This document shows positions 1-64,000 of a stretch of 64,000 bases of DNA, piece after piece (positions within the stretch are counted from its first letter, which is position 1; every line of letters starts with the position of its first letter). Below the pieces are notes generated by a model. The model ran no database searches and was not told the DNA's origin. It saw only the letters and a program-made list of their open reading frames with translations. Both the position numbers and the translations under genes were made by a program. Location: contig DASWMJ010000053.1 of the NCBI GenBank assembly GCA_036399775.1, forward strand, positions 94,069 to 158,068, written 5' to 3'. Source of the stretch: Chloroflexia bacterium (lineage in GTDB: Bacteria > Chloroflexota > Chloroflexia > QHBQ01 > JADMIH01).

Positions 1-293
1 TGTTTCGCTGGCGGAACAATGGGAAGGCGTAAACTTCCCCTGCTACAACACCTCAACAGTGTAATATCAGTACAATAGGCAACACAGAGAGCAGGGCTTA
101 GACCGCCTGCTCACTTTGAAGTTGACAAGGTATGATAAGATGTCAACACGGTTCGACCCGAACGATTTAGTAGGATTGAGCGAAATGATGGACGCTTTTC
201 AGAATGGTTAGAATGTGCTTCTGGATTAGAGTTTTTGTGCTTCCTTCCTGCTGGCGTTGAACAACTACTGATCCCTGACCATGAGGACCGAAT

Positions 294-3200
294 ATGAAGT
301 TTCGTAGATACTGGCTTTCTACCATAGCTGCCCTACTTATGTTGCTTCTATTGGTCGGGAGCAGTAGTGCAAGCGCAAACTACCAGTCCCAGGCTACTAT
401 CAGCTTGCAGCAATCCGACGTGATCCTCTTGTTCCTCGTAATACTTGTTATTACCGCTATTTTGTGGACGTTGCCCTATCTCCTGTTGACTCAGCGAGTT
501 GCGAGAGGCCAACCCGCTAAATCCGACCGTAATCGGAAATATTTCCTTATCTGGTTGCTGGTTGGCCTGCTCGGCGCTCTGATGTCTGTTACGCAGGAAA
601 TCTGGTCCGGCTGGCTGCGTAACCAGTTGGACGCTGCAACCATCAATTGGCGCTGGCTCGACTATATGCTGCGCCCGTTTCAGGGGCCAAAGTTCCCAGG
701 CGTACTTACAACTGATGCTGTGCAATGGTTGGGATTTTGGTCCCTCGTCATGGGAGCGCTCTGGCTATTTTTCTACCCTGTAGAAGACAGTGAACCGGTA
801 CGAGAAGACGGGTCCCAGCCGGCTGGGCAAAAACAGGCCCCCCGCTCGCGCTGGACGACTGGCCGCAGAACGCAGGTGCGCTACGCCATCGTCTGGCTTG
901 CCGGGTTGTTGCTCCTGCTGCCCTGGTCTTCTGCTTTGATCCAGTCGCTCGCGCCTACGATCAGCCTAAATCTGCTGCCCTTCACCTCTCTCCTCTCGCT
1001 GGCTGCCGTCTGGACGACGGCTCTCTTCTTGTGGTTCCTATTCTTCGGCGGGGATAGATCCGAGGCAAACGAGCAGCGCATCTTCCCGTACCAGGGTGTA
1101 TGGGGCACCTTCGCAGTTGTATTGCTTATAACTATCCTGGCGGGCGAGCGGGGATACCAATCGGTTCAGGAGCGCATCAAGGGCACGTACAGCACCGCAA
1201 CGCTTGCCGGGGAGAGTATAGAGTACCTGGAGAGTGTTACCGCCAATGCGAGAGAGTCGGCTTATCGCATCGCAACTTACCTTGATGGATTTGGGTCGCC
1301 TGAACTCGGTGGTCCCAAGCCTTCCCTTACCGACTTAGATCTAGATTATCTGCAAAACACCCTGTTCGTAAACCTGAAGCAGCAGGTCGCGAGTTCAGAG
1401 GCGGCCCTGCGGAATAGCCAGGCGCAGATCGAGAGCGCTCTCGCCAGCGACCCGCCCGGGCCCATGAAGTCCATACTCCTGCAAATGCGCAAAGTAACCT
1501 CCGAGACGAACGCCCCACTCCTACTCTTGCGAACTGCAACCGATTCAATCTACACTGATACCCTAGGCCTGTCGCCATCGCAGCCAGCTGATCCTATATC
1601 AGCTTTGCGAAGGCGTGTGCGTACTGAACTTGTGGTGCCTGCCCATGACGCGGCTGTGCCACCGCGGATAGCAGCAGACTCCATCAGGGGCACAGCACTC
1701 ACAGGCCTGGAGATTTTCCTCGGCCTGAGCGGCCTCTACACTTCCCTGGTGCTCTTCCCCTGGCTGCTCTTGTTGCTCTTCCTCTACCGTAAGCGTCGTG
1801 GTAGGGCAGCGCAAATATACGACGACCTGCTTCGACTCGACCCTACTCGCACGTTGCTTATGAGAGTGATCGATAGCGAACCAAACAAGCAAAGTAAGAA
1901 CGAATTGAGGCAGGCCATTGACGCTATACCTATCGTAAGAGCAAGTGACCCTCCCCCCAGGACCCCGCACCGGCACGTGAACAAGGTGGTTGAGGCCCTC
2001 GCTGGCCACGCTTTCAGCAACTTCGAGTACATAATCAATCTGCTCCTCCTGAGCGTGCTGACTGCTATTGGCTGGTACTATATATTCTACCCTCAGCATG
2101 GCCTGGGGCTGGTAGACCTGATTGCTCAGGGCTACGGTATCAAGGACGTGCTCGGCCAGATAATAGCAAGCATATCCCCGGTGACACTGGGCTTCGCCGG
2201 CGCTTATTTCTACCTCCTTTACATGCTCGTACGCCGCTACCTTGCCGACGACCTGTACCCGGCCACTTTTCTACAGGCAGCCCAACGCTTGCTCATAATT
2301 TTCGTGCTGAGCCTCGCGCTGACTGTTTTCGTCCCTATAGCGGACACAGTGGTGGATGCTGGTGTAAGTGTAGTCTCCGCAGGTGCGCAGGTCGCTTCCG
2401 ACGTGTGGAACAAGAAGCTTATAGGCACGGAGGCGTCGCCAGGGGGTGCGGGTGCCGCTACCCCGACAGCAACGGCAAGAGCTAACGCTGTTCCAAGTCC
2501 GACGGCCACGCCCCGCGCTACGCCGTCCTCCACTGCCACTCCGGAAGATGTAACGGACGGTCGCACTGCTATACTGGCGGCGATGCAGCCCGGCGTGGCC
2601 CAAGCTGATGCCACCTCTAGCGCCACCGCTACGGCTGCCACCGCCACTGCCGCTGCCACTGCCACTGCCACCGCCACTGCCACCGCCACTGCCACTGCTA
2701 GCGCCACTCCTCCTGGCCCAACCAGCACCCCCGACGTGGCTGGAGAAAATGGCGGCAGCTCGGCCAACGCGAATTCGACATCTATCGTGCCCCCCAACCC
2801 CAACGACAACCAGCCCGGTTCCGCTACTTTGGCGTACATTATACTGACCGCTACAGCCTTTGTCGCCGGCATATTTCCAGCGTGGGGCTTCAACTTGCTG
2901 CGCAAGTGGCTACGCGACAGGCTCAACTTCAACGCCCCCAGCATGGACGAGTTTGCGCCTATCACCAAACTAGATGGAATCAACATCTGGACCGAGGCCC
3001 GTCTGTTAGAAGAGAAGATAGATAATGTGCAAGGTATGTCTAATGCCGCTATTGAGCAACTGGTGATCAACACCCACTATACCACCGCCCAGATCGTTGA
3101 TTGGGTGGACCAGGCTATCCTGTACACACACGCCGGTGATCGCGGCGGTTGGTTCCCCCGGCTCCGTAACGCCGGCATCCGCACAGCTACCGACCTGTTG

Positions 3201-3560
3201 AAGGCGGCGGACTGTATAGCGCCTGGCGGCCTACCTCCGGCGGGTGTCGAGGCAGTGGCACCCTCAACCGGAGGCGAGGCAGGCAATCCCCCAGCCGTTA
3301 CACCTGCTCCCCCCGGCCAGGTGGGCGCAGCCGCAGACACAGACACTCCTCTTGCACGACTTTGTAGAGCCATCAACGCTGCAAACACACCTGGAAGCAG
3401 CGCATATGGCAACAACCCTCTGCCGGGCGACGAGGTCACAGTACCCGACAAGATCACAGAAGATATCCTGTGGGAGATGTGCAACTCTATTCGGGACAGC
3501 CCGAACCTGGCCTACATAAGAGAATTCTGCTCATCAGGGAATACACAGGCAAATGTCTAG
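294..3560 (+). CDS. large polytopic membrane protein, unknown function
   Basis: 1088-aa ORF with GAGGA 6 nt upstream of ATG 294. Hydrophobic N-terminus, many predicted helices and an in-frame Ala/Thr/Pro low-complexity linker. The C-terminal soluble part has helix-hairpin-helix-like motifs (LDGINIWTEARLLE, LRNAGIRTATDLL), DUF4332-like by recall only. Confidence 0.6.
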   Translation: MKFRRYWLSTIAALLMLLLLVGSSSASANYQSQATISLQQSDVILLFLVILVITAILWTLPYLLLTQRVARGQPAKSDRNRKYFLIWLLVGLLGALMSVTQEIWSGWLRNQLDAATINWRWLDYMLRPFQGPKFPGVLTTDAVQWLGFWSLVMGALWLFFYPVEDSEPVREDGSQPAGQKQAPRSRWTTGRRTQVRYAIVWLAGLLLLLPWSSALIQSLAPTISLNLLPFTSLLSLAAVWTTALFLWFLFFGGDRSEANEQRIFPYQGVWGTFAVVLLITILAGERGYQSVQERIKGTYSTATLAGESIEYLESVTANARESAYRIATYLDGFGSPELGGPKPSLTDLDLDYLQNTLFVNLKQQVASSEAALRNSQAQIESALASDPPGPMKSILLQMRKVTSETNAPLLLLRTATDSIYTDTLGLSPSQPADPISALRRRVRTELVVPAHDAAVPPRIAADSIRGTALTGLEIFLGLSGLYTSLVLFPWLLLLLFLYRKRRGRAAQIYDDLLRLDPTRTLLMRVIDSEPNKQSKNELRQAIDAIPIVRASDPPPRTPHRHVNKVVEALAGHAFSNFEYIINLLLLSVLTAIGWYYIFYPQHGLGLVDLIAQGYGIKDVLGQIIASISPVTLGFAGAYFYLLYMLVRRYLADDLYPATFLQAAQRLLIIFVLSLALTVFVPIADTVVDAGVSVVSAGAQVASDVWNKKLIGTEASPGGAGAATPTATARANAVPSPTATPRATPSSTATPEDVTDGRTAILAAMQPGVAQADATSSATATAATATAAATATATATATATATASATPPGPTSTPDVAGENGGSSANANSTSIVPPNPNDNQPGSATLAYIILTATAFVAGIFPAWGFNLLRKWLRDRLNFNAPSMDEFAPITKLDGINIWTEARLLEEKIDNVQGMSNAAIEQLVINTHYTTAQIVDWVDQAILYTHAGDRGGWFPRLRNAGIRTATDLLKAADCIAPGGLPPAGVEAVAPSTGGEAGNPPAVTPAPPGQVGAAADTDTPLARLCRAINAANTPGSSAYGNNPLPGDEVTVPDKITEDILWEMCNSIRDSPNLAYIREFCSSGNTQANV
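2609..2708 (+). repeat. in-frame hexanucleotide (GCCACY)n microsatellite encoding (Ala-Thr)n
   Basis: gccaccgccactgccgctgccactgccactgccaccgccactgcc... read directly. It translates to ATATAATATATATATATATA. Confidence 0.85.
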
Positions 3561-3669
3561 TCACAAATAAACCTTGAAGGCAGGAGAGCGATTAATCAGG
3601 GCTGCCCTCAGGCGATCCGGCCAGAATATGTCACTGCATACTGCCAGGTAATCGCTGTAATAGTGTGTA

Positions 3670-3696
3670 GCAGGTGGTAGATACGCTACCACCTGC
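3670..3696. terminator. 11-bp perfect hairpin between convergent genes (possible terminator)
   Basis: gcaggtggtag-atacg-ctaccacctgc. There is no clear U-tract, hence the low confidence. Confidence 0.4.
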
Positions 3697-3857
3697 TGCA
3701 TAGCTTCCCATTCTCAGACCGTTAACACCTGTGCTTCTGCTATCAGTATGCTCTGTCGTGCTCTGCCAATCACTACGTAGGCTTATTCGTTTTGCCTATG
3801 AACGTGACAGTTCATCCACCTCCACCTTATCGGCACTCAATATAAAGAAGGACCAGG

Positions 3858-6242
3858 CTACTTCTGGGGGTAGGGTTGGTCTTCGGATTGGCCGTCCGCA
3901 GGTATTGATTGGCCCTCCGTTGCCGTTTGCTGCTCTCCTGCGAGGTCTACGCTACCTGGCGCGTCCGTGCCTGAGGGCGTTTCACAGTTGGGGAAGAAGG
4001 TGTTAGACACTATCTTCGATACCTGCCCCCTGGTAGCGTTGTTGTTCGGACGGAAGTAGGGCAGGTTGTCCGCGCTGCAAGGCTCGTTCGCGCCGCCGCA
4101 TGGGTAGCCGCCGATGAAGCCCCGGCCTGCGAGGCGCTGTATCCAGGTGTAGAAGCTGTTGGAAGGCGGTACGTCCTGGAACATCTGGTCGCCTACGGCA
4201 TCATTGATACCGGCTGCGTTGGACACTATCTTCGAGATCTGTCCTCTAGTAGCAGGAGCATTAGGTCTGAAGTATGGGTAGTTGTTGGGAGGTATGCATA
4301 GCTGCTCAGGCACAATACCACATTCATAGCCACCCATATACCCGTGCTGAGACAAGCGGTTCACCCAATCATAGAATGGACTACCAACCGGCACGTCTTC
4401 GTAGATCCGAGGACCCCGATCTTCTGAGAAGCCGGCAGCGTTGGAGACGATCTTGGCTATCTGCCCTCGCGTTACAGCGTTTCCTGGGCGGAATGAGCCA
4501 TCCGAGTACCCTGAGATTATGTCTTTACATGCCAGGCACCTTATGTATATAGAGAATGTCGAGTCTTCGGGTACGTCTGCGAAGGTGATGGCACATGCTG
4601 TAGGAGCTCCTATAGTAGCCGAAGGCATTGCTGTAGGGGTGTAGGGTGGGATGGTAGGAGTACCGGTAACGGTAGCTGAGCGTGTATTGGTGGGGCTTGA
4701 CGTTGAAGATGTAGAGCTAGGAGTACCGGTAACGGTAGCCGAGCGTGTATCGGTGGGACTTGACGTTGAAGATGTAGAGGTAACAGTGGCCGATGCGGCG
4801 GGGTTGGTAGAGCTTGGTGAGGGAACGCTTGTGGAAGTACGCGGCGGCACGCCGCCTGTTGGAGTATTTGACGGTCGGACAGTTGGTGGCGTGCCGGTCA
4901 CCGTCGGCGTGAGAGTGGGCGGAATAGGCGATGGGGTCGGAGTGGGGCAGAAAGTGCCGTAATGCTCGGTGACAGGAGACTCGGGGCCACCCACCGCCCA
5001 CAGGTCGAGTGGTCCTACAGCAGCTATCCCCTCAATCGCGGCGTATTGTCCAAGCCAGGGATTATTCACCACGCTCCAGGCTGAACCGTTCCAGTGCTCG
5101 AACAACGCCCCGCCCGCGCCGTCGGCCACGCGGCCAACTGCCCAAATATCGTCCCAGTCAAGCGCCACTACGTCGTTGAGCAAGGGAGTACCGGCGATAC
5201 CAGGAACAGGTGTGATCTCCCAGGCGGAGCCGTTCCAATGCAAAATCAGATGACCATTTACGTTGGAGTGTCCCACCGCCCAGAAATCATTTGGCCCCAC
5301 CGCAGTTACATTATTCAGGACGTTGGCATACTCATCGAAGTTAGGACTTGAGACCGTTTGCCAGGTAGAGCCATTCCAGTGCATAGTCAGCGTGCGGTTC
5401 GTGTTGCCATCTCCCATGGTACCTACGGCCCAGATATCATCAGGCCCCGCAGCCGCTAGGCCGGACAGGGCACTGGTCACACCCGGACTTGGGCTGGGCA
5501 CGTGCTGCCACACGGACCCATTCCAGTGCAGTATCAGGCCCCTATTGTTCCCGGTAGGATCGGTGCCCACGGCCCACACATCATTAGAGGAGATGGCTGT
5601 GACTTCGCGCAGAATGCCATTAACGGGTGGTGTCACGACGCTCCAGGTGCTCCCATCCCAGTGCTCGATCAAAGTAGGAGAAAAGTCAGAGGTGCCTGAC
5701 ATGCCAACGGCCCAGACATCGTTGGGTGCCGCCGCAGCGACTCCAAAAAATTGATTGAGGCTCCCAGGGTTGGGACTGGGGACAATGGACCATGCTGTGC
5801 CATCCCAGTGCTCGGTCAACGTCCGATAGGCACCATTGACGACGTAGACGCCTACCGCCCAAACATCGCTTGAAGAAATGGCTGCGACGTCATACAAGCC
5901 GTGGTACGCCAGGGAAGGACTGCCCACAACACTCCAGCATCCACCGGCTGATGGAGTTGCCGTTGGCCGCGTCGCCGTGGGGGTCGCTGTACGGGTGGGG
6001 CTGATCGTGGGTGTGGCCGTTGGAGGCGTGCCTGTGTTGGTGGAGGTGGCTGTGGGTGGTGTGCCGGTAACACTGGGTGTTGGGGTAGCAGTCGGTAGCT
6101 GAGTATCGAGCACAGCTAGAGGCTTGCCATGTTCGTTAGAGGTGACTTGCGCGTAAGCCGGTTGGGCCAGGGGCGTGGCCGCGCCTATCAGCATTAGCAC
6201 AAGGCCCGCACCAAAGGAAATCAGACTGTGACGTTTGCGCAT
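3858..6242 (-). CDS. secreted cell-surface protein: beta-propeller-like HWDG/DVWAVG repeats, Thr/Pro/Ser linkers, three SLH domains
   Basis: 794-aa ORF with AAGGAG upstream of ATG 6242 and a signal peptide (LVLMLIGAATPLAQPAYA). About 7 repeats of the form HWDG..W..VPSP....DVWAVG. The C-terminus has 3 SLH-like units (F.DVP....Y..I..L...G...GY.D..FRP....TRGQ..KIVSN). Confidence 0.8.
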   Translation of the reverse strand: MRKRHSLISFGAGLVLMLIGAATPLAQPAYAQVTSNEHGKPLAVLDTQLPTATPTPSVTGTPPTATSTNTGTPPTATPTISPTRTATPTATRPTATPSAGGCWSVVGSPSLAYHGLYDVAAISSSDVWAVGVYVVNGAYRTLTEHWDGTAWSIVPSPNPGSLNQFFGVAAAAPNDVWAVGMSGTSDFSPTLIEHWDGSTWSVVTPPVNGILREVTAISSNDVWAVGTDPTGNNRGLILHWNGSVWQHVPSPSPGVTSALSGLAAAGPDDIWAVGTMGDGNTNRTLTMHWNGSTWQTVSSPNFDEYANVLNNVTAVGPNDFWAVGHSNVNGHLILHWNGSAWEITPVPGIAGTPLLNDVVALDWDDIWAVGRVADGAGGALFEHWNGSAWSVVNNPWLGQYAAIEGIAAVGPLDLWAVGGPESPVTEHYGTFCPTPTPSPIPPTLTPTVTGTPPTVRPSNTPTGGVPPRTSTSVPSPSSTNPAASATVTSTSSTSSPTDTRSATVTGTPSSTSSTSSPTNTRSATVTGTPTIPPYTPTAMPSATIGAPTACAITFADVPEDSTFSIYIRCLACKDIISGYSDGSFRPGNAVTRGQIAKIVSNAAGFSEDRGPRIYEDVPVGSPFYDWVNRLSQHGYMGGYECGIVPEQLCIPPNNYPYFRPNAPATRGQISKIVSNAAGINDAVGDQMFQDVPPSNSFYTWIQRLAGRGFIGGYPCGGANEPCSADNLPYFRPNNNATRGQVSKIVSNTFFPNCETPSGTDAPGSVDLAGEQQTATEGQSIPADGQSEDQPYPQK
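4655..4780 (-). repeat. 2 x 63-nt tandem repeat in the Ser/Thr linker
   Basis: Units at 4655-4717 and 4718-4780 differ at a few positions. They encode SSTSSPT(D/N)TRSATVTGTP twice. Confidence 0.85.
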
Positions 6243-6580
6243 AACCAGGCTCCTTCTTTGCTCCTATCGCTGCGACGATCATGGGGTAAAATGAAGTTAA
6301 GTGCCTGCGGGGTTGCCTGGCAAGACGGAGGGGTTTGGGACAACCTCTTCTACTCTTGAGAGCTGTGGATGTTGAAGTGGATGCGTAATACCCTCCCGCA
6401 GTTAGGTAGCAATAGAGTATACCACATGAATCGCGAAAGCGATAGTCCACTTTACTCTAAGACTCTCTCCTAGCAGCAAATTAGCAGTGAAACTGAGTAC
6501 GGTGCGACGTATCAGGTCGCAGCCCCGCCTTGCCTATGTACTTGAATCGCAGTACTTAGGTGCGACACTCCTGAAGGGCG

Positions 6581-6628
6581 AAGCAAGAGGCCCTGCGCGT
6601 GACAGCCTCCGCGCATGGCCTCTTGCTT
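6581..6628 (-). terminator. 12-bp stem hairpin downstream of the 1180-aa gene (possible terminator)
   Basis: aagcaagaggcc ... ggcctcttgctt with a GC-rich inner hairpin. No clear U-tract. Confidence 0.35.
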
Positions 6629-6650
6629 GAGGAAGGAGTAAGCTACTTTA

Positions 6651-9600
6651 TCAGGGCGTTTCGCAGTTGGGGAAGAAGGTGTTGGACACGATCTTCGACA
6701 CCTGCCCCCTGGTAGCGTTGTTGTTAGGGCGGAAGTAGGGCAGATTGCTCGCGCCGCAAGGCTCGTTCGCGCCGCCGCAGGGGTAGCCGCCTATGTAGCC
6801 CCGGCTTGCCAGGCGCTGCACCCACAGGAAGAAGCCGTTGGTGGGCGGTATGTCCTCGAAGAGTTGCCCTGGCGGGTCGTCGTTGAAGCCTGCTGCGTTG
6901 GAGACTATCTTCGAGATTTGGCCCCTGGTAGCGTTGTTGTTGGGGCGGAAGTATGGCTTGCCGTCCGCGCCGCACGGTTCATTCGCGCCGCCGCACGGGT
7001 AGCCACTGATGAAGCCCCGGCTCGCCAGGCGCTGTACCCACAGGAAGAAGCCGTTAGCAGGCGGCACGTCCTCGAACATCTGCGCCCCTGGCTCGTCGCT
7101 GAAGCCTGCTGCGTTGGACACTATCTTGGATAACTGCCCGCGTGTGACGTTATTGCCCGGACGGAACGTGTTGTCGGAGTAGCCGCCCAGGATGCCCCGG
7201 CAGGCAAGGCAGCGCACGAACGAATAGAAAGTGCTGCCCTCCTGCACGTCCGAGAACTGCAAGTCGCACGGCTGGATGCCAGGTGTCTCGGTGGGGATTG
7301 GGGTCTCGACCGTAGGCTCCACGATAGGCGTGTCTGTAGCTGTGGGTTCAATCGTCGCCGTTGCCCCGCCTGGCGTCTGGGTAGGTCGTGGCGTGCTTGT
7401 GCGCGTGGCCGACGCTGGAATAGCTGTGTTGGTACGTGTGGCTGTGCGGGTAGGAGATGGCGGTACAGCCGTTCTGGTGCGCGTGGCAGTAGGAGGGACC
7501 GGCGTGTTGCTCGGCACGCGGGTGGCAGTTGCTCCACCAGGTGTCTGAGTAGGTCGCGGCGTGCTGGTGCGAGTAGCTGTGGGCGCGATGGGTGTGTTGG
7601 TGCGCGTGGCCGTGCGCGTAGGCGATGGGGGTAAGGGGGTAGCGGTGCGGGTAGCGGTGCGAGTAGGCGAGGCAGCTATTGGCGTATTGGTGCGCGTAGG
7701 AAAAGGCGCGACTGGCGTATTGGTGCGCGTAGGAGAAGCTGCGATAGGGGTATTGGTACGAGTCGCCGTGCGGGTGGCGGTCCGCGTAGGTGATGGAGCA
7801 ACTGGCGTATTGGTGCGGGTAGCCGTTATGGTAGCTGTGCGCGTAGGCGACGGCGCGACTGGCGTATTGGTGCGCGTGGGTGAAGGCGGGACGACAACTC
7901 CCAGCCTGGCGATGAAGGAGTCCGTGGTGTTCACTCCGTAAGGGCTGTTCGACAGGTACCCATTCACTACAGGGAAGTCTGCGGCATCCGTGCTGCCCAC
8001 CACGTATGCGTTGCCTGCGCTGTCTACGCTGATGCCCGCCGCCGTATCGTTGGGCGCACGCGGGCCGTCTGCGGCCCCTCCACCCAGGTAGGTCGAGTAA
8101 ACGAGGGACGCATTCCCGGTGGAAGCGTTCGGGTTGAACTTCGCTACAAATGCATCGCCTGTACCGTCCTCAAGCCTGTAGCAGCCACCGCACGTACTCT
8201 GATATGCGTCGCGGAGTGGGAAGGGGGGAGCGACACTCTGCGGGGTGTTGGTATGTCCGGCTACGTAGATGTTGCCCGCGCTGTCAATATCTACGCCTTT
8301 GATCGCGTCTCCCCAGAGGCCGCCGAAGCTGGAGCCATAAGTTACAGCGGCAGTACCGGAGAGATTGGTATTGATCCTGAGGACCCAACCGTCGCCATTG
8401 CCGCCATAATAACCCTGGTATGCATTGGTGGTAAGATAGACGAGGCCGGCGCTTTCCCCTGCCAGGTAGGCGTTGCCCGAAGCATCGGCAGCTATAGCGC
8501 GACCGTAATCCTCATTGACGCCGCCTATGTAGCTGGAGTATTTGTATGCGTTGACACCGGAGCTATTCGTGTCGAGCTTCACCAGGAAAGAGTCGCACTC
8601 ACAGAAGTACCCTCCATTATTCTCGTCCTGTAGCCCGTTAGGTGTGAACGGCAGATCGCTTGAGCTGGTGTCGCCGGTGACGTAGGCGTTGCCCAGTCCA
8701 TCCGTTGCAATCCCGTAACCATAGTCGAGGCCGTTGCCCGAGTAGATTTCAGAATAGATCAGCGAGGTATTGCCTGCGGACGCCGTGTTGATGCGGGTTA
8801 TGAAAACGTCCGGTGCGGCTTCGGGAGCATAGTAGCCGTTGCGGGTAGGGAAATTGGGCGACTCGGTGGAGCCTGTGATGAAGGCTTGCGTGCCACTGAC
8901 CGCGATGGCCTTGCCGTCGTCCGAGCCGGTGCCACCCAGGTAGGTCGAATATAGCAGGGCGGTGCCGCCTGCGTTGAGCTTTGCCAGGAAAACATCCTCC
9001 CCAGGTTGGTCCCCCTGGTACGCGCCCAACAGGGGGAAGTTGGTCGAGAGAGTCTGCCCCACTACATAGGCGTTACCGGATGCATCCACCGCGATGCCCC
9101 TGCCGAAATCATTGTCATTGCCGCCCAGGTAGGTGGAGTAGACGAGGGAAGGCACGCCTGCCGCGTTGGTGTTGGTCTTGGTAACGTATGCATCGAAGGT
9201 AGAGGCTCTTGCGCCCTGGTATGCGCCTGGATTGGGCAGGATCGGGAAGTTGGACGAGCCGGTTACGCCGGTGGTCCAAACGTTGCCCGCGTCGTCGGAC
9301 GCTATAGCAAAGCCCGCGTCGTCGCCGTTGGTCCCCAGGTAGGTAGAGTATAGGATCGTAGGATCGATAGTAAGAGGCTGCGAGGGGTCGTAGCTGTCCA
9401 GGAGGAAGCCGACAGTGTTGCCGGGTTGCAGCGCATAGCTCACGCTGACGGGCACCTGCTTCCCATTTACCGTTTGCCAGGCTATGGGCGCTTGCTCCGT
9501 CACCGTAACAGCCTGGCCTCCATTTGCCGCGCACGCCACGATGACGAGGTTGCCCGCGCTGTCTACGCTCACCGATGCGGCTCCATCATAGCGCCAGCGT

Positions 9601-10193
9601 ATGAGGTTGGGATCAACTCCTGGGGCGACTGTATAGGTGCCTTTCAGTTGGCCGCCGGTACCTGTGTATGCCAGGTTGATGCCCGGATAGAGGCCGGAGT
9701 AGGTGATGTTGGCGTAGGTGGGCAGGCCCGCGTTCCAATCGGAAGGATCGTCGCCTATCAGATAGTTGACTTTCCCCGGCAGGAGCGTGTCGCCTGCTAA
9801 AGACGGGGCGGGGTTGGAGCCTACGAATTGCATACGCACTACGCTTGGTGGTAAGGCGGCAACGATGTCAAGCGACGCGCTTTCCCTGGCGTCCAGGGCC
9901 TGCACAGGGGCGGACGCGAGCGATAGGACTACCTCGGAAGGGGTGAAGTACATTACGCCTCCCCGCGCGTGCGCCATAAAGCGGACCTGAGGGTCGGTGT
10001 GCCCGGCGTTCGGCTCGAATGCGAGGGGTAGTTTTCCGAGGTTGGGTTCCGCCAATTGCAGGGTTGAGTTCTTCGCGGGCGAGAGCGTACTGCCCGGGGA
10101 CAGCGGCCCGGCTTGAGCGCCTAACAGGGCCGCTACCGCCAATATTGTGGGCATCAAAGGCTTTGTGCCCTGTCGTACAGATTTGACCAGCAT
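6651..10193 (-). CDS. secreted surface protein with SBBP-type beta-propeller repeats, PT-rich linker and three SLH domains
   Basis: 1180-aa ORF with a signal peptide. Many D.(S/A)GN.Y(V/L).G.T.S.(D/N)FP repeats (SBBP-like). The linker is a TRTNTPVAPSPTRTATRTA-type repeat and the C-terminal triple-SLH cassette spans 6651-7257. Confidence 0.85.
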   Translation of the reverse strand: MLVKSVRQGTKPLMPTILAVAALLGAQAGPLSPGSTLSPAKNSTLQLAEPNLGKLPLAFEPNAGHTDPQVRFMAHARGGVMYFTPSEVVLSLASAPVQALDARESASLDIVAALPPSVVRMQFVGSNPAPSLAGDTLLPGKVNYLIGDDPSDWNAGLPTYANITYSGLYPGINLAYTGTGGQLKGTYTVAPGVDPNLIRWRYDGAASVSVDSAGNLVIVACAANGGQAVTVTEQAPIAWQTVNGKQVPVSVSYALQPGNTVGFLLDSYDPSQPLTIDPTILYSTYLGTNGDDAGFAIASDDAGNVWTTGVTGSSNFPILPNPGAYQGARASTFDAYVTKTNTNAAGVPSLVYSTYLGGNDNDFGRGIAVDASGNAYVVGQTLSTNFPLLGAYQGDQPGEDVFLAKLNAGGTALLYSTYLGGTGSDDGKAIAVSGTQAFITGSTESPNFPTRNGYYAPEAAPDVFITRINTASAGNTSLIYSEIYSGNGLDYGYGIATDGLGNAYVTGDTSSSDLPFTPNGLQDENNGGYFCECDSFLVKLDTNSSGVNAYKYSSYIGGVNEDYGRAIAADASGNAYLAGESAGLVYLTTNAYQGYYGGNGDGWVLRINTNLSGTAAVTYGSSFGGLWGDAIKGVDIDSAGNIYVAGHTNTPQSVAPPFPLRDAYQSTCGGCYRLEDGTGDAFVAKFNPNASTGNASLVYSTYLGGGAADGPRAPNDTAAGISVDSAGNAYVVGSTDAADFPVVNGYLSNSPYGVNTTDSFIARLGVVVPPSPTRTNTPVAPSPTRTATITATRTNTPVAPSPTRTATRTATRTNTPIAASPTRTNTPVAPFPTRTNTPIAASPTRTATRTATPLPPSPTRTATRTNTPIAPTATRTSTPRPTQTPGGATATRVPSNTPVPPTATRTRTAVPPSPTRTATRTNTAIPASATRTSTPRPTQTPGGATATIEPTATDTPIVEPTVETPIPTETPGIQPCDLQFSDVQEGSTFYSFVRCLACRGILGGYSDNTFRPGNNVTRGQLSKIVSNAAGFSDEPGAQMFEDVPPANGFFLWVQRLASRGFISGYPCGGANEPCGADGKPYFRPNNNATRGQISKIVSNAAGFNDDPPGQLFEDIPPTNGFFLWVQRLASRGYIGGYPCGGANEPCGASNLPYFRPNNNATRGQVSKIVSNTFFPNCETP
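7345..7895 (-). repeat. tandem/nested repeats encoding the Pro/Thr/Arg linker, including a ~174-nt duplication
   Basis: PPSPTRTATRTNT.I....ATRTSTPRPTQTPGGATAT occurs twice (nt ~7363-7460 and ~7537-7640), plus many shorter TRTNTP(V/I)A units. Confidence 0.75.
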
Positions 10194-10242
10194 GATTTTC
10201 CATCTCCTTCTACTAAGTGGGCGTGTATGCCGATTGCGATAA

Positions 10243-10332
10243 GATTATGGTGGAGGAGATGCTATAATGGGGTATACAGCCGGTAGTACAGCGTGGTACA
10301 GTTAGGAATACAGGTATACAGTATGTATACAC
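10243..10332 (+). promoter_or_regulatory. extended -10 promoter (TGCTATAAT, TATAAT 10263-10268) followed by six phased GTAYAC-type boxes
   Basis: GATTATG-N11-ATGCTATAATGGGGTATACAGC is conserved with 17106-17143. Boxes end at 10279, 10291, 10301, 10313, 10321 and 10332, giving spacings of 12, 10, 12, 8 and 11. Confidence 0.55.
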
Positions 10333-10334
10333 AT

Positions 10335-10450
10335 AGGGGTTCGGTAGGGGTCAGGGGTCAGAAGCGAACGTGAACCGTGAAACCTGATGCGTGAATCCAG
10401 AATAACCCTGGTCCTTGACCCCTGATCCCTGGCCCTGACCCCTGGTCCCT
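10335..10450. repeat. heptad-register hairpin element (GGGGTCA / CCTGAYC arms, CGTGAAM loop)
   Basis: aggggtcaggggtcag ... cgtgaaccgtgaaacc ... cctggtccttgacccctgatccctggccctgacccctggtccct. It lies in the leader of the regulator gene. Confidence 0.8.
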
Positions 10451-10463
10451 ATGCGGAGCACGA

Positions 10464-13094
10464 ATGAACGATGTGGCGTCCTTTGGTCGGTGGCTCAGGC
10501 AGCGTCGCCAATCTCTGGAGCTTAGCCGGGAGGACCTGGCGGAGATCGTGGGCTGCGCTCGCGTGACCATCGCCAAGATCGAGCAAGACGAGCGGCGGCC
10601 CTCAAGGCAGGTGGCGGAAAGGCTGGCCGAGGCGCTCAAGCTGCCCGCTGACGAGCGCGACGGCTTCATACTGTGGGCGCGGGGCGTTGCTGAAGAGGTA
10701 GCGCCCTCACTGCCCTTCCAACCTGCCTCTCCGCACCCGGCAATCCAACCCGGTCTCCCAATAAGCCCCTCAGCGCCCACGCCCAGGGAAGCGCCCCATC
10801 AGCAGCTTTCCACGCCGCCCGATACCATGCCTGCGTCTACCACTTCCTTTATCGGCAGGGCGCGGGAAGTAGCGAAGGTGCGTAGCCTGCTCTGGAGGGC
10901 CGACGTGCGCCTCCTTACGCTTACCGGCCCTCCCGGCATCGGCAAGACGCGCCTGGGCATGGCCGTAGCTGCTTCGGTACGACAAGACTTCGAGCATGGA
11001 GTGTGCTTCGTCGCCCTCTCATCTCTCAATGATGCAAGCCTGGTCGCTCCCACTATCGCGCAGACGCTCGGTTTGAAGGAAGTATCGGGGCAGGCCGTCG
11101 AAGTCACGCTCCAAACCTACCTGCGCGATAAGCAGATGCTCATGCTGCTGGACAATTTCGAGCAGGTCATACAGGCAGCGCCTCTGGTGTCGAATCTCAT
11201 GTCCGGCGCGCCCGGCTTGAAGCTCATGGTGACGAGCCGAGCCGTGCTGCACGTATATGGCGAGCACGAGTTTGTAGTTCCGCCGCTTGATCTTCCCTAC
11301 CCGAAGAAGCTCCCGGCGGTGGATGAATTGTCGCAGTGTGAGGCGGTAGCGCTCTTCACGCAACGCGCCCAGGCCGTGCAGCCAGGCTTTGCTTTGACAA
11401 GAGAGAACGCGCAGGTGGTGGCGCAGATATGCGTGCGCCTGGACGGGCTACCCCTCGCCCTGGAGCTTGCGGCGGCGCGCACCAAGCTGTTCACGCCCCA
11501 CTCTATGCTGGCGCGCCTCAACCAGAGGCTTTCGCTGCTGACCGGCGGACCCAGGGACCTGCCCGCCCGCCAGCAAACTCTGCGCGGCGCGATCTCCTGG
11601 AGCTACGACCTGCTCTCCGAGGATGAGCAAACCCTCTTCCGCAGACTGTCCGTCTTCGTAGCAGGCTGCACGCTCGAAGCCGCAGAAACTGTATGTGAAT
11701 TTGGAATTTCGGATTTCGAATTGCGAAATGAAAATGAACGAGAAACAAATTCGAAATTCGAAATCCGAAATTCCAAATCAATAGGCGTTCTTGATGGTTT
11801 GGCTTCGCTAATGGATAAGAGCCTGTTGCGGCAGGAGGATGCGAGCGGTGGAGAGCCGCGCTTCGTGATGCTTGAGACGTTGCGGGAATATGGTTTGGCG
11901 CAACTGGCGGAACGGGATGAGCTTGACATAATGCAACGCCATTACGCTGCTTATTATCTCGCGCTGGCCGAGCGTGCTGAGCCGGAATTGCGTGGGCCTG
12001 AGCAGGGGGTATGGCTGGCGCGATTGGAACAGGAGCATGATAATCTTCGCGCGGTCTTTCGCTGGGCGCTCGATGCGGGCGAGCAAGAGATAGCCTTGCG
12101 CTTGGGCGGCGCGCTTGGGCGGTTCTGGTACACGCGCAGCTACCTGGTTGAAGGGCAACAATGGCTCGATGCGGCACTCTCGGAGAGCGAGGACGCGGCT
12201 CCGGCGATTAGAGCAAAGGCCTTAGGCTCAGCAGGCTCATTGGCCCTGCTACAGAATGAGCATACGCGGGCAAGAGTGCTCATGGACGAGAGTCTGCGTC
12301 TTTGGCAGGTGGTAGGGGACCCCGCGAGCATCGCCAGGGGTATGAGCAACTTGGGCGCGGCGATTGCCATCCAGGGCGACTTCTCCCACGCTACTTCCCT
12401 CTTCGAGCAGAGCATGGAGATATGGCGAGAGGTGGGCGACGACTGGAACCGCGCGCTTTCCCTCGCCAATATGGGCTTCGCCATGCTCTGTCAGGGTGAC
12501 TATGAGCGTTCGGGTGCGTTATGCGCCGAAAGCCTGGCTATACGGCGCGTGCTAGGGGATACGTCCGGCATCACACTTTCCCTCATCAACCTGGGACTCG
12601 TGCCCTTGCACCAGGGCGACTACAGGCGAGCCATAGAGTTGTTCAAGGAAAGCATAGAGCTGGCACGCGAGTTGGGCGACAGGCGCAATGTAGCTCTAGC
12701 CTACACTTACCTCGGCCTCTCGGCATTGCGCCTGGGGGAGTACGAGCAGGCTTCTCATTACTACCAAGAGAGTCTGACTCTGTCCCGCGAGATTATGCAC
12801 AAGTTCGGCGTTGCCCGCACCTTCCTGGGGATGGCGGGTATCGCCTTCGAGGGAGGGCAGGTGGAGCGCGCCGTCAGCTTGTGCGGCGCTGCCGATGCCC
12901 AGTATGACAACCTCAACGTAAGCCTCACCCCGGCAGAGCGCGCCCTCCACGAGAAGACCCTTGATGCAGCGAAGTCCCGGTTGGACGGCGCAACCTTTGC
13001 CAAAGCCTGGGAAGCGGGCCAGGCCCTCTCCCTGGATGAAGCCGTTAACTACGCTAGGGGTCAGGGACCAGGGATCAGGGGTCAGAGGGAGTAA
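10464..13094 (+). CDS. STAND-type transcriptional regulator: XRE-family HTH + NB-ARC/AAA ATPase + TPR repeats
   Basis: 876 aa. HTH segment is LSREDLAEIVGCARVTIAKIEQDERRPS. Walker A is GPPGIGKTRL and Walker B-like is MLMLLDNFEQ. A long C-terminal TPR-like array follows (ALRLGGALGRFW...). It is a paralogue of 17284-19851. Confidence 0.85.
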   Translation: MNDVASFGRWLRQRRQSLELSREDLAEIVGCARVTIAKIEQDERRPSRQVAERLAEALKLPADERDGFILWARGVAEEVAPSLPFQPASPHPAIQPGLPISPSAPTPREAPHQQLSTPPDTMPASTTSFIGRAREVAKVRSLLWRADVRLLTLTGPPGIGKTRLGMAVAASVRQDFEHGVCFVALSSLNDASLVAPTIAQTLGLKEVSGQAVEVTLQTYLRDKQMLMLLDNFEQVIQAAPLVSNLMSGAPGLKLMVTSRAVLHVYGEHEFVVPPLDLPYPKKLPAVDELSQCEAVALFTQRAQAVQPGFALTRENAQVVAQICVRLDGLPLALELAAARTKLFTPHSMLARLNQRLSLLTGGPRDLPARQQTLRGAISWSYDLLSEDEQTLFRRLSVFVAGCTLEAAETVCEFGISDFELRNENERETNSKFEIRNSKSIGVLDGLASLMDKSLLRQEDASGGEPRFVMLETLREYGLAQLAERDELDIMQRHYAAYYLALAERAEPELRGPEQGVWLARLEQEHDNLRAVFRWALDAGEQEIALRLGGALGRFWYTRSYLVEGQQWLDAALSESEDAAPAIRAKALGSAGSLALLQNEHTRARVLMDESLRLWQVVGDPASIARGMSNLGAAIAIQGDFSHATSLFEQSMEIWREVGDDWNRALSLANMGFAMLCQGDYERSGALCAESLAIRRVLGDTSGITLSLINLGLVPLHQGDYRRAIELFKESIELARELGDRRNVALAYTYLGLSALRLGEYEQASHYYQESLTLSREIMHKFGVARTFLGMAGIAFEGGQVERAVSLCGAADAQYDNLNVSLTPAERALHEKTLDAAKSRLDGATFAKAWEAGQALSLDEAVNYARGQGPGIRGQRE
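11699..11778. repeat. perfect 24-bp inverted repeat (32-nt loop) of the GGATTTC/GAATTTC heptad family, inside the CDS and translated
   Basis: Left arm 11699-11722 is atttggaatttcggatttcgaatt. Right arm 11755-11778 is its exact reverse complement. It shares a 25-nt identical core, gaatttcggatttcgaattgcgaaa, with 61185-61209. Confidence 0.9.
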
Positions 13095-13209
13095 GCGTTC
13101 ATAACAAGGATGTCTCAAGCCTTTGCTTTATCCCTTACGTCACGGGTTAGGGGCCACCGCGACATATCGCTTTGTCGCCTAACCCCTGACCCCTGGCCCC
13201 TGACCCCTC
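13056..13209. repeat. inverted pair of CAGGGAY-type heptad tracts bracketing the gap between convergent genes
   Basis: 13056-13090 is aggggtcagggaccagggatcaggggtcagaggg and 13178-13209 is cctaacccctgacccctggcccctgacccctcg. The left tract encodes the last ~12 codons of the regulator. Confidence 0.8.
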
Positions 13210-13214
13210 GTTGC

Positions 13215-15578
13215 TTACCGACTATCGCAGTTGGGGTAGAAGGTATTGGCTACTATCTTGGAGACCTGGCCCCTTGTCGCGTTGTGGTTGGGACGGAAGT
13301 AGGGCAGGTTGCCGCCAACGCAAGGCTCGCCTGCGCCGCCGCAGTTGTAGCCGCCTATGTAGCCTCTGCTGGCAAGGCGCTGTATCCAGTCGTAGAAGCC
13401 GTTGGAGGGCGGCACGTCCTGGAACATCTGGCTACCTGCCGGGTCGTTGAACCCTGCGGCGTTGGAGACTATCTTGGAGATTTGGCCGCGTGTGGCGTTA
13501 GCGTTTGGCCTGAAGTAGGGCAGACCGCTCCCAACGCAAGGCTCGCCCGCGCCGCCGCAGTTATACCCGCCGATGAAGCCCCGGCCCGCGAGACGCTGTA
13601 CCCAGGTGTAGAACCCGTTCGAGGGCGGCACGTCCTGGAACATCTGCTCGCCCACAGCATCGTTTATACCGGCGGCATTCGATATAATCTTCGATAGCTG
13701 GCCGCGTGTGACGTTGGCGTTCGGGCGGAATGTGCAGTCGCTATACCCGCCGATTATGCCCCTGTTCGAGAGGCAGGTCACGAACGGGTGGAAGGTGCTG
13801 CCGGTGGGTACGTCGCTGTATTCGCCCGGCGTGCAGATAACAGGTGTAGGCGATGGCGGTGGTGGCCCACCACTGCACGATGGGAACTTGAACGAGCCTA
13901 TGCGCGTCTTCCACTCCTGTCCGAAACTGTCGTGGTATTCCTGGGTGTACCAGAAGGTGCAATCATCGCTGGGGTCCACAGTGAGGTCGCTGTAGTCGCC
14001 CCAACGCCCCTGCCCATTGCTGGCGGTCTGCGACCCGCTGCCGGAGATCAGCGTAGCCTCTCCCTGGCCCATAGTGCCCAGGGGATCGCCCGCCAGCCGC
14101 CCTGCATAGCGCACGCCCGGATAGACCGTCGCGCCCGTGCCGCCGGTTGACACGCTATAACCTATCGCGATGTTGCCGCGCCTGTCCATAGCGATACTCC
14201 CCATCCAGCGATGTATACCGTCGGTAGCCCCAGGCGCGTAGGTGCCCTGCTGGTAGATAGTGGGAGTGCCGCTGAGGTTGCGCAACTCGTACCAACGCTC
14301 GCCCGCGTAATTATTGGCGTTGACGTTGTGCAGCAGCACGAGCGATTGATGGGTGCCGACGTTGCGGTATGCGGCGCGGTACATCAGCCGGTCACCGATG
14401 CCGTCAAGCCTCGTGGTAGTGCCCGGCTGCGGGATGCAGTACTGGCACAACTCCGTGAAATTAGCTACGTCCAGGTTGGTGGGTCCCGTCCAGGTTGAGT
14501 TGGAAGGGGTCGCCCAGTCTACGTGGAACTTGTATATCTTCATTGGGTCGCCCATCATGGCGAAGGGATTGGGCGCGCCCGACGGCGGCGCGGTAGGGCC
14601 GTCCAGGTCGGCGGGCATAACCAGGCTGGAGCTTGTGCCGAGCGGGCCGGAGTTAGTCTGCATCGAGGCGCTCTGGCCGAGCAGCATCTTGGCGCGTTCA
14701 AAGACGTATGGCTGGCTGCCTGCGTAGCTGTTGCCGTTGAACTGGTTGACGCCCATGTAATAGCCGTCAGGCCACATTCCGAAGTGGGGGTAGTCCGGAA
14801 AGATGGTGCTGCTCATGAAGAAAGAGTACACCCAGTAGCTGCCCGTCGCGTCCGCCGTTTGCGAGATGGCAATACATTCATAGTAAGGCGCTTCTGCAGT
14901 GAACTGGCTCAGCAGCCACCTGTCTGCAAGCTGGTCGTACAATACTATGGGGTCGCCATCGTTGCGGTCGGCGCACTGTCCGCCTGTGCTCGCCCACAGA
15001 GCGTTGATGTTTGTGGGGGCAATGAGCGCGAGGCCGTTCTTGTCCCATATCTGGATAGCGGAGTTGACCATCTGCACGTAGTGGTTGGGCCCGACCTCCC
15101 CGTTGGTATCGGGCGGTATACCGCTACCGGCATTCGCCAGGTCCATACCATCGAAGTTCCTGATAGGCGCGGGCATGGCGGCGGGAGCAAGCGCGCCCAC
15201 CGGGTTCATTACTGATTGGATCACCGGGTCGGGCGCATCTACGTGCCCGAACAGGGGTATGCGGTCGTGCTCGTTCTCCGCCCAGACCTTCTTGTTAGCC
15301 ACGTCAACGGCGGGCAGGTCGCGGAGGGGCGGGGAGAGCGTCGGGGCAACCGGCTCGCTGGCCAGGATGCCGTTCGCGGTGGGTAGGTTGGTCCAGATGT
15401 CGCGCACCGGGGACTTGGCCTTAACGGCAGAGTTCTGCCCTACGACAATCGGGCCGAAGGGGCGTTGCTGGGGCGCTGTTTGCGTGGCGCTGCCAGCTAG
15501 CAAGAACCCTCCAAATGTCACAACCGCCAGGAGAATAGCGGTCAATAGCGCCGGGACTATACGTTTTGAATGTGCCAC
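13215..15578 (-). CDS. secreted protein of unknown function with three C-terminal SLH domains
   Basis: 787 aa, GTG start at 15578 with AAGGAG 7 nt upstream, and a signal anchor. The N-terminal ~580-aa domain has PPDTNGEVGPNHYVQMVN and RWGDYSDLTVDP motifs (propeller/sialidase-like by recall, unverified). The SLH cassette spans 13215-13821. Confidence 0.8.
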   Translation of the reverse strand: MAHSKRIVPALLTAILLAVVTFGGFLLAGSATQTAPQQRPFGPIVVGQNSAVKAKSPVRDIWTNLPTANGILASEPVAPTLSPPLRDLPAVDVANKKVWAENEHDRIPLFGHVDAPDPVIQSVMNPVGALAPAAMPAPIRNFDGMDLANAGSGIPPDTNGEVGPNHYVQMVNSAIQIWDKNGLALIAPTNINALWASTGGQCADRNDGDPIVLYDQLADRWLLSQFTAEAPYYECIAISQTADATGSYWVYSFFMSSTIFPDYPHFGMWPDGYYMGVNQFNGNSYAGSQPYVFERAKMLLGQSASMQTNSGPLGTSSSLVMPADLDGPTAPPSGAPNPFAMMGDPMKIYKFHVDWATPSNSTWTGPTNLDVANFTELCQYCIPQPGTTTRLDGIGDRLMYRAAYRNVGTHQSLVLLHNVNANNYAGERWYELRNLSGTPTIYQQGTYAPGATDGIHRWMGSIAMDRRGNIAIGYSVSTGGTGATVYPGVRYAGRLAGDPLGTMGQGEATLISGSGSQTASNGQGRWGDYSDLTVDPSDDCTFWYTQEYHDSFGQEWKTRIGSFKFPSCSGGPPPPSPTPVICTPGEYSDVPTGSTFHPFVTCLSNRGIIGGYSDCTFRPNANVTRGQLSKIISNAAGINDAVGEQMFQDVPPSNGFYTWVQRLAGRGFIGGYNCGGAGEPCVGSGLPYFRPNANATRGQISKIVSNAAGFNDPAGSQMFQDVPPSNGFYDWIQRLASRGYIGGYNCGGAGEPCVGGNLPYFRPNHNATRGQVSKIVANTFYPNCDSR

Positions 15579-15813
15579 GTGTGTGCTCCTTTTCTCTCTT
15601 TCTATTTTGCTCTTTCTTGCAACGGTTGAACCTCTCGCGGCGTCTTCAGCGCCGGTCTGCCCACCCTATATAAGCGCGGGCGGGCCATCTATACCCTGTC
15701 GGACCTCATGCCCACCTGGGGACTCGGACGCGATAAAAGACGCCCCGACTCTAGTGTGTATGCTGGGTGAGAGGTTCGGCTATATTATACATCCAGCTTG
15801 CCTACCTGAGAAT

Positions 15814-15897
15814 AGGGATCAGGGATCAGGGATCAGGGATCAGGGACCAGGGACCAGGGACCAGGGACCAGGAGTCAGAGCCTGACTCCTGGTCCCT
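15814..15897. repeat. tandem heptamers (4 x CAGGGAT, 4 x CAGGGAC) plus an 11-bp hairpin
   Basis: Read directly. The hairpin is ccaggagtcag-agc-ctgactcctgg at 15868-15892. Confidence 0.9.
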
Positions 15898-15904
15898 TTA
15901 TACC

Positions 15905-16984
15905 CTATTTTTCCTCGCCCATCGTCAGTTCGCCTTCGAGGACTTCGTCTGTCGCCTTGCGGTATAGTTGAACGCTGAGCTGGTCGCCGTCGGCGTGAGA
16001 GCGCAGGATGTTGCACACGTCAGTTTCGTCGGCGACGGAGGTGCCTTCCAGCTTGAGGAGCAAGTCCGCAGCTTCGATGCCCACTCCGGAGGCCGGGCTG
16101 CCGCTTGCCACGCCCACCACCGCCATACCTTCATCTGTGCCGAAATAATCAGCGAAAAGATTGGGGTAGAGGTTGAGGCCGATGTAGTGCCTGTTCATGC
16201 CTTCCTGTAGTTGCTCGATTATCGGCTTGGCGTGCGACATCGAGACGGCGAAGTTGATGCCAGGCTCGCGCTCGCCGCTGCTGGTGTAGAAGATGCGGGT
16301 GTTGATGCCGATCACCTCACCCTTCTGGTTGACGAGCGGCCCGCCCGAATTGCCGTGTGTGACGAAGGCCGTCATCTGGATCACGTCTTCGAGCTTGTCG
16401 CGCTGAGTATTGAGCTTCGAGATATTGCCGGTAGTTACCGTCAGGTCGTTGCCCAGGTCGAACGACTCCGGGTAGCCGAGCGCCATCACGGAGGCTCCTA
16501 CCTTCATCTTGTCGCTGTCGCCCAGCACGGCTTCTTCCATGCCACTCGTGTTGTCAACCTTGATAACCGCGAGATCGTCGCACTGGGAGCGGCCCAGCAC
16601 GCGGGCCGACCGGGTCTTGTCGCTGCCCGCGAGCGCGACCTTGATGATAGACGCCCCCTCGACTACATGAGCGTTGGTGGCGATGTAGCCATTCTCAAGG
16701 TCGTACACTACTCCGCTGCCCGCGCCCAGACCTTCAGGTGAGATGGCGGACTCAGCGAACTGAGCGAGGATGCGTACGACGGCCGGCCTCATTTTTTCGG
16801 CAAGCTCTTCGTCCGAGAGGTTAGCCCCGTCGCTGCCACTCTTGGGGGTGGCCTTTTCTTCCGGCTCTGCGGCCTCTTTGGTTGGCGCGGGGGTGTTGGT
16901 CGGCACGGGTGGCGGAGGGGTGTCACCTCCGCAGGCGCTGAAGAGCATAACGATAACTACCAGTAGTGGGATGACCCGTCGCAT
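15905..16984 (-). CDS. htrA: HtrA/DegP-family trypsin-like serine protease with C-terminal PDZ domain (lipoprotein-type signal)
   Basis: THGNSGGPLVN active-site Ser motif and TNAHVV His motif. I prefer the start at ATG 16984 (AAGGAG upstream, MRRVIPLLVVIVMLFSACGG) over the ORF-track start at 17083. Confidence 0.8.
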   Translation of the reverse strand: MRRVIPLLVVIVMLFSACGGDTPPPPVPTNTPAPTKEAAEPEEKATPKSGSDGANLSDEELAEKMRPAVVRILAQFAESAISPEGLGAGSGVVYDLENGYIATNAHVVEGASIIKVALAGSDKTRSARVLGRSQCDDLAVIKVDNTSGMEEAVLGDSDKMKVGASVMALGYPESFDLGNDLTVTTGNISKLNTQRDKLEDVIQMTAFVTHGNSGGPLVNQKGEVIGINTRIFYTSSGEREPGINFAVSMSHAKPIIEQLQEGMNRHYIGLNLYPNLFADYFGTDEGMAVVGVASGSPASGVGIEAADLLLKLEGTSVADETDVCNILRSHADGDQLSVQLYRKATDEVLEGELTMGEEK

Positions 16985-17105
16985 TCTTTTCTCCTTTCTC
17001 TCCTTTGACTTGTGAATGGTTTGGACCTGATGTTGGCTGTCAGGTATCTCGATTTCCTCGCGGGCATAATCTCCTGCCATCACGTAATAGCTGCCCCGCC
17101 CATAT

Positions 17106-17176
17106 GATTATGCCCGAAGGAATGCTATAATGGGGTATACAGCTAGGTATACACCATAATACAGATAAGTATACAA
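17106..17176 (+). promoter_or_regulatory. extended -10 promoter (TGCTATAAT, TATAAT 17126-17131) followed by four phased GTATAC-type boxes
   Basis: The same GATTATG-N11-ATGCTATAATGGGGTATACAGC as at 10243. Boxes end at 17142, 17154, 17164 and 17176, giving spacings of 12, 10 and 12. Confidence 0.55.
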
Positions 17177-17283
17177 TGTGGCGGGTAAATACGCCCAGAC
17201 CCACACATTTCTCAGCGCATGTTTTCCACGAGACGCCCGTGCCCGCCAGGCACCCCATTGTAGCACGGCATGGAGGAGGTTGT

Positions 17284-19851
17284 GTGAACGGTTCACCCCC
17301 ATTTGGACGGTGGCTGAGAGAGCGGCGCGAATCGCTCGATATGACGCGGGAAGACCTCGCTGAAAAGGTGAGTTGCGCGCGCGTCACCATAGCCAAGATA
17401 GAGCACGGGGAGCGCCGCCCGTCGCGCCAGGTGGCCGAGCGACTGGCCGAGTCTCTCGACCTCCCGCCTGAGCAACATGCCGCCTTCCTGCGCTGGGCGC
17501 GGGGCATGGCCGTAGTGCCCGGCCTCCCTGGAATAGCCTCTGACGGTGAGCCTGCTGAAGAGAAGGCCATTGCTTCCCCTGTGGAGTCGCAAGACCCCGC
17601 TACTCCGCCGGCGGACCACCTGCCCGCATCGCCCACTTCGTTTATCGGGCGCGAGCGCGAGGTTGCAACTCTGCTCGACAGGCTCCGCAATGAGGGCGTG
17701 CGCCTGCTCACGCTTACGGGTCCGCCCGGCATAGGCAAGACCCGACTCAGCGTCGCGGTGGCTGCCGGTCTGCGTGGCGAGTTCCAGGACGGCGTATGGT
17801 TCGTTCCTCTGGCCCCGCTTACCGACCCTGACCTAGTGGTGCCCACCATCGCCACCGTTTTAGGGTTGAAAGAGAGTCCCGGCCAGGGCGCTGAGGTCGG
17901 GCTGCAAGCATTCTTGCGCGATAAGAGGCTGCTGCTGGTCCTCGACAACTTCGAGCAGGTCACCGACGCCGCGCCCGCGCTGGGTAGATTGCTGGCCGCC
18001 GCCCCGCATATGAAGCTGCTCGTGACGAGCCGCGCGGTACTGCATCTCTACGGCGAGCAAGAGTATTCAGTGCCGCCGCTCGAGCTACCCGACGCCGGGC
18101 ACCCCTTCTCTGCCGCTTCGCCGCGTTATGCGTCGGTGGAGTTGTTCGTGCAACGCGCCCAGGCTGCCCGGCCCGACTTCTCGCTGAATCCACAGAACTA
18201 CAAAGCGGTGGCCCAGATTTGCGTCAAGCTGGACGGCCTGCCCCTGGCGATTGAGCTGGCAGCCGCACGCAGCAAGCTCTTCACGCCGGAGGCCCTGCTT
18301 GCCCGGCTGGAGCAGCGCCTCACCTTCCTGACCGGCGGCCCTGTTGACCGGGAGAGCCGCCAGCGCACCCTCATGGATGCGATCGCGTGGAGCTACAGCC
18401 TGCTGGATGACAGCGAAAGAGGTCTATTCAGATGGCTTGGCGTGTTTGTCGGCGGCTGCACGTTGGAGGCGGTGGAAAGCATCTCCGAAGTCGGCGACGA
18501 TCATGAGGGGAAAGCCTACGAGCAGAAGGATGCCTTGGACACCCTTGAACTGCTGGGGTCGCTGGCCGACAAGAGCCTGCTGCGCCGGGAGGAGGCTGGC
18601 GGCGAGCTACGCTTTTCGATGTTGGAGACCATTCGGGAATATGCCCTTCACCGTCTGGCGGAGTGCGAAGAAGCGGATTTGGTGCGGCGCAAGCACGCTG
18701 GGTACTTTCTGCGACTTGCAGAAATGGCCGAGCCGCACCTGCGAGGCCCGCGCCAGGTGAGCTGGCTTGAGCAACTGGAAGTTGAGCACGATAACATGCG
18801 CGCTGCGCTCTCCTGGCTGCTTCAGGTGGGCGACGTGGATGCCGCTTTACGACTCGCCGGCGCGCTGAGCCTTTTCTGGTCGTTACGCGGGCATCTCACC
18901 GAGGGACGCCACTGGGTAGATACGGTGCTGGCAAGGGCAGACTCCGCGAACCCCAGCCTGGCGCGGGCCAGGGCACTCTACCATGCCGGTAGGATGGACT
19001 GCGAGCGTGGGGAGTACGCTCAGGCGGAAAGGCTCTTTACGGAAAGCCTGGCGTTATGCCGCCACCTGGGGGATGGCAAGGGCATAGCGTACGCTCTCCT
19101 GGGCCTGGGTATGACAGCGCGGTGGCAGGGCCATTACGAGCAGGCAGTAGCTTATGAGAGGGAGAGCCTTACGGAGAGCCTGCGGGTGGGCGAAAAGTGG
19201 TGCTCAGCAAGGGCGTTCAACCAGTTGGGGGTCGTGCTGGGTACGGATTTGGGGGAGTACGAGCAGGGGAGGGCCGCGCTCAAGGAGGGCCTGACCCTGT
19301 TCACGGAGTTGGAAGACCAGTGGGGCATAGCCGCCACCCTCAACAACCTCGGAGTGGTGGTCGGGCGCGGCATGAGCGAGTATGGCGTGGCGGTGCCCTG
19401 GCTAAAGGAGAGCCTGGCGTGCTTTCGTGGGCTGGGCGATAAGCTGACCAGCCTCTACCCGCTAATCAACCTGGGCGTGATAGCCGTCCGGCAGGGGGAA
19501 CCGGGCCACGCGGCGGCGCTGTTTGAAGAAGCATTGTCCCTATCTCGAGAGCTAAACAGGAAGTACGCCATCGCCCAATGCCTTGAAGGGATAGCAAGGG
19601 TGGCGGCGGAGCGACATGAGGCCGAAAAGGTCGCCATCCTGCTGGGCGCGGCTGAGGGCGTGCGCGCCAGCGTGGGCAACCACCTGGAACACCTGGACCG
19701 CCTGGAAAACGAACGCGCCATCGAGGCTATAAAGGGCAGGATCAGCGACGAGGCATACGGTTTAGCCTGGAAGCGGGGGCGCGCCATGTCGCTTGAAGAG
19801 GCTACAAGCGTTGGGCTAGAAGTGGCGGCGCAGGCGGCAAGCGTGCGTTGA
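17284..19851 (+). CDS. STAND-type transcriptional regulator: XRE HTH + NB-ARC/AAA ATPase + TPR (paralogue of 10464-13094)
   Basis: I prefer GTG 17284, preceded by GGAGGAGG, because it aligns with the paralogue N-terminus (..FGRWLRERRESL). Walker A is GPPGIGKTRL and Walker B-like is LLLVLDNFEQ. A TPR array follows. Confidence 0.85.
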   Translation: MNGSPPFGRWLRERRESLDMTREDLAEKVSCARVTIAKIEHGERRPSRQVAERLAESLDLPPEQHAAFLRWARGMAVVPGLPGIASDGEPAEEKAIASPVESQDPATPPADHLPASPTSFIGREREVATLLDRLRNEGVRLLTLTGPPGIGKTRLSVAVAAGLRGEFQDGVWFVPLAPLTDPDLVVPTIATVLGLKESPGQGAEVGLQAFLRDKRLLLVLDNFEQVTDAAPALGRLLAAAPHMKLLVTSRAVLHLYGEQEYSVPPLELPDAGHPFSAASPRYASVELFVQRAQAARPDFSLNPQNYKAVAQICVKLDGLPLAIELAAARSKLFTPEALLARLEQRLTFLTGGPVDRESRQRTLMDAIAWSYSLLDDSERGLFRWLGVFVGGCTLEAVESISEVGDDHEGKAYEQKDALDTLELLGSLADKSLLRREEAGGELRFSMLETIREYALHRLAECEEADLVRRKHAGYFLRLAEMAEPHLRGPRQVSWLEQLEVEHDNMRAALSWLLQVGDVDAALRLAGALSLFWSLRGHLTEGRHWVDTVLARADSANPSLARARALYHAGRMDCERGEYAQAERLFTESLALCRHLGDGKGIAYALLGLGMTARWQGHYEQAVAYERESLTESLRVGEKWCSARAFNQLGVVLGTDLGEYEQGRAALKEGLTLFTELEDQWGIAATLNNLGVVVGRGMSEYGVAVPWLKESLACFRGLGDKLTSLYPLINLGVIAVRQGEPGHAAALFEEALSLSRELNRKYAIAQCLEGIARVAAERHEAEKVAILLGAAEGVRASVGNHLEHLDRLENERAIEAIKGRISDEAYGLAWKRGRAMSLEEATSVGLEVAAQAASVR

Positions 19852-20028
19852 GAAGGTAGGGACAAACAGAAACCCCAGACAATCCTGACGGATCCTCCGG
19901 GGTTCTGTTCCTTCGGAAGCTCAGCACAACCGAAGTGATGACAGTATACAGCCGCACCGCTACCCTGTCAATACCCCATCCCGCCCCTTTTTCCACAACG
20001 AGAGATGGCCTGGAAGGACACCCCTTGT

Positions 20029-20037
20029 GCTATAATG
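20029..20037 (+). promoter_or_regulatory. candidate extended -10 promoter TGCTATAAT
   Basis: Lies 52 nt upstream of ATG 20089. No convincing -35 element. Confidence 0.35.
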
Positions 20038-20088
20038 TCCCTGCTCGCAACGGCAGCGGCAACGGCACTCTACCAGGAGTCGCAATAA

Positions 20089-20760
20089 ATGCAAGGTCCC
20101 CAGGCTACTCTCACTGTCCCGCTCTTCCCCTTGAGCACTGCGCTCTTTCCCAGGATGCCTCTGCCCTTGCACATCTTCGAGGAGCGATATAAGGAGATGA
20201 TAAAAGACCTGGGGCGGTGGGACAACCGCTTCTGCGTCGCCCTAATCCGAGAGGGTACGGAGGTGGGCGATTATGCCGATCCCTACCTGGTAGGTTGCCT
20301 TGCCGAGATAGTCAACCTGCGCCCGCTCGCCGACGGAAAGTACAACCTCGTGGCCCTGGGCGTCGAGCGCGTGCGTATATTGTCTATTGACAGCGCGAGC
20401 AAGCCTTACCTTGTGGGTGAGGTAGAGCTATGGCCGGACGAGGGAAGCCAGGCCGACGCGCCCTTGGTGGCGAGGGCGTCCAGGCTCTTCATGGAGTACG
20501 CGGGCTACCTGATGGACCTGTCGGGGGACAGGCTGGGCGAGTTCACGCTGCCCGACGAGCCGGATACTCTGTCCTACGTGCTTGGCACCGCGCTGCAAAT
20601 AGCCTCCCAGGAGCGCCAGCGCCTGCTTGAGCTGCCCGACTGCGCGCAGAGGCTCAAGGCCGAGGTAGGGATAATGCAGGCAGAGGTGCCGGTGCTGCAC
20701 GCGCTCGTGAAAAGCCCCAGGCCGCCCGTAATAGGCGACGGCAAGTTCTCGGCCAATTAG
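20089..20760 (+). CDS. LON N-terminal (substrate-binding) domain protein
   Basis: LPLFPLSTALFPRMPLPLHIFEERYKEMI is typical of the Lon N-terminal/PUA-like domain. There is no ATPase or protease part. Confidence 0.7.
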   Translation: MQGPQATLTVPLFPLSTALFPRMPLPLHIFEERYKEMIKDLGRWDNRFCVALIREGTEVGDYADPYLVGCLAEIVNLRPLADGKYNLVALGVERVRILSIDSASKPYLVGEVELWPDEGSQADAPLVARASRLFMEYAGYLMDLSGDRLGEFTLPDEPDTLSYVLGTALQIASQERQRLLELPDCAQRLKAEVGIMQAEVPVLHALVKSPRPPVIGDGKFSAN

Positions 20761-20788
20761 CAATTTTATTACGTGGAGGAAGATATAC

Positions 20789-21388
20789 ATGTCCACAGGC
20801 CAGATGCCCAACCCCCCCGACCACCCGACGACGCAGGCGACGGCGGGTGATACGCAAGGTCAAAGCGTAGGCGAGGAGCAGGGCGCGCAACCCATCCAAC
20901 CCCTCTCATTGGAAGCTGACATGGCGCGCATGATCGAGGAGCAAGTAGACGCGATAGCGCAACGCCAGGTGTACCATTCGCAGATGCTGCTAGGGGTGAG
21001 CGCCATGCCCACCGACCCCGTTACCGCGCGCATGTCAACGCTGATGGTAGCCGATGCGCTGCGGTACTCGGCCTCGCGCCACCTGGAACACACCCTGGTG
21101 AACATGGGCGACCCCCAGATCGCGCAGGTGAACGACCGGACCCTCCCCTACAAGCTCAACGCGCAGCTAGCGGGGCTGTTGGAGGGCATCCTGATAGACG
21201 TAGTATCGCAGGGCTACAGAGACGACCCTGCGCGTCAGCAGGAGGCGCGTGCCCTGCTGGAGTCCCTTTTCCAGCCCGCGAATGAGCGGATGCAGCTTCA
21301 ACCCAAGCACACAATAGCGTTCGGCGCGCCCGCGATGGGCGAAGATCGGCAGCTTGCAGCAGGCCCTGAACCCGTCACTAATAGCTGA
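20789..21388 (+). CDS. hypothetical protein
   Basis: 199-aa ORF tightly spaced between the two neighbouring genes. I recognise no motif. Confidence 0.5.
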   Translation: MSTGQMPNPPDHPTTQATAGDTQGQSVGEEQGAQPIQPLSLEADMARMIEEQVDAIAQRQVYHSQMLLGVSAMPTDPVTARMSTLMVADALRYSASRHLEHTLVNMGDPQIAQVNDRTLPYKLNAQLAGLLEGILIDVVSQGYRDDPARQQEARALLESLFQPANERMQLQPKHTIAFGAPAMGEDRQLAAGPEPVTNS

Positions 21389-21400
21389 GAGGACGTAACA

Positions 21401-24328
21401 GTGCTTTCACACAAGAAGTTCTCCCTGGTGGATGCGCGGGGTCATCTTCGCCTGATGGCGGCAGTGGCCCTGGTTTGTATGTGGGCTTTTGGATGGGTGG
21501 TGGCCTCGGCGCAAGCGTGGCCGGAGCTTGACGGTGTAGTCTCGGACGACACGGGGCGGCTGAGCAGCGAACAAATCCGCCAGGTCAATGAAGCTGCCGC
21601 CGAATTGAAAGGGCTTGGCATACAGCCCCTGGCAGTGTTGTCGCAGGACTTAAAGGGCCAACCGGATAGTGAGGCGCTTGCATACGCCGCCGCCGCCCAG
21701 TATGGATTCGGCGGGGCAAACAGGCAACTGAATGCTGACGTATTCGCTATCGTGGTCGTGCTGAACCCCAAAGAGATTACTGTCTTGAGTGGCGACGCTG
21801 TTGCCCCTATCGTGAGTCAGGTACGGGGCGGGCGGGCAGTGGACGACCGGATACGCACCGACTATGTCATCCCCAAGCTGGGCGCGAGCGACTTTGCTGC
21901 TGCCTTTTCCGATGGTTTTCGGCAGGCGGCTAAAGAAGCCGACCTCTTTCAGAATCCGCCCACCCCCACTACCGCACCTACGCCCGCCCCGGCCGTCGTG
22001 ACCAATGTGGACACTAGCGGGCTGGGGTCGGCGCTGCTGTGGTGCGTGGGGATAGTAGCTCTGTTGGGTGTGGTACTTGTCGGAGGGCCGGTGCTCTTCC
22101 GCCGGTGGAAGAGCGCCCAGGAAGCGGCGGCCCGCAAGCGCGCCTTGCAGGACCAGGTGGTGCAGGCCCGCAACGTGGCCGCCGACATGATAACGGACCT
22201 CGACTTCCCGGCGGACCCGGCGGAGCAGATACAGTACAGGTTCCTTGCGTTGGCGTTGGAGCGAGAGCGGCCCGGCCAGCTTGCCGACGTTACGAACCGA
22301 TACAAAGAGGTCTACGGGCGAGTATCCGGTGCGCTTGAGCTATATAACACGCTTAACCAGGCTAAGCCCGCTACCGAGCAAGAATTGACCGCCGCCATAG
22401 CTCAATACCAGTCCGTGCAAGCGACTATCCGGGAGGCATCCACCTTCTTGCAGCAACTGGCGGATATGAGCAAGCAGGTAGAAGGGCAGGTTTCCGCCGC
22501 GCCTGGGGAGACAGACGCGGCAAAAAAAGCCCTGGCCGCAGCGACTGATAGCCTGGCCCAGTTAGCTGCGGCGGCACCCGACCTTTACGCGCCCAGCGCC
22601 GAGCGCGCTCTCAAGCCGGTAGCAGAAAGGCTAGCAGAAGCTGAGAGCGCCCTGGCCTCGCAACCCCCTCTATCCCTGAAAGCTTATGACGCAGCCACCG
22701 CCTCGAGCGCAAGGGCCGCGCAGTTGCTCGCGCTCATCGGCAGCCTAGCCCAGGCTTACCATGCCCTGAGGCAGCAGCGCGCCAGGCTGGTAGCGGCGCG
22801 GTCAGGCGCATTCAAACTCCCCGGTAGCGACAAGACCTTCGCTCATGCATTGGATGTGCTGTCGGACGCTGCCCGGCACCTGGAAGCGGGAGATTTGGAG
22901 AAGGCAGGCGAGACGCTCAAGCAGGGTGCCGGAGCGGTGGCGCAAGCGGGCGGTGAAGTTGACGCCGCCGTGTCGCTCCAAAAGTCCAACGTAGAAGCCC
23001 TGGCCGCGCTGAAGGTTGCCGGTGAAGAGGCCAAGAAATTTATTGAGGAGGGTGCCGCAGCGTTCGACAAAGTGGACGAGTACGCCGAAAGCTCCTGGCA
23101 GGATATAAAGGGCAACGGCACCGAGGCCCAGAAGGCGGCGGACAAGGCGTTCAACCTCTGGCAGGAGGCTTCCAGGCTGAACGAATTGAGCGTGGAAGGA
23201 CCGCAAGACTTCGAGGGAGCGCGCCATCAGATTGAAGCGGCGAACGCGGCTATCGTACGCGTGCGGGAGCTAATCACCGCCATACTGGACCGCCTGAAGC
23301 ACCTCCAGGAGAGCCAGCGCACAGCGCAAGCCGAGATAGACGCCGCCGAGCACGACCTCTCTCTAGGCCGCACTTTCGTCAAGCAGCACGATCCCGACAT
23401 AGGCCCCGCGCCCGACCGCTCCCTGGGCGATGCCGCCGGGCTGATAAGTCAGGCAAAAGAGGAAATGGGCAAGGGCAAACCCGATTGGATAAAGGTGGTG
23501 GCGCTAGCGCGTCAGGCAAACGACCTGGCCGACCGCGCCCTGGCCGGTGCGCGTAGCGAGCACGAGGCTATGCAGGCCAGGCGGTTGAAAGTGCAGACGA
23601 CTTCCCAGCAGGCGGTGACCGCCCTGAGCCGCGCCTCAAACTTTGCAACTGCGCACAGGGGAGATATAGATGCATCCATACTTGATGCTTTAGCGAAGGC
23701 TGAAACCGGTGTCAAGCAGGCCCAGACGACAGCGTCCAGGGCAGAGGGTACCGCGATAGAAGATCGGGAGCGCGCCCAGGCGCTCGAAGAAGCGGCGTCT
23801 GCTCTCCTGGCGGCTCAGCAGGCGGCAGACAACGCATACAATCAAGCGTCGCAACAGTTCGCCTTCATGGAGGGGCAGCGCGAGGAAGCGGCTGCGGCGC
23901 TGAAGAGGGCCGAGTCGGCCATATGGGAGGCAGATCAATACATGGACAGTTACGGCTCGGTGGTGAGCAGGTCCAGCCGCGAATTGCTCAACTCGGCCAT
24001 ACGCGAGATGCCGGGCTGGCGGGACGGCGCTGACGCTGCGATGCTCGCGGCCATAGCGCGTGCTGCAAGGGCCGCCCAGCAGAACGCGGAAGCGGCCCAC
24101 TCAAGAGCGCAGGCGGAAGTCCAAGCGCAACTGGAAGCAGAGAGGGCGCGAGAGCGTGAGCGTTCAACCTCTTACGGGTCATTCGGCGGCTTTGGTAGCT
24201 CCTCAAGTAGCGGGTCGTCCAGCAGTAGCAGTTGGGGCGGGGGCAGTTCCTCAAGCAGTTCGTGGGGCAGCGGTAGCTCGTCCAGTAGCAGTTGGGGTAG
24301 CGGGCGGTCTTCCAGCAGTAGTTGGTAG
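21401..24328 (+). CDS. TPM-domain membrane protein with very long coiled-coil region and Ser-rich (S6-7WG.G) C-terminal repeats
   Basis: 975 aa with a signal peptide. The TPM-like N-domain reads VVSDDTGRLSSEQIRQVNEAAAELK...VFAIVVVLNPKEITVLSG. One TM helix (ALLWCVGIVALLGVVLVGGPVLF) is followed by ~650 aa rich in Ala/Glu/Gln heptads and a C-terminal SSSSSSWG repeat. Confidence 0.7.
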   Translation: MLSHKKFSLVDARGHLRLMAAVALVCMWAFGWVVASAQAWPELDGVVSDDTGRLSSEQIRQVNEAAAELKGLGIQPLAVLSQDLKGQPDSEALAYAAAAQYGFGGANRQLNADVFAIVVVLNPKEITVLSGDAVAPIVSQVRGGRAVDDRIRTDYVIPKLGASDFAAAFSDGFRQAAKEADLFQNPPTPTTAPTPAPAVVTNVDTSGLGSALLWCVGIVALLGVVLVGGPVLFRRWKSAQEAAARKRALQDQVVQARNVAADMITDLDFPADPAEQIQYRFLALALERERPGQLADVTNRYKEVYGRVSGALELYNTLNQAKPATEQELTAAIAQYQSVQATIREASTFLQQLADMSKQVEGQVSAAPGETDAAKKALAAATDSLAQLAAAAPDLYAPSAERALKPVAERLAEAESALASQPPLSLKAYDAATASSARAAQLLALIGSLAQAYHALRQQRARLVAARSGAFKLPGSDKTFAHALDVLSDAARHLEAGDLEKAGETLKQGAGAVAQAGGEVDAAVSLQKSNVEALAALKVAGEEAKKFIEEGAAAFDKVDEYAESSWQDIKGNGTEAQKAADKAFNLWQEASRLNELSVEGPQDFEGARHQIEAANAAIVRVRELITAILDRLKHLQESQRTAQAEIDAAEHDLSLGRTFVKQHDPDIGPAPDRSLGDAAGLISQAKEEMGKGKPDWIKVVALARQANDLADRALAGARSEHEAMQARRLKVQTTSQQAVTALSRASNFATAHRGDIDASILDALAKAETGVKQAQTTASRAEGTAIEDRERAQALEEAASALLAAQQAADNAYNQASQQFAFMEGQREEAAAALKRAESAIWEADQYMDSYGSVVSRSSRELLNSAIREMPGWRDGADAAMLAAIARAARAAQQNAEAAHSRAQAEVQAQLEAERARERERSTSYGSFGGFGSSSSSGSSSSSSWGGGSSSSSSWGSGSSSSSSWGSGRSSSSSW

Positions 24329-24344
24329 CTTCATGCCGCACCAC

Positions 24345-24384
24345 TGTATAAGGCGTTATGGATGATGTATAATGTGATGTATAA
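24345..24384 (+). promoter_or_regulatory. vapBC promoter (TGTATAAT 24366-24373) overlapping direct repeats GATGTATAA x2
   Basis: GATGTATAA occurs at 24364-24372 and 24376-24384, with a third TGTATAA at 24345-24351. The region lies 33 nt upstream of ATG 24406. Confidence 0.5.
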
Positions 24385-24405
24385 CGCATCAATGGGAGAG
24401 TGGAC

Positions 24406-24675
24406 ATGGGCACCAAAGTACGCAAGCAAATATATATCGAAGCCGAACAGGACGCACTGCTCAAGAGGATGTCGAATGAGACCGGCCTGTCCGAAGCGGA
24501 GATTATCCGGCAGGCGATAGATCGTCACGCTCAAGCGCAAGGGTATAACCAATCGCGTGCTCAAGCATGGGCACAAGCGCGGCAATTTATTGAGAACCTG
24601 ATAGACTTGGGACCTGTTCCAGGTGGAAGAACCTGGACGCGCGAGGACCTGTATGACCGCAAGGTTTTTCGTTGA
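24406..24675 (+). CDS. ribbon-helix-helix antitoxin (VapB-like)
   Basis: KQIYIEAEQDALLKRMSNETGLSEAEIIRQAIDRH is a typical RHH pattern. The gene overlaps the downstream PIN gene. Confidence 0.6.
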   Translation: MGTKVRKQIYIEAEQDALLKRMSNETGLSEAEIIRQAIDRHAQAQGYNQSRAQAWAQARQFIENLIDLGPVPGGRTWTREDLYDRKVFR

Positions 24676-25105
24676 TACGAATGTGCTGCTTTATGCCTAT
24701 GATCGCGCAGAACCTGATAAGCAAATAAAATCACTGGCACTCTTGAATTATTTGACATCGAACGAGCTTGCGGCACTCAGCACGCAGGTTTTAGGAGAGT
24801 TCTTCGCTACTGCGATACGGAAACTCCGAGTGCCGTTGAGCGTGAATGACGCTTCGTTACAGGTAGCGATTTTCCTGCAATCCTTTGAAATTGTGAATCT
24901 AACGGGAGCGATAGTGCTGGAAGCCGCACGCGGAGTGAGAGATTATCAGTTCAGCTTTTGGGACGCGCAGATATGGGCCGCCGCCAAACTCAATCAAATC
25001 CCGGTAGTGCTTACGGAAGACTTCAACATAGGAGCCTCAATCGAGGGAGTGCGTTTCGTCAACCCATTCGAGCCTGAGTTCAGATTAGAGGATTGGTTAC
25101 GCTAA
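24653..25105 (+). CDS. vapC: PIN-domain toxin (VapC-like)
   Basis: MTARFFVDTNVLLYAYD has the N-terminal acidic PIN motif, and later DAQIWAAA..LTEDF follows. The start at ATG 24653 overlaps the antitoxin by 23 nt. Confidence 0.7.
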   Translation: MTARFFVDTNVLLYAYDRAEPDKQIKSLALLNYLTSNELAALSTQVLGEFFATAIRKLRVPLSVNDASLQVAIFLQSFEIVNLTGAIVLEAARGVRDYQFSFWDAQIWAAAKLNQIPVVLTEDFNIGASIEGVRFVNPFEPEFRLEDWLR

Positions 25106-25130
25106 CGCATGCATCTGGGAATTGGACGTT

Positions 25131-25180
25131 CAAAAATAATAAAGGTGAGCTGGCTGCGCCGCTCACCTTTATTATTTTTG
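25131..25180. terminator. bidirectional intrinsic terminator (perfect 20-bp stem)
   Basis: caaaaataataaaggtgagc-tggctgcgcc-gctcacctttattatttttg. The stem ends include A/T runs on both sides, and it lies between convergent genes. Confidence 0.8.
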
Positions 25181-25194
25181 AACTAAGTGTTTTC

Positions 25195-26496
25195 TTAGCT
25201 CTGTGGCACCGGCGGCCCGGCTACGGACACCACGTAGTCCTCCGAGGAGAGTTGCCTCCTGGCGACCTCGCCTACGTACTCAGGCGTGAGGGCGCGTATA
25301 ATAGCGGGGTAGCGCGAGATGTAGTCGAAGCCGAGGTTGAATAGCTCCATCTCAAGGATAGAGCGAGAGAGGCCATCGCTGGTCTCCAGGCGCAAGGGGA
25401 GCACGCCCGTCATGTACTTTATGCCCCCTTCCAACTCCTCAGCCGGGATTGGCTCGGTACGGATGCGCTCTATCTCCCTCTTGATGGCATCAACAGCCCT
25501 GCCGACGTTCACCGGGTTCACCCCGGCGCGCACCGCCCAGGGACCAGCGCCCAACCCCGCCTCGAAGGAGGAGCCTGCGTAGTAAGCCAGACCTTGCTCG
25601 TCTCGCACGCTCTTGCCGAGCCTGCCCATCAGTCCGATGCGTCCCAGGAGCAGGTTCATCAAATCGAAGGCATAATAATCCGGGTCGGCGCGCCGCAGGG
25701 AGGGGAAGCCCAACACAACGTCGTTTTGCGTCTTGCCTGGCACGAAGCGGTAGACGCTCTGAGCGCCCTGCGCCCTCGGCGCGGGGGGTATGTCATACGG
25801 CTCCGGCTCCTCACCCTGGACTCGCCAATCCCCGAACAAACCGGCTGCCAGGCTCACGATCTCTTCCGGCTCAACGTCTCCCACGACCACGAGAAGCGCG
25901 CGCTCCGGGCGGAAATATCGCTCGTAGAAGGCTACCATATCTTCACGCTGGATGTTGTCCAGGGTCTCAAGGTAGCCTGCCGTCCGTATGTGATAAGGGT
26001 GGCCTTCAGGATAGAGGACCTCACGGAAGGCCCGCTCAGCCACCGAGCCGGTGTCGCTCTCCATCTCTATCAGGCCGGTGCGTAATTGAGAGCGCAGCTT
26101 CGCCAGTTCGTCCTCCGGGAAGGAGGGAGAAAGCACTATCTCGGCTATCGTATCGAACAGAAAGCTGGTGTCTTCTTTCAAGGCGCGCCCGCCTACTTCC
26201 ATGAGCGCCTTGCCTGCTTCCACCCCCACGGAGGCCCCCCGGCCTTCGGTCTCCTCGTTTAGTTGATCGAAGGGGTGTTTCTCCGTGCCTCGCCTCATGG
26301 CGCGGACGGCGAATGAAGCCAGCCCAGCCTTGTCGGCAGGGTCGTACATAGCGCCACCCTTCACGGAGAGGCGCGCCACCAGCGATGGGATGGTCGGGTT
26401 GGGGTAGACGAGCACGGTCAGGCCGTTATCGAGCACGCGTCTGCTGATGGTTTCGGGGCTGAGGCCCCTGGATGTCGGCTGGGAAAGTGTCTGCAT
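25195..26496 (-). CDS. M16 (pitrilysin/insulinase) family peptidase, non-catalytic subunit type
   Basis: M16 N/C-domain layout but no HxxEH motif. It starts 1 nt after the upstream M16 gene. Confidence 0.8.
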   Translation of the reverse strand: MQTLSQPTSRGLSPETISRRVLDNGLTVLVYPNPTIPSLVARLSVKGGAMYDPADKAGLASFAVRAMRRGTEKHPFDQLNEETEGRGASVGVEAGKALMEVGGRALKEDTSFLFDTIAEIVLSPSFPEDELAKLRSQLRTGLIEMESDTGSVAERAFREVLYPEGHPYHIRTAGYLETLDNIQREDMVAFYERYFRPERALLVVVGDVEPEEIVSLAAGLFGDWRVQGEEPEPYDIPPAPRAQGAQSVYRFVPGKTQNDVVLGFPSLRRADPDYYAFDLMNLLLGRIGLMGRLGKSVRDEQGLAYYAGSSFEAGLGAGPWAVRAGVNPVNVGRAVDAIKREIERIRTEPIPAEELEGGIKYMTGVLPLRLETSDGLSRSILEMELFNLGFDYISRYPAIIRALTPEYVGEVARRQLSSEDYVVSVAGPPVPQS

Positions 26497-26497
26497 G

Positions 26498-27934
26498 TTA
26501 GCTTATCGCTCCGTCTTCTGTTCCATTGGGTGAGGCTTCCGGTTCGCCATCAATGCCGTCTTCGGGCGTGGGGATGAACCAGCCAGCCGTCATATTCTTC
26601 TTTACTAGGTATGTGCGCGCCACCCGCCGCACGTCTTCGGCGGTGACTGCGGCCAGCCTGTCGAGGGCCTCGTCGTACATATCGGCGGTGTTGATGCTTT
26701 CCAGGAAGCCCAGCATGTATGCCTGGCTGGAGACGCTGTCGGACGAGTAGATGAACTGCGCCCGCGATTGCCGGACGGCCTTATCCAACTCCTCCTGGGG
26801 TATATCTCCCTCCTGTAGCTTGCGGACTTGATCCAGCAGGGCGTCCTCGATACCGCGCAGGCTTACTTCGTGGTCGTCCGATGGGCGAGCGGTGGCGGAT
26901 AGAGAGAAGACCTGCGGGTCCTTGTGGAGCGAGAAGTATGAGCCTGCGCCCACCGCGATCTCGGTGGCGACCAGCGCCCTGTAGAGGCGGGCCGAGCGCC
27001 CCATGCCTGCTCCTCCAAAGCCCATCGGCTTGGCCCCTGACAACAGGGCGTCGGCCACCATCAGCGGGTAAACGTCGGGGTGTGAGGCCGAAGGAGTATG
27101 AAACACCAGGGCAAGCTGCGCGGTAGGGCCGGGGTGGGTGACTGTCACACGTCGCTCCCCGGTCTGCTCAGGCTCCACAGCGCGCACCTGCGGTATGTTG
27201 GGGCCTGGCTCATAAGCGCCAAATGCCTCTCCTACCTTAGCCACTATTTCAGCCGTGTTGAAGTCGCCCACCACCAGGACGGTGGCGTTATTAGGCGCAT
27301 AGTAGGTCTTGTAATGGTTGTAGAGGTCGTCGCGTGTCATCGTGCGGAGATCGGACTTCCAGCCGATGACGCTGTTGCCGTAGGGGTGGACCTTGAAAGC
27401 CGCCGCCGAAAGCTCCTCGTACAGCATGTAGTCCGGCTCGTTCTCGTGCCCTTCGCGCTCGGAGATGATGACCGTGCGCTCAGACTCGACCTCCTGCGGG
27501 TCGAACAGAGAGTTTGCCATGCGGTCGGCCTCTATCTTGAGGGCGAGGTCGAGCCTGTCGGAAGGCAGCGTCTCGAAGTAAGCGGTCCAATCGTCGGAAG
27601 TGAAGGCGTTGAGAGTGCCTCCGTTCTCCGCGACCACCTGCATTATCTGGCCCTTGCCGAGCGTCTTCGTGCCCTTGAACATCATGTGCTCGACCCAGTG
27701 GGAGATGCCTGTGATGCCTATGTGCTCGTTGCGCGCACCCACCCTGTACCACACCCAGAAAGAGACCACCGGCGCGGAATGCATCTCCTTCGTGATGAGA
27801 GTCAGGCCGTTAGGGAATGTATGCCGTTGGAAGCTGTGCTCTTTCTGTGGTGGCTCTTCTATAGTCTCTTGCCCGTTCTTGGCAGGCGCTTGCGTGGCTA
27901 GCGCAGGGTCTATACCCGTTTGTGTGTTGCTCAT
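26498..27934 (-). CDS. M16 family zinc peptidase, catalytic subunit type
   Basis: HWVEHMMFKGT carries the inverted zincin motif HxxEH. Confidence 0.85.
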   Translation of the reverse strand: MSNTQTGIDPALATQAPAKNGQETIEEPPQKEHSFQRHTFPNGLTLITKEMHSAPVVSFWVWYRVGARNEHIGITGISHWVEHMMFKGTKTLGKGQIMQVVAENGGTLNAFTSDDWTAYFETLPSDRLDLALKIEADRMANSLFDPQEVESERTVIISEREGHENEPDYMLYEELSAAAFKVHPYGNSVIGWKSDLRTMTRDDLYNHYKTYYAPNNATVLVVGDFNTAEIVAKVGEAFGAYEPGPNIPQVRAVEPEQTGERRVTVTHPGPTAQLALVFHTPSASHPDVYPLMVADALLSGAKPMGFGGAGMGRSARLYRALVATEIAVGAGSYFSLHKDPQVFSLSATARPSDDHEVSLRGIEDALLDQVRKLQEGDIPQEELDKAVRQSRAQFIYSSDSVSSQAYMLGFLESINTADMYDEALDRLAAVTAEDVRRVARTYLVKKNMTAGWFIPTPEDGIDGEPEASPNGTEDGAIS

Positions 27935-28302
27935 TCTATAAAACTCTCCTATCCTTTTGTTGCGACTGTATCCTGTGCTGAATACTGACTCAATTATAAC
28001 CGACCCGCCAATCTGAAATCAGGCCACTGATCCGCAGGACACAGTATTTCAAACGCAAAGTTTGCCGAAGCTTCGGGATATAATCATGCCCCAAGCGCTT
28101 CGCCGGGCGGTACTTCGTCCGCGTTCAGAAAGGATGTATAGGTAGCAACAAGAATCGATGGTCGACTGTTGCTAAGAACTACCTTAGTTGATAAGATTGC
28201 TGTTATTTGATAATGTTCATTAGTATTTATATTGGCGAGGGTGATCTCAACGCGTTGCCTGGATCCACTGTATCGCCAGCTTTGCAGGAGGGCGGACAAA
28301 TT

Positions 28303-30564
28303 ATGCAATTTACCGAGTTAATGTTGATATATACGCTGCCTATATTTTGGAATGAGCCGCCTGAAGATGCACCGCGAAGAGCCTCACTTCTCAGGGATTT
28401 CCTCCTTTTCCTGCTTGACCCTGATAGACCGGGAACAGGAGCGCTCAACAGTTACGGAGTAAGCAATACGACTAAGCCAAACTGGTTCCCCGATGGTAAA
28501 ATCTCCAGCGAATGGGTGCGAGCCACATATGATACGGTATGGAAGCCTCAGGCAGAGGCCCTGTCGGTAGCACGCCTAACGGGAAGCCAAGCGCTTGAAG
28601 AGCATCGTAAGAGCAGAGCAGAGCTATTTCTTGATCGTGAGCGATTAGTCGCGTGTCTTGAAGCGGCTGAAATCAATGTAAATGTGCCAGCCGATATCTT
28701 TGTTAATTTATCAGTAGATTGGGAACATGACGACCAGTGGCTCTGGTGGGCACCTCAGCTACGTATCTGTAACTATCGGCCTTACAATCCTAAGTATGCG
28801 CCGCCACTGCTGTCGGGCACTTCTGCTAAATCAGCTTCGCTGCCCCTAGAAAGAGCCGCAGACATTTTGTATAGCGATTTCTGGTGTACAGTATTGACAG
28901 CATTTGGCGAGCTATATTCTAAGTACTTAGACCATATAGGGGTAACATTGGAGCTTACTCCAGAAACAGTGTTGCCCCCAGTTTTCTTCTATGCCAAGCC
29001 AAATCGCTTGGTAAATGTGCCGCAGGATTTCGTGTCACCTAAACAACTTCCTACACTACAGAAGCTAGCTAGACGCATTGCTGGCACCGAGGATCTACTG
29101 AGCACAGAGGTTGCAGCTGCTTTACTTCAAGGGACTATACTTAGCTTCCGGCGAGAAGTAGAGAAACTAGATATAGACGAGAATTCAAGATTAGAAACGT
29201 CTTGGCGATCAAATTACCTTCTCATACCCTGGTTACCTGCAGCAACAATAGAGTGTTTGGAAGAGGCCGAACACGATGCGTACCTTGTTGCTAGACAACT
29301 GACCTGCTGTGAGTTTGTCGCTGGCGGCCGGCGACATATGGATCTGGATAAAGACTTACTAAAACCAACGCGTTCCTTACGTCTCCTTAATGAAACCGCT
29401 GAAGAAGCAGTACGTCTTGTCAAACGGCTTCAACGTCAGATTGCCTTTGAGAACCAATCGCGTGTAAGGCGCGACGCTTACGAAGTTGTGCGACAACTGC
29501 ATTCATCTATCTTTCGTCTCGGCATTGAACTATTACCGGTGACAAACAAAGTTATTTCAAAGAAGGCAGATTGGCAACATATTACCGATAACGTCATACG
29601 AGATACCCAATCTCGCTTGGCTATACGTGCATTACCATCTATGCGTCCCCTTTCGGAATCACTTGCAAATAGTCGTGCTCATATGCAAGTTATAGATGTT
29701 TTGGAGAATTTGGCGCAAGATGGACACAGTATCCAGGATAAGTTCCGTAGTGTGACTGCGTCATTGCAGGATATATTAGAGCAAGAACGACATGAAATAC
29801 AAGACAGAGAAAATGTGCGTCAGCAACTCATTGGCTATATACTGGCTGCGCTTACAGCCTCTACTGTCTTCCCACTTCTCATTGGGCAGGCAAGCTGGAA
29901 AGAATTAAAGGATGAAATAGGGACGTGGCCCGACTATTTACTGTGGCTTCGCGTTGCGTACATTGAACCCCATCGTTGGTGGACTTTGCTTGCTATGGTC
30001 TCAGCCACCATTCTTATTGTACTCTTAGTTATTGCCCTCATTCTCATCGCGCGGAAATGGGGAGGTACCAATAAATACAGCAAAAAGCTTGCTAAAGGTG
30101 GTAGGATAATCGCTTGTATTGAGCGGTGTATTGATGAAGGAAAGGATAAGAAAGTATGCGAGCAATTGAAAAAGGTAGTTAATTTGCTACAACCAAAGCC
30201 ATTAGCTTTTTTTCGTCTCCCGACTAGTGGCTATAAAGCCACTAGCGATCAAGTTATTGCGTTCATCATTCAAACCGAATTGAAAACGAGACTTCCTATA
30301 CCAAAGGGTCTGCCGAGGGCTCTCTGTTTGTGTCGCTACCTTGACGTGGTGCAATCACTAGATAATGCTGCACAAACGGACGATGACTTTAGTAAAGCGC
30401 TTGAAGACTGTGACCTCAGTTCAGAAGAGGTGACGCAGGTCAAAGAACGAGCAGAGCAATATAGACAGAGGAAAGACTGGAAGGGACTGATTGACTGGGT
30501 TCTAGGTGACTGGTTCGAAACGACTTCAAACCACTCAGTGGTGCGGGCAACCAGCAAACTGTGA
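28303..30564 (+). CDS. orphan 753-aa protein: large soluble N-region, coiled coil, two TM helices, Lys-rich C-region; low GC
   Basis: I prefer ATG 28303, preceded by AGGAGGG. TM helices are LIGYILAALTASTVFPLLIG and WWTLLAMVSATILIVLLVIALILIA. I recognise no family motif. Two hand-counted lines give 45-48% G+C against ~67% in the adjacent M16 gene. Confidence 0.6.
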   Translation: MQFTELMLIYTLPIFWNEPPEDAPRRASLLRDFLLFLLDPDRPGTGALNSYGVSNTTKPNWFPDGKISSEWVRATYDTVWKPQAEALSVARLTGSQALEEHRKSRAELFLDRERLVACLEAAEINVNVPADIFVNLSVDWEHDDQWLWWAPQLRICNYRPYNPKYAPPLLSGTSAKSASLPLERAADILYSDFWCTVLTAFGELYSKYLDHIGVTLELTPETVLPPVFFYAKPNRLVNVPQDFVSPKQLPTLQKLARRIAGTEDLLSTEVAAALLQGTILSFRREVEKLDIDENSRLETSWRSNYLLIPWLPAATIECLEEAEHDAYLVARQLTCCEFVAGGRRHMDLDKDLLKPTRSLRLLNETAEEAVRLVKRLQRQIAFENQSRVRRDAYEVVRQLHSSIFRLGIELLPVTNKVISKKADWQHITDNVIRDTQSRLAIRALPSMRPLSESLANSRAHMQVIDVLENLAQDGHSIQDKFRSVTASLQDILEQERHEIQDRENVRQQLIGYILAALTASTVFPLLIGQASWKELKDEIGTWPDYLLWLRVAYIEPHRWWTLLAMVSATILIVLLVIALILIARKWGGTNKYSKKLAKGGRIIACIERCIDEGKDKKVCEQLKKVVNLLQPKPLAFFRLPTSGYKATSDQVIAFIIQTELKTRLPIPKGLPRALCLCRYLDVVQSLDNAAQTDDDFSKALEDCDLSSEEVTQVKERAEQYRQRKDWKGLIDWVLGDWFETTSNHSVVRATSKL

Positions 30565-30843
30565 GTCTAATAGTGCTTCCGCCGCCTCCACCCCTTCCAT
30601 CAATAAGTGCTCCTTCTGTGCCTGTATCAGAGGACTCAAATAAGATACCGGTTTCTGCAACGCAAGATTGCTTATGGAATTGTATATGTCGGTAGTACTC
30701 TTGGATCATATAGAAAGAAGCGCTAGACAGTAGTTGAATGGGTTGATAACTTTTGTATTCCATATGCCCTACAGGGCGAGCTGACGCGCACGCGTTCGGC
30801 TGCCTCGTTGCGAACAAGTCCGGACAGGTGGGCTTAAGAATTT

Positions 30844-30872
30844 TTGACAGCGCGTACCGCCTCTGGTATAAT
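30844..30872 (+). promoter_or_regulatory. consensus sigma70-type promoter of tRNA-Pro
   Basis: TTGACA at 30844-30849, a 17-nt spacer, then TATAAT at 30867-30872 preceded by TGG. The tRNA starts at 30884. Confidence 0.8.
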
Positions 30873-30883
30873 GGGAGGTACTT

Positions 30884-30957
30884 CGGGGTGTAGCGCAGCC
30901 CGGTAGCGCGCTTCCTTCGGGAGGAAGAAGTCGGAGGTTCGAATCCTCTCACCCCGA
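30884..30957 (+). tRNA. tRNA-Pro (anticodon CGG)
   Basis: CGGGGTG/CACCCCG acceptor stem, GGTTCGAATCC T-arm and anticodon arm CTTCC-TTCGGGA-GGAAG. CCA is not encoded. Confidence 0.9.
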
Positions 30958-30963
30958 CACTAT

Positions 30964-30996
30964 AAAGGTATCGAACAAGAGCAGTTCGATACCTTT
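30964..30996 (+). terminator. intrinsic terminator after tRNA-Pro
   Basis: aaaggtatcgaac-aagagca-gttcgataccttt, with 4 T in total counting the 3 stem-terminal T plus one following T. Confidence 0.7.
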
Positions 30997-31005
30997 TGCT
31001 ATAAT
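30997..31005 (+). promoter_or_regulatory. extended -10 promoter TGCTATAAT only 7 nt upstream of the HNH start codon (leaderless mRNA predicted)
   Basis: TATAAT at 31000-31005 and ATG at 31013. There is no room for a Shine-Dalgarno sequence. Confidence 0.5.
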
Positions 31006-31012
31006 ACGGCCT

Positions 31013-31474
31013 ATGAAGCGTTGCTGTCGCTGTGGTCTAGAAAAGCCGTATGATCAGTTCCACCGTAATTCCCTCCGTAAGGATGGGTTGCAATCCTATT
31101 GTAAGCTGTGCAAGAAGGGAATAGACGCGGAGATTTACGCGCGGGGTGGCGAGGCGTATAAGCAGCAAAAGAAATCACGGCAACGTGTGATTGCAAATAG
31201 AAACTCCAGGCTTCTGTTCGAGTATTTGCGGCAACACCAATGCGTTGACTGCGGGGAGAACGACCCAATCGTGCTTGAGTTTGATCACGTCCGAGGGCAG
31301 AAAAAGTACAACATCGCTGATTTGGTACGCAGGTATGGTAGCTGGGAAACCATTCAGGCCGAGATAGCGAAATGCGAAGTGCGTTGTGCCAATTGCCACA
31401 GGCGCGTCACTGCGAAGAGTCGGGGAGTCCAACGCTATTTGTTAGGTCTGGAGCTATCCGAACAGGCAGATTGA
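31013..31474 (+). CDS. HNH endonuclease
   Basis: CVDCGENDPIVLEFDHVRG...CEVRCANCHRRVT carries the HNH/Cys-box motifs, and an N-terminal CRCG...CKLC zinc-ribbon-like motif precedes it. Confidence 0.75.
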   Translation: MKRCCRCGLEKPYDQFHRNSLRKDGLQSYCKLCKKGIDAEIYARGGEAYKQQKKSRQRVIANRNSRLLFEYLRQHQCVDCGENDPIVLEFDHVRGQKKYNIADLVRRYGSWETIQAEIAKCEVRCANCHRRVTAKSRGVQRYLLGLELSEQAD

Positions 31475-31475
31475 C

Positions 31476-31510
31476 GAACAAGGCTGAGGCATAAAGCTCA
31501 GCCTTGTTGT
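31476..31510. terminator. hairpin terminator between convergent HNH and LOG genes
   Basis: gaacaaggctgag-gcataaag-ctcagccttgtt followed by gtttagtt. Confidence 0.6.
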
Positions 31511-31528
31511 TTAGTTAGGCATACCTTT

Positions 31529-32527
31529 CTATTGAGCGTCGTTCTTGTGTGGGCTGGCGGGTTCGGCGTGCTTAGATTCTGTCGCAGCCTGGGTATTCTT
31601 TTGCCCGTTGCCATTGGGGCCATAAAGCGCACCTGGCTCATCTAGTAGTTCAGCCTGGATTTTGCCTGCTTCCGACGAGTCCTCGGCTTGCCAGCATCTA
31701 TCGTTGTAGCACTCGATGATGAGCCTACACGCTTCTTCGACGGAGTCCGTGACGATGAGCAGCTTGAGGTCTTCGGGCGACACCTTGCCCTCTGCGAGCA
31801 TAGTGCCCTTTATCCAATTTAGGAGGCCATTCCAGTAGTGGCTGCCGAAGAGAATCAATGGGAAGTTTCGTACTTTGCCGGTCTGGATGAGGGTGAGCGC
31901 CTCGAATAGCTCATCCATCGTGCCGAAGCCGCCGGGGAAAATGACGAACGCTTCCGAATATTTCATGAACATCGTTTTGCGCACGAAGAAGTAGCGGAAG
32001 TTGATAGATATATCTACGTAGGCGTTCGTGCCCTGCTCGAAGGGCAATTCGATGTTGCAGCCGATGGAGATGCCTCCCGCCTCTTTCGCCCCCCGGTTTG
32101 CGGCTTCCATGATGCCTGGCCCGCCGCCGCTGATGATGGCGAAGCCCTCGTTAGCAAGCTGCTTGCTCAACTCCACAGTGGCCTGGTACATGGAGTCGTC
32201 TTCGCGGACGCGGGCGGAGCCAAAGATAGTGACCGCTGCTCCCAGGGTGGCAAGCGTATCGAAGCCGTTTACGAACTCACCCATGATACGCAGCACGCGC
32301 CAGGTATCGGAGCGGGTGAAATCGTCGCGATCGGGCGAGGGCCTGCGTAGTAACTGCTCGTCCTCGGTGGGCGTGCCCATGCGCGTAGCGCGGTTGAGCG
32401 TCTCGTTCGGCTTCATGCTAGCGTTATGCGCCTGTAACTCACTGGTGGGCAGCGTAAGGGGACGGCGAGCCTCAGATTTCTTTTCGCCAGGTTGCGCGGG
32501 GTCTTGCTTGTGGTTGGAGCGGTCCAT
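31529..32527 (-). CDS. LOG family protein (TIGR00730-type Rossmann fold, cytokinin riboside 5'-monophosphate phosphoribohydrolase-like)
   Basis: GGGPGIMEAANRGA and PGGFGTMDELFEALTLIQTGK motifs. The N-terminal ~70 aa are an unusual extension. Confidence 0.8.
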   Translation of the reverse strand: MDRSNHKQDPAQPGEKKSEARRPLTLPTSELQAHNASMKPNETLNRATRMGTPTEDEQLLRRPSPDRDDFTRSDTWRVLRIMGEFVNGFDTLATLGAAVTIFGSARVREDDSMYQATVELSKQLANEGFAIISGGGPGIMEAANRGAKEAGGISIGCNIELPFEQGTNAYVDISINFRYFFVRKTMFMKYSEAFVIFPGGFGTMDELFEALTLIQTGKVRNFPLILFGSHYWNGLLNWIKGTMLAEGKVSPEDLKLLIVTDSVEEACRLIIECYNDRCWQAEDSSEAGKIQAELLDEPGALYGPNGNGQKNTQAATESKHAEPASPHKNDAQ

Positions 32528-32598
32528 AGGTATTACCTTCTTTGAGATGGTTATCGTGAGGATAGAGACTTGCGCAGAAAGCGTGCCATTAACCGCTA

Positions 32599-33111
32599 TT
32601 ATTTGCCGTCGAGCCAGACGAAATTGGCCTGGTTTTGGAGTATGGGCATGCGGGCGTGGTTGGTCACATTGAGGAAGTCCGGTGTCGCTTCGTCGGTAAG
32701 CATGTAGACGCGAGTATCATCGCCCCTGTGGACGAGCACTCCCTTGATGCCGTTGTCTATATTGAACCACTTCCCTTTCTCTACACCTTGCGCTACGGGT
32801 ATCAGCACAGGTTGGGGCTTGAGATAGTCCCACCTGCCCGTAGTGATGCTGTCAATCCGCGCCCAGCCGGTCTGCGGGAAGGGCGCTTGCTTGTCGCGGT
32901 TGCCCCACCGGACTATTACCTCTTCCTCTTCACCCTCACTGCCATCCTCTGCGTTTTCAACCCGCACGGGTAGCACGGGTTCGCCCTTCTGCCAGTAGAG
33001 GGAGCGCACCTCGCCTGTGCGCTCGAACTCCGCCAGGTCTTCGGGTGAGTAGTATTTTGCTAACGTCTCTCGGTACTCTTTCTTGTAAGGAAATATCACT
33101 CCGCCACACAT
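32599..33111 (-). CDS. short SRAP-like (SOS response-associated peptidase / YedK-like) protein, divergent
   Basis: Begins MCGG (candidate Cys2 nucleophile) and has a HARMPIL motif resembling the SRAP H.RMP(V)IL. GGAGG lies upstream. The assignment is tentative. Confidence 0.45.
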   Translation of the reverse strand: MCGGVIFPYKKEYRETLAKYYSPEDLAEFERTGEVRSLYWQKGEPVLPVRVENAEDGSEGEEEEVIVRWGNRDKQAPFPQTGWARIDSITTGRWDYLKPQPVLIPVAQGVEKGKWFNIDNGIKGVLVHRGDDTRVYMLTDEATPDFLNVTNHARMPILQNQANFVWLDGK

Positions 33112-33124
33112 AGTAAGTAACCTC

Positions 33125-33967
33125 CTATCTTAGTCCTGCAAATAGATCGCCCCTGGCGTCTGGGGTATCCGGCAGGGGTGTGCCTGCCGCCAGGACGTAG
33201 TGCTCAGTGCCCCGGACCATATCGTTGAACTCCGAGGGCATCTTGGCCCACATCTCAAAGTCCTTGCTTTGGGTGCGGTGCTGCTTCAAACTCTGCGCTT
33301 TCAGGTCCAGCCACCTACTCACGTCCACAGAGTTGGTTATCTCGCTGTCGGGCAGTCCGAACTTATCCGTGTCCAACCTCAGGTAATCGGAATCGGACTG
33401 CAACTCTGCCATCAAACGTGAGAGCCTTTTCATGATGCTGCGCGGCCAGGTAGAGTAGTAGAGCCGGGTGGTCTGCCATGGTTCGCCCGCTTCGGGGAAA
33501 GTATCAGGGTCGGCGGCTACCTCGAATGCCTCATTCGTCAATTCGTGGACGGTAAGGTGGTCCAGGTGGCCGTACCCACCTGTAGGGTCAAACGTGACCA
33601 TGACGGTTGGCTTGAAGTCGCGCACGATCTTGACTATCCTGCCCAGCGCCTCTTGCCTGTCGCTCCGGTAGAAGCAAGTTGGATCATCGTTTTCAGGCGA
33701 GCCGATCCAGCCGGAGTCTCGGTATTCGAGGAACCACAGGTTCTTGACACCGATTACCACGCAGGCCGCGCGCAATTCGGCTTCTCGCACCTTCGCGAGC
33801 GTCTCCGGCGTCGCCAGCGAAGGGTCGGCTATCTGCCCAGCCTCGCCCCGCGTAGCGCATATCAGCCCCGTGCGTATGCCTTCGGTAGCCGCCTGCGCGT
33901 ACACCCCACTCATTACCTGCTCGTCGTCCGGGTGGGCAAAGACGCCGAGTATTGATAGGTCCGACAT
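33125..33967 (-). CDS. PIG-L/LmbE family deacetylase
   Basis: ILGVFAHPDDEQVMSG carries the AHPDDE signature, and HLDH follows later. Confidence 0.8.
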   Translation of the reverse strand: MSDLSILGVFAHPDDEQVMSGVYAQAATEGIRTGLICATRGEAGQIADPSLATPETLAKVREAELRAACVVIGVKNLWFLEYRDSGWIGSPENDDPTCFYRSDRQEALGRIVKIVRDFKPTVMVTFDPTGGYGHLDHLTVHELTNEAFEVAADPDTFPEAGEPWQTTRLYYSTWPRSIMKRLSRLMAELQSDSDYLRLDTDKFGLPDSEITNSVDVSRWLDLKAQSLKQHRTQSKDFEMWAKMPSEFNDMVRGTEHYVLAAGTPLPDTPDARGDLFAGLR

Positions 33968-33984
33968 TGTATGCTTTCCTTCCT

Positions 33985-34139
33985 GATGCGTGAAACGTGA
34001 TACGTGAAAACTTTACTCCCTCTTGATAATCTCAGAGTCTCTGCGCTTCTGCAGCTTAATCCTAACTATCTTTGCGAACTTTGCGTTTCTTTGCGTCTTT
34101 GAGGTTACGTAATTACGTTGCACGTTTCACGTTTTACGC
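33985..34139. repeat. composite palindromic element, copy 1 (CGTGAAA-heptad arms, B-box, 37-nt C-box)
   Basis: Arms are gcgtgaaacgtgatacgtgaaaac and gttgcacgtttcacgttttacgc. The B-box is tctctgcgcttctgcag. The C-box at 34070-34106 is ctttgcgaactttgcgtttctttgcgtctttgaggtt. Confidence 0.85.
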
Positions 34140-34217
34140 ATGCATTGTACAACAAAACAGTTCTGGTGTGAGCGCAGAGGGTGGGCTATAATTCGGGAGT
34201 TGTGTTGGGAGATTGGT

Positions 34218-35231
34218 GTGGTTGACGTAAGCAATGGGCTGGCGTTGAGGGGGGTTCGGAAGGCGTTTCGCAACCTTGTGGCTGTAGACGACCTGACATT
34301 TACCGTGCCGCGAGGCTCGATGTTCGGGCTGCTGGGCGCGAACGGCGCGGGCAAGACGACCACTCTGCGGATGATACTCAATATCCTCAGCCCTGATGCG
34401 GGCGCTATCACCTGGGATGGGAGACCCATCACGGAATTGCCGCGCCGAGCTTTCGGCTATCTGCCGGAGGAGCGCGGCCTCTACCCTAAAATGAAGGCGG
34501 GCGAGGAGTTGGTCTTCCTGGCGGGGTTGAACGACCTCAGCCGGGCGGAAGCCACGAAACGCGCCCACGAATGGCTGGGGAGGATGGGCCTGGGGGACGC
34601 CTGGAACCGCAAGGTCGAAGAGTTGTCCAAGGGCAACCAGCAGAAGGTACAGGTGCTGGCCGCGCTCCTGCACGACCCTGAGATTATGCTCATGGACGAG
34701 CCGTTCTCCGGCCTCGACCCCATCAACACCGACGTGCTCAGGGAGGCGTTGGTGCGGAGGCGCAGCCAGGGGAGGACGATCATATTCTCCAGCCACCGCC
34801 TTGAGCAGGTGGAGGAGTTGTGCGATCACGTCGCCATCATCCACAGGGGACGACTGCTGGCTACGGGGCTGCTCGCCGACCTGAAGCGCCGGACGGGGCG
34901 CACCCTTATAGAGTTAGCTTTTGCTACCGCCGGTAATGGGGAAGCGCCGGACCTGGGTAGCTTCGTCTCTTCCCTAGTGCCCTACCATATTAGCGTCACC
35001 GAGCGGCGCAGCGACGGCTTGCGACTTGAGTTAGGGGATGGCGCGACTTCCGAGCAGGTGCTGAGTATGGCTATCGAGCGCGGCCCCGGCCCAGTGAAGC
35101 GCTTTGAAGTGGTAGAGCCGAGTCTACAAGAGATATTTATTGCCGCCGTGCGCGCTGTAGACCCGGCGGCGGTTGAGCAGTTGGCGGCAGAGGGGGCTAT
35201 CTCCGGTAGCAAAGTGCTGACCGAAGGCTGA
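34218..35231 (+). CDS. ABC transporter ATP-binding protein (ABC-2/NatA-like)
   Basis: Walker A GANGAGKTT, signature LSKGNQQK and Walker B IMLMDEPFSGLD. I prefer GTG 34218 because the ORF-track start at 34140 runs through the repeat element. Confidence 0.85.
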   Translation: MVDVSNGLALRGVRKAFRNLVAVDDLTFTVPRGSMFGLLGANGAGKTTTLRMILNILSPDAGAITWDGRPITELPRRAFGYLPEERGLYPKMKAGEELVFLAGLNDLSRAEATKRAHEWLGRMGLGDAWNRKVEELSKGNQQKVQVLAALLHDPEIMLMDEPFSGLDPINTDVLREALVRRRSQGRTIIFSSHRLEQVEELCDHVAIIHRGRLLATGLLADLKRRTGRTLIELAFATAGNGEAPDLGSFVSSLVPYHISVTERRSDGLRLELGDGATSEQVLSMAIERGPGPVKRFEVVEPSLQEIFIAAVRAVDPAAVEQLAAEGAISGSKVLTEG

Positions 35232-36538
35232 TGAAAATGAATCTTCGACATATACAGTTGATATTGAAGCGGGAATACTTGCAGCGCATAAAGAGTCCGG
35301 GGTTTATCATCGGCACGATCCTGGGCGTGGTGGGTATCGTCGCGCTGGGCTTCCTGCCTACGCTGCTTGGGCTGCTCGACCAGCAGAGCACGTTGAAGGT
35401 GGCGGTGGTTGACCCTCGTAACCTGATATACCGCTATCTGCCGGAGAATACGGGGCCGGAGCCTACGGTCGCGCCCGGCAATGGACTGCCGCAATCTACC
35501 CTGCCCCTCTCGTCAGGAATAAAGTTCAGCAAGGCCGATACGGCGGACCTGACGGTGTTGAGCGAGCGAGTCCGGAAAGAGGAGATAGACGCTTACGTGA
35601 CTGTTGAAGGGTCGCGGGCGGTAGATGTCTCATTCGTCTATCATGGCAAAGACCGGCCCGGCGCGACTGCTTCTGCCCGGCTACTTGCGCTCCTGGGAGG
35701 GGCGGCTACGCAGGCCAAGCTTGAGGAGAGTGGCATCACACAGCAGCAGGCAGCATCGCTCTTCGCCACGCCCGCCTTCACAGTCGAGCCGATTGTCGAG
35801 GGCAGCCTCAAAGACGAAGAGGCATATTTCCAGTCGGCGGCCCTGGTTTACATATTGCTGGTGCTGCTGTACACAACGATGCTCATGTACGGCGTGCAGG
35901 TGGCGATGGGCGTGGTGGAAGAGAAGAGCAGCCGCGTGATGGAGATGCTTATCACAGCCGTCCGGCCCATTGAGTTGATGATAGGCAAGGTACTGGGCGT
36001 GGGACTGGTCGGCCTCACGCAGTACGCGCTATGGGTTGGAATGGGTGGCCTGCTGCTGGTGGCGAGCGGGGCGTTAGGAAGGGCCTCTGCGGGCGCGGGC
36101 TTCGACGTTGCCACCGTGCCCGCTACCACTCTCATATTCTTCCTGGTTTTCTTCGTGCTGGGCTACCTGCTCTACGCGGCTATCTACGCGGCTCTAGGCT
36201 CGCTCGTACACCGCACGGAGGACATCAACGGCATCACCACGCCCGTTACCATAATCATGGTTGCCACTTACCTGCTCTCGATATGGGCGCTTGGCAACCC
36301 GGAGTCCGACCTGGTGAAGTGGCTGTCATTCGTGCCCTTCCTCACGCCGATGCTCATGTTCATCCGGGTGGCGTTGAGCGACCCTGCGTGGTGGGAGCTT
36401 GCGCTGGGCGTTGTGCTGTTGGCAGGGACGAGCTTCCTGCTGGCCTGGTTAGCCGCCAAGATATATCGCGTGGGTGTACTGCTCTACGGCAAGAGGCCAT
36501 CCTTCCGCGAGATAGGGCGGCTGCTCAGGACTACGTAA
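35231..36538 (+). CDS. ABC-2 type transporter permease (NatB-like)
   Basis: The start overlaps the ATPase stop. An N-terminal TM helix and large extracytoplasmic loop are followed by 5 C-terminal TM helices. Confidence 0.75.
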   Translation: MKMNLRHIQLILKREYLQRIKSPGFIIGTILGVVGIVALGFLPTLLGLLDQQSTLKVAVVDPRNLIYRYLPENTGPEPTVAPGNGLPQSTLPLSSGIKFSKADTADLTVLSERVRKEEIDAYVTVEGSRAVDVSFVYHGKDRPGATASARLLALLGGAATQAKLEESGITQQQAASLFATPAFTVEPIVEGSLKDEEAYFQSAALVYILLVLLYTTMLMYGVQVAMGVVEEKSSRVMEMLITAVRPIELMIGKVLGVGLVGLTQYALWVGMGGLLLVASGALGRASAGAGFDVATVPATTLIFFLVFFVLGYLLYAAIYAALGSLVHRTEDINGITTPVTIIMVATYLLSIWALGNPESDLVKWLSFVPFLTPMLMFIRVALSDPAWWELALGVVLLAGTSFLLAWLAAKIYRVGVLLYGKRPSFREIGRLLRTT

Positions 36539-36541
36539 CTC

Positions 36542-38200
36542 TTACGGTATAGCGCGGTTGACCCACTCTAACGGGTCAACAGGGGGGCCGCTGACGTGGA
36601 GTTCCCAGTGGAGATGCGGGCCTGTCGAGAGTCCGGTGCTTCCCACCTGGGAGACGATTTCCCCCTTCTGGACAAACTGGCCTACGGTGGCGATCAGCTT
36701 CGAGTTGTGGGCGAACAGAGAATAGACGCCCAGGCCGTGATCTATAACGATGACGTTACCCCGCACCGCCAGCTTCTCGGCAAGCACCACTTTGCCTGCT
36801 GCCGGTGCGCGGACGGGCGTGCCCAATGAAGCTCCCATGTCCAGGCCCCCGTGATAGGTGGTGGGGTGCGAACCGTCGGGGCAATCGTAGCAGCGTCGGG
36901 TGGCGAAGACCGAAGTGATACGTATCTTGCCGTCCAGGGGCATGGAGAAGGGGCTAACCCAATACTGCTCCGGCGTGCGGCCCCCGAAGATGGTGGCGAG
37001 CACTTCCCTCTCCCTGGTAGTTAGCGCAGGGTCTAGCAGGGCTGTGGTCTCGGGGTCGAACCTGAGCACTTCGGAGGGAAAAGGAAATTTGGTAATTTCC
37101 AGGGTGCGCGTGACCGTGTTGCTTCCCCCGTCGCTGCTTTGCAGGTTGATGGTAATGGGTCGTGGGCCTGTATCTCCGAAAGGCACCGCGCCCAAGAGCG
37201 CCCAGGCGACTCCTCGTTGAGCGTCCTGCGTAAAGTAAAGATTATTCCCCTGGTAAGAGCCTGTGACGGTCACGCCAGCAGACGCGGCGACTTCGACTAT
37301 GGTGGTGTGCCCCTCGGCTACACGCGGCGGGTTGAAGCGCACCATCGTGCCCATTGGGACGTTGAAGCGCGCCGCCTTGAGGGCCATATACCCCATCGGT
37401 GAGACCTGCACCGCGTAGGGCGTGCCCTCCAGCTTGCTGTGGTACTCGAAGCGCGCCCGCTCGAAATACTGCACGGTCACGCCATCTTCGCCCATCTCCT
37501 CACTGAGTGGGTAGCCGAAGGTAGCCAGGCCGCCGTTGGCCTTCCAGTAGTTGAGGAAGCCGCTTGAGAGTGTATGCCCGGTCTCAGGGAAGTAGAGGCG
37601 GGTCTGCGTCGATGGGAGCTTGGGCAGGCGGTCGAAGGTGCGCCCGCTCAGGATGGCGGGAGTCAGCACGCCTAGCTGCACGCGCTTGCCCTGCGGCAAT
37701 TCAGGGTGCCACTCCATCCGGGCGCGCTCAAAATATTGCACGCGGAAGATCGCGCCGTCCGGGAATTGCTGGGGGAAATCCTCTGTGAGCGGCAGGCCGA
37801 ATAATTCGGCCCCGCGTGGGGTGTCCAGGTAGTAGCTAAGGAACTCGCCTGAGACGTAATGCCTCGTGTCGGGGAAGTAACGGGTGCCCGGCTCCGGCCT
37901 GCTGGGAGGCGGCTGAGGGGCCACAGGGTCGCCGGTGTAAGGTTGCAAGCGCGCAGCCTGCGGGACCTGTGTGGGCTGGGGTGTAGGGGCGAGCGTTCGT
38001 TCCGCCAGGGCGGTAGCGGATAATACCGTCGTGGATGCGCCTGTCTGTTGCGTGCCGGTATCTACGCGGGCCGTAGTAGGCATGTTGGCCGCTAGCAACG
38101 CCACGATGATGAGCGTCACCAAGAGGGCCGTTGCGCTCAACGCTAGCGCGCTGAACCTCACCGGCCATTTTTGAGGGGCGCGAGAGCGACGGGGCACCAA
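36542..38200 (-). CDS. M23 family metallopeptidase with two LGFP-like (YFERARFE) repeats
   Basis: The C-terminus reads GGLDMGASLGTPVRAPAAGKVV ... GPHLHWELHV. The N-terminus has a signal anchor and two FP(D/E)T.H.....FL.YW...GG...FG.P..E.......VQYFERAR.E.H modules. Confidence 0.8.
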   Translation of the reverse strand: MVPRRSRAPQKWPVRFSALALSATALLVTLIIVALLAANMPTTARVDTGTQQTGASTTVLSATALAERTLAPTPQPTQVPQAARLQPYTGDPVAPQPPPSRPEPGTRYFPDTRHYVSGEFLSYYLDTPRGAELFGLPLTEDFPQQFPDGAIFRVQYFERARMEWHPELPQGKRVQLGVLTPAILSGRTFDRLPKLPSTQTRLYFPETGHTLSSGFLNYWKANGGLATFGYPLSEEMGEDGVTVQYFERARFEYHSKLEGTPYAVQVSPMGYMALKAARFNVPMGTMVRFNPPRVAEGHTTIVEVAASAGVTVTGSYQGNNLYFTQDAQRGVAWALLGAVPFGDTGPRPITINLQSSDGGSNTVTRTLEITKFPFPSEVLRFDPETTALLDPALTTREREVLATIFGGRTPEQYWVSPFSMPLDGKIRITSVFATRRCYDCPDGSHPTTYHGGLDMGASLGTPVRAPAAGKVVLAEKLAVRGNVIVIDHGLGVYSLFAHNSKLIATVGQFVQKGEIVSQVGSTGLSTGPHLHWELHVSGPPVDPLEWVNRAIP

Positions 38201-38257
38201 GACAACACACTCCAGATAGTAACAGGCAGAACTCCCAAACGCTAAATTATACCATAA

Positions 38258-38287
38258 GGGGCCAGGGGTCAGGGACTAGGGATCAGG
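38258..38287. repeat. CAGGGAY-family heptad tract
   Basis: ggggcca ggggtca gggacta gggatca gg. Confidence 0.8.
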
Positions 38288-38420
38288 CTCCACGCCCAAC
38301 ACCTATCCCTGGATAGACAGCAGACCACTAATAGTGCATAATAGCGTCCGGGACATTAAGTAGCCATTTACGTTGCGCTATGCATTGCTCTTTCTTACTC
38401 ATTGGCGAAAGAAGACTTAG

Positions 38421-40847
38421 ATGTTTCAACCGGAAGTCAATCAAGAGCTTACCATCGATGGCGTGGTCTACCGCGTTGGGGAACACCCTTCCGCGCCTGG
38501 CATGCCTTACGGGCAGGAGGGCAGGGCTGCGGTGGTGTACCGGCTCGACGGCGAGGGCCAGAGGCGCGCGCTCAAAGTCTTCAGGCCGCGCTTCCGCGTG
38601 CCTGGCCTGGTAGGTCTCGCCCGCCGGTTGGAACCCTTCGCGGAGTTGCCTGGTTTACAAGTTTGCCGCCGTATTGTGCTTACCTCGCAACGCCAATCCG
38701 CTCTACTGCGTGAGCATACTGATCTCAGCTACGCTGTGCTGATGCCCTGGGTGGAAGGACCTACATGGCTGGAAGTGATGATAACCGCGCGGGCCTTATC
38801 TCCTGAAGAAAGCCTCATCCTGGCTCGTGCACTCGCGAGCACCCTGGCGAGTATGGAGCAAGAGAGCCTGGCGCACTGCGATCTGTCGGGCGCTAATTTG
38901 CTTATACCCATGCTCGCTCCTAACTATAGCATCGAGCGCTCCCCTATAGAGTTGGTGGATGTCGAACAGGTCTATGGGCCTGACATGCGGCGGCCCGAAT
39001 ACGTGCCGAGCGGCTCGATGGGTTACGCACATAAGACGGCAGACGAAGGGTTATGGTCGGCGGAGGCCGACCGCTTCGCCGGGGCTGTGCTCCTGGCTGA
39101 GATATTGGGCTGGTGTGACGAGCGTGCGCGAAGTGCGGCCTGGGGTGAGAGCTATTTTGAGCCGCGAGAGCTACAACACGATTCCGCGCGTTACGAGGTG
39201 TTGGTGGCTGTGTTGCGCGAGCGGTGGGGAGATAGCGTGGCGCGGCTATTCGAGCGGGCGTGGAGCAGAGAGATACTGGCCGATTGCCCTACGTTTGACG
39301 AGTGGGTGCTTGTATTGCCCGAGAGCGTGCCAGCGTCTGTACCAACCAGGGTACGGCCCCCGCTAGCGCCCGTCCAGCATGTAGCCGAGGCTACCCGGGC
39401 CAGTGCGCTACCGGCTGATGCATATCGTGTGGAAGTTCACACTCAGCCGATAATAATAGAGCAGGTGGAGGACCAGCAGGGCGAATTAGATCGGCTTTTT
39501 GACGATGGCCTGGCTGCTTACAAGCGTGGTGAGTGGGCGGAAGCACGGGAATTGCTGTCTGAGGTCGCGCGCAGGCAGCCCGTCTATGAGAGGGATGGTC
39601 AGGCGGCTGGCCGGTTGTTAGTGGACACGGAAAAGCGCCTGGTTGCCTCTCGCCAACCAATTACAACGCCACCCCTCCCGGTTACCCCAATACCAAAATC
39701 TGCTGCTATTCAAACGACCACAAAAAGAAGCTTTCCTGTAGTGCCTGTGGTCCTGGTGCTGGCTATTATGTTGCTCGCTGGGGTAGCCTTGTTCTTGAGC
39801 CAATCGAACCAGCCTGGCCCCGGTGTTGCTGCCGGAACGTCTACTCCTTTGGCAACCGCGCTGGCTGTCCTGCCTACGAGTACGTCTGAGGTCACATCAG
39901 GACCGAATGACGTGACACAGACACCAATTCCTATATCCCCGGAAAACATCTCACGTTTGAAGATTATGCAGACGTTTACTGAAACTGATGAAGTGCATAC
40001 CATCGCGTTCTCCCCGAATGGCAGGGTGCTTGCATATGGAGGGAAGGATAGAGTGGTACGCTTGCGGAGCGTGCCGGATGGGGCTGAGTTATACGTTCTA
40101 AAGGGGCACAAGGACACTGTTGAAAGCATAGCTTTTTCCCAAGACGGAAATATGATTGCCTCCGGATCGTGGGACCATACCATAAAGCTGTGGAGTTTAG
40201 AAGACGGCACGCTCTTGCGTACTCTTTCGGGCCATAAAGAAAGCGTAGACAGCATAGCCCTATCGCCTGACGGGGAGTTAGTGGCTTCAACGTCTTCGGA
40301 TGGGACGGTGAAGATCTGGAACGTGGCGAGTGGGAAGCCCATAGGGACCCTCGAAGGCAATGAAAAGAACGTCACTAGCCTGGCCTTTTCTCCCGGCGGG
40401 GAGATGCTAGCGGGAGGGTCGGTAGACCACTCTGTAGTGCTATGGAGCATGCCGGGTGGCAAGTTGAAGGGACGCTACCGGGGCAGCCAGGAAAGCTATG
40501 TGACCAGTGTAGCATTCTCTGCTGGCGGCAAGAGGCTTGCGTCAGGGTCGTTTGATGGCATCGTGCAATTATGGGACCCAAACGATAATATGAAGAGCGC
40601 CGGTAGAACCTTCCCGTCTGAGAGCGCCGTGATTGACGTGGCATTCTCGCCTGATGGGCTGATAATTGCCACAGCCTTATCAGACAATTCGGTCGGACTG
40701 TGGGGCGCAAGTGACCTGAGCGGGTTGGGCACCCTTAGCGGCCATACCGACCAGGTTTGGAGCGTGGCCTTCTCTCCAGATGGCTACTATATCGCTTCAG
40801 GGTCGCTCGACAATACAGTCCAATTGTGGGGTGTCACCGGGCCGTAG
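38421..40847 (+). CDS. atypical Ser/Thr protein kinase-like domain + TM helix + WD40 beta-propeller
   Basis: HCDLSGANLL is the catalytic-loop analogue and ALKVF the Lys motif. A TM helix (VVPVVLVLAIMLLAGVALFL) is followed by about 7 WD40 repeats (GHKDTVESIAFSQDGNMIASGSWDHTIKLWS and others). Confidence 0.8.
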   Translation: MFQPEVNQELTIDGVVYRVGEHPSAPGMPYGQEGRAAVVYRLDGEGQRRALKVFRPRFRVPGLVGLARRLEPFAELPGLQVCRRIVLTSQRQSALLREHTDLSYAVLMPWVEGPTWLEVMITARALSPEESLILARALASTLASMEQESLAHCDLSGANLLIPMLAPNYSIERSPIELVDVEQVYGPDMRRPEYVPSGSMGYAHKTADEGLWSAEADRFAGAVLLAEILGWCDERARSAAWGESYFEPRELQHDSARYEVLVAVLRERWGDSVARLFERAWSREILADCPTFDEWVLVLPESVPASVPTRVRPPLAPVQHVAEATRASALPADAYRVEVHTQPIIIEQVEDQQGELDRLFDDGLAAYKRGEWAEARELLSEVARRQPVYERDGQAAGRLLVDTEKRLVASRQPITTPPLPVTPIPKSAAIQTTTKRSFPVVPVVLVLAIMLLAGVALFLSQSNQPGPGVAAGTSTPLATALAVLPTSTSEVTSGPNDVTQTPIPISPENISRLKIMQTFTETDEVHTIAFSPNGRVLAYGGKDRVVRLRSVPDGAELYVLKGHKDTVESIAFSQDGNMIASGSWDHTIKLWSLEDGTLLRTLSGHKESVDSIALSPDGELVASTSSDGTVKIWNVASGKPIGTLEGNEKNVTSLAFSPGGEMLAGGSVDHSVVLWSMPGGKLKGRYRGSQESYVTSVAFSAGGKRLASGSFDGIVQLWDPNDNMKSAGRTFPSESAVIDVAFSPDGLIIATALSDNSVGLWGASDLSGLGTLSGHTDQVWSVAFSPDGYYIASGSLDNTVQLWGVTGP

Positions 40848-41080
40848 GGGTCAGGTGATGGGTGATGGGGATAGAGCCTGATCCTTGACGTAGGGCTGTG
40901 TCAAAGTCGCGCCTCCTTCTTGTACAGCCCAAGCGAACGGAAGTTTTTTTGAGTTTATGAGGAAAATTGTCGGCGAAGCCGACAATTTTCCTCATAAACT
41001 CAACCTCTTTTTCTATTTGGTAAGGCGTTTTGGCGACTTTGACACAGCTCTAACCCCTGACCCCTGGTCCCTAACCCTCC
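40846..41080. repeat. three-layer nested palindrome (MITE-like)
   Basis: The outer layer is heptad tracts at 40846-40872 and 41051-41080. The middle layer is a perfect 16-bp inverted repeat gctgtgtcaaagtcgc (40895-40910 / 41033-41048). The inner layer is a perfect 24-bp stem (40951-40974 / 40978-41001). Confidence 0.85.
40951..41001 (+). terminator. 24-bp perfect stem, GAA loop; probable terminator of the kinase-WD40 gene
   Basis: gagtttatgaggaaaattgtcggc-gaa-gccgacaattttcctcataaactc. A T7 run lies upstream and a ctcttttt run 5 nt downstream. Confidence 0.55.
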
Positions 41081-41135
41081 GTTGTGATACAATGGCGCAG
41101 CCATTCTGGAGGGTGGCCGATTAGGATTCTTACCC

Positions 41136-42215
41136 ATGAGAGGAAACCAAGTGACGCATTCAGACACAGGCAAGGCCGCGATCATAGACCAACCCGCGGA
41201 TAGCGCTGATTGGGAGATACGCCCCTATAGAGAGGGCGACCTTCCTGCTATCGTGGCTCTTATCAATATGGTAAACACCACTTATAAGCTGAACCTGGTT
41301 ACGACCGAGGAGAACTTGCGCCGCGATTTCGAGAGTCCGCGCTCCGACCCTGCCCGGCAAGTACTCATAGTAGAGGGGCCGAGGCGCGAGGGCGTGCCTG
41401 GCGGCACGATACTGGGTTGTGGGCGCATCACATACGACGACGTTGCTGAGACCAGCGAGCGCATTTACTACCCCCGCGTGGTGGTCCACCCTTCTGTAGA
41501 GAGGCAGGGCCTTGAGAGGGAGATAGCGCGCCGCTTGATAGAGATAGCGCGTGAATACGAAGCAGACCCGACCTTCCCACACATGGAGAAAGTATGGCTG
41601 AAGGCCTATACACGCGAGGAGCTTGTGCCCGTGTGTGAGCTATGGGGAGCGGCGGGCATGAAGGAGGTCCGGCACTTCTGGGTGATGGCACGTCCCCTGG
41701 ACATGCCTGTGGACGAGCCGCAGCTAATCGAAGGGGTGAATATACGCACATACAAGAGGCCCGAAGACAACGAGCGCGCGAAGGCGGCCTTCGAGAATTC
41801 CTTCTCGGACCACTGGGACCACCACCCCATCACCCAGGAAGATTGGGACTACTGGACCAATACGCCCAACACGCGACCCGACCTCTCATGGCTGGCCGAA
41901 GTGGAAGGCGAGCCGGGAGCTATCGGAGGCTTCTGCATCATCTCGATCTCTGATGAAGAGAACAGGCTCAAGCGTGTGCGCGAGGGTTGGATCGAATTGC
42001 TCGGCACGACAGCCGAGTGGCGGCGCAAAGGGCTGGGCCGCGCCCTGCTGCTGCACGGCCTCCATTCGCTCAGGAGCGCGGGTATCGAGGTAGCTTTATT
42101 GGGCGTCGACTCGCAAAGCCTGACGGGTGCCAATCGCCTGTACGAGTCGGTAGGCTTCCGCCTCCGCAGCCGCGAACTCCAACAAGAATGCATGTTGGAC
42201 GAAATCAAATTATGA
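41136..42215 (+). CDS. tandem GNAT-domain N-acetyltransferase
   Basis: Two acetyltransferase-like halves. The second has the RRKGLGRALLLHGL acetyl-CoA-binding motif (R/Q-x-x-G-x-G/A). Confidence 0.7.
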   Translation: MRGNQVTHSDTGKAAIIDQPADSADWEIRPYREGDLPAIVALINMVNTTYKLNLVTTEENLRRDFESPRSDPARQVLIVEGPRREGVPGGTILGCGRITYDDVAETSERIYYPRVVVHPSVERQGLEREIARRLIEIAREYEADPTFPHMEKVWLKAYTREELVPVCELWGAAGMKEVRHFWVMARPLDMPVDEPQLIEGVNIRTYKRPEDNERAKAAFENSFSDHWDHHPITQEDWDYWTNTPNTRPDLSWLAEVEGEPGAIGGFCIISISDEENRLKRVREGWIELLGTTAEWRRKGLGRALLLHGLHSLRSAGIEVALLGVDSQSLTGANRLYESVGFRLRSRELQQECMLDEIKL

Positions 42216-42305
42216 ATTACTAATTACTAATTACGAATTATGGATTAGCTCGTTCCTAGCTGGTTTATTTCGCAGGGTAATTCGCAATTAGTAATTCGTA
42301 ATTCC
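42214..42305. repeat. AATTACN-heptad imperfect hairpin between GNAT and hutU
   Basis: Arms are gaattactaattactaattacgaattatgg and gggtaattcgcaattagtaattcgtaattcc, complementary apart from 2 internal mismatches over 27 nt and unpaired 3-nt ends. The left arm begins inside the GNAT stop codon. Confidence 0.8.
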
Positions 42306-42319
42306 CGCAGGGGGTTGCT

Positions 42320-43984
42320 ATGGAGACTATGACTACTATTCGTGCTCCGCGTGGGAGCGCTCTCCAATGCAAGGGGTGGCTGCAAGAAGCGGCGCTCAGG
42401 ATGTTGATGAACAACCTTGACCCTGACGTTGCCGAGCGCCCGCAAGATCTGGTGGTGTACGGCGGGAGCGGGAAGGCTGCTCGCGACTGGCCCTCTCTGA
42501 TGAAGATCATGGAGTGCCTGCGCTCCCTGGAGAACGATGAGACGCTCCTGGTGCAGAGCGGCAAGCCTGTGGGCGTCTTCCGCACCACCCCGGACGCGCC
42601 TCGCGTGCTGCTGGCGAACTCCAACCTCGTGCCCCACTGGGCTACGCGCGAGGTCTTTTCCAGGTTGGAAGCGCAGGGCCTCATCATGTACGGCCAGATG
42701 ACGGCGGGTAGCTGGATTTACATAGGCTCGCAGGGCATCTTGCAGGGCACCTACGAGACGTTCGGGCAGGCGGCGCGCAAGCACTACGGGCCGGACGCTA
42801 CGCTGGCCGGTAAGCTCGTGCTGACGGCAGGCCTGGGCGGCATGGGCGGCGCGCAACCCCTGGCAGTGACCATGAACGGCGGCGTCGCCATCGTGGTCGA
42901 GGTAGACCCGACGCGCATCCAGAGGCGGCTTGATACCGCTTACCTCGATACCGCGACCGACAACCTCGACGATGCGCTTGCTCTCGCGGACGATGCTACC
43001 AGGGAGCGCAGGCCCCTCTCCATAGGGCTGCTGGGCAACGCGGCAGCTATTTATCCTGAGATGGTGCGCCGGGGCAGGGTGCCCGACATGGTCACAGACC
43101 AGACATCGGCGCACGACCCCCTCAACGGCTACGTGCCTTTGGGCCTGGACGTGGAGGGCGCGGCCACGCTCAGGGCAAGCGACCCCGACGAATACGTAAG
43201 GCGCGCGTATGAAGCGATGGCGACGCACGTTCGGGCCATGCTCGACTTGCAGCGCATAGGCGCGGTCGTGTTCGACTACGGCAACAATATCCGCCAGCAG
43301 GCTTTCGGCCAGGGCGTGGAAGACGCCTTCGCGTTCCCAGGCTTCGTGCCCGCCTATATCCGCCCTCTCTTCTGTGAGGGGAAAGGGCCGTTCAGGTGGG
43401 CGGCGCTCTCTGGCGACCCGCAGGACATCTACAAGATAGACGACAAGGTATTACGCGAGTTCGCGAGTAACGCCTCTGTGGTGCGCTGGATAGAGCTGGC
43501 GCGGCAGAAAGTCAAGTTCCAGGGATTGCCTGCACGCATCTGCTGGCTCGGTTACGGCGAGAGAGCGCACTTCGGGCAGATCGTCAACGAGATGGTACGC
43601 ACCGGGGAAGTGAGCGCGCCCATAGTGATAGGCAGGGACCACCTCGACACGGGCAGCGTGGCCTCGCCCAACCGCGAGACAGAGGCGATGAAGGACGGCA
43701 GCGACGCCATAGCAGACTGGCCCATCCTCAACGCGCTCATCAACGCCGTAGGTGGGGCGACCTGGGTGTCGGTGCATCACGGGGGCGGCGTAGGGATAGG
43801 CTTCAGCATCCACGCCGGTCAGGTGATAGTAGCCGACGGCACGCCCGAAGCCGCAGCCCGCCTACAGCGCGTCCTGACCACCGACCCGGGCATGGGCATC
43901 ATCCGCCACGCCGACGCAGGCTATGACGAAGCGATAGAGGCCGCCCAGCGGTTCGATATTCGCGTGCCGATGCGGGAAGGGTAA
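42320..43984 (+). CDS. hutU: urocanate hydratase
   Basis: 554 aa. [43 protein letters not shown] and [10 protein letters not shown] are characteristic of urocanase. Confidence 0.9.
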
Positions 43985-44144
43985 AACGTATTGCGTAGCT
44001 CGTATTGCGTAAAACGCGAAACGTGAAACGTAATTCGTAATTACCCAATAACTCTGCGCCTCCGCACCTCTGCGGTTCTTTTCACGTTATCTTGGCGAAC
44101 TCTGTGCTCTTGTGCCTTTGTGGTTCAATAATTACGTTTCACGC
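43983..44144. repeat. composite palindromic element, copy 2
   Basis: Left arm is cgcgaaacgtgaaacgtaattcgtaattaccc. B-box is ctctgcgcctccgcacctctgcggtt. C-box is cttggcgaactctgtgctcttgtgcctttgtggtt. Right arm is aattacgtttcacgc. Confidence 0.85.
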
Positions 44145-44160
44145 AAAGGAGATTGTTGGC

Positions 44161-45261
44161 TTGTCGCAATACAACTTCGATTTGGAGTATACAGCGCCTG
44201 ATTTTGCGCGCCCGGTGTTTGAGGCGGCACCGGATAAAGAGGTGGAACCTGCGCCTGCTGATGGGTTGGCCCCTATGGCTTTCTATTCGTCTACCAACTT
44301 CCCGACCTACATCAAGCGAGATGGGCGATGGCTGCTGGTGAAGAGGCCGCGCATGGACGCGCTGATAGTGTGGGAGGAGAAGGCGCAGGAGTGGGCGTGC
44401 ATAGAGCTGCGGAAAGTGCGCGCCGGGCAGCAGGTGGTCGTGGGCACGGCAGAAGACGGCAGCACGGGGTTGCTGGTGCATTCCACCGGGTTCTTGCCGG
44501 GTGGGGCGGCCTCGGAGGAAGCGTTCAAATTCATGGCGAGCGGGGCGTCGCGGGAGCGTCCCCTGAACTACCGGCGTATCGCTGAGCTTCTGCGCTGGGA
44601 CAAAGCGCGTGCCGGGCGCAGCATATGGGTGATTGGGCCTGCGGTGGTCCACGCGGGGGCGCGCGACAGCATGGCGTGGCTCATCGCCAATGGGTACGTG
44701 GGTGCGGTGTTCGGCGGCAACGCGGTAGCGGTGCATGACCTGGAGCAGGCCCTATATGGCACGGCGCTGGGCATGGACGTTGAGGGGCACGTGGTCGTGG
44801 GCGGGCACCGCCACCACATGGACGCAATCAATACTGTGCGTCATGCGGGCAGTATAGCGGGCGCGGTGCAAAGCGGCATCATACGCGACGGGATTATGCA
44901 CGCGCTGGTGACACAGGGAGTCCCTTTCTTGCTGGCAGGCTCGATACGCGATGATGGCCCCTTGCCCGGCGTAATCACCGACGTAGTTGAGGCCCAGGAC
45001 AAGATGCGCTACTTCACGCAGGGAGCGACACTGGTAGTGATGCTGGCGACGATGCTGCATTCCATAGCCACAGGCAACATGCTGCCGACCTTCATCGAGC
45101 GCGACGGCAAGATAGAGCCTGTCTACACAGTAGTGGTTGACCAGTCGGAGACGGTGATACAGAAGCTGATGGACCGAGGCACCCATCAGGCGTTTGGCGT
45201 AGTCCGCAACGCCGATGATTTCCTTGATAGGGTGGTGTCGGAGTTAAAGAAGTTAGAGTAA
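44161..45261 (+). CDS. LOR/SDH-like (TIGR00300-type) protein, possible ornithine cyclodeaminase-type enzyme
   Basis: GPAVVHAGARDSMAWLIANGYVGAVFGGNAVAVHDLE resembles this family by recall. I prefer TTG 44161 (AAGGAG 9 nt upstream), because the ORF-track start at 44092 lies in the repeat. The function is tentative. Confidence 0.5.
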   Translation: MSQYNFDLEYTAPDFARPVFEAAPDKEVEPAPADGLAPMAFYSSTNFPTYIKRDGRWLLVKRPRMDALIVWEEKAQEWACIELRKVRAGQQVVVGTAEDGSTGLLVHSTGFLPGGAASEEAFKFMASGASRERPLNYRRIAELLRWDKARAGRSIWVIGPAVVHAGARDSMAWLIANGYVGAVFGGNAVAVHDLEQALYGTALGMDVEGHVVVGGHRHHMDAINTVRHAGSIAGAVQSGIIRDGIMHALVTQGVPFLLAGSIRDDGPLPGVITDVVEAQDKMRYFTQGATLVVMLATMLHSIATGNMLPTFIERDGKIEPVYTVVVDQSETVIQKLMDRGTHQAFGVVRNADDFLDRVVSELKKLE

Positions 45262-45268
45262 TCCCTGT

Positions 45269-45631
45269 TTACAACGGCAGATATACAACTCTATCGTGGT
45301 ATTCGCTTATGTCTGATGCGGCCACGATAAGCAGTAGATCATCTAGTGTCCCCCCAATAGGGTCGTTTGGGTTGAATACAAGCACCCCTGGTACATGGCT
45401 ACCTTCAGCTATGTGGTCGCGTAAATGCCGAGGCATGGAGCGACGATTGTTCGTGACCAGGAGGAAGCCGTGTTCTTCACACCACTTGAGGATCGCAGGG
45501 TCAAGTGTGCCGAGTGGAGGTGCGCCAGGATCACCAACTTTCCATACTATCAAGTCTGGTTTGCGTCTGAGCAGTTCCGTGCGGTAAATTGGATCTACGT
45601 TCTCATCTAGTAGGTAGAGTACAAGACTCAC
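45269..45631 (-). CDS. DUF5615-type PIN-like putative toxin
   Basis: LLDENV...LLVTNN pattern. The GTG start overlaps the stop of the upstream DUF433 gene (GTGA). Confidence 0.55.
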   Translation of the reverse strand: MSLVLYLLDENVDPIYRTELLRRKPDLIVWKVGDPGAPPLGTLDPAILKWCEEHGFLLVTNNRRSMPRHLRDHIAEGSHVPGVLVFNPNDPIGGTLDDLLLIVAASDISEYHDRVVYLPL

Positions 45632-45993
45632 CCTGTAAGGACCTCTTTGCGGCGGGCTTCCTTTAACGCGCGTAATCGCACCACGACCTCTGGAGGGTCG
45701 CGATCTTGCTCTTCGCGCATACGTCGGCCCCAGTCGAGCCAGCCTGCGATATAGTCGCTAACCTCGTTCTGGTTATGCAAATAGTAGAGGATGGTCGCAT
45801 AGACTTGCTCAAGCGAGAGGGTGGGGAAACGAGTTGCTATAGCCTCCGGTGATTGCTCACGGTAGATGTACTCATAGAGCACCGACTCAATTCCGACGCG
45901 CGAACCCTTGAGCCTGATGTCGTCAGGGCTGAAGAAATCAAAGTAGTCTTCGATTAGCATAGAGGGTATCCCTATCTGAATAGCGGTTGCCAA
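45628..45993 (-). CDS. DUF433-type putative antitoxin
   Basis: IRLKGSRVGIESVLYEY...SPEAIATRFPTLSLEQVYATILYY is typical of DUF433. Confidence 0.55.
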   Translation of the reverse strand: MATAIQIGIPSMLIEDYFDFFSPDDIRLKGSRVGIESVLYEYIYREQSPEAIATRFPTLSLEQVYATILYYLHNQNEVSDYIAGWLDWGRRMREEQDRDPPEVVVRLRALKEARRKEVLTG

Positions 45994-46046
45994 GTGAGAT
46001 TATTATATCAGAACAATCCCTATGCTGTATTCTGTGCGGGGAGGGT

Positions 46047-46922
46047 CTAATTCTTCTTAGCAGGCGACCAGCAGCGTATCCAGCGCACGCATAGCAACGA
46101 GAAAACGCCAAAGGAGATAAGTCCAAGCGCGACAACGCCCAGCAGCCAGGGGCCGAACCTCTGCTGAAGGATAGCCTGTAAGGTGCCGTCAAGCCCTTCG
46201 GCTTCGTCGGGGTTAGTGAGGAGAGCGGCCCTTACCAGGAAGAAGCCGAAGAGGGTAAAGACGACCGCGCGTGCCCCGTGCCCTATGCGGCCAACGGTCC
46301 TGGCCCACCGCTGCTCCTCTACGTTTGTCTTGCTGAACTTGAAGTCCTTCATAAAGCCCGCGGTGCCCGCCATGTGTGCCTGGCCGAGGCCGCCAATTAT
46401 AGTTACCAGGCCGGCGATGCCGACAATCCACTGGCCCATCGGCTGGGCCAGGAGCCAGGCTGTGGTCCACTTCTCAGTCTCGCCATTGACACTCCCACTG
46501 CCTGCACCCAGTATAAGCCGGACTGTGGGCACGAGCAGCGAGCCATAGACGATGCCACTCACCGCGTAGCCACCGCGCTCGGCCAGGGCTTTCAGGCCGG
46601 TGCCTCTGCCGAGAGGGTCCGCGATAGCGCGAACGAAACCCCATAACGAATAGCCTACCAGACCTGCGGCGACCAGCACGAGCAGCGCCTTGCCATAGGC
46701 TTGCCCGCCCAGGACGGCGATTGCGCCCGTCTTGTCGGTGGTGCCGCCGCCCGCGCCGAAAACCAGCAACACCGACATGACGCCGACGACAATATATAGC
46801 AGGCCACGCGTGGCGTACCCAAGCCGGGCAAGCCACTCGATCCACCTGTTGGTAGCGACCTCGCGGGCAACATGCTCAGCGCGGTCCTTAGCTTTCTCTA
46901 AAGCTATGCTTGATTCGGCCAT
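46047..46922 (-). CDS. DUF1206-like membrane protein
   Basis: Three repeats of an R.GY..(R/S)G..Y...G helix-pair motif (LARLGYATRGLLYIVVG, AERGGYAVSGIVYGSLL, VGRIGHGARAVVFTLFG). Confidence 0.55.
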   Translation of the reverse strand: MAESSIALEKAKDRAEHVAREVATNRWIEWLARLGYATRGLLYIVVGVMSVLLVFGAGGGTTDKTGAIAVLGGQAYGKALLVLVAAGLVGYSLWGFVRAIADPLGRGTGLKALAERGGYAVSGIVYGSLLVPTVRLILGAGSGSVNGETEKWTTAWLLAQPMGQWIVGIAGLVTIIGGLGQAHMAGTAGFMKDFKFSKTNVEEQRWARTVGRIGHGARAVVFTLFGFFLVRAALLTNPDEAEGLDGTLQAILQQRFGPWLLGVVALGLISFGVFSLLCVRWIRCWSPAKKN

Positions 46923-47047
46923 ACTTACAGGGTCCCTTCTCTTTGGAGTGGTATCTATATTCGCATGTATTGTGCCACCTGATGGCGCGCGAAGGGTATC
47001 CGAAGAGGCAGCCGAGCGTTTATACAGATGAGAGATTCATTTGAACA

Positions 47048-47056
47048 TGCTATAAT
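47048..47056 (+). promoter_or_regulatory. candidate extended -10 promoter TGCTATAAT upstream of murE
   Basis: Lies 86 nt upstream of the GTG 47142 start. No convincing -35 element. Confidence 0.35.
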
Positions 47057-47141
47057 TGCGGAAGCGCAATAATAATTTTACGCACCAACGCCCTGGTACG
47101 GTTTGCCAGGCTGTTGATACTTTGTGCGGCAGGAGGAGGGA

Positions 47142-48710
47142 GTGGCTATAAAGAATGCAGGGCGAGCCATAGATTTGCGCCGTCTGCTGTCCGACGCGGC
47201 GATTGCTTCGGCCAATATATTGTCCGGCCCTGAGGAGAATGTGGAGATAAGGCAAGTTGCGGAGGATTCTCGCCGGGTGGAGCCTGGGAGCCTCTTCGTA
47301 GCGGTACGGGGCAGCGTTCACGATGGGCATAAGTTCATTCCCGACGCCCTGGCGCGTGGGGCGGTGGCCGTAGCCGGGACGCAGCCCACGAGGCCGGAGG
47401 GCCTGCCCGACCATATACCCTACGTGCTTGTGCCTGACGACCGGAAGGCCGTGGCCCTGCTGTCGGCGGCTTTCTTTGAGTTCCCATCCCGCAAATTACA
47501 GGTCATAGGGGTGACGGGCACGGACGGCAAGACCACTACCTCCACGCTGATACATGCCATACTCAAGGCGGCGGGGTGCAGGGCGGGGCTGATTTCCACC
47601 ATCCAGGCGGAGATAGGCGGGCAGTCATATGATACAGGGTTCCACGTCACCACGCCGGAGGCTTTCGACGTGCAGCGATACCTGCATGATATGGTGGAGG
47701 CGGGCACGGAGGTGGCGGTGCTTGAGACCACCTCGCACGCGCTGGACCAGGGGCGCACGCTCTGTGTTGACTACGACGTGGCTGTCGTAACCAACGTCAC
47801 GCACGAGCACCTCGACTGGCACGGCAACTGGGAGAACTACATGGCGGCGAAAGCCCGGCTCTTCGAGGCGCTTTGCAACAGCCATCGCAAGCCGGGCACG
47901 CCGAAGGTGGCTGTGCTGAACGCCGACGACAAGTCTTACTCCTGGCTGAAGAAGATACCGGCTGATATGCAGTGGGTGTACGGCCTCGACCGCAACAAGC
48001 AGCCCGACGTTACGGTAGATAGCATAACGTACAGGTCCGGGGGCACCAGCTTCATCGCGCAGACGCCCATAGCAGACATCCCTATCGAGCTACGCTTACC
48101 CGGCAAGCACAACGTCTACAACGCCCTCTCAGCCGTCGCGGCTACGTTGGCCTTAGGTATACCTAAGGAGGCTGTGCGCGAGGGCCTCGCGTCTGTGGAG
48201 CGAATACGGGGCCGTATGGAATGGGTCGAGGAGGCCAGGCCGCTCGGATTCGACGTGGTGGTGGATTTCGCCCACACTCCTAACGGCTTGGAGAAGACCC
48301 TTGAGTTGGCCCGCGATATTGTCGCGCCCCGCAAGGGCAGGGTGATAGCGGTGTTCGGGTCGGCGGGGTTAAGGGACCGGGAGAAGCGGTCGCTCATGGG
48401 GGATGTGGCCGGGCGGCTGGCCGATCTGACGGTGATTACGGCAGAGGACCCGCGTACGGAGCGAGTGGAGGACATTTCGGCGGAGATAGCGCGCAGCATA
48501 GAGGCGCATGGCCGCGAGGAAGGGGTAGACTTCTGGCAGGTGCATGACCGGGCGGAGGCGATAGCTTTCGCTATAGAGATGGCGCGGCCCGGCGACATTA
48601 TCCTCACCTGCGGCAAGGCGCACGAAGGCTCGATGTGCTACGGCAAAGACGAGCTACCGTGGGACGAATTCGCGGCGGTTCGAGCAGGTCTTGCCAGGAG
48701 AAAGCAGTAA
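47142..48710 (+). CDS. murE: UDP-N-acetylmuramoyl-L-alanyl-D-glutamate--2,6-diaminopimelate ligase
   Basis: VIGVTGTDGKTTT P-loop, DFAHTPNGLEKTL and a Mur ligase C-terminal domain. GTG 47142 follows AGGAGGAGGGA, and GTG 47124 is an alternative start. Confidence 0.85.
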   Translation: MAIKNAGRAIDLRRLLSDAAIASANILSGPEENVEIRQVAEDSRRVEPGSLFVAVRGSVHDGHKFIPDALARGAVAVAGTQPTRPEGLPDHIPYVLVPDDRKAVALLSAAFFEFPSRKLQVIGVTGTDGKTTTSTLIHAILKAAGCRAGLISTIQAEIGGQSYDTGFHVTTPEAFDVQRYLHDMVEAGTEVAVLETTSHALDQGRTLCVDYDVAVVTNVTHEHLDWHGNWENYMAAKARLFEALCNSHRKPGTPKVAVLNADDKSYSWLKKIPADMQWVYGLDRNKQPDVTVDSITYRSGGTSFIAQTPIADIPIELRLPGKHNVYNALSAVAATLALGIPKEAVREGLASVERIRGRMEWVEEARPLGFDVVVDFAHTPNGLEKTLELARDIVAPRKGRVIAVFGSAGLRDREKRSLMGDVAGRLADLTVITAEDPRTERVEDISAEIARSIEAHGREEGVDFWQVHDRAEAIAFAIEMARPGDIILTCGKAHEGSMCYGKDELPWDEFAAVRAGLARRKQ

Positions 48711-48756
48711 GGTTAGCTCCAATCGCACGCGTTACAAAGGCAAGAGGGGAGAAGCA

Positions 48757-48785
48757 AGAAGGCCGAGCAAAACGCCCGGCCTTCT
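48757..48785. terminator. 9-bp hairpin between convergent genes
   Basis: agaaggccg-N11-cggccttct followed by gtgtt. Confidence 0.4.
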
Positions 48786-48795
48786 GTGTTGCGTA

Positions 48796-49026
48796 TCAGA
48801 CGAGACGAATATCGCTTCTCGCGCTGTCAATCTGCTGGTGTACCTGATCCAGGCGCTCATAGCGCAATTCGGGGTGGTGGGGGTTGGCCTCCAGAGGTAT
48901 GCCCTGCTCGTCTACCTCCTCCACGAAGGTTATCTCAAGGTTCCAGCAGCCATCCACGTTAACCGGCTCGGCAAAGCGTATCTCGCCATCGTCGTAAATG
49001 CCTCGAACGGTCTTCCTGTTGTCCAT
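48796..49026 (-). CDS. small DUF104/AF2212-like antitoxin-family protein (orphan)
   Basis: The start at ATG 49026 has AAGGAG upstream. VRGIYDDGEIRFAEPV resembles the (A)IYENGV(L/I)KPLEP motif. No partner toxin is visible. Confidence 0.45.
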   Translation of the reverse strand: MDNRKTVRGIYDDGEIRFAEPVNVDGCWNLEITFVEEVDEQGIPLEANPHHPELRYERLDQVHQQIDSARSDIRLV

Positions 49027-49541
49027 GGCGTTCTCCTTTCCGTTAAGTATCGCGAAGCCATCTAACACAAGGGTACCAAAAAACGTTCCTGCGTTCAAGG
49101 CGAGAAACCTTTTGCACATTGAATGTGCAAAAAGATCAATCATTAAACGAGCTATTATTTCTGCCCTGATATAACAAACACTTATATAAAATGCGCGCTT
49201 CTCCAAACAAAAACTTATCTCTCGCATGCTATAATAGAGCCTGCAAGAGATTTAACAAAGCTACCTGATTATTATATCATAGTCTGTCAAGACCCTCATC
49301 AAACCAAGTTTTGTTGTTATGCTTCTAGACCCTCAAGATGCTATGTTTTGTGAAAACATTATTCGTTACACGTACAAGAAATGTACGGTCTAGTAGCACC
49401 TTCATCTGTATTCCAAGCTATCCATAAGCATAGATACCACCCAATTTGGACGGATACTGAGGTTCGCAATACAAAATATTACTATCAAATAACCGGGGAC
49501 ATCCCATTATTCAATTATCGAAATAGTAAGGGGGTGTAGAT

Positions 49542-50117
49542 GTGGAAACTATTGATTGGGCCTTAGTTGTCGTTACCGTTGTTATCAATATTGCGCTCTC
49601 TATCATCGCCAATCTTCTGACCCCTCATGTCCAAAGTTATTGGGCTGGGCGTTCGAAACGTAGCGCACTCGAATATGTGAAAAAACAGGAGCAGTTCCTG
49701 ACTGACTTGGACAAGTATCATAACTCGCATGATGCTTATAATGCACGTCTACTCAGTGAGATAGCTAACATACTGGTAGACTCGCTTAGATTTGGTCTTC
49801 TTACTGGCCCCTTGATTGTAATTGGACTTCTCATTGGACTTTTGACTATATGCTGGTTTGTACTGTCCACGATGACAAATGTTGTCGATCACATACCCAA
49901 TCTCATAGATGTCGGTATTTTGTCAGTTGTATTCATTACACTAATATCGCTCGGAATAGCCGTTCCGTTATTCATGCTAAAGTTTGGCCTGTCTTTGTTT
50001 GCCAACATCCGTAGCACTTCTCTCCTTCTTAGAGCTATGTATGACTATGAAGCAACTAAAAAGAGAATTACAACAGTGATAACTGGCCTAAAACAAAAGT
50101 ATCCTGATTTAGAGTAA
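49542..50117 (+). CDS. small membrane protein, low GC
   Basis: GTG start with AAGGGGG upstream and 3-4 hydrophobic helices. One hand-counted line gives ~43% G+C. Confidence 0.5.
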   Translation: METIDWALVVVTVVINIALSIIANLLTPHVQSYWAGRSKRSALEYVKKQEQFLTDLDKYHNSHDAYNARLLSEIANILVDSLRFGLLTGPLIVIGLLIGLLTICWFVLSTMTNVVDHIPNLIDVGILSVVFITLISLGIAVPLFMLKFGLSLFANIRSTSLLLRAMYDYEATKKRITTVITGLKQKYPDLE

Positions 50118-50222
50118 GGATCTTCGCATAACTATATCAGCAGAAATGTCATGAAGATTACAGGCAGAGCAAACAAAAAGCCCCCCTAAACAGGACAGGG
50201 CTAATTTCTTGCTAAATTATAG

Positions 50223-50260
50223 TGGACCGGAGGAGACTCGAATCCCTGATTTCTAGAGTG
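50223..50260 (-). other. decayed copy of the 3' half of tRNA-Ala (att-like direct repeat)
   Basis: 33 of 38 positions are identical to 56181-56218 by hand alignment, in the same orientation. The T-stem is broken and there is no 5' half. Confidence 0.7.
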
Positions 50261-50284
50261 TTACCCGTGCAGGCATAAGGGGCT

Positions 50285-52372
50285 TTATCTCAGCCAACTG
50301 CGCCCGTTAATGAATGACAGTTCGTAGAGCATGCTCACTCCATGTTCCACCACCACGTCCGTCTTGCCATCATAGGTTATCGCGTGCAATTCGTCGCCGT
50401 CAATGTATGCGAAGAGGGCAGGGCCGAAAATGTGCTTTGTAACCTGAGAATTAAATGAGCCATCCATTTTTACGGTCGCGTTGTACAGAGTCGTGGCTGG
50501 GGGCAACTCGGCAACCGCGCTGCCCACACCGTCAAGGGGCGATGTGCGTACATTCAAGGTTTCCTCCGTCCCGTTACTGGAGTCCCAACTTCTTAAATCA
50601 TTCCCATATACCAGTTGGTCGCCCTTGATCCAGGGGCCTAGAATAGTGCTATAGTTTTGAAAGTGCTCCTCGGTAGGCCGGTTATACAAGAACAACACTG
50701 TGTGGGTGCCGTCAGGAGAAAGCCTCAGCACGGGGAATCTATCCTTGGGCACGCTCTCTCCCACCTTTTCCAGGCCTATGAATAGGAACTGGCTGTCCTT
50801 CTGCATGGTGAGCCACCCCATTTCCGACAGGGGATATTCGATTGCGACATTCTCGGTCTTGCCGTCCGGCTCGACGGGCGCCAGCATCAGCCTGGCGCTG
50901 TCGGTATAGCAATCCGCTATGAGCAGCATTCCATCAAAGGCCCCTTCAGAGAGAGTAGTAGATTTCAGGGTAGTGCGGTAATGACTGGCCTTATCGGTGC
51001 TCACAATCTTCTCCGCTAGGATACGAGGCGGGTGAGGGTTGTCCCCAGCAATGTCAATTAGCAGAACCGAGTGCTTCTCTATCTCGTCCGTAGCGTCTTT
51101 ACCCATGGGCGTAAATATAGTGAGAAGCACATAACGGCCATCCGGGGTGAGTTTTGCATTCTGGATCCCGCCGCCTGCGTGGGTGTAGAGCAGGCGGCGG
51201 TTTGTGCCGTCACTATTTATTATCCACAGGCGAACGGACGGACCTTGAGTAGCCGAGGACTGAGTAGGAACAGGTGTCCGGTAACGGCTTCCCGGAGGGG
51301 CGTTCGACCGCAAAAGCGTCTCAAGGTCGGAATCCCAATCGGCTACGAGCAGGTGCCTGCCGTCTGAAAATAAAGTGTCCAGGAACAACCAGTTGTTGCC
51401 CGGTAGTGTAATGCTATTGGTAATAGGGGAGCCGTATTCCTGGTAGAACATACTCACTTTAGAGCCGCCACGCGCCACTACATGGCTGTCCGGGCTGCGA
51501 CTGAGATCGAGTTGTATAACGGCAGCTAATGCGCCATGCCTGCCCCCTACCAGGTAAGTGTATTGAGAGGGGTCCAGGGCCAGGGGTTTGAAAGAGGGTT
51601 GCTTGCCATCCAGGCCCTCTGGACCCCGTAGCGCTATCATCAAGCGGCGGCCCTTGAGCCAGGGCTGATCGATAACCGAATCGCCATCGGGACCGTACTG
51701 GTCAACTACGGGTGTCGCGCCGGGTGGAGGGGCTACCCAATCCTCTCCCGGCACGTCGTATACAACGACGCTTTCGGAATTCCAACTCTGCACCTCGCTA
51801 TACTTGTCGCTATCTTGCAGCCAGAGCCAGCCATCCTGGGTGCGGTAGTAGAGGCCGGGAGGCTCGGCCCTAGGGCGCATGGCTACGGTGCCGAGGAGCG
51901 CATCCCTGTAGATATGATCCTTTGCCTGGGCCTGCAAATCCTCCACATCTCTGTAATCGGGCTGTATAGGCTCGACCTTCTGTAGAGCCTGTAAAGTAGC
52001 GGGCCACTCGCCTTTTGAGGCATGCTCGCCGGCAGCCTGGTAGTGCTGGTTGCGCTGAGCGATGAGGGTAGCGACCGCTGTGGCTTGCGCGTTAGCGTCT
52101 CTGTAGTCGGAAGCGGCAGCATAGAGGGAGAGCGCCCTGTCCAGATCGTGGCTGGCCTCCGCTTCCTGGGCGTGGCGGTAGCTGCTGGTGCGATACTCTT
52201 GCTGCCACCACTGCCAGCATGCGAACCCCAGGACGGCTGCGAGCAGGACTATGCCTAAGGCAAACTCACGCGCGTATGCGAGCTTATGCTTGCCGGGTGG
52301 CTCAGGGTCGAGGTCTTCAACAATGGAGATCGGGTCTTGTTGTTCGGCTTGCTCGTCGAAGTGGTGCGACAT
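50285..52372 (-). CDS. membrane-anchored hypothetical protein (N-terminal TM, TPR-like helices, beta-rich C-region)
   Basis: I prefer ATG 52372 (GAGGA 5 nt upstream). The TM helix is FALGIVLLAAVLGFACWQWW. I recognise no family motif. Confidence 0.6.
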   Translation of the reverse strand: MSHHFDEQAEQQDPISIVEDLDPEPPGKHKLAYAREFALGIVLLAAVLGFACWQWWQQEYRTSSYRHAQEAEASHDLDRALSLYAAASDYRDANAQATAVATLIAQRNQHYQAAGEHASKGEWPATLQALQKVEPIQPDYRDVEDLQAQAKDHIYRDALLGTVAMRPRAEPPGLYYRTQDGWLWLQDSDKYSEVQSWNSESVVVYDVPGEDWVAPPPGATPVVDQYGPDGDSVIDQPWLKGRRLMIALRGPEGLDGKQPSFKPLALDPSQYTYLVGGRHGALAAVIQLDLSRSPDSHVVARGGSKVSMFYQEYGSPITNSITLPGNNWLFLDTLFSDGRHLLVADWDSDLETLLRSNAPPGSRYRTPVPTQSSATQGPSVRLWIINSDGTNRRLLYTHAGGGIQNAKLTPDGRYVLLTIFTPMGKDATDEIEKHSVLLIDIAGDNPHPPRILAEKIVSTDKASHYRTTLKSTTLSEGAFDGMLLIADCYTDSARLMLAPVEPDGKTENVAIEYPLSEMGWLTMQKDSQFLFIGLEKVGESVPKDRFPVLRLSPDGTHTVLFLYNRPTEEHFQNYSTILGPWIKGDQLVYGNDLRSWDSSNGTEETLNVRTSPLDGVGSAVAELPPATTLYNATVKMDGSFNSQVTKHIFGPALFAYIDGDELHAITYDGKTDVVVEHGVSMLYELSFINGRSWLR

Positions 52373-52588
52373 AGGGGTCCTCAATAATGTCCATAGCGTC
52401 TAGACTCCATTATATATTGATGGTAGGGATAATGGAAGTAAGTCATACCCGGTGGCGCACCTTAGTGGGACGAATGGGCATACCAACATAGCTGTAATTA
52501 CCCATAGTACCATATTAGGGAGGCGCTTAGAATAATGATATAGCAGCTCAGGAGCTTTACCACACGGTCATCATCACCAGGAGGGAGC

Positions 52589-55500
52589 TTGATTTATACC
52601 AACCGCCGGCAGCCCACCGGCATCGTTACTTTGCTATGCGCGCTCATTCTAAGCGCTGGCCTCACTATCCTGGCGATATGCTTTGTCACGTCTTCTTCAG
52701 CAGTCTCCGATGGCACCCAATCCAGCAAGAATCCGGCGCAAGTAAGCCCAACACAACCAACCGGCTGTGAGTTTGGCTGGAATACTGTGAATAGCCCTAA
52801 CGCCAGTACGACGAATGCGCTCAACGATGTGGCAGCAATCTCCGTTGACGATGTCTGGGCCGTTGGTGAGTATGTATACACCCCGACCCTTAGACGAGCG
52901 TTGCTAGAGCACTGGGACGGCACGCAATGGAACGTAGTGGTTGCACCAGCCTTTGATTTCGTTGAATCCGAGCTTTACGCTGTGACTGCGTTGCGTGAAG
53001 ATGACGTATGGGTTGCCGGCACTTATAGCCCCAGTTCGGGATCGGAGCATCCACTCTTCGGACACTGGGACGGGGCGGAGTGGGCTGTAGTACCAGGTCC
53101 GGATATGGATGGAAGAATAATGTCGATAGATGCTCTCGGCTCAGACGATATTTGGGCAGTAGGATGGCGTCCCTTCGGCGGACAACAAACACGAACCCTG
53201 GTCGAGCACTGGGATGGGGTGGCGTGGAGCGTGATCGCTAGTCCCAATACCACTTCTCGTAAAAACGATTTGTGGGCCGTGGCAGCAGTAGCCGAGGACG
53301 ACGTGTGGGCGGTAGGCAATACAGACGACTCAATACAGGGTAGCCACGCCCTGATCGCGCACTGGGATGGCGTGGAATGGAGTATCGTCCCAAGCCCGGT
53401 GGCCGGCCCGGAATCCAGTCGTCTTTTTGATGTTACAGCCCTGGCTGCGGATGACGTGTGGGCAGTAGGGTATTACACTCTACAGAACAATACAGTTCAC
53501 CGGACGTTGGTCGAGCACTGGGATGGCGTGCTGTGGAGCGTTATCCCCAGCCCTGACCCGGATGCCAATCTGCGGGAGCTAAATGCAGTCGCAGCGATAT
53601 CAGCAGATGACATATGGGCTGTTGGAATTGCATACCAGGGAAGGCTCACCGCTCTGATCGAGCACTGGGACGGTACAGAGTGGCAGATAGTCGGGTACCC
53701 CGGTCCTGGTACGGTGCAAACCACCTTAGAAGCCATAGCATTTACTTCAGAGCAAGATGTCTGGGCAGTAGGTCTACGCGCAGGCGACGCATACATCCCT
53801 CCGACACCATACCTCCCTCCGACACCTTCGAACCACACTCCACTGGACCAGACATTTACCATGCGCTTCGGCCATTGTGACCCTCTTTCTCCAACACCCG
53901 CAACTACGAGCACAGCTTTGGTGCCTACATCTAGCGAGACAGCCACCCCATTAGCAACCTGGACGCGCATCCCAACAGGTACACGAACGAGCAGTCCGAC
54001 CAGGACTCAGTCCGCGAGCGCAACATCTACGCTTACGCCTCGCCCAACCGCGCCTCCTCCAAGCGCCACCCCAACGGTACCACCCGGCTGTGTGCTGGAC
54101 TGGACTATTGTTGATACCTTACATCCAGGTATGGCCTCTGGTAGATTCTATTCAGTCAGCGCATTCTCCGCGAATGATGTTTGGGCGGTTGGTAGCTATT
54201 CTCAGCCGTCGGCTCCAGATGTGACGCGAACGATGGTACAGCACTGGAATGGCTCTGAATGGTCCATTGTGCCTAGCCCGAACCCCAGCGCTCAATCGAA
54301 CACTTTGCAGGGCGTCGATGCTATCGCTCCCGACAATGTTTGGGCAGTAGGCTACTACGATGTTTCGTCACAGTTGAATCCTCTACTCATGCATTGGGAT
54401 GGCTCAGCATGGACCACTATACCAAATCCGGTATCCGTATGCCTCTGCACTCTTGATGACGTTGAGATCGTGTCACCAAACGATGTATGGGCAGTGGGTA
54501 TGGAACAGCGAAATGGTGTTGCTTATCCTCTAATCATCCACTGGGATGGAACCGTATCAACAACGGTCTTGTCACCCTTTGCTGGGAGTGGCCGTTTGCG
54601 GGCCATACATGCTGTTTCAAGTAATGATTTATGGGCTGTCGGAGTTTCTTATCCCGCCTCTTTGCAAAGGTCGTCTCTAACAATACACTGGGATGGGATT
54701 GAATGGACCGTCGTGCCCAGTCCTTCCCCGGCAAATGGCGTTAGTGAGTTGCTTGATATTGCAGCTATTTCCGCCAGTGATATTTGGGCGGTTGGCTACG
54801 TGTCAAGTTCAGGGACCCAATCTCCCAGAGGCCTGACTTTGCACTGGGATGGTATATCCTGGGAAGAAGTTGCTAATCCATTTCCTGTAAGCGCGTCGGC
54901 AGAATATCTCCTGGGTGTGAGCGCTCTCTCTGCGAACGATGTTTGGGTAGTAGGCGCTGCTGATAATTATTCAAGTCCTCCTAACTCCATCACCACAGCA
55001 ATGCACTGGGATGGTACCAGTTGGAGTAGAGAGTTCATTCCTCTTCCTGCCGCGTCAAATAGCGTCTTTTTTGCAGTTGCTGTGGTCTCATGGGATGATG
55101 TTTGGGCTGTAGGCTATACGCATGATGTCGGCAGTCCCAGTAAGTCGTTGACTGAGCACTACACCTACACATGCTCGACTCCATCTCCAACCGAAACCGG
55201 CACCCCAGTGCCTGCTACGTCTACAACTACACCAACAGAGGTACCAGTAAGTACCTCAACGACTACGACCACGGCGACCACACCCAGTAGCACCGCCACA
55301 AAAACCCCCACCCGGTCGTCTACGATTACAGTGACTCCAACATGGACATCTACACTTACCGCTCAGGTAACGCCTTCCCACACGGGCACACCAACAGCTA
55401 TATCTGCCTGGACGGTAACAAGCACACCTGGCATGGCTACGGCTACTACAACGTCCACTTCTATCGCTTCTACCCCGACACTTACTCCTTGCAGCGTCGA

Positions 55501-56116
55501 GTTCACCGATGTGCCTACTTCAAACAGCTTCTACGCACAGATAAGCTGCCTCACCTGCCGCAACATCATGGGTGGCTACTCCGACAACACCTTCCGGCCC
55601 AACAATAACATCACCAGAGGCCAACTATCCAAGATCGTGGCTAACTCCGCAGGCTTCATCGAGCCTGTTAGCGGCCAGACCTTCACGGACGTGGCACCCG
55701 GCAGCACCTTCTACCAGTACATAGAGAGGATGGCGAACAGGGGCATCATCGGTGGCTACCCGTGCGGCGGAACGGGCGAGCCATGTGTAGGTGGGAACAG
55801 GCCATACTTCAGGCCCAATGCCAACGCCACACGCGGCCAAATCTCCAAGATAGTCTCCGAGGCGAAAGGCTTCAACGACATACCGGAGGGGCACACCTTC
55901 GAGGACGTACCGGCCACGAGTACATTCTACCCCTGGATAGAGCGACTCGCCTCCAGGAGCATAATGGGCGGCTATGCCTGTGGTGGCCCAGGCGAACCAT
56001 GCAGCGCGGCCAACCGTCCCTATTTTCGCCCAGGCAACAACGCCACCAGGGGGCAAACGTCGAAGCTAGTGGCCAACACTTTCTTTCCTGATTGCCAGGC
56101 ACTTAGTCGCCGGTAA
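52589..56116 (+). CDS. secreted surface protein: two HWDG/D(V/I)WAVG beta-propeller-like arrays, Thr/Pro/Ser linkers, three SLH domains
   Basis: 1175 aa, TTG start after GGAGGGA, and a signal anchor. The repeat type matches 3858-6242. The SLH cassette spans 55502-56116. GC is lower than in its paralogues. Confidence 0.8.
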   Translation: MIYTNRRQPTGIVTLLCALILSAGLTILAICFVTSSSAVSDGTQSSKNPAQVSPTQPTGCEFGWNTVNSPNASTTNALNDVAAISVDDVWAVGEYVYTPTLRRALLEHWDGTQWNVVVAPAFDFVESELYAVTALREDDVWVAGTYSPSSGSEHPLFGHWDGAEWAVVPGPDMDGRIMSIDALGSDDIWAVGWRPFGGQQTRTLVEHWDGVAWSVIASPNTTSRKNDLWAVAAVAEDDVWAVGNTDDSIQGSHALIAHWDGVEWSIVPSPVAGPESSRLFDVTALAADDVWAVGYYTLQNNTVHRTLVEHWDGVLWSVIPSPDPDANLRELNAVAAISADDIWAVGIAYQGRLTALIEHWDGTEWQIVGYPGPGTVQTTLEAIAFTSEQDVWAVGLRAGDAYIPPTPYLPPTPSNHTPLDQTFTMRFGHCDPLSPTPATTSTALVPTSSETATPLATWTRIPTGTRTSSPTRTQSASATSTLTPRPTAPPPSATPTVPPGCVLDWTIVDTLHPGMASGRFYSVSAFSANDVWAVGSYSQPSAPDVTRTMVQHWNGSEWSIVPSPNPSAQSNTLQGVDAIAPDNVWAVGYYDVSSQLNPLLMHWDGSAWTTIPNPVSVCLCTLDDVEIVSPNDVWAVGMEQRNGVAYPLIIHWDGTVSTTVLSPFAGSGRLRAIHAVSSNDLWAVGVSYPASLQRSSLTIHWDGIEWTVVPSPSPANGVSELLDIAAISASDIWAVGYVSSSGTQSPRGLTLHWDGISWEEVANPFPVSASAEYLLGVSALSANDVWVVGAADNYSSPPNSITTAMHWDGTSWSREFIPLPAASNSVFFAVAVVSWDDVWAVGYTHDVGSPSKSLTEHYTYTCSTPSPTETGTPVPATSTTTPTEVPVSTSTTTTTATTPSSTATKTPTRSSTITVTPTWTSTLTAQVTPSHTGTPTAISAWTVTSTPGMATATTTSTSIASTPTLTPCSVEFTDVPTSNSFYAQISCLTCRNIMGGYSDNTFRPNNNITRGQLSKIVANSAGFIEPVSGQTFTDVAPGSTFYQYIERMANRGIIGGYPCGGTGEPCVGGNRPYFRPNANATRGQISKIVSEAKGFNDIPEGHTFEDVPATSTFYPWIERLASRSIMGGYACGGPGEPCSAANRPYFRPGNNATRGQTSKLVANTFFPDCQALSRR

Positions 56117-56133
56117 GGAACTAGTGATCGCCG

Positions 56134-56170
56134 AAAACCCGCCCCCTTACTAGAGCAAGGGGCGGGTTTT
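56134..56170. terminator. bidirectional intrinsic terminator
   Basis: aaaacccgcccctt-N8-aaggggcgggtttt, with A/T runs on both sides. It lies between the SLH gene and tRNA-Ala. Confidence 0.75.
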
Positions 56171-56180
56171 GCGTATATAG

Positions 56181-56253
<73 letters not shown>

Positions 56254-56322
56254 ATGTACAGTCCCTATGATACCACAAAACGCGTGTGATGGCAAATTTC
56301 GCACGCTGGTAGGTTTTGTTCT

Positions 56323-56454
56323 AACCGCAAAGACGCAAAGAATCGCTAAGTCCGCAAAGTTTCTAAAATGCATCTGTCAAGCTTGTACCCAGGCTGCTAC
56401 ATGCAAACAATCGCGTTCTTTGCGAACTTTGCGTTTCTTTGCGTCTTTGCGGTT
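56323..56454. repeat. inverted pair of C-box units (long hairpin, 58-nt loop)
   Basis: 56323-56359 is aaccgcaaagacgcaaagaatcgctaagtccgcaaag. 56418-56454 is ctttgcgaactttgcgtttctttgcgtctttgcggtt, which differs from 34070-34106 at 1 of 37 nt. Confidence 0.85.
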
Positions 56455-56470
56455 AGGGTAGCTATCGAAG

Positions 56471-57415
56471 TTAAGGGTGTGTGCTGTAGACTGCCTGGAA
56501 GGGTATGACCTGGGTGAAGGTGAGGCCGTCAACCTGGAAGGCATAGCAGCCGGGACCACGGAGACGGGCGTAGGTGGGCCAGTCCTGCCAGCCTGGGGCG
56601 CTGTTTGTGCCCTGGGAGGGGTCGAGTTGTAACTCGGAGGATGGGTTGGGGCCGGAGCCGAAGCGCAACTCGCCGGGGCTGTCTATGCGGCCTCCACGCA
56701 CGAGTACGGGACCGTTGTAGCGGCTGAGGTCGCTTATCCACAGGACTTTGACGTATATCCACCCGCCTTCCTCAAGATTGCCTCCTATCGCCGTTGTGCC
56801 CCCACTGCCTAAGCCCACCGGATAAACCGGCCCATTGCCCAACGCAGCGCCGAACGCGGGTGCGACTACTTTCCCCGTTCCTGCCGGGCATATGCCAGAT
56901 GGCCCGACGATGGGAAGGTGCAAAGGTCGCTGCCGTAGCGTGGCATAGGGGTCGCCGATGGGTGTGGGGAGCGCACTGCCAGGCTCGCCCTGTGGATACT
57001 TCTTCTTGAACTGGAAAGTGCCTAGCTGCGAGAGCAGCACGTCATACGGGGGCCGGTTCTCAGGGTGCAACTCGAAGACTGCGCGCTCGAAGTATTGGAC
57101 CATATACGTCTGACCGTCTAGCTGGCTCTTCTCCATGAACTCGCCGGAGATGGGGTAGCCTTGCTGCGCAAGACCGCCATGATCTTGCCAGTAGGCGAGG
57201 AACTTGCCGCACACCCTCTTGCCCGTCTCTGGAAAGTCCCGGCAGTTCGCTTGCCTCGATGGCGTGCCATAACGTGCCGCCATATCCGTGATGCCGAGCA
57301 TGCCTAGAGCAAGCGCCGCCCCAACGATGATAGCTATACAGGTTGCGAGTGATCGTGCGAGCACGGCGCTCCTTCCGAGTAAATATGACGCTACGGGCCA
57401 ACACAGCACATGCAA
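56471..57415 (-). CDS. secreted hypothetical protein with one LGFP-like (YFERAVFE) module
   Basis: Signal anchor present. FPETGKRVCGKFLAYWQDHGGLAQQGYPISGEF...VQYFERAVFELHP is homologous to the two modules in 36542-38200. Confidence 0.6.
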   Translation of the reverse strand: MHVLCWPVASYLLGRSAVLARSLATCIAIIVGAALALGMLGITDMAARYGTPSRQANCRDFPETGKRVCGKFLAYWQDHGGLAQQGYPISGEFMEKSQLDGQTYMVQYFERAVFELHPENRPPYDVLLSQLGTFQFKKKYPQGEPGSALPTPIGDPYATLRQRPLHLPIVGPSGICPAGTGKVVAPAFGAALGNGPVYPVGLGSGGTTAIGGNLEEGGWIYVKVLWISDLSRYNGPVLVRGGRIDSPGELRFGSGPNPSSELQLDPSQGTNSAPGWQDWPTYARLRGPGCYAFQVDGLTFTQVIPFQAVYSTHP

Positions 57416-57428
57416 CTAGCATCCGCTT

Positions 57429-57465
57429 CTGATCTCTGGTCCCTGATCCCTAATCCCTGACCCCT
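57429..57465. repeat. CAGGGAY-family heptad tract (reverse orientation)
   Basis: ctgatct ctggtcc ctgatcc ctaatcc ctgaccc ct. Confidence 0.8.
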
Positions 57466-57470
57466 ATTGC

Positions 57471-57499
57471 TTGACGTGCCAGCAAGTATGTGTTACAAA
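57471..57499 (+). promoter_or_regulatory. candidate promoter TTGACG-N17-TACAAA
   Basis: -35 at 57471-57476 and -10 at 57494-57499. It lies 60 nt upstream of ATG 57560. Confidence 0.35.
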
Positions 57500-57559
57500 T
57501 TTCCGGTGTCTTGAGGCGTTACTCCATTATAAATCTTTTGGAAGAGAGTTAGACAAGCG

Positions 57560-58474
57560 ATGTCACAATCGAACAAACGTAAGCCAGCATCAGGGAGCGG
57601 GCAGGCAGGCCCCAAACAGGGTGCCTCGAACCGTTCCGCTTCTAGCAAGGGGTCACCCCAGGGACGGCCCGCCGCCAGAGGCGGGAGCACTCGGCCACCT
57701 GTGAAGAGCGCGCCCGTACAGAATTCGTCGTTCAGAGGTTCGGTGAACCGCGCTCTGCCGCCGTTCAGCATGCAGCGCTATGTGGCGATATGGGCTGTAG
57801 CCACGTTGGTGCTGGTGGCGGTGCTGCTGGTGCTGATCTGGCCGTTTCGCAATAATAGCGGAGGGCTGGTTTCGGGCGCGCAGCCTACGACGGCGGCTAA
57901 TGCTTCCCAGGTGGATGCGGTGGGTGGTTCACCGGTGAGCAATGTCCAGACGGCGCAGCCCACGCAGCTGCCTGTAGCAGGAGAGGCTACGGGCACCGCT
58001 CCAGGTGGTGGTAGTCCGGCAGGCGAGAATGCCGCGGGGGCGGGCAAGTTCTTCGTGATTGACACCGACAAGGGGCGCATCGTCGCCAAGCTACATACGG
58101 ACGCCTCGGCCAATGTGGCGCGGACCATAGCCAACTTCGAGCAGAAGGCGAACTCCGGCTACTTCGACGGCCTGGTCTTCCACCGTGTAGAGGACTGGGT
58201 TGTCCAGGGTGGCGATCCGACCGGCACCGGAAGCGGAGGCAACCAGATACCCTCGGAGTACAACCGACTGCCGTTCGTCACGGGCGCGCTTGGGGTGGCT
58301 CGCACGGGGGACCCGACGCAGATGAACGACAGCCAGTTCTTCATCGTGAAGCGCGAATCGTCCCATCTGAATGGCCAGTACACCAACTGGGGACAAGTAG
58401 TTGAGGGGTTGGACGTGGTCAACGCGCTGGCGAAAGGCGATAGGATGACGAAGGTGCGAGTGGAGAACAGGTGA
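57560..58474 (+). CDS. membrane-anchored cyclophilin-type peptidyl-prolyl cis-trans isomerase
   Basis: A basic N-terminal tail and TM helix (VAIWAVATLVLVAVLLVLIW) are followed by FHRVEDWVVQGGDPTGTGSGG...SQFFIV. Confidence 0.85.
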   Translation: MSQSNKRKPASGSGQAGPKQGASNRSASSKGSPQGRPAARGGSTRPPVKSAPVQNSSFRGSVNRALPPFSMQRYVAIWAVATLVLVAVLLVLIWPFRNNSGGLVSGAQPTTAANASQVDAVGGSPVSNVQTAQPTQLPVAGEATGTAPGGGSPAGENAAGAGKFFVIDTDKGRIVAKLHTDASANVARTIANFEQKANSGYFDGLVFHRVEDWVVQGGDPTGTGSGGNQIPSEYNRLPFVTGALGVARTGDPTQMNDSQFFIVKRESSHLNGQYTNWGQVVEGLDVVNALAKGDRMTKVRVENR

Positions 58475-58475
58475 C

Positions 58476-58515
58476 GGGATTTCGAATTTCGGATATCGAA
58501 TTTCGAATTTTGGGG
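58476..58515. repeat. GGATTTC/GAATTTC heptad tract (half element)
   Basis: gggatttc gaatttc ggatatc gaatttc gaatttt gggg. It starts 2 nt after the stop codon. Confidence 0.8.
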
Positions 58516-58534
58516 TTATGAGAGGAGATACAGG

Positions 58535-58975
58535 ATGAAAGTAATGGTGATCGAGACTTCTAAGGGGACGATTGTGTGCAGCCTGGCAACGGATGCATCG
58601 GCGGGTGTGAGCAAGACTATCGCCAATTTCGAGCAGAAGGCGAATTCGGGGTTCTTTGACGGGTTGAAGTTCCACCGCGTGGAGCACTGGGTCATACAGG
58701 GCGGCGACCCAACGGGCACAGGGTCGGGTGGGAATAAGATACCTTCGGAGTACAATAATTTGCCCTTCAACCCAGGAGCGCTGGGCGTTGCCAGGGGACC
58801 GGACAGGCGACTGAACAGCGATTGCCAGTTCTTCATCGTGAAGACGGACGCCAACTTCCTCAACGGCGATTACACGAACTTCGGCCAGGTGATCGAGGGG
58901 ATGGATGTGGTGAAGAAAATAGCGATTGGCGACAAGATGGATAAGGTAACTATCGAGGAGCGCGAGGAGCAGTAG
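58535..58975 (+). CDS. cytoplasmic cyclophilin-type peptidyl-prolyl cis-trans isomerase
   Basis: FHRVEHWVIQGGDPTGTGSGG...CQFFIV. It is a paralogue of the upstream gene. Confidence 0.85.
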   Translation: MKVMVIETSKGTIVCSLATDASAGVSKTIANFEQKANSGFFDGLKFHRVEHWVIQGGDPTGTGSGGNKIPSEYNNLPFNPGALGVARGPDRRLNSDCQFFIVKTDANFLNGDYTNFGQVIEGMDVVKKIAIGDKMDKVTIEEREEQ

Positions 58976-58976
58976 G

Positions 58977-59336
58977 GTGCTCAGGTCGGGTGCGGACGGA
59001 CAGCGCGCGCAGACGCTGCGCGCTTTTGCGAGATTTGCCGATCTGGCTTCGTGGCTTTTGTGGGTGGTCGCAGGTTTGGCGGCCACCCTATTTTGTTTGC
59101 GCTTCGGTATGCGTGCGCTGGGCGTGCGGCCCGATATTCCCTTGCCCGGGCTGCTTTATGCGCTGACTGCCCCTTTTGTTCAGCCGTTCTACAGGCTCTT
59201 CCCCATCACAGACAGGTATGACAGGTACGATCTCCCGGTTGTGGAGGTGGCTTCTCTCGCTGCCTCCGGGAGCGTTTTGGGAGTGGCATTATTGGTATAT
59301 GTGGTTGGACTGATGCTGTTTGCTAAAGCACGCTAA
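58977..59336 (+). CDS. YggT-like small membrane protein
   Basis: LLYALTAPFVQPFYRLFP...YDLPVVEVASL resembles the YggT L..LTEP.L.P.R..P pattern. The assignment is tentative. Confidence 0.45.
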   Translation: MLRSGADGQRAQTLRAFARFADLASWLLWVVAGLAATLFCLRFGMRALGVRPDIPLPGLLYALTAPFVQPFYRLFPITDRYDRYDLPVVEVASLAASGSVLGVALLVYVVGLMLFAKAR

Positions 59337-59487
59337 GTGATGCATCCAGCACGCGAATTGTGTTTACATTAGGCCGGCTCCGTACCCTTATTATCCTGAG
59401 CGATGCCAGCTTGTTTAAGTAATAGCTTAATTAGCCAAAAACAAACATATGATTCTGGCCACACCATTTAGCTAGAAAGCACATATA

Positions 59488-60240
59488 TTATCGTTTTTGT
59501 GTTGCTGTTGGCTTCATATTGGTACTTGAGCGGTGAAAGAGGGCAACCAGAGTGGCACCGGTTACTGTGCTTGACAGGATGAAAACGCCGGGACCGCCCA
59601 CGAGCATATTCAGCAGGAGCCAGACGGCGGTATTATCCTTCGCGGATACTATAACTATGCCTACCCAGAGGCCAGCCAGCATGCCAACCGCGCCGCCCGC
59701 CATGTTGGCCGCTACCCACCAGGCAGCATTTTGCACGTAACGGCGGAGCGCCAGCCATTGGATCGCTCCCAGCATGACGCCCGCCACGGCCCCTGTGCCA
59801 CAGGCTGCGGCAAGGGCCTCCGGGAACGAGTTTGCCAGTCCAAGCGTGGCGACTATAGTGCCTGATTGCAGTGCAACTTGCCGCCAGCCGGTTACGACAC
59901 CGGCGGCTGCGGCCATGACTGGCCCTACGAAGCCCACGAGCATCAGAGGCACTGCCAGGCCGAAGCCGGTTGCTGCCACCCACACTCTCCTGGGCAGGGT
60001 TGGAAGCTGGTCGTGTAACACCTGCCATTGCGCGAGGCCCAGCACCGCACCTATCCCGACTGCTACCAGCAGATACAGTATAGATTGCCCAACTGCGGAG
60101 TCGCCGCCGAGCGGGGCAAGTAGCATAATGCCCGCGAGGTAGACTACAGTACCGCCCAAAAGGTTAGCCAACACCCACCGCAGCCATAGGAGTAACCCGG
60201 CTTTGTTGCTTGAGGTACGTGTTTGGTCAGGTTGGATCAT
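59488..60240 (-). CDS. polytopic membrane protein, unknown function
   Basis: 250-aa ORF with about 7 hydrophobic helices. I recognise no motif. Confidence 0.55.
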   Translation of the reverse strand: MIQPDQTRTSSNKAGLLLWLRWVLANLLGGTVVYLAGIMLLAPLGGDSAVGQSILYLLVAVGIGAVLGLAQWQVLHDQLPTLPRRVWVAATGFGLAVPLMLVGFVGPVMAAAAGVVTGWRQVALQSGTIVATLGLANSFPEALAAACGTGAVAGVMLGAIQWLALRRYVQNAAWWVAANMAGGAVGMLAGLWVGIVIVSAKDNTAVWLLLNMLVGGPGVFILSSTVTGATLVALFHRSSTNMKPTATQKR

Positions 60241-60253
60241 GAGTTGGTTTTGT

Positions 60254-60391
60254 GACGCGTGAAACGTGAAACGTAAAACCCCAGAATGACTTCCGCGTCT
60301 CGGGACCTATGCGGTTCATTCCTATTATCTTAGCGCTCCTAGTGTTCTTCGTGTCTTTGTGGTGTATCACGTTTTACTTTTCACGTTTCAC
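60254..60391. repeat. composite palindromic element, copy 3
   Basis: Left arm is gcgtgaaacgtgaaacgtaaaacccc. B-box is cttccgcgtctcgggacctatgcggtt. C-box is cttagcgctcctagtgttcttcgtgtctttgtggt. Right arm is gtatcacgttttacttttcacgtttcac, which overlaps the stop and last 5 codons of 60374-60910. Confidence 0.85.
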
Positions 60392-60910
60392 TTGCCCGTA
60401 CCTGTTGCCGATGATGACGTACTTGAATGGCCTCCCCATTAGCACCATTACCGCGCCTACTATGCCATAGATGATAGTGCCTACGAACCATATGAGGAAA
60501 ATTATCAGTCCCAGGAAGAATACCCACCCTGCTCCCCAGTCGTTTTGCCCCTGAACGCCGCTGAAGACGGAGAATCCGCCCGCCACCGCCAGAATTATCA
60601 CGAACACGATGTTTATCACCAACACCGAGCACTGGTAGCACCCCGCCTGCTCGGAGTGGAAGCGCACTTCGGGCGAGCGCTTGCTGTAGAGCCAGATTAT
60701 CCCCGAAATAAGTAGCGACACCACGAAGCCGATGCCGAAGAACCCGAAGGCGATAGCGCCATGCGCCAGCACCGCCAGCGTGCGTTCCGCGCCCTTGTCC
60801 GCCACCTGTATGATGGGTGATAGCTCCTGGGGTTGGTGTGGGGGTTGTGGCTGCTGTGGGTAGTTTGGATGCATTGGGTCGGAGCTTTCTGTGGAAAAGA
60901 GGGTTGACAA
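60374..60910 (-). CDS. DUF4870-like membrane protein
   Basis: LAVLAHGAIAFGFFGIGFVVSLLISGIIWLYSKRSPEVRFHSEQA fits the DUF4870 pattern. The start is uncertain: TTG 60910 or ATG 60874. Confidence 0.55.
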   Translation of the reverse strand: MSTLFSTESSDPMHPNYPQQPQPPHQPQELSPIIQVADKGAERTLAVLAHGAIAFGFFGIGFVVSLLISGIIWLYSKRSPEVRFHSEQAGCYQCSVLVINIVFVIILAVAGGFSVFSGVQGQNDWGAGWVFFLGLIIFLIWFVGTIIYGIVGAVMVLMGRPFKYVIIGNRYGQVKREK

Positions 60911-61146
60911 CTCTTTTTCAATAGTTTACTATAAGCACAACAAACAGATAAGCAATCGGCGATATTGCATCGAACATTCCCTCGATGTAGCCGCGCTTCG
61001 GAAACGTGTAACCGCAGGGTAGGCACGACTAAGTTGCGCCGGAAGCTCCCGTTATAGAGCTAGAGTGTGTCAGCAAAGAAGCAGGAGCACTCGAAGAGGC
61101 CGCACCGGCAACGGGGTGGCGAAATGGGGTGGCACCACGGGCTTTG

Positions 61147-61179
61147 GCTCGTCCTCGCGATTGAGGACGGGCGTTTTTT
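61147..61179 (+). terminator. orphan intrinsic terminator in the serA upstream region
   Basis: gctcgtcctc-gcgatt-gaggacgggc (1 mismatch) followed by gtttttta. No + strand gene lies upstream of it. Confidence 0.65.
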
Positions 61180-61184
61180 ATTGC

Positions 61185-61255
61185 GAATTTCGGATTTCGA
61201 ATTGCGAAAACACTCGTTTATACAAGGAAAATTCGCAATTCGAAATCCGAAATTC
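61185..61255. repeat. perfect 24-bp inverted repeat of the GGATTTC/GAATTTC family in the serA 5' leader
   Basis: 61185-61208 is gaatttcggatttcgaattgcgaa and 61232-61255 is its exact reverse complement. The loop is 23 nt, and the element ends 20 nt before ATG 61276. Confidence 0.9.
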
Positions 61256-61275
61256 CAAATCCGTAGGGGGTCACC

Positions 61276-63051
61276 ATGAGGATACTTGTTACCGAGCCGT
61301 TGCATAATTCGGGGATTGGGCTGCTGGAGCGCGAGTTTAGCGTTGAGGTGCGGCTGGGGATGTCTCCCGCGTTGCTTATGCGGGAAGTCAGGCAGTACGA
61401 CGCGCTCATCACTCGCTCCGGCACGCCCGTAACCTCCGACTTACTGAAGGCCGGTAAGGAGAGGCTGAAGGTAGTGGGCCGCGCCGGTATAGGCGTGGAC
61501 AACATAGACATAAACTCGGCCACTGCGCACGGCATAGCGGTAGTGAACGCGCCCAACGGCAACGTTCGGGCCGCAGCCGAGCACACCATCGCCCTTCTCT
61601 TCGCTATCTCCCGCAATATCCCCCAGGCGCACCACCTCTTGCGCGACGGCGTTTGGGGTAAGAATCACTTCATGGGCTGCGAGCTGGCGGGTAAGACGCT
61701 GGGCATTATCGGCCTGGGCAAGGTCGGCAAGCAGGTCGCCCGGCGCGCTATGGGCCTCGATCTGGACGTGATCGCTTACGACCCATTCGTGGAGCAAGGC
61801 CCCGACATACCGCTTCTCCCCCTGGATGACCTCTTGCGCCAGGCAGATTTCGTCACCCTGCACGTACCCCTCACTCCCATCACCGCCAACATGATAGGCG
61901 CGCGCGAGCTTGATCTGATGAAAGAGAGCGCGTATATCATCAACTGCGCTCGCGGCCTGGTGGTGGACGAAGTGGCCTTGCACGAGGCTTGCAAGCATGG
62001 GCGCATCGCGGGCGCGGCGCTGGACGTTTTTGCCAGCGAGCCTTTGAACGGCAGCGGCCTGCTGGAGTTGAACAACGTGATCGTCACCCCACACCTGGGC
62101 GGGACCACGCACGAGGCGATGCAGGCGTCTGCCCTGGAAGTGGCCGAGCAGGTGCGCGCCGTGCTGGTGGGCGAGTACCCAGCGTATATCATCAACCCCG
62201 AAGTGCTGGCCGCGCCCGTAGCGAACAAGCCATGCACCCTCAACAGGTGGGAGCAGTTCCGGCGCGTGGTCTTCGACTGCGACAGCACCCTTTCGGAGAT
62301 AGAAGGCGTGAACGAACTCGCGGCGATGAACGGCGTGCCCTACGAAGTGGCCGTGATGACCCGGCAGGCGATGGGGGGTGAAGTGCCGTTCGAGGAAGTA
62401 TTCGCCCGACGACTTGACATAATCAAACCACAAAGGGAGCAGTTGGCGGCGGTCGGCAAGTTATACACCTCGACGCTGGTGGAAGATGCACAGGCGGTAG
62501 CGGCTGCTTTGACCTACCTGGGCGTAGAAGTGAGGCTGGTTTCGGGCGGCTACAGGGACGCGCTTGTGCCCCTCGCCCGCAAACTGGGCGTGCCCACAGG
62601 CAACCTGCACGCGAACGATCTCAACTTCAACTCGGAAGGCGATTATCAAGGCTACGATGCGGGCAATCCCCTGTGCAGATCGGGGGGCAAGAGCGAAGTA
62701 TTGCGGCAGCTAAATGGGGAGGGCGCAACGCTATTCATAGGCGACGGCGCATCGGATGCCGAGGTAAGCCCGCACGTAGAGCTTTTCGTGGGCTATGGTG
62801 GCGTCGAGAAGCGCGGGCAGGTGCATGAGGTCGCGCCCGTATACCTGCATGGGGAGAGCCTCGCGCCCCTCCTGGTGATGGCTGCCGGTATGGAGGGCTG
62901 CCGCAAGCTGCTCGCCCAGCCTCAGTTCCGCCCACTGGTCGTAAAGGGCCTTTCCATGTTGATGCAGGAGGGCGCAGCCGATTACCACCCTGACTTCCGC
63001 CCATTCTTCACGCGGCTGAGGAAGTTCTGCCTGGAGGGAATATGCAACTGA
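61276..63051 (+). CDS. serA: fusion protein: D-3-phosphoglycerate dehydrogenase (2-hydroxyacid dehydrogenase) + HAD phosphoserine phosphatase
   Basis: The N-terminal ~315 aa have the NAD motif GIIGLGKVGKQVARRA and a catalytic-type ...TPHLGGTT segment. The C-terminal HAD part has motif I FDCDST, motif II VSGG, a Lys (GGKSE) and motif IV GDGASD. No ACT domain is seen. Confidence 0.8.
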   Translation: MRILVTEPLHNSGIGLLEREFSVEVRLGMSPALLMREVRQYDALITRSGTPVTSDLLKAGKERLKVVGRAGIGVDNIDINSATAHGIAVVNAPNGNVRAAAEHTIALLFAISRNIPQAHHLLRDGVWGKNHFMGCELAGKTLGIIGLGKVGKQVARRAMGLDLDVIAYDPFVEQGPDIPLLPLDDLLRQADFVTLHVPLTPITANMIGARELDLMKESAYIINCARGLVVDEVALHEACKHGRIAGAALDVFASEPLNGSGLLELNNVIVTPHLGGTTHEAMQASALEVAEQVRAVLVGEYPAYIINPEVLAAPVANKPCTLNRWEQFRRVVFDCDSTLSEIEGVNELAAMNGVPYEVAVMTRQAMGGEVPFEEVFARRLDIIKPQREQLAAVGKLYTSTLVEDAQAVAAALTYLGVEVRLVSGGYRDALVPLARKLGVPTGNLHANDLNFNSEGDYQGYDAGNPLCRSGGKSEVLRQLNGEGATLFIGDGASDAEVSPHVELFVGYGGVEKRGQVHEVAPVYLHGESLAPLLVMAAGMEGCRKLLAQPQFRPLVVKGLSMLMQEGAADYHPDFRPFFTRLRKFCLEGICN

Positions 63052-64000
63052 GAATACCCGGCCCCACGCCACTCCCCGACGAAGTGCTTGATGCTATGTC
63101 CCGCGAGATGATAAGCCACCGGGGAGCCGAGTTTCGCGCCCTTCTAAGGGACGTGACCACCCGCTTACAACATTGCTTCCAGACGGAAAACGATGTGCTG
63201 GTTTTCCCTGCGGCAGGCACGGGCGGCCTCGAAGCGGCCATAGCAAATCTCTTCTCGCCAGGGGATACCGTCATCTCTCTTACGGTGGGTGCCTTCGGAG
63301 ACAGGTTCGCGGAGATAGCCGAGCGGTTCGGCTTGAGCGTGGTGCGTCTTCGCTCACCCTGGGGACAGGCTGCCGACCTGACACTGCTCAAAAGCGCGCT
63401 GGCAGAACTGCCCTGGGCGAAGGGCGTGCTCGTGACGCATAACGAAACGTCTACAGGCGTGCAAAACGACGTTGAGGCAGTAAGCAAAATCATCCGTGAG
63501 CACGAGGCAGGCGGTGAGTGTCCTCTGCTGCTGGTGGATGCGATCTCCTCGATGGGCGCTGTTGACATACCCGTTGACCGCTGGCGCATAGACGTGGCGA
63601 TCACCGCCTCTCAGAAGGCATGGATGGCCGCGCCCGGCCTGACCATGCTCTCTGTGAGCGCAGCAGCATGGAAGGCGGCTTCGCAGGCCAGGCTGCCCCG
63701 CTACTATTGGGACTTCGCGGAGGCCAAACGCTTCCTGTCGCGTGGCGAGACGCCCTACACGCCTGCTGTCTCTCTACTGTACGGCCTGCAAGTGTCGCTG
63801 CAACTCATAATGGACGAAGGTGTGAGGCGAGTTTTCGCCCGCCATGAGCACCTGCGCGACCGCACACGCCAGCAAGCGCGCCAGTTGGGCCTTGAGCCGT
63901 TCGCCTCCGACCCTGTAGCCTCCCGCACCGTGACGGCCTTGCACGTACCACAAGGCATGACGGCACGCGACATAACAGGCGCGATGCGCGAGCGCGGCAT
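63042..64000 (+). CDS. class V aminotransferase (phosphoserine / serine-glyoxylate aminotransferase type), 3'-truncated by the window end
   Basis: This gene is not in the ORF track because there is no stop codon in the window. I translated it by hand: MQLRIPGPTPLPDEVLDAMSREMISHRGAEF...TASQKAWMAAPGL (PLP-Lys motif SQK). The frame is open to 64000, GGAGGG lies upstream, and it overlaps the serA-serB stop by 10 nt. Confidence 0.8.
   Translation, partial: MQLRIPGPTPLPDEVLDAMSREMISHRGAEFRALLRDVTTRLQHCFQTENDVLVFPAAGTGGLEAAIANLFSPGDTVISLTVGAFGDRFAEIAERFGLSVVRLRSPWGQAADLTLLKSALAELPWAKGVLVTHNETSTGVQNDVEAVSKIIREHEAGGECPLLLVDAISSMGAVDIPVDRWRIDVAITASQKAWMAAPGLTMLSVSAAAWKAASQARLPRYYWDFAEAKRFLSRGETPYTPAVSLLYGLQVSLQLIMDEGVRRVFARHEHLRDRTRQQARQLGLEPFASDPVASRTVTALHVPQGMTARDITGAMRERG

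What the first reader, a model, noticed from the sequence alone, without database searches (positions are those of the whole stretch)
11699..11778. Perfect 24-bp inverted-repeat element sits inside, and is translated as part of, a regulator gene
Arm 11699-11722 and arm 11755-11778 are exact reverse complements with a 32-nt loop. The core gaatttcggatttcgaattgcgaaa is identical to the intergenic element at 61185-61209. The reading frame stays open and the element is translated as FGISDFELRNENERETNSKFEIRNSKS. This segment lies in the linker between the NB-ARC/winged-helix part and the TPR part. The paralogue has an unrelated segment there that is 12 aa shorter (VGDDHEGKAYEQKDALD). This points to exaptation of, or tolerance to, a mobile or slippage-generated hairpin within a coding sequence. 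A very stable mRNA hairpin could also stall ribosomes or attract RNases.
Basis: seen in the sequence. Interest (0 to 1): 0.7.

Follow-up and report, generated by a model that had tools for sequence, protein, structure and literature searches.

The report
In-frame heptamer-repeat hairpin in regulator
The 80-base hairpin inside this regulator gene is real: it is one translated but apparently passenger copy of a widespread class of small palindromic repeats built from 7-base units, sitting in a floppy surface loop of the protein, much like the palindromic elements found inside Rickettsia genes.

Summary
Arms 11699-11727 and 11750-11778 pair at 28 of 29 positions (RNA fold -36.5 kcal/mol, z = -7.4), and the frame stays open.

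- **Structure.** Each arm is 4-5 tandem 7-nt units (GRATTTC / GAAATYC). The window holds 12 period-7 arrays with at least five unit types, almost all intergenic. One of them, at 61180-61263, has identical arms but an unrelated loop.
- **Host gene.** It encodes an XRE-HTH / NB-ARC / winged-helix / TPR (STAND) regulator. The insert (aa 412-439) matches the only low-confidence internal loop of the AlphaFold model, between two winged-helix helices.
- **Orthologue.** A syntenic orthologue (87% aa identity) has an element at the same site. Its loop is recognisably related, but its arms use a different unit (GGATTTT) and are still self-complementary.
- **Selection.** dN/dS is 0.13 for the gene and about 1.05 for the insert.
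- **Recurrence.** Other family members carry in-frame heptamer arrays or hairpins of other units in this same loop. One relative has such a hairpin in an aminotransferase that 16 orthologues lack.
- **Distribution.** Hairpins with the same arms occur in many phyla, including filamentous cyanobacteria.

Verdict: a tolerated, translated passenger copy of an STRR/REP-like heptamer hairpin element. I found no support for a role of the peptide. It is a new variant of known kinds.

The parts
11697..11727 (+). Left arm: tandem heptamers GAATTTG GAATTTC GGATTTC GAATTGC GAA, translated as EFGISDFELR
   Evidence: Tandem Repeats Finder gives period 7, 4.4 copies. Inverted-repeat pair I2. Sequence read.
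11728..11746 (+). Hairpin loop, locus-specific. It shares ACGAGAAAC and ACAAATTC with the loop of the orthologous element in L001.
   Evidence: It is unrelated to the loop of the 61180 copy.
11747..11778 (+). Right arm: tandem heptamers AAATTCG AAATTCG AAATCCG AAATTCC AAAT, translated as NSKFEIRNSK. It mirrors the order of unit variants in the left arm.
   Evidence: Period 7, 4.6 copies..
10464..13094 (+). Host gene, a STAND-type regulator of 876 aa: XRE HTH (aa 7-66), NB-ARC (aa 135-382), winged helix and TPR. The insert corresponds to aa 412-439.
   Evidence: Pfam. AlphaFold2 model with pLDDT below 50 at aa 415-438. dN/dS 0.135 against orthologue P0002.
61180..61263 (+). Sister copy of the same element family: identical 25-nt left and 24-nt right arm cores with a different loop. 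It lies between a T-box-like leader terminator and the ribosome-binding site of a serA-like gene.
   Evidence: Fold -39.4 kcal/mol, z = -7.8. Context.
58479..58510 (+). Single (unpaired) array of the same unit type (ATTTCGA), just after the stop of a cyclophilin gene.
13056..13208 (+). Second heptamer hairpin (AGGGRYC units). Its left arm supplies the last 12 codons and the stop of the same regulator gene (tail GQGPGIRGQRE*).
   Evidence: The orthologue ends differently.
10346..10450 (+). Heptamer hairpin (AGGGGTC units) in the spacer upstream of the regulator gene. Its position is conserved in L001, but the inner content differs.
15814..15897 (+). Heptamer array and hairpin (AGGGAYC, 8.4 copies), intergenic.
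42208..42304 (+). Heptamer hairpin (GAATTAC units), intergenic.
33984..34138 (+). Heptamer hairpin (CGTGAAA units) enclosing CTTTGCG-type arrays, intergenic. Similar elements lie at 44008-44140 and 60258-60393. The CTTTGCG-type hairpin itself is at 56321-56456.

Best explanation
The feature is one copy of a dispersed class of small palindromic repeats. Each arm is a short tandem array of 7-nt units. The arms are separated by a loop that is poorly conserved or specific to the locus. These elements are overwhelmingly intergenic.

**Why this copy survives inside a gene (three reasons).**
- It lies in a disordered surface loop between two helices of the winged-helix domain.
- The GRATTTC unit and its complement contain no stop codon in any frame. 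Because 7 and 3 share no factor, an array is read in all three phases of the unit, so frame-independence matters.
- The net length keeps the downstream frame.

The encoded 27-28 residues are a neutral passenger.

**Why the hairpin stays nearly perfect (inferred, not shown).** I attribute this to DNA-level processes rather than selection on the peptide. The processes would be:
- slippage among the tandem units;
- correction of imperfect palindromes by replication template switching, the known quasipalindrome mechanism;
- copying or conversion between family members.

Together these would make the arms turn over in concert while the loop stays with the locus.

**Shown:** membership of a repeat family, tolerance in a disordered loop, neutrality of the peptide, and retention of the hairpin across orthologues.

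**Inferred:** the homogenising mechanism, and the absence of a regulatory role.
For: **A dispersed repeat class.**
- Period 7 is special in the window: 12 arrays, against 0-3 for periods 4-12 and 0.01 per shuffle.
- Only one element lies wholly inside a gene.
- The arms are identical at 11704-11728 / 61185-61209 and at 11756-11779 / 61238-61261, with unrelated loops.
- Alignment A3 shows an ~80-nt family shared by the window and two other Chloroflexia MAGs. Some loops are near-identical at different loci, and the flanks are unrelated.

**Tolerated in a functional gene.**
- AlphaFold2 pLDDT is below 50 at aa 415-438 only, flanked by confident winged-helix helices and the wing.
- dN/dS is 0.135 for the gene, 0.125 downstream of the insert, and 1.05 in the insert.

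**Hairpin retained across orthologues.**
- The orthologue L001 has an element at the same site with a related loop. Its arms are GGATTTT / AAAATCS and form a 19-bp stem (z = -2.9), even though dS is 0.47 between the two genes.

**Same behaviour at an intergenic site.**
- The orthologous spacer upstream of the serA-like gene in 17 relatives holds hairpins with different units or none. Some genome pairs carry near-identical units there (L106/L110, L108/L111, L115/L118).

**Lineage-specific gain in another gene.**
- L119 has a (GGATTTC)n hairpin in frame in a class-V aminotransferase (z = -9.3). It is absent from 16 orthologues.

**Evidence of purifying selection on frame and stops.**
- In L005 the unit whose TGA would fall in frame is mutated.
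- In L002 a GAATTAC array, whose complement carries TAA, is not paired with its complement.

**No sign of RNA-level selection.**
- Over 22 transcribed hairpins the antisense strand was the more stable in 14 and the sense strand in 8. G.U pairs numbered 44 (sense) against 58 (antisense).

**Precedents.**
- Paired inverted heptamer arrays, positionally conserved but variable in sequence and 7-11% intragenic, are described in Xanthomonas (PMC4692102).
- In-frame palindromic elements are described in Rickettsia (PMC10969869).
Against: - The same winged-helix loop carries heptamer arrays or hairpins in a large share of the closest family members. Of 93 homologues I could anchor, 31 have an expanded loop, and at least seven unit types are confirmed at DNA level. 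This is more than simple tolerance predicts unless the loop is exceptionally permissive. It could instead mean targeting or function.
- Hairpins stay near perfect in genes that diverged long ago. One example is P0016 (z = -7.6), whose paralogue P0066 is 51% identical and carries the same unit type. Active maintenance of some kind is therefore required, and selection is not excluded.
- No transposase, no target-site duplication and no master element were found, so the copying mechanism is unknown.
- The same arm sequences occur in genomes of 34-70% G+C from many phyla. Slippage and drift alone do not explain this.
- No expression, proteomic or population data were available.
Confidence: 0.62

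Rival explanations
1. The hairpin is kept at this position because it does something as nucleic acid. It might act as an mRNA structure that pauses translation between the NTPase module and the sensor module, or that recruits a double-strand RNase. It might instead act as a DNA cruciform or recombination joint at the module boundary of an expanded paralogue family.
For: - Heptamer arrays or hairpins with different units recur in exactly this loop across diverged family members.
- The hairpin is retained in the orthologue although the peptide evolves neutrally.
- In a related MAG, hairpins of this class sit in every intercistronic spacer of a ribosomal-protein operon. They are therefore transcribed and tolerated in highly expressed mRNAs.
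Against: - Several coding copies have decayed or are not hairpins at all: L004 z = -1.6, L002 z = -0.9, and the left arm of L102 is eroded.
- Many close homologues have an empty 15-residue loop.
- No excess of G.U pairs or stability on the sense strand in 22 transcribed copies.
- No terminator-like tail at the element.
- The same 'same site, different unit, or none' pattern is seen at an ordinary intergenic spacer.
Confidence: 0.2
2. The heptamer arrays act as a slippage-driven frameshift (phase-variation) switch. Gain or loss of one 7-nt unit shifts the frame by one and truncates the protein inside the element. This would remove the winged-helix recognition part and the TPR sensor in a fraction of cells.
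For: - Simulated -7 and +7 changes in the left arm give stops at codons 438 and 425, inside the element.
- Unit number differs between orthologous elements.
- Slippage at short tandem repeats is the established mechanism of bacterial phase variation.
Against: - Every homologue I could inspect is in frame. That is partly circular, because the homologues are predicted full-length proteins.
- The arrays are short (4-5 imperfect units), which slips rarely.
- The same elements are mostly intergenic, where no frame exists.
- No population data.
Confidence: 0.08
3. The inserted peptide has been exapted as a functional protein segment, for example a helical hairpin or an interaction loop.
For: - The frame is kept.
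- Three heptamers encode a 7-residue repeat.
- AlphaFold2 assigns a short helix to aa 415-424.
Against: - dN/dS is about 1.05 in the insert against 0.13 in the gene, and 11 of 25 aligned residues are identical.
- pLDDT is below 50.
- Peptides at this site in homologues are unrelated and follow the heptamer unit.
Confidence: 0.04
4. The feature is an assembly artefact, or the gene is a pseudogene.
For: Inverted repeats can cause misassembly. The window comes from an uncultured organism.
Against: - An independent assembly (L001) has an element at the same codon position, in frame.
- L002 and L003 are the same locus, with an array at this site, from two independent assemblies. The extracted loop DNA gave identical results for both.
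- There is purifying selection downstream of the insert.
- Hairpins of this class also occur in isolate genomes such as Microcoleus and Cylindrospermum.
Confidence: 0.02

Closest known systems
Heptanucleotide tandem repeats: STRR sequences of filamentous cyanobacteria, and the GGGNATC repeats of Xanthomonas and Nostoc (Rehm et al. 2015, PMC4692102)
   Same: - Tandem 7-nt units, typically about 4 copies, dispersed and mostly intergenic.
- Often close to start or stop codons.
- In Xanthomonas, 70-75 cases are paired in inverted orientation.
- Positions are conserved between related genomes while length and sequence vary.
- A minority are intragenic.
- GGATTTT-armed hairpins of the kind found in the orthologue also occur in Microcoleus, Cylindrospermum and Desmonostoc.
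   Different: - The unit here (GRATTTC) is AT-rich with no G-tracts, so the G-quadruplex interpretation does not apply.
- The host is an uncultured member of the Chloroflexia.
- The element is a complete hairpin translated inside a gene.
- No paper in the searchable library links heptamer repeats with Chloroflexi.
Rickettsia palindromic elements (RPEs)
   Same: - Palindromic repeats inserted in frame in otherwise conserved protein-coding genes.
- They are translated and sit where the fold tolerates them.
- The same families also occur intergenically (PMC10969869).
- The aminotransferase case in L119 is a direct analogue.
   Different: - RPEs are about 100-150 bp with a conserved encoded peptide and are not built from tandem heptamers.
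- Here the arms are tandem arrays, the peptide is not conserved, and the loop is locus-specific.
- No sequence relationship to RPEs was tested or is expected.
REP/BIME and REPIN elements, and MITEs in general
   Same: - Short dispersed palindromes of about 80 nt, abundant in intergenic and intercistronic spacers.
- Family members share arms within a genome.
- Presence/absence polymorphism between relatives.
   Different: - No RAYT or other transposase nearby.
- No target-site duplication.
- Arms are made of tandem 7-nt units.
- Arms are conserved while loops differ, which is unusual for transposed copies.
Quasipalindrome correction by replication template switching (a mutational mechanism described in E. 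coli; cited from my own knowledge)
   Same: It would explain why the arms stay perfectly complementary while their sequence changes, and why there is no strand-specific (RNA) signature.
   Different: This is a mechanism, not an element family. It was not demonstrated here and has not been tested in this lineage.

Membership tests
Heptanucleotide tandem-repeat class (STRR / Xanthomonas-Nostoc heptamer simple-sequence repeats) | Head-to-tail repeats of a 7-nt unit, about 3 copies or more | tested here: met
   Tandem Repeats Finder gives period 7, 4.4 and 4.6 copies at 83-88% matches.
Heptanucleotide tandem-repeat class (STRR / Xanthomonas-Nostoc heptamer simple-sequence repeats) | Many dispersed copies, over-represented relative to other periods, mostly non-coding | tested here: met
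   12 period-7 arrays in 64 kb, against 0-3 for periods 4-12 and 0.01 in shuffles. Only one element is wholly inside a gene.
Heptanucleotide tandem-repeat class (STRR / Xanthomonas-Nostoc heptamer simple-sequence repeats) | Pairs of arrays in inverted orientation close together (as in Xanthomonas) | tested here: met
   Described for Xanthomonas in PMC4692102.
Heptanucleotide tandem-repeat class (STRR / Xanthomonas-Nostoc heptamer simple-sequence repeats) | G-rich unit able to form a G-quadruplex (the GGGNATC subclass) | tested here: not met
   The unit GRATTTC has no G-tract. Other arrays in the window (AGGGRYC) do, but they are not this element.
Heptanucleotide tandem-repeat class (STRR / Xanthomonas-Nostoc heptamer simple-sequence repeats) | Host is a heterocyst-forming cyanobacterium (STRR in the strict sense) | tested here: not met
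   The closest genomes are uncultured Chloroflexia MAGs, 68-75% aa identity for a serA-like protein. The same class of hairpin does occur in cyanobacteria.
Rickettsia palindromic elements (RPE) | Palindromic repeat inserted in frame in a conserved protein-coding gene and read through | tested here: met
   Open ORF. Purifying selection on both sides. Translation itself was not shown experimentally.
Rickettsia palindromic elements (RPE) | Insertion at a position compatible with the protein fold | tested here: met
   AlphaFold2 pLDDT is below 50 only at aa 415-438, within a confident winged helix.
Rickettsia palindromic elements (RPE) | Sequence homology to an RPE family, with a conserved encoded peptide | tested here: not met
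   The peptide is not conserved even in the 87%-identical orthologue. Sequence comparison with RPE consensus sequences was not run.
MITE | Terminal inverted repeats | tested here: met
   The arms themselves are 29-nt inverted repeats.
MITE | Target-site duplication flanking the element | tested here: not met
   No direct repeat at the boundaries of 7 aligned family members.
MITE | A parent insertion sequence with the same ends, supplying a transposase in trans | not testable with these tools
   No transposase domain among 33 window ORFs scanned. The rest of the genome is not available.
REP / REPIN | Associated RAYT (Y1 transposase) gene flanked by the repeats | tested here: inconclusive
   None in the 64-kb window. 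The whole genome was not searchable.
STAND NTPase regulators (the host gene): NB-ARC + winged helix + TPR with an XRE HTH | NB-ARC/AAA P-loop module, winged-helix domain, C-terminal TPR array and N-terminal HTH | tested here: met
   Pfam scores above the curated cut-offs: NB-ARC 42.5 bits (cut-off 23.5), TPR_12 111 bits, HTH_31 51.6 bits. The AlphaFold2 model shows helix-helix-wing at aa 404-468.
Any Rfam RNA family | Score at or above the family's gathering threshold | tested here: not met
   Only generic miRNA-precursor models match, far below threshold. The gathering scan of the whole window found two tRNAs only.

The most novel reading that the evidence does not exclude
Heptamer-built hairpins are a single class spanning many phyla. 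Identical GRATTTC or GGATTTT arms occur in Chloroflexota, Acidobacteriota, Cyanobacteria, Planctomycetota, Ignavibacteria and others, at 34-70% G+C. On this reading, an as-yet-unknown and widely distributed machinery writes and homogenises the arms around locus-specific loops. Their recurrent presence at one loop at the NTPase-sensor boundary of STAND regulators would then be targeted or selected. The role could be a +/-7-nt frameshift switch or a recombination joint for swapping sensor modules.
Probability: 0.12. Interest if true: 0.8.

Novelty: new variant of a known kind. Interest (0 to 1): 0.5.

Why it matters
**What it shows.**
- The 'selfish palindrome inside a gene' phenomenon, best known from Rickettsia, also occurs in free-living Chloroflexia.
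- Here it involves a structurally different element: hairpins made of tandem 7-nt units, a class previously described mainly in cyanobacteria and Xanthomonas.

**A simple rule.** Because 7 and 3 share no factor, a heptamer array is read in all three phases of the unit. Only units free of stop codons in both orientations can survive as coding hairpins.

**A clean contrast.** The peptide evolves neutrally while the hairpin is maintained.

**Practical consequences.**
- Such inserts inflate apparent protein diversity.
- They create odd low-complexity peptides in predicted proteomes.
- They can mislead alignment and domain-boundary calls in STAND/NLR-like families.

**Open questions.**
- Why the same arm sequences recur across phyla.
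- Why this one winged-helix loop is hit so often.

Tried and rejected
- **Closer orthologues.** I looked for presence/absence or +/-7-nt alleles. The metagenome scan gave nothing above 53% identity, and the genome scan nothing above 48%. Only one true orthologue (L001) was available.
- **Virus link.** No copies in the viral contigs.
- **Known RNA family.** None.
- **Transposase or RAYT near the copies.** None in the window. TnpB-like genes next to two homologous regulators were not pursued, because nothing ties them to the hairpins.
- **Target-site duplication.** None seen.
- **Loop homology between the two window copies.** There is only a possible inverted ATRAACGAG core. My rough estimate is p ~0.03, so I treat this as inconclusive.
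- **Arms arising around a pre-existing native loop.** In the L119 aminotransferase the hairpin loop begins R-R-N-H...P, against the native R-E-H...P. Nucleotide identity is only about 40% in a variable region, so this is inconclusive.
- **RNA-level selection via sense-strand G.U bias.** Negative.
- **Intrinsic terminator.** Rejected: there is no T-tract and no hit.
- **DNA for more homologues.** Four look-ups returned no DNA because the sample files were too large.
- **Literature.** Elhai et al. 2008, on small dispersed repeats and heptamers in Nostoc, is not held. What I say about STRR beyond PMC4692102 rests on my own knowledge. One literature search was wasted on an ambiguous term.
Full report
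**1. The observation**

The sequence at 11699-11778 is as described.
- The repeat finder extends the pairing to 29-nt arms, 11699-11727 / 11750-11778, with 97% complementarity and a 22-nt loop.
- As RNA the 88-nt segment folds at -36.5 kcal/mol. Shuffles average -15.8 (z = -7.4, 0 of 200 as stable).
- As DNA both strands fold at about -28 kcal/mol, z = -7.8.
- The 12-mer GGATTTCGAATT with at most 1 mismatch occurs 9 times in the window, against 0.15 expected.
- The 24-nt right-arm core is also exact at 11756-11779 and 61238-61261. The loops of these two copies are unrelated.
- The ORF 10464-13094 stays open and reads CEFGISDFELRNENERETNSKFEIRNSKSIGVLDG.

**2. What the arms are made of**

Both arms are tandem heptamers: period 7, 4.4 and 4.6 copies.
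- The left arm is GAATTTG GAATTTC GGATTTC GAATTGC.
- The right arm mirrors it, including the order of the unit variants.

Period 7 is special in this window. My array detector finds 12 period-7 arrays, 0-3 for every other period from 4 to 12, and 0.01 per shuffled sequence.

The arrays form hairpins with at least five different units: GRATTTC, AGGGRYC, CGTGAAA, GAATTAC and CTTTGCG. They lie at 10346-10450, 13056-13208, 15814-15897, 33984-34138, 42208-42304, 44008-44140, 56321-56456, 60258-60393 and 61180-61263. Single arrays lie at 57428-57465 and 58479-58510.

Compared with the long ORFs, all are intergenic except three:
- the element under study;
- the left arm of 13056-13208, which supplies the last 12 codons and the stop of the same gene;
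- 42208-42304, whose first bases overlap the stop of the upstream gene (41136-42215).

**3. The host gene and the site**

Pfam gives XRE-type HTH (aa 7-66), NB-ARC (aa 135-382) and TPR_12 / TPR_MalT. This is a STAND-type regulator. Its homologues are annotated as Chloroflexia proteins.

An AlphaFold2 model built on a 20-sequence alignment has mean pLDDT 83. Within the folded core (residues 130-865), the only segment with pLDDT below 50 is 415-438. The element corresponds to aa 412-439. It is flanked by helices 404-411 and 442-451 and the beta wing at 456-468. The insert therefore sits in a loop inside the winged-helix domain.

**4. Orthologue and selection**

P0002 is 87% identical. It lies on a syntenic contig, L001, with the same neighbours and about 78-80% nucleotide identity.
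- At the same codon position L001 has GGATTTT GGATTTT CGATTTT GGATTTT ... TCTAAAATCGAAAATCC.
- Its loop shares ACGAGAAAC and ACAAATTC with the window's loop, so the two elements are orthologous.
- The arms use a unit that differs by one base (GGATTTC to GGATTTT), with the complementary change in the other arm. They still form a 19-bp stem (z = -2.9).

Nei-Gojobori estimates:

| Region | dN/dS | Note |
|---|---|---|
| Gene without the insert | 0.135 | dS 0.47 |
| NB-ARC part | 0.081 | |
| Part downstream of the insert | 0.125 | |
| Insert | 1.05 | 25 aligned codons; 11/25 identical residues, against 88.5% elsewhere |

The gene is therefore functional on both sides. The peptide is unconstrained. 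The pairing has nevertheless been kept through a concerted change of both arms.

**5. The same loop in other family members**

Among 93 of the 120 best homologues that I could anchor on WSYxLL ... DKSLL, the modal spacing is 49 aa, with loop AVCNADGDLPxDVLD. Thirty-one have spacings of 57-80 aa.

Their extra peptides look like translated heptamers:
- ELRIENEELR...ILNSQFSILN
- MEDGGWRMED...SSILHPPSSIL
- DFGLRILD...NPKSKIQN
- DWGSGTGD...SPVPDPQSP
- ITNYEVQITNY

Wherever I could get DNA, this was confirmed:

| Locus | Units at the loop | Hairpin status |
|---|---|---|
| L005 | GAATTGA / TCAATTC | hairpin, z = -4.9 |
| L101 | AGGATGG / CCATCCT | hairpin, z = -7.6 |
| L102 | AGGATGG type | left arm eroded |
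| L004 | TTGCAAA | decayed hairpin, z = -1.6 |
| L002 | GAATTAC array followed by an unrelated CTTCGTC array | no hairpin, z = -0.9 |

Other points:
- Period-7 scores are 9-18 in these loops and at most 5 in all 36 other loops examined, which come from homologues in several phyla and from paralogues of the same loci.
- In a neighbour-joining ordering, insert-bearing and empty-loop proteins are interspersed.
- P0016 and P0066 are 51% identical overall and carry the same unit type.
- A few heptamer-encoded peptides occur at other linkers: the N-terminal linker, a C-terminal junction (PIRKIDQ x3), and the C-terminal tail.
- The winged-helix loop is therefore the main site for these insertions but not the only one.

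**6. A rule for coding copies**

Seven and three share no factor, so an array is read in all three phases of the unit whatever the frame. GRATTTC, GGATTTT and AGGATGG, and their complements, contain no stop codon in any phase. CGTGAAA (TGA) and the complement of GAATTAC (TAA) do.

The data fit this rule:
- In L005 the one unit whose TGA would be in frame is mutated to GAATGAA.
- In L002 the GAATTAC array lacks its complement.

This points to selection against stop codons and frameshifts, not to selection for the peptide.

**7. The class outside this gene**

- **GRATTTC arms.** The pattern GGATTTCGAATT-N(10-40)-AATTCGAAATCC has 38 exact hits in species-representative genomes. The hits come from Chloroflexia, Acidobacteriota (Pyrinomonadaceae, Thermoanaerobaculia), Ignavibacteria, Bacteroidota, Planctomycetota, Methylomirabilota and others, at 34-70% G+C. 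From the pattern's length I estimate about 0.07 hits expected by chance. All are heptamer arrays with varied loops.
- **GGATTTT arms.** Hits include isolate genomes of the filamentous cyanobacteria Microcoleus and Cylindrospermum, and a Desmonostoc MAG. This links the class to the cyanobacterial heptamer (STRR-type) repeats.
- **Operon spacers.** In the Chloroflexia MAG locus L029, each of the six intercistronic spacers examined in a ribosomal-protein operon carries a heptamer hairpin between the stop codon and the next ribosome-binding site. The gene order, read from the translations and not checked with Pfam, is L24, L5, S14, S8, L6, L18, S5.
- **Closest genomes.** These are uncultured Chloroflexia MAGs (68-75% aa identity for the serA-like protein). 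In 17 of them, the orthologous spacer between a conserved T-box-like leader terminator and the start codon holds hairpins with different units, or none. The units seen are GAATTTC, AATTCTT, GAGTKTT, CCGAGTA, GGATTTT and AATTGTA. Some genome pairs carry near-identical units there (L106/L110, L108/L111, L115/L118). 'Same site, different unit' is thus a general property of these elements.
- **Family alignment.** Alignment A3 shows that the window's two GRATTTC copies belong to an ~80-nt family shared with two other MAGs. Some members at different loci share the loop as well (GCTTGGAWATCTACTAAA; AGAAGAAYTCTAAWCAAA). Flanks are unrelated and there is no target-site duplication. Whole elements therefore do get copied.

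**8. An unselected coding example**

In L119, the class-V aminotransferase next to the serA-like gene (Pfam Aminotran_5, 5.5e-23) carries (GGATTTC)4 - 54 nt - (GAAATCC)5 in frame. The fold is -50.3 kcal/mol, z = -9.3. It lies in a loop that is 8-11 residues long in 16 orthologues, including the window's own copy at 63438 onward. This is a clean lineage-specific gain in a conserved enzyme, directly comparable to Rickettsia palindromic elements (PMC10969869).

**9. DNA-level or RNA-level maintenance**

I folded both strands of 22 transcribed heptamer hairpins: coding, 5' leader and intercistronic. The sense strand was more stable in 8 and the antisense strand in 14. G.U pairs numbered 44 (sense) against 58 (antisense). 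There is no sign that imperfections are tolerated preferentially as G.U in the RNA. This favours symmetric, DNA-level maintenance.

Further negatives:
- No terminator-like tail follows the element.
- No Rfam family matches.
- No transposase domain occurs among 33 window ORFs.
- There are no viral copies.

**10. Interpretation**

*Shown:*
- The element belongs to an abundant, mostly intergenic family of heptamer-built hairpins.
- It is read through in a functional gene, at a disordered loop.
- Its peptide evolves neutrally.
- Its pairing is retained while the arm sequence changes in concert.
- Such elements are gained and lost at given sites.

*Inferred:* the arms are kept complementary and homogenised by slippage among units, template-switch correction of quasipalindromes, and copying or conversion between family members. 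The loops stay with the locus.

*Not explained:*
- why this winged-helix loop is occupied so often;
- why the same arm sequences recur across phyla and base compositions;
- what copies the elements.

A one-unit slip would truncate the protein inside the element, so a phase-variation role cannot be excluded. There is no evidence for it.

**11. Comparison with what is known**

- Paired inverted heptamer arrays are described for GGGAATC in Xanthomonas and, less often paired, for GGGGAYT in Nostoc. They are positionally conserved but variable in sequence, mostly intergenic, and 7-11% intragenic in Xanthomonas (PMC4692102).
- In-frame palindromic elements are known from Rickettsia.
- No paper in the searchable library combines a heptamer-repeat term with a Chloroflexi term.
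- I therefore rate this a new variant of known kinds. It is an AT-rich, non-G-quadruplex unit type in Chloroflexia, forming a complete translated hairpin, with recurrent occupation of one loop of a STAND regulator family.

Noticed in passing
window 60961-61159 (+): A T-box leader-like RNA. RF00230 matches over the full model at 42.4 bits, below the gathering score of 93 (E = 2.9e-8). It has a terminator and lies upstream of a 2-hydroxyacid-dehydrogenase + HAD (serA-like) gene. The motif GGGGTGGCACCACGGGC and the terminator are present in most of the 17 Chloroflexia MAG orthologous loci. The 61180 heptamer hairpin sits between this terminator and the ribosome-binding site.
   Followed up: partly
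window 13056-13208: The regulator gene's last 12 codons and its stop lie inside a second heptamer hairpin (AGGGRYC units), giving the tail GQGPGIRGQRE*. The 87%-identical orthologue ends differently (ARGQRDILP*). Heptamer elements therefore also remodel the C-terminus.
   Followed up: partly
L029:3900-6850 (Chloroflexia MAG DASVQO01): Each of the six intercistronic spacers examined in a ribosomal-protein operon holds a heptamer hairpin between the stop codon and the next ribosome-binding site. The units are AATTCTT, GGAATTT, TAGTGGT and ATTTCGA. The gene order (L24, L5, S14, S8, L6, L18, S5) was read from the translations and not checked with Pfam.
   Followed up: partly
L119:3926-4044: An in-frame (GGATTTC)4 - 54 nt - (GAAATCC)5 hairpin (z = -9.3) in a class-V aminotransferase. 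It is absent from 16 orthologues, including the window's own gene at 63438 onward.
   Followed up: yes
Genome-contig loci L029-L066 and L134-L213: Hairpins with identical GRATTTC or GGATTTT arms occur in MAGs and isolates of many phyla: Chloroflexota, Acidobacteriota, Cyanobacteria (including Microcoleus and Cylindrospermum), Planctomycetota, Ignavibacteria, Nitrospira and Geobacter. G+C ranges over 34-70% in the 38 GRATTTC loci. Some genomes hold dozens of copies. The reason for this shared set of units is unexplained.
   Followed up: partly
window 33984-34138, 44008-44140, 60258-60393, 56321-56456: Nested elements. Hairpins with CGTGAAA arms enclose arrays of CTTTGCG-type units, which elsewhere form a hairpin of their own. 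This suggests insertion into, or growth from, hairpin centres.
   Followed up: no
window 40891-41052 and 25128-25183: Hairpins not built from heptamers. A perfect 26-bp palindrome (40949-41003, 3-nt loop) is nested inside a 20-bp inverted repeat. A perfect 23-bp inverted repeat lies between convergent genes (PIN-domain gene and M16 peptidase).
   Followed up: no
window 3858-6242, 6651-10193, 13215-15578, 52589-56116: Four large SLH-domain surface proteins. Three of them (at 3858-6242, 6651-10193 and 13215-15578) lie on the minus strand near the regulator; the fourth (52589-56116) is on the plus strand. BLAST matches link a repeated ~216-nt module in all four, and it shows as a tandem repeat in the genes at 6651-10193 and 13215-15578.
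   Followed up: no
window 28000-32000: A low-G+C stretch (47-50%, against about 60% elsewhere). It holds a 785-aa ORF with no Pfam match and a tRNA at 30884-30957. It may be an acquired island.
   Followed up: no
proteins P0014, P0015, P0016, P0030, P0082: Homologous regulators fused to a DUF4096 (transposase-like) domain. The junction before that domain has a PIRKIDQ x2-3 linker whose 7-residue period suggests another in-frame heptamer array; I did not check the DNA there. IS605 OrfB/TnpB-like genes lie next to two of the homologous regulators I looked up.
   Followed up: no

Follow-up and report, generated by a model that had tools for sequence, protein, structure and literature searches.

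Three intergenic sites in the 64-kb stretch of Chloroflexia DNA analysed here (referred to as the window) carry one and the same palindromic element, and the question which they raise is whether this element is a mobile repeat or a structured RNA. As described in the initial annotation, three copies of about 150 nt with one shared architecture were found, at positions 33984–34140, 43984–44144 and 60252–60391. By themselves these copies represent a lineage-specific repeat of an ordinary kind, if one with an unusual degree of structure. We read the composite as a nested, REP/MITE-like repeat at the level of DNA and not as a structured RNA. Taken as a whole, the element is reasonably likely to be a paralogous, lineage-specific nested palindromic repeat of DNA whose inner boxes, termed GGTT boxes in the following, belong to a cross-phylum superfamily linked to GxxExxY genes.

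Anatomy and gene neighbourhood of the composite copies

Each copy is modular. Arms of three to eight tandem heptads, inverted on the right with respect to the left, enclose an inner module of about 80 nt, in which two GGTT boxes (B and C) follow each other in direct orientation, without an inverted box partner within the composite. The arms are intergenic and capable of hairpin formation, as in STRR-type repeats. In copy 1 (the parts of all copies are given on the plus strand) the left heptad arm (TGATGCGTGAAACGTGATACGTGAAAAC, 33984–34011) is followed by the B box (CTCAGAGTCTCTGCGCTTCTGCAGCTTAATCC, 34031–34062), by a C box of four CTTTGCG-type units with a GAGGTT end (34070–34106) and by the right arm, the complement of the left one (34107–34140). 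The B box, which had been assigned to all copies, is decayed in copy 1, where it reads CTCAGAGTCTCTGCGCTTCTGCAGCTT, and intact in the orthologue of this copy (locus L212). The long left arm of copy 2 (43984–44044) begins at the hutU stop codon and runs through CGTATTG, CGTAAAA, CGCGAAA, CGTGAAA and CGTAATT heptads; it is followed by the B box (CTCTGCGCCTCCGCACCTCTGCGGTTC, 44052–44078), the C box (TCTTGGCGAACTCTGTGCTCTTGTGCCTTTGTGGTT, 44090–44125) and a short right arm (CAATAATTACGTTTCACGC, 44126–44144), which adjoins the AAAGGAG ribosome-binding site of the downstream ArgZ-like gene. Copy 3 comprises the left arm (60252–60279), the B box (CTTCCGCGTCTCGGGACCTATGCGGTTC, 60290–60317), the C box (CTTAGCGCTCCTAGTGTTCTTCGTGTCTTTGTGGT, 60329–60363) and the right arm (60364–60391), which includes the stop codon (60374–60376) of a minus-strand DUF4870 gene; the stop codons of both hutU and this gene fall within arms. 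The gene contexts differ in the way that had been noted: the neighbours of copy 1 are a divergent PIG-L gene and an ABC-ATPase gene, those of copy 2 are hutU and the ArgZ-like gene, and those of copy 3 are two minus-strand genes, the DUF4870 gene and one encoding a 250-aa protein.

Alignment of the three copies with MAFFT gave a mean column identity of 70% over 197 columns, and the inner modules from B to C share 67–71% pairwise identity; the copies have their linkers in common as well. A search pattern for the architecture (GAAACGTGAWACGT, 75–95 nt, CTTTGNGGT, 4–10 nt, ACGTT) returned exactly the three copies, with 0.00 matches expected from 100 dinucleotide shuffles. Allowing at most one mismatch, CGTGAAACGT occurs 15 times compared to 2.3 expected occurrences, most of them within the composite arms. 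The arm stems of copies 1 and 3 fold (z = −3.4 to −5.9), and that of copy 2 folds more weakly (z = −1.6 to −3.2) because its right arm is short; the two strands of the copies are comparable in folding. The box units recur every 8–10 nt, with a mean of about 9 nt and not 10.5 nt, so that, contrary to what had been suggested, the cores do not stay on a single face of B-DNA. CGTGAAA resembles a parS half-site; a parS reading of this heptad was dropped, as the palindrome of parS never arises in the arms and the heptads of other elements are unrelated.

Further repeats in the window had escaped the initial annotation, namely a fourth element, an inverted pair of C boxes at 56.3 kb, and several other families of heptad hairpins. 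The former is an ORF-less hairpin (56321–56456) of two inverted 39-nt C boxes (56321–56359 and 56418–56456) around a 58-nt loop, without heptad arms. Its arms are 92% complementary, it folds with z about −10, it adjoins a tRNA gene and its module is the one found in the C box of copy 1. With its boxes as inverted partners it displays the hairpin form of the box superfamily, and it is kept at the orthologous site in three relatives' loci (L207, L208 and L209). Elements related in kind to the composite include a simple hairpin of ATTTCGA-type heptads, which belongs to a different family (11699–11777, with more copies at 61180–61256 and 58479–58508), a hairpin of ATTACGA/ATTACTA type upstream of hutU (42209–42305) and a second nested element, in which AGGGGTC-type outer arms surround CGTGAA-type heptads (10346–10430). 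GTAG-tagged REPs are present in relatives (L204, L206, L019) and are not enriched in the window.

Orthologous sites in relatives

All three composite sites are occupied in close relatives too, and there is no sign of recent transposition at any of them. Copy 1 is present in L212. Copy 2 was found in relatives whose HutU proteins are 98% and 96% identical, with very different heptad arms. In a third relative (L206, HutU 88% identical) the site holds a perfect 19+19-nt palindrome of CGTGAAA type alone, without B and C boxes, for which loss of the inner module could equally account. Copy 3 has the same orientation in L209, and in L208 the B–C module is inverted between the arms. The copies are thus paralogous and modular, with an inner module that is missing at one orthologous site and inverted at another, which bears out the description as a composite palindromic element and a non-autonomous repeat family; its other proposed identity, a structured RNA family, is not supported, as discussed below.

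Number and sequence of the heptad units diverge strongly between orthologues. Across eight copies 88.5% of the arm cells pair, with both sides changed in 9 of 20 pairs; none of 500 shuffles reached the observed values, and slid controls paired at 20–56%. The heptad arms change fast between relatives and yet remain complementary. A box-free CGTGAAA hairpin was found in another Chloroflexia MAG (L019), and box hairpins interrupted by other hairpins were observed there and in L036. Short-read contigs end at or within the elements in two cases (L121, L207).

No clean empty site for a box was found in the relatives' loci. A solo C box beside a tRNA gene in L212 was considered as one half of an empty-site pair and rejected, because homology with the window stops at that point (a synteny break). 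A composite-specific scan of metagenome contigs gave 0 matches; the source contig, itself from a JGI metagenome, was likewise unmatched, and the collection may therefore exclude that metagenome.

The GGTT box as a cross-phylum repeat

The GGTT box is 27–40 nt long and consists of two to four tandem CTNNGYG units of 8–10 nt, followed by GGTT. Operationally, we defined the superfamily by at least two tandem CTNNGYG units, 8–10 nt apart, and a GGT(T) end. By the regular expression and the arm profile (see below), such tandem units are present in the C boxes of copies 1–3, in the B box of copy 2 and in both arms of the 56.3-kb hairpin; mononucleotide-shuffled windows gave 0–1 matches to the regular expression, in contrast to the matches in the window itself. 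Among the matches listed, CTTTGCGTCTTTGNGGTT, preceded by a third unit upstream, occurs at at least 120 loci in more than 15 phyla, including Chloroflexota, Cyanobacteria, Planctomycetota, Bacteroidota, Verrucomicrobiota, Proteobacteria and Bacillota. About 70 chance matches are expected in 596 Gb for the 17 specified bases of this 18-nt query (one N; an estimate), and as the matches listed are a lower bound, the size of the family is uncertain.

The boxes occur solo, in direct arrays (as in L130, L114 and L067) and as ORF-less hairpins. Of the 128 matches listed, 68 have the inverse terminus within 400 nt on their upstream side and only 10 on their downstream side. Orientation relative to neighbouring genes is unbiased in the wider family, as are the mismatches within its arms (40 G·U-compatible versus 37 A·C, that is, compatible on the opposite strand). 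At the 120 genome loci selected by box, no gene family is shared near the boxes except GxxExxY, which was found at 4 of them; most boxes lie far from any nuclease gene.

Link between the boxes and GxxExxY genes

GxxExxY proteins are members of a PD-(D/E)XK nuclease family of about 125 aa (PF13366/TIGR04256). In 80 metagenome loci, which were selected solely by GxxExxY protein similarity, 39 of 76 (51%) have a strict three-unit purine arm within 200 nt upstream of the gene, and 48 of 73 (66%) have a GGT-ended pyrimidine arm within 200 nt downstream of it, compared to a background rate of 0.7% per 200 nt. The genes are enclosed by terminal inverted repeats of the form AACC-(CRCNNAG)x3 ... (CTNNGYG)x3-GGTT. 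Mostly they lie within a single arm pair; complete hairpins on both sides were observed in L089, L133 and L152. Furthermore, identity at the variable unit positions is 86% between the two arms of one gene, compared to 58 ± 3% with the arms of other loci, and none of 2000 permutations reached 86%. Shared descent of the sequences can also produce such a pattern.

A profile built from the arms of GxxExxY genes alone gave seven matches with E < 0.1 on both strands of the window and no other match with E < 1. All seven fall in the arms of the 56.3-kb hairpin, the C boxes of copies 1 (34077–34105), 2 (44091–44128) and 3 (60337–60364) and the B box of copy 2 (44049–44077). For the boxes of the composite itself the profile gave modest E-values (0.005–0.06), and it did not detect the B box in either copy 1 or copy 3.

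Neither the 64-kb window nor 123 kb of close relatives' loci contain a GxxExxY gene, so that a mobilising enzyme in this lineage is hypothetical. The cassette ends of GxxExxY genes show no target-site duplication, and no relatives of the protein were confirmed in viral contigs. A PDB sequence search with the GxxExxY profile returned no solved relative, and PADLOC indicated weak Cas4-like similarity only. The phylogeny of PF13366 shows multiple transfers between divisions (PMC3424549), which is consistent with boxes that spread across phyla together with the gene. The literature searched contained nothing on the boxes or on the function of PF13366/GxxExxY, and its matches to CTTTGCGGTT, AACCGCAAAG and CGCAAAG were primer noise only. 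The statement that the element is not recognised from the literature is thereby uncontradicted, though the heptad-hairpin part resembles the STRR hairpins of cyanobacteria (PMC2670836).

Alternative explanations

One alternative is a structured non-coding or cis-regulatory RNA, in which the B–C module would be displayed on a long stem made by the arms, for instance as a 5′-UTR element, a site of processing by RNase III or an RNA that serves as a protein sponge. Such a reading could draw on the stems of copies 1 and 3, which are more stable than shuffles with z-scores down to −5.9, on the compensatory changes in the arms, on the right arm of copy 2 abutting the ribosome-binding site of the next gene and on a small conserved 5-bp stem in the B box; STRR hairpins of cyanobacteria, moreover, have been proposed to stabilise transcripts (PMC2670836). 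Nonetheless, the two strands are about equal in folding, copy 3 lies antisense to its two neighbour genes whereas copy 2 is sense, and the inner module, which is inverted between orthologues, consists of two direct pyrimidine-rich repeats in which RNAalifold supports only the 5-bp mini-stem. The wider box family, with neither an orientation bias relative to genes nor an excess of G·U, argues in the same direction. Rfam at the gathering score reported only two tRNAs in the window and, for 18 loci of other phyla, no family at the boxes, and the sole match of copy 1 at E ≤ 10 (12.7 bits) is a chance match. We therefore regard an RNA identity as unlikely. A reading as terminators was rejected, since the scan yielded only chance-level mini-stems inside the B boxes. 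The boxes could instead be an array of sites for a host DNA-binding protein (a regulator, a nucleoid factor or a partition-type factor) that recognises the TGCG/TGTG cores, with the arms being incidental. That the units keep their C, T, G, Y and G positions while the middle bases vary, that the motif is conserved across phyla and that copy 1 is situated in a divergent promoter region and has −10-like hexamers in its vicinity would fit this proposal. On the other hand, the genes next to the elements in the window and at 120 other loci are unrelated to one another, no associated gene family was found except GxxExxY, and position and orientation relative to genes are unconstrained. The period of 8–10 nt is not one helical turn. 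Furthermore, the units co-vary between the two arms of one locus and differ between loci, which fits pairing of the ends or a locus-specific partner better than a universal host factor, and we give the host factor a low probability.

Similarly improbable, in our judgement, is a classical MITE, that is, a deletion derivative of an IS that was moved by the transposase of this IS via the CGTGAAA arms as terminal inverted repeats. Its size of 140–160 nt, intergenic position, inverted termini and multiple copies give the composite the appearance of such an element, and the breaking of short-read contigs at or inside the elements in L121 and L207 suggests repeats as well. However, copies 2 and 3 lack a target-site duplication and copy 1 has only a 7-nt CATTGTA repeat, offset by about 13 nt from the left arm; a non-systematic look at the window and the other loci examined brought no IS or transposase with matching ends to notice. 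The number and sequence of arm units vary strongly between orthologues, unlike inverted repeats under the constraint of a transposase, the arm palindrome exists bare on its own, and all three sites are occupied in relatives. Finally, the boxes might be integron attC sites or relics of gene cassettes, as they are imperfect palindromes of 60–150 nt with AAC...GTT-like outer ends, and the GxxExxY genes that lie between complete hairpins in L089, L133 and L152 are reminiscent of a cassette array. But few box ends (10 of 128 and 1 of 46) match the attC core site (GTTRRRY, with the inverse core RYYYAAC), each arm carries three repeated units and not an R box plus an L box, the GxxExxY genes lie mostly inside a single arm pair, and no integrase is among the gene families clustered near the boxes; an origin from integrons is thus very improbable.

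Proposed mechanism and significance

Considering the element as a nested repeat of DNA, we distinguish two layers. The outer layer is a pair of inverted arms of CGT-phased heptads (CGTGAAA, CGTAAAA, CGTGATG, CGTATTG), which can fold back on itself and evolves rapidly through slippage of units and substitution while complementarity is kept. The inner layer is the two-box module of about 80 nt at the centre of the palindrome, presumably placed into a heptad palindrome that was already there, and it may flip via recombination or template switching between the arms. In inverted pairs, GGTT boxes constitute the ends of GxxExxY cassettes, with gene-less forms far commoner. The boxes may be mobilised in trans, now or formerly, by a nuclease of the GxxExxY family that recognises the tandem units, in analogy to REPINs and RAYT. 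Any effect on the host would be limited to orientation-independent hairpin formation between genes.

More generally, and tentatively, as we rate this proposal somewhat below an even chance, GGTT boxes and GxxExxY genes may form an undescribed cross-phylum mobile system that parallels REPIN–RAYT, with a PD-(D/E)XK nuclease as its enzyme. The 125-aa nuclease would recognise the three tandem 8–10-nt units per end, or their hairpin or cruciform. It would mobilise the cassette that encodes it and also, in trans, the far more numerous gene-less forms, from ORF-less hairpins and solo boxes to nested composites like the three copies described here, with the centres of hairpins as preferred landing sites. 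The findings point to a family of selfish DNA that is widespread and, it appears, undescribed so far, the box of which is tied statistically to one small nuclease family (PF13366/TIGR04256). If the nuclease mobilises the boxes, this would amount to a second, independent REPIN–RAYT-like system with a very wide host range, would assign a function to a common ‘hypothetical’ gene family and would offer a handle on the nesting, flipping and palindrome upkeep of short repeats and of STRR-like heptad hairpins. In practical terms, the elements break short-read assemblies, and their position at the ends of genes makes them overlap with stop codons.

Comparison with known systems

Among known elements, the 23S rRNA intervening sequences of the S23p type in Leptospira and Coxiella encode a four-helix-bundle protein and act at the level of RNA, via RNase III. 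They share with the GxxExxY cassettes an ORF of about 120–130 aa between inverted repeats as well as ORF-less hairpin versions. They differ in the protein fold (a four-helix bundle versus PD-(D/E)XK) and in their location within rRNA, compared to intergenic boxes without strand bias. With MITEs the composite shares its size, terminal inverted repeats, intergenic position and lack of coding sequence, but it is without a target-site duplication, no parent IS was noticed and its arms are unstable heptad arrays.

The small dispersed repeats (SDRs) of Nostoc, reportedly treated by Elhai et al. in 2008 (Genome Res 18:1484), are not known outside heterocystous cyanobacteria, nor are they known to have an associated nuclease gene. 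They are discrete non-coding insertions of tens of nucleotides in hairpin or heptamer contexts, similar to the boxes of 27–37 nt inside a heptad palindrome. Heptanucleotide repeats of the STRR type in cyanobacteria were reportedly described by Mazel et al. in 1990. The heptad arms resemble them as tandem 7-nt intergenic units that form hairpins between co-transcribed genes, with several unrelated heptad sequences within one genome. Documented STRR hairpins are tandem heptanucleotides in cyanobacteria (PMC2670836), whereas here the host is a Chloroflexia bacterium, the units are of other sequence (CGTGAAA etc.) and the arms enclose a box module of 80 nt.

The closest parallel is provided by REP/REPIN sequences, short intergenic palindromes that occur singly or as inverted doublets, and by the RAYT gene, which is bracketed by these repeats (Bertels & Rainey 2011, PMC3116915; Di Nocera et al. 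2013, PMC3733652). Like them, the boxes are short intergenic palindromic repeats found singly and as inverted doublets that form long hairpins, without target-site duplication and with many gene-less copies per gene-bearing copy, and the sole associated gene, here GxxExxY, is bracketed by inverted repeats. The differences concern the protein, which is a PD-(D/E)XK protein of about 125 aa (PF13366) and not a Y1 HUH transposase, the ends, which consist of AACC/GGTT with three tandem 8–10-nt units in place of a GTAG/CGTC tag, and the arms of CGT-phased heptads of the composite. Moreover, the box type occurs in more than 15 phyla among the matches listed, compared to the lineage-specific REPs, and its mobilisation is a matter of inference here.

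Results

Architecture and context of the composite copies

The three copies of about 150 nt claimed by the initial annotation read as described. At 33984-34140 (copy 1), 43984-44144 (copy 2) and 60252-60391 (copy 3) inverted CGT-phased heptads of the CGTGAAA type enclose an inner module of two direct GGTT boxes, B then C, each consisting of tandem CTNNGYG units that end in GGTT. Their alignment comprises 197 columns with a mean column identity of 70%, and the inner modules share 67-71% pairwise identity. The architecture pattern (left heptads, 75-95 nt, CTTTGNGGT, 4-10 nt, ACGTT) was matched exactly three times in the window, namely by copies 1-3, with 0.00 matches expected from dinucleotide shuffles. 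A profile of the three copies added no complete copy within the window and gave two partial matches at 56.3-56.5 kb. Two details of the earlier description had to be amended: in copy 1 the B box has decayed, and the TGCG cores cannot be placed on one face of the helix, since the unit period of 8-10 nt differs from the helical repeat.

The proposed gene contexts were borne out for all three copies. Copy 1 lies between a PIG-L deacetylase gene (minus strand) and a DrrA-like ABC ATPase gene (plus strand), copy 2 between hutU and an ArgZ-like gene, and copy 3 between two minus-strand genes, one for a DUF4870 protein and one for a protein of 250 aa. The left arm of copy 2 has the hutU stop codon at its first base, and the right arm of copy 3 includes that of the DUF4870 gene (60374-60376). 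Among named genomes, HutU (88% identity) and the PIG-L protein have their closest relatives in Chloroflexia MAGs. A 7-nt direct repeat, CATTGTA (33965-33971 and 34143-34149), brackets copy 1, with an offset of about 13 nt on the left-arm side, and is kept in the orthologous locus L212. Read on the minus strand, both units give a -10-like TACAAT; the pair may represent promoter elements or a target duplication, or have arisen by chance.

History of the copies in relatives

The orthologous spacers of copies 1-3 were compared in relatives, and all three composite sites are old. Copy 2 is present in loci whose HutU is 98% (L203) and 96% (L202) identical; in both the B box is kept and the C box has three units versus four, and the arms are wholly different in unit type and number: L203 has CGTATTG/CGTGATG units and a right arm that is long and matches the left, L202 has (CGTAAAA)x4. 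In L206 (GCA_045805005.1; HutU 88% identical) the spacer is only 35 nt long and forms a perfect palindrome, GCGTGAAACCTGAAACGTG/CACGTTTCAGGTTTCACGC, without B or C box, for which loss of the module is as compatible as its prior absence. A box-less CGTGAAA hairpin also occurs in another Chloroflexia MAG. Copy 3 has the same orientation as in the window in L209, and in L208 this site has arms of the same types with the B-C module inverted between them. In copy 1 of L212 the B box is intact and the left arm longer.

Over eight copies 88.5% of the arm cells pair, compared with 20-56% in slid controls, and none of 500 shuffles reached the observed values. Compensatory arm changes were indeed found, both sides having changed in 9 of 20 pairs; with just eight copies, all of them related, these figures lend support but fall short of proof. 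Copy 2 of L202 and copy 3 of L209 occupy different loci and come from different metagenome samples, yet their inner modules share 89% identity, more than either shares with its orthologue in the window (65-80%). Furthermore, the C box has four units in all window copies and two or three in copies 2 and 3 of the relatives. This cross-locus identity and the genome-wise unit numbers may reflect concerted evolution or replacement of the module. Two short-read contigs stop at the elements, one inside copy 2 (L121, Logan SRR10954981) and one beside an arm at the copy 3 site (L207, JGI), which suggests a copy number in these genomes high enough to interrupt assembly.

Other hairpins and repeats in the window

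The C box is an independent module, a point overlooked by the initial annotation. An inverted pair of C boxes (56321-56359 and 56418-56456, 39 nt each, 58-nt loop) lacks heptad arms, is 92% complementary and folds with a z of about -10 on either strand. It adjoins a tRNA gene (56181-56253, minus strand), and three relatives (L207, L208, L209) keep it at the orthologous site. A solo four-unit C box in L212 (12646-12690) lies directly beside an orthologous tRNA gene, exactly at the end of homology with the window (30800-30884), and L041 likewise has a box adjoining a tRNA gene.

Heptad hairpins of unrelated sequence are also found. A family separate from copies 1-3 (11699-11777, 58479-58508 and 61180-61256) has arms of ATTTCGA, ATTTCGG and ATTGCGA heptads in identical variant order among its copies; the last of these is preceded by a terminator-like GC stem and T-run (~61150-61180). 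An ATTACGA/ATTACTA hairpin (42209-42305) lies upstream of hutU. This array is present, reduced or missing depending on the relative: close relatives (L203, 100-160; L202, 9945-9990) have right-arm heptads only and a different upstream gene, and more distant ones have no heptads there. Tandem arrays of AGGGATC, AGGGACC and AGGGGTC with up to 11 units occur at 15800-15877, 13056-13091, 38257-38292, 57426-57474 and 10346-10430, the last being a second nested element with AGGGGTC outer arms around CGTGAA-type heptads. Given these several unrelated hairpins, the composite is one instance of a tendency to heptad palindromes throughout the genome, and is distinguished from the others by the content of its loop.

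Large genes with internal repeats of ~150 and 216 nt (motif HWDG..W; 3858-7200, 13227-13742 and 52589-56116) resemble each other on opposite strands and probably encode beta-propeller or BNR-like repeat proteins. A GCCACC-type low-complexity repeat of 12/18 nt (2605-2730) and repeats of 33/45/57 nt (7390-7880) were noted as well.

GGTT boxes across phyla

An exact scan for CTTTGCGTCTTTGNGGTT in one genome per species yielded at least 120 loci. The matches listed derive from Chloroflexota, Cyanobacteria, Planctomycetota, Bacteroidota, Verrucomicrobiota, Acidobacteriota, Gemmatimonadota, several proteobacterial classes, Bacillota (Pelosinus), Armatimonadota, Nitrospinota and others. By our own estimate the 17 specified query bases (N free) should match about 70 times by chance in 596 Gb. 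Despite this the matches are not random, because nearly all those listed are preceded at a distance of 9 nt by a third CTNNGYG unit, the inverse terminus ACCRCNNAG (about 0.11 expected per 400 nt) occurs within 400 nt upstream in 68 and downstream in 10 of the 128 matches listed, and the loci fold into long near-perfect hairpins, AACC-(CRCNNAG)n ... (CTNNGYG)n-GGTT. Their loops range from 1 to ~220 nt, and some are nested in or interrupted by other palindromes. Direct arrays were seen as well (L012, L067, L090, L114), and the B-then-C order recurs in a sponge-associated Chloroflexi MAG, a Planctomycetaceae MAG and an Ectothiorhodospiraceae MAG. No Rfam family matched at the cross-phylum sites, and the boxes were not preferentially oriented with respect to their gene neighbours: of the matches listed, 43 had the next gene downstream on their own strand and 45 on the opposite one. 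GTAG-tagged palindromes of relatives, GTAGGGGCGAAC...GTTCGCCCCTAC in L204 (1-60), L206 (2050-2140) and L019 (1280-1320), look like classical REPs; the window shows no enrichment of such motifs (8 matches versus 7.4 expected).

GxxExxY genes and their box ends

Clustering of the ORFs near boxes gave no common family. In four loci a gene of ~130 aa lies tightly between boxes, and it was identified as PF13366 (PDDEXK_3), which equals TIGR04256, 'GxxExxY protein'. We therefore inspected the flanks of 80 metagenome loci selected solely by similarity to this protein. In this sample nearly every gene has aaCC-(CRCNNAG)x3 upstream and (CTNNGYG)x3-GGt downstream. A strict three-unit regex detected the upstream arm in 39 of 76 loci and the downstream one in 48 of 73 (background 0.7% per 200 nt), and the best local inverted alignment of a gene's two flanks reached a score of at least 30 in 46/69 loci versus 11/69 mismatched ones. 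The arm units vary by locus, with 20 heptamer cores including CGCAGAG, CACAGAG, CGCCGAG, CGCGAAG, CACGAAG and CACCAAG. At variable positions the two arms of one gene agree to 86%, arms of different genes to 58 ± 3%, and 0 of 2000 permutations reached the former value. Mismatches between arms showed no wobble bias (40 vs 37), and neither a target-site duplication nor an attC core was found at the cassette ends.

A profile built from the GxxExxY arms alone recovered in the window both 56.3-kb arms, the C box of each composite copy and the B box of copy 2 (E 1e-4 to 0.06); no other stretch scored E < 1. The B and C boxes of the composite thus belong to the repeat type that forms GxxExxY cassette ends.

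In one GxxExxY subfamily (metagenome loci L130, L132, L185, L187) direct instead of inverted GGTT boxes flank the gene, the upstream box ending ~10 nt before the ATG; L130 has an array of five co-oriented boxes. In four other metagenome loci (L168, L175, L183, L201) the upstream arm reaches the start codon directly with its third, purine-rich unit (e.g. ...CGCCGAGATG), and the GAG of the second unit, ~9 nt upstream, could act as ribosome-binding site. No account of the protein's function was found in the literature searched; a PD-(D/E)XK survey lists it as unknown and describes multiple transfers between divisions (PMC3424549). The protein has a weak Cas4-like similarity, and no solved structure related by sequence was found.

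Discussion

The best explanation of the composite is a nested DNA repeat: a heptad palindrome that evolves fast and yet is kept palindromic, with the two-box module at its centre. This module can be missing (L206) or flipped (L208), its unit number shifts by slippage, and it may have inserted into a pre-existing palindrome. The initial annotation had left the choice between a mobile element and a structured RNA family. Its repeat family stands; the composite is probably not RNA, a reading disfavoured by the flips in module orientation, one antisense copy, an inner module without structure, the missing wobble bias and the lack of an Rfam match. A binding array for a host factor is likewise disfavoured, as the contexts are unrelated and the arm sequences are locus-specific and co-varying.

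A classical MITE is disfavoured too: the target-site duplication is missing, no parent IS was noticed in the window or the loci compared, and the arms are unstable. The boxes are excluded as attC sites by the missing core site. Scans for terminators gave chance-level matches only, and this reading was rejected.

For the nested repeat, we infer that the boxes would be moved by the GxxExxY nuclease, because the gene is bracketed by boxes, gene-less copies are in large excess, target-site duplications are missing and the spread is cross-phylum. The main weakness of this explanation is that no GxxExxY gene was found in the 64-kb window or in 123 kb from relatives, and that the sites are old. The link of the boxes to GxxExxY genes is the part most worth following. 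The composite itself can be likened to REP-, MITE- and STRR-like repeats, and for the boxes together with the GxxExxY gene the REPIN-RAYT system (PMC3116915) serves as the model of the analogy.
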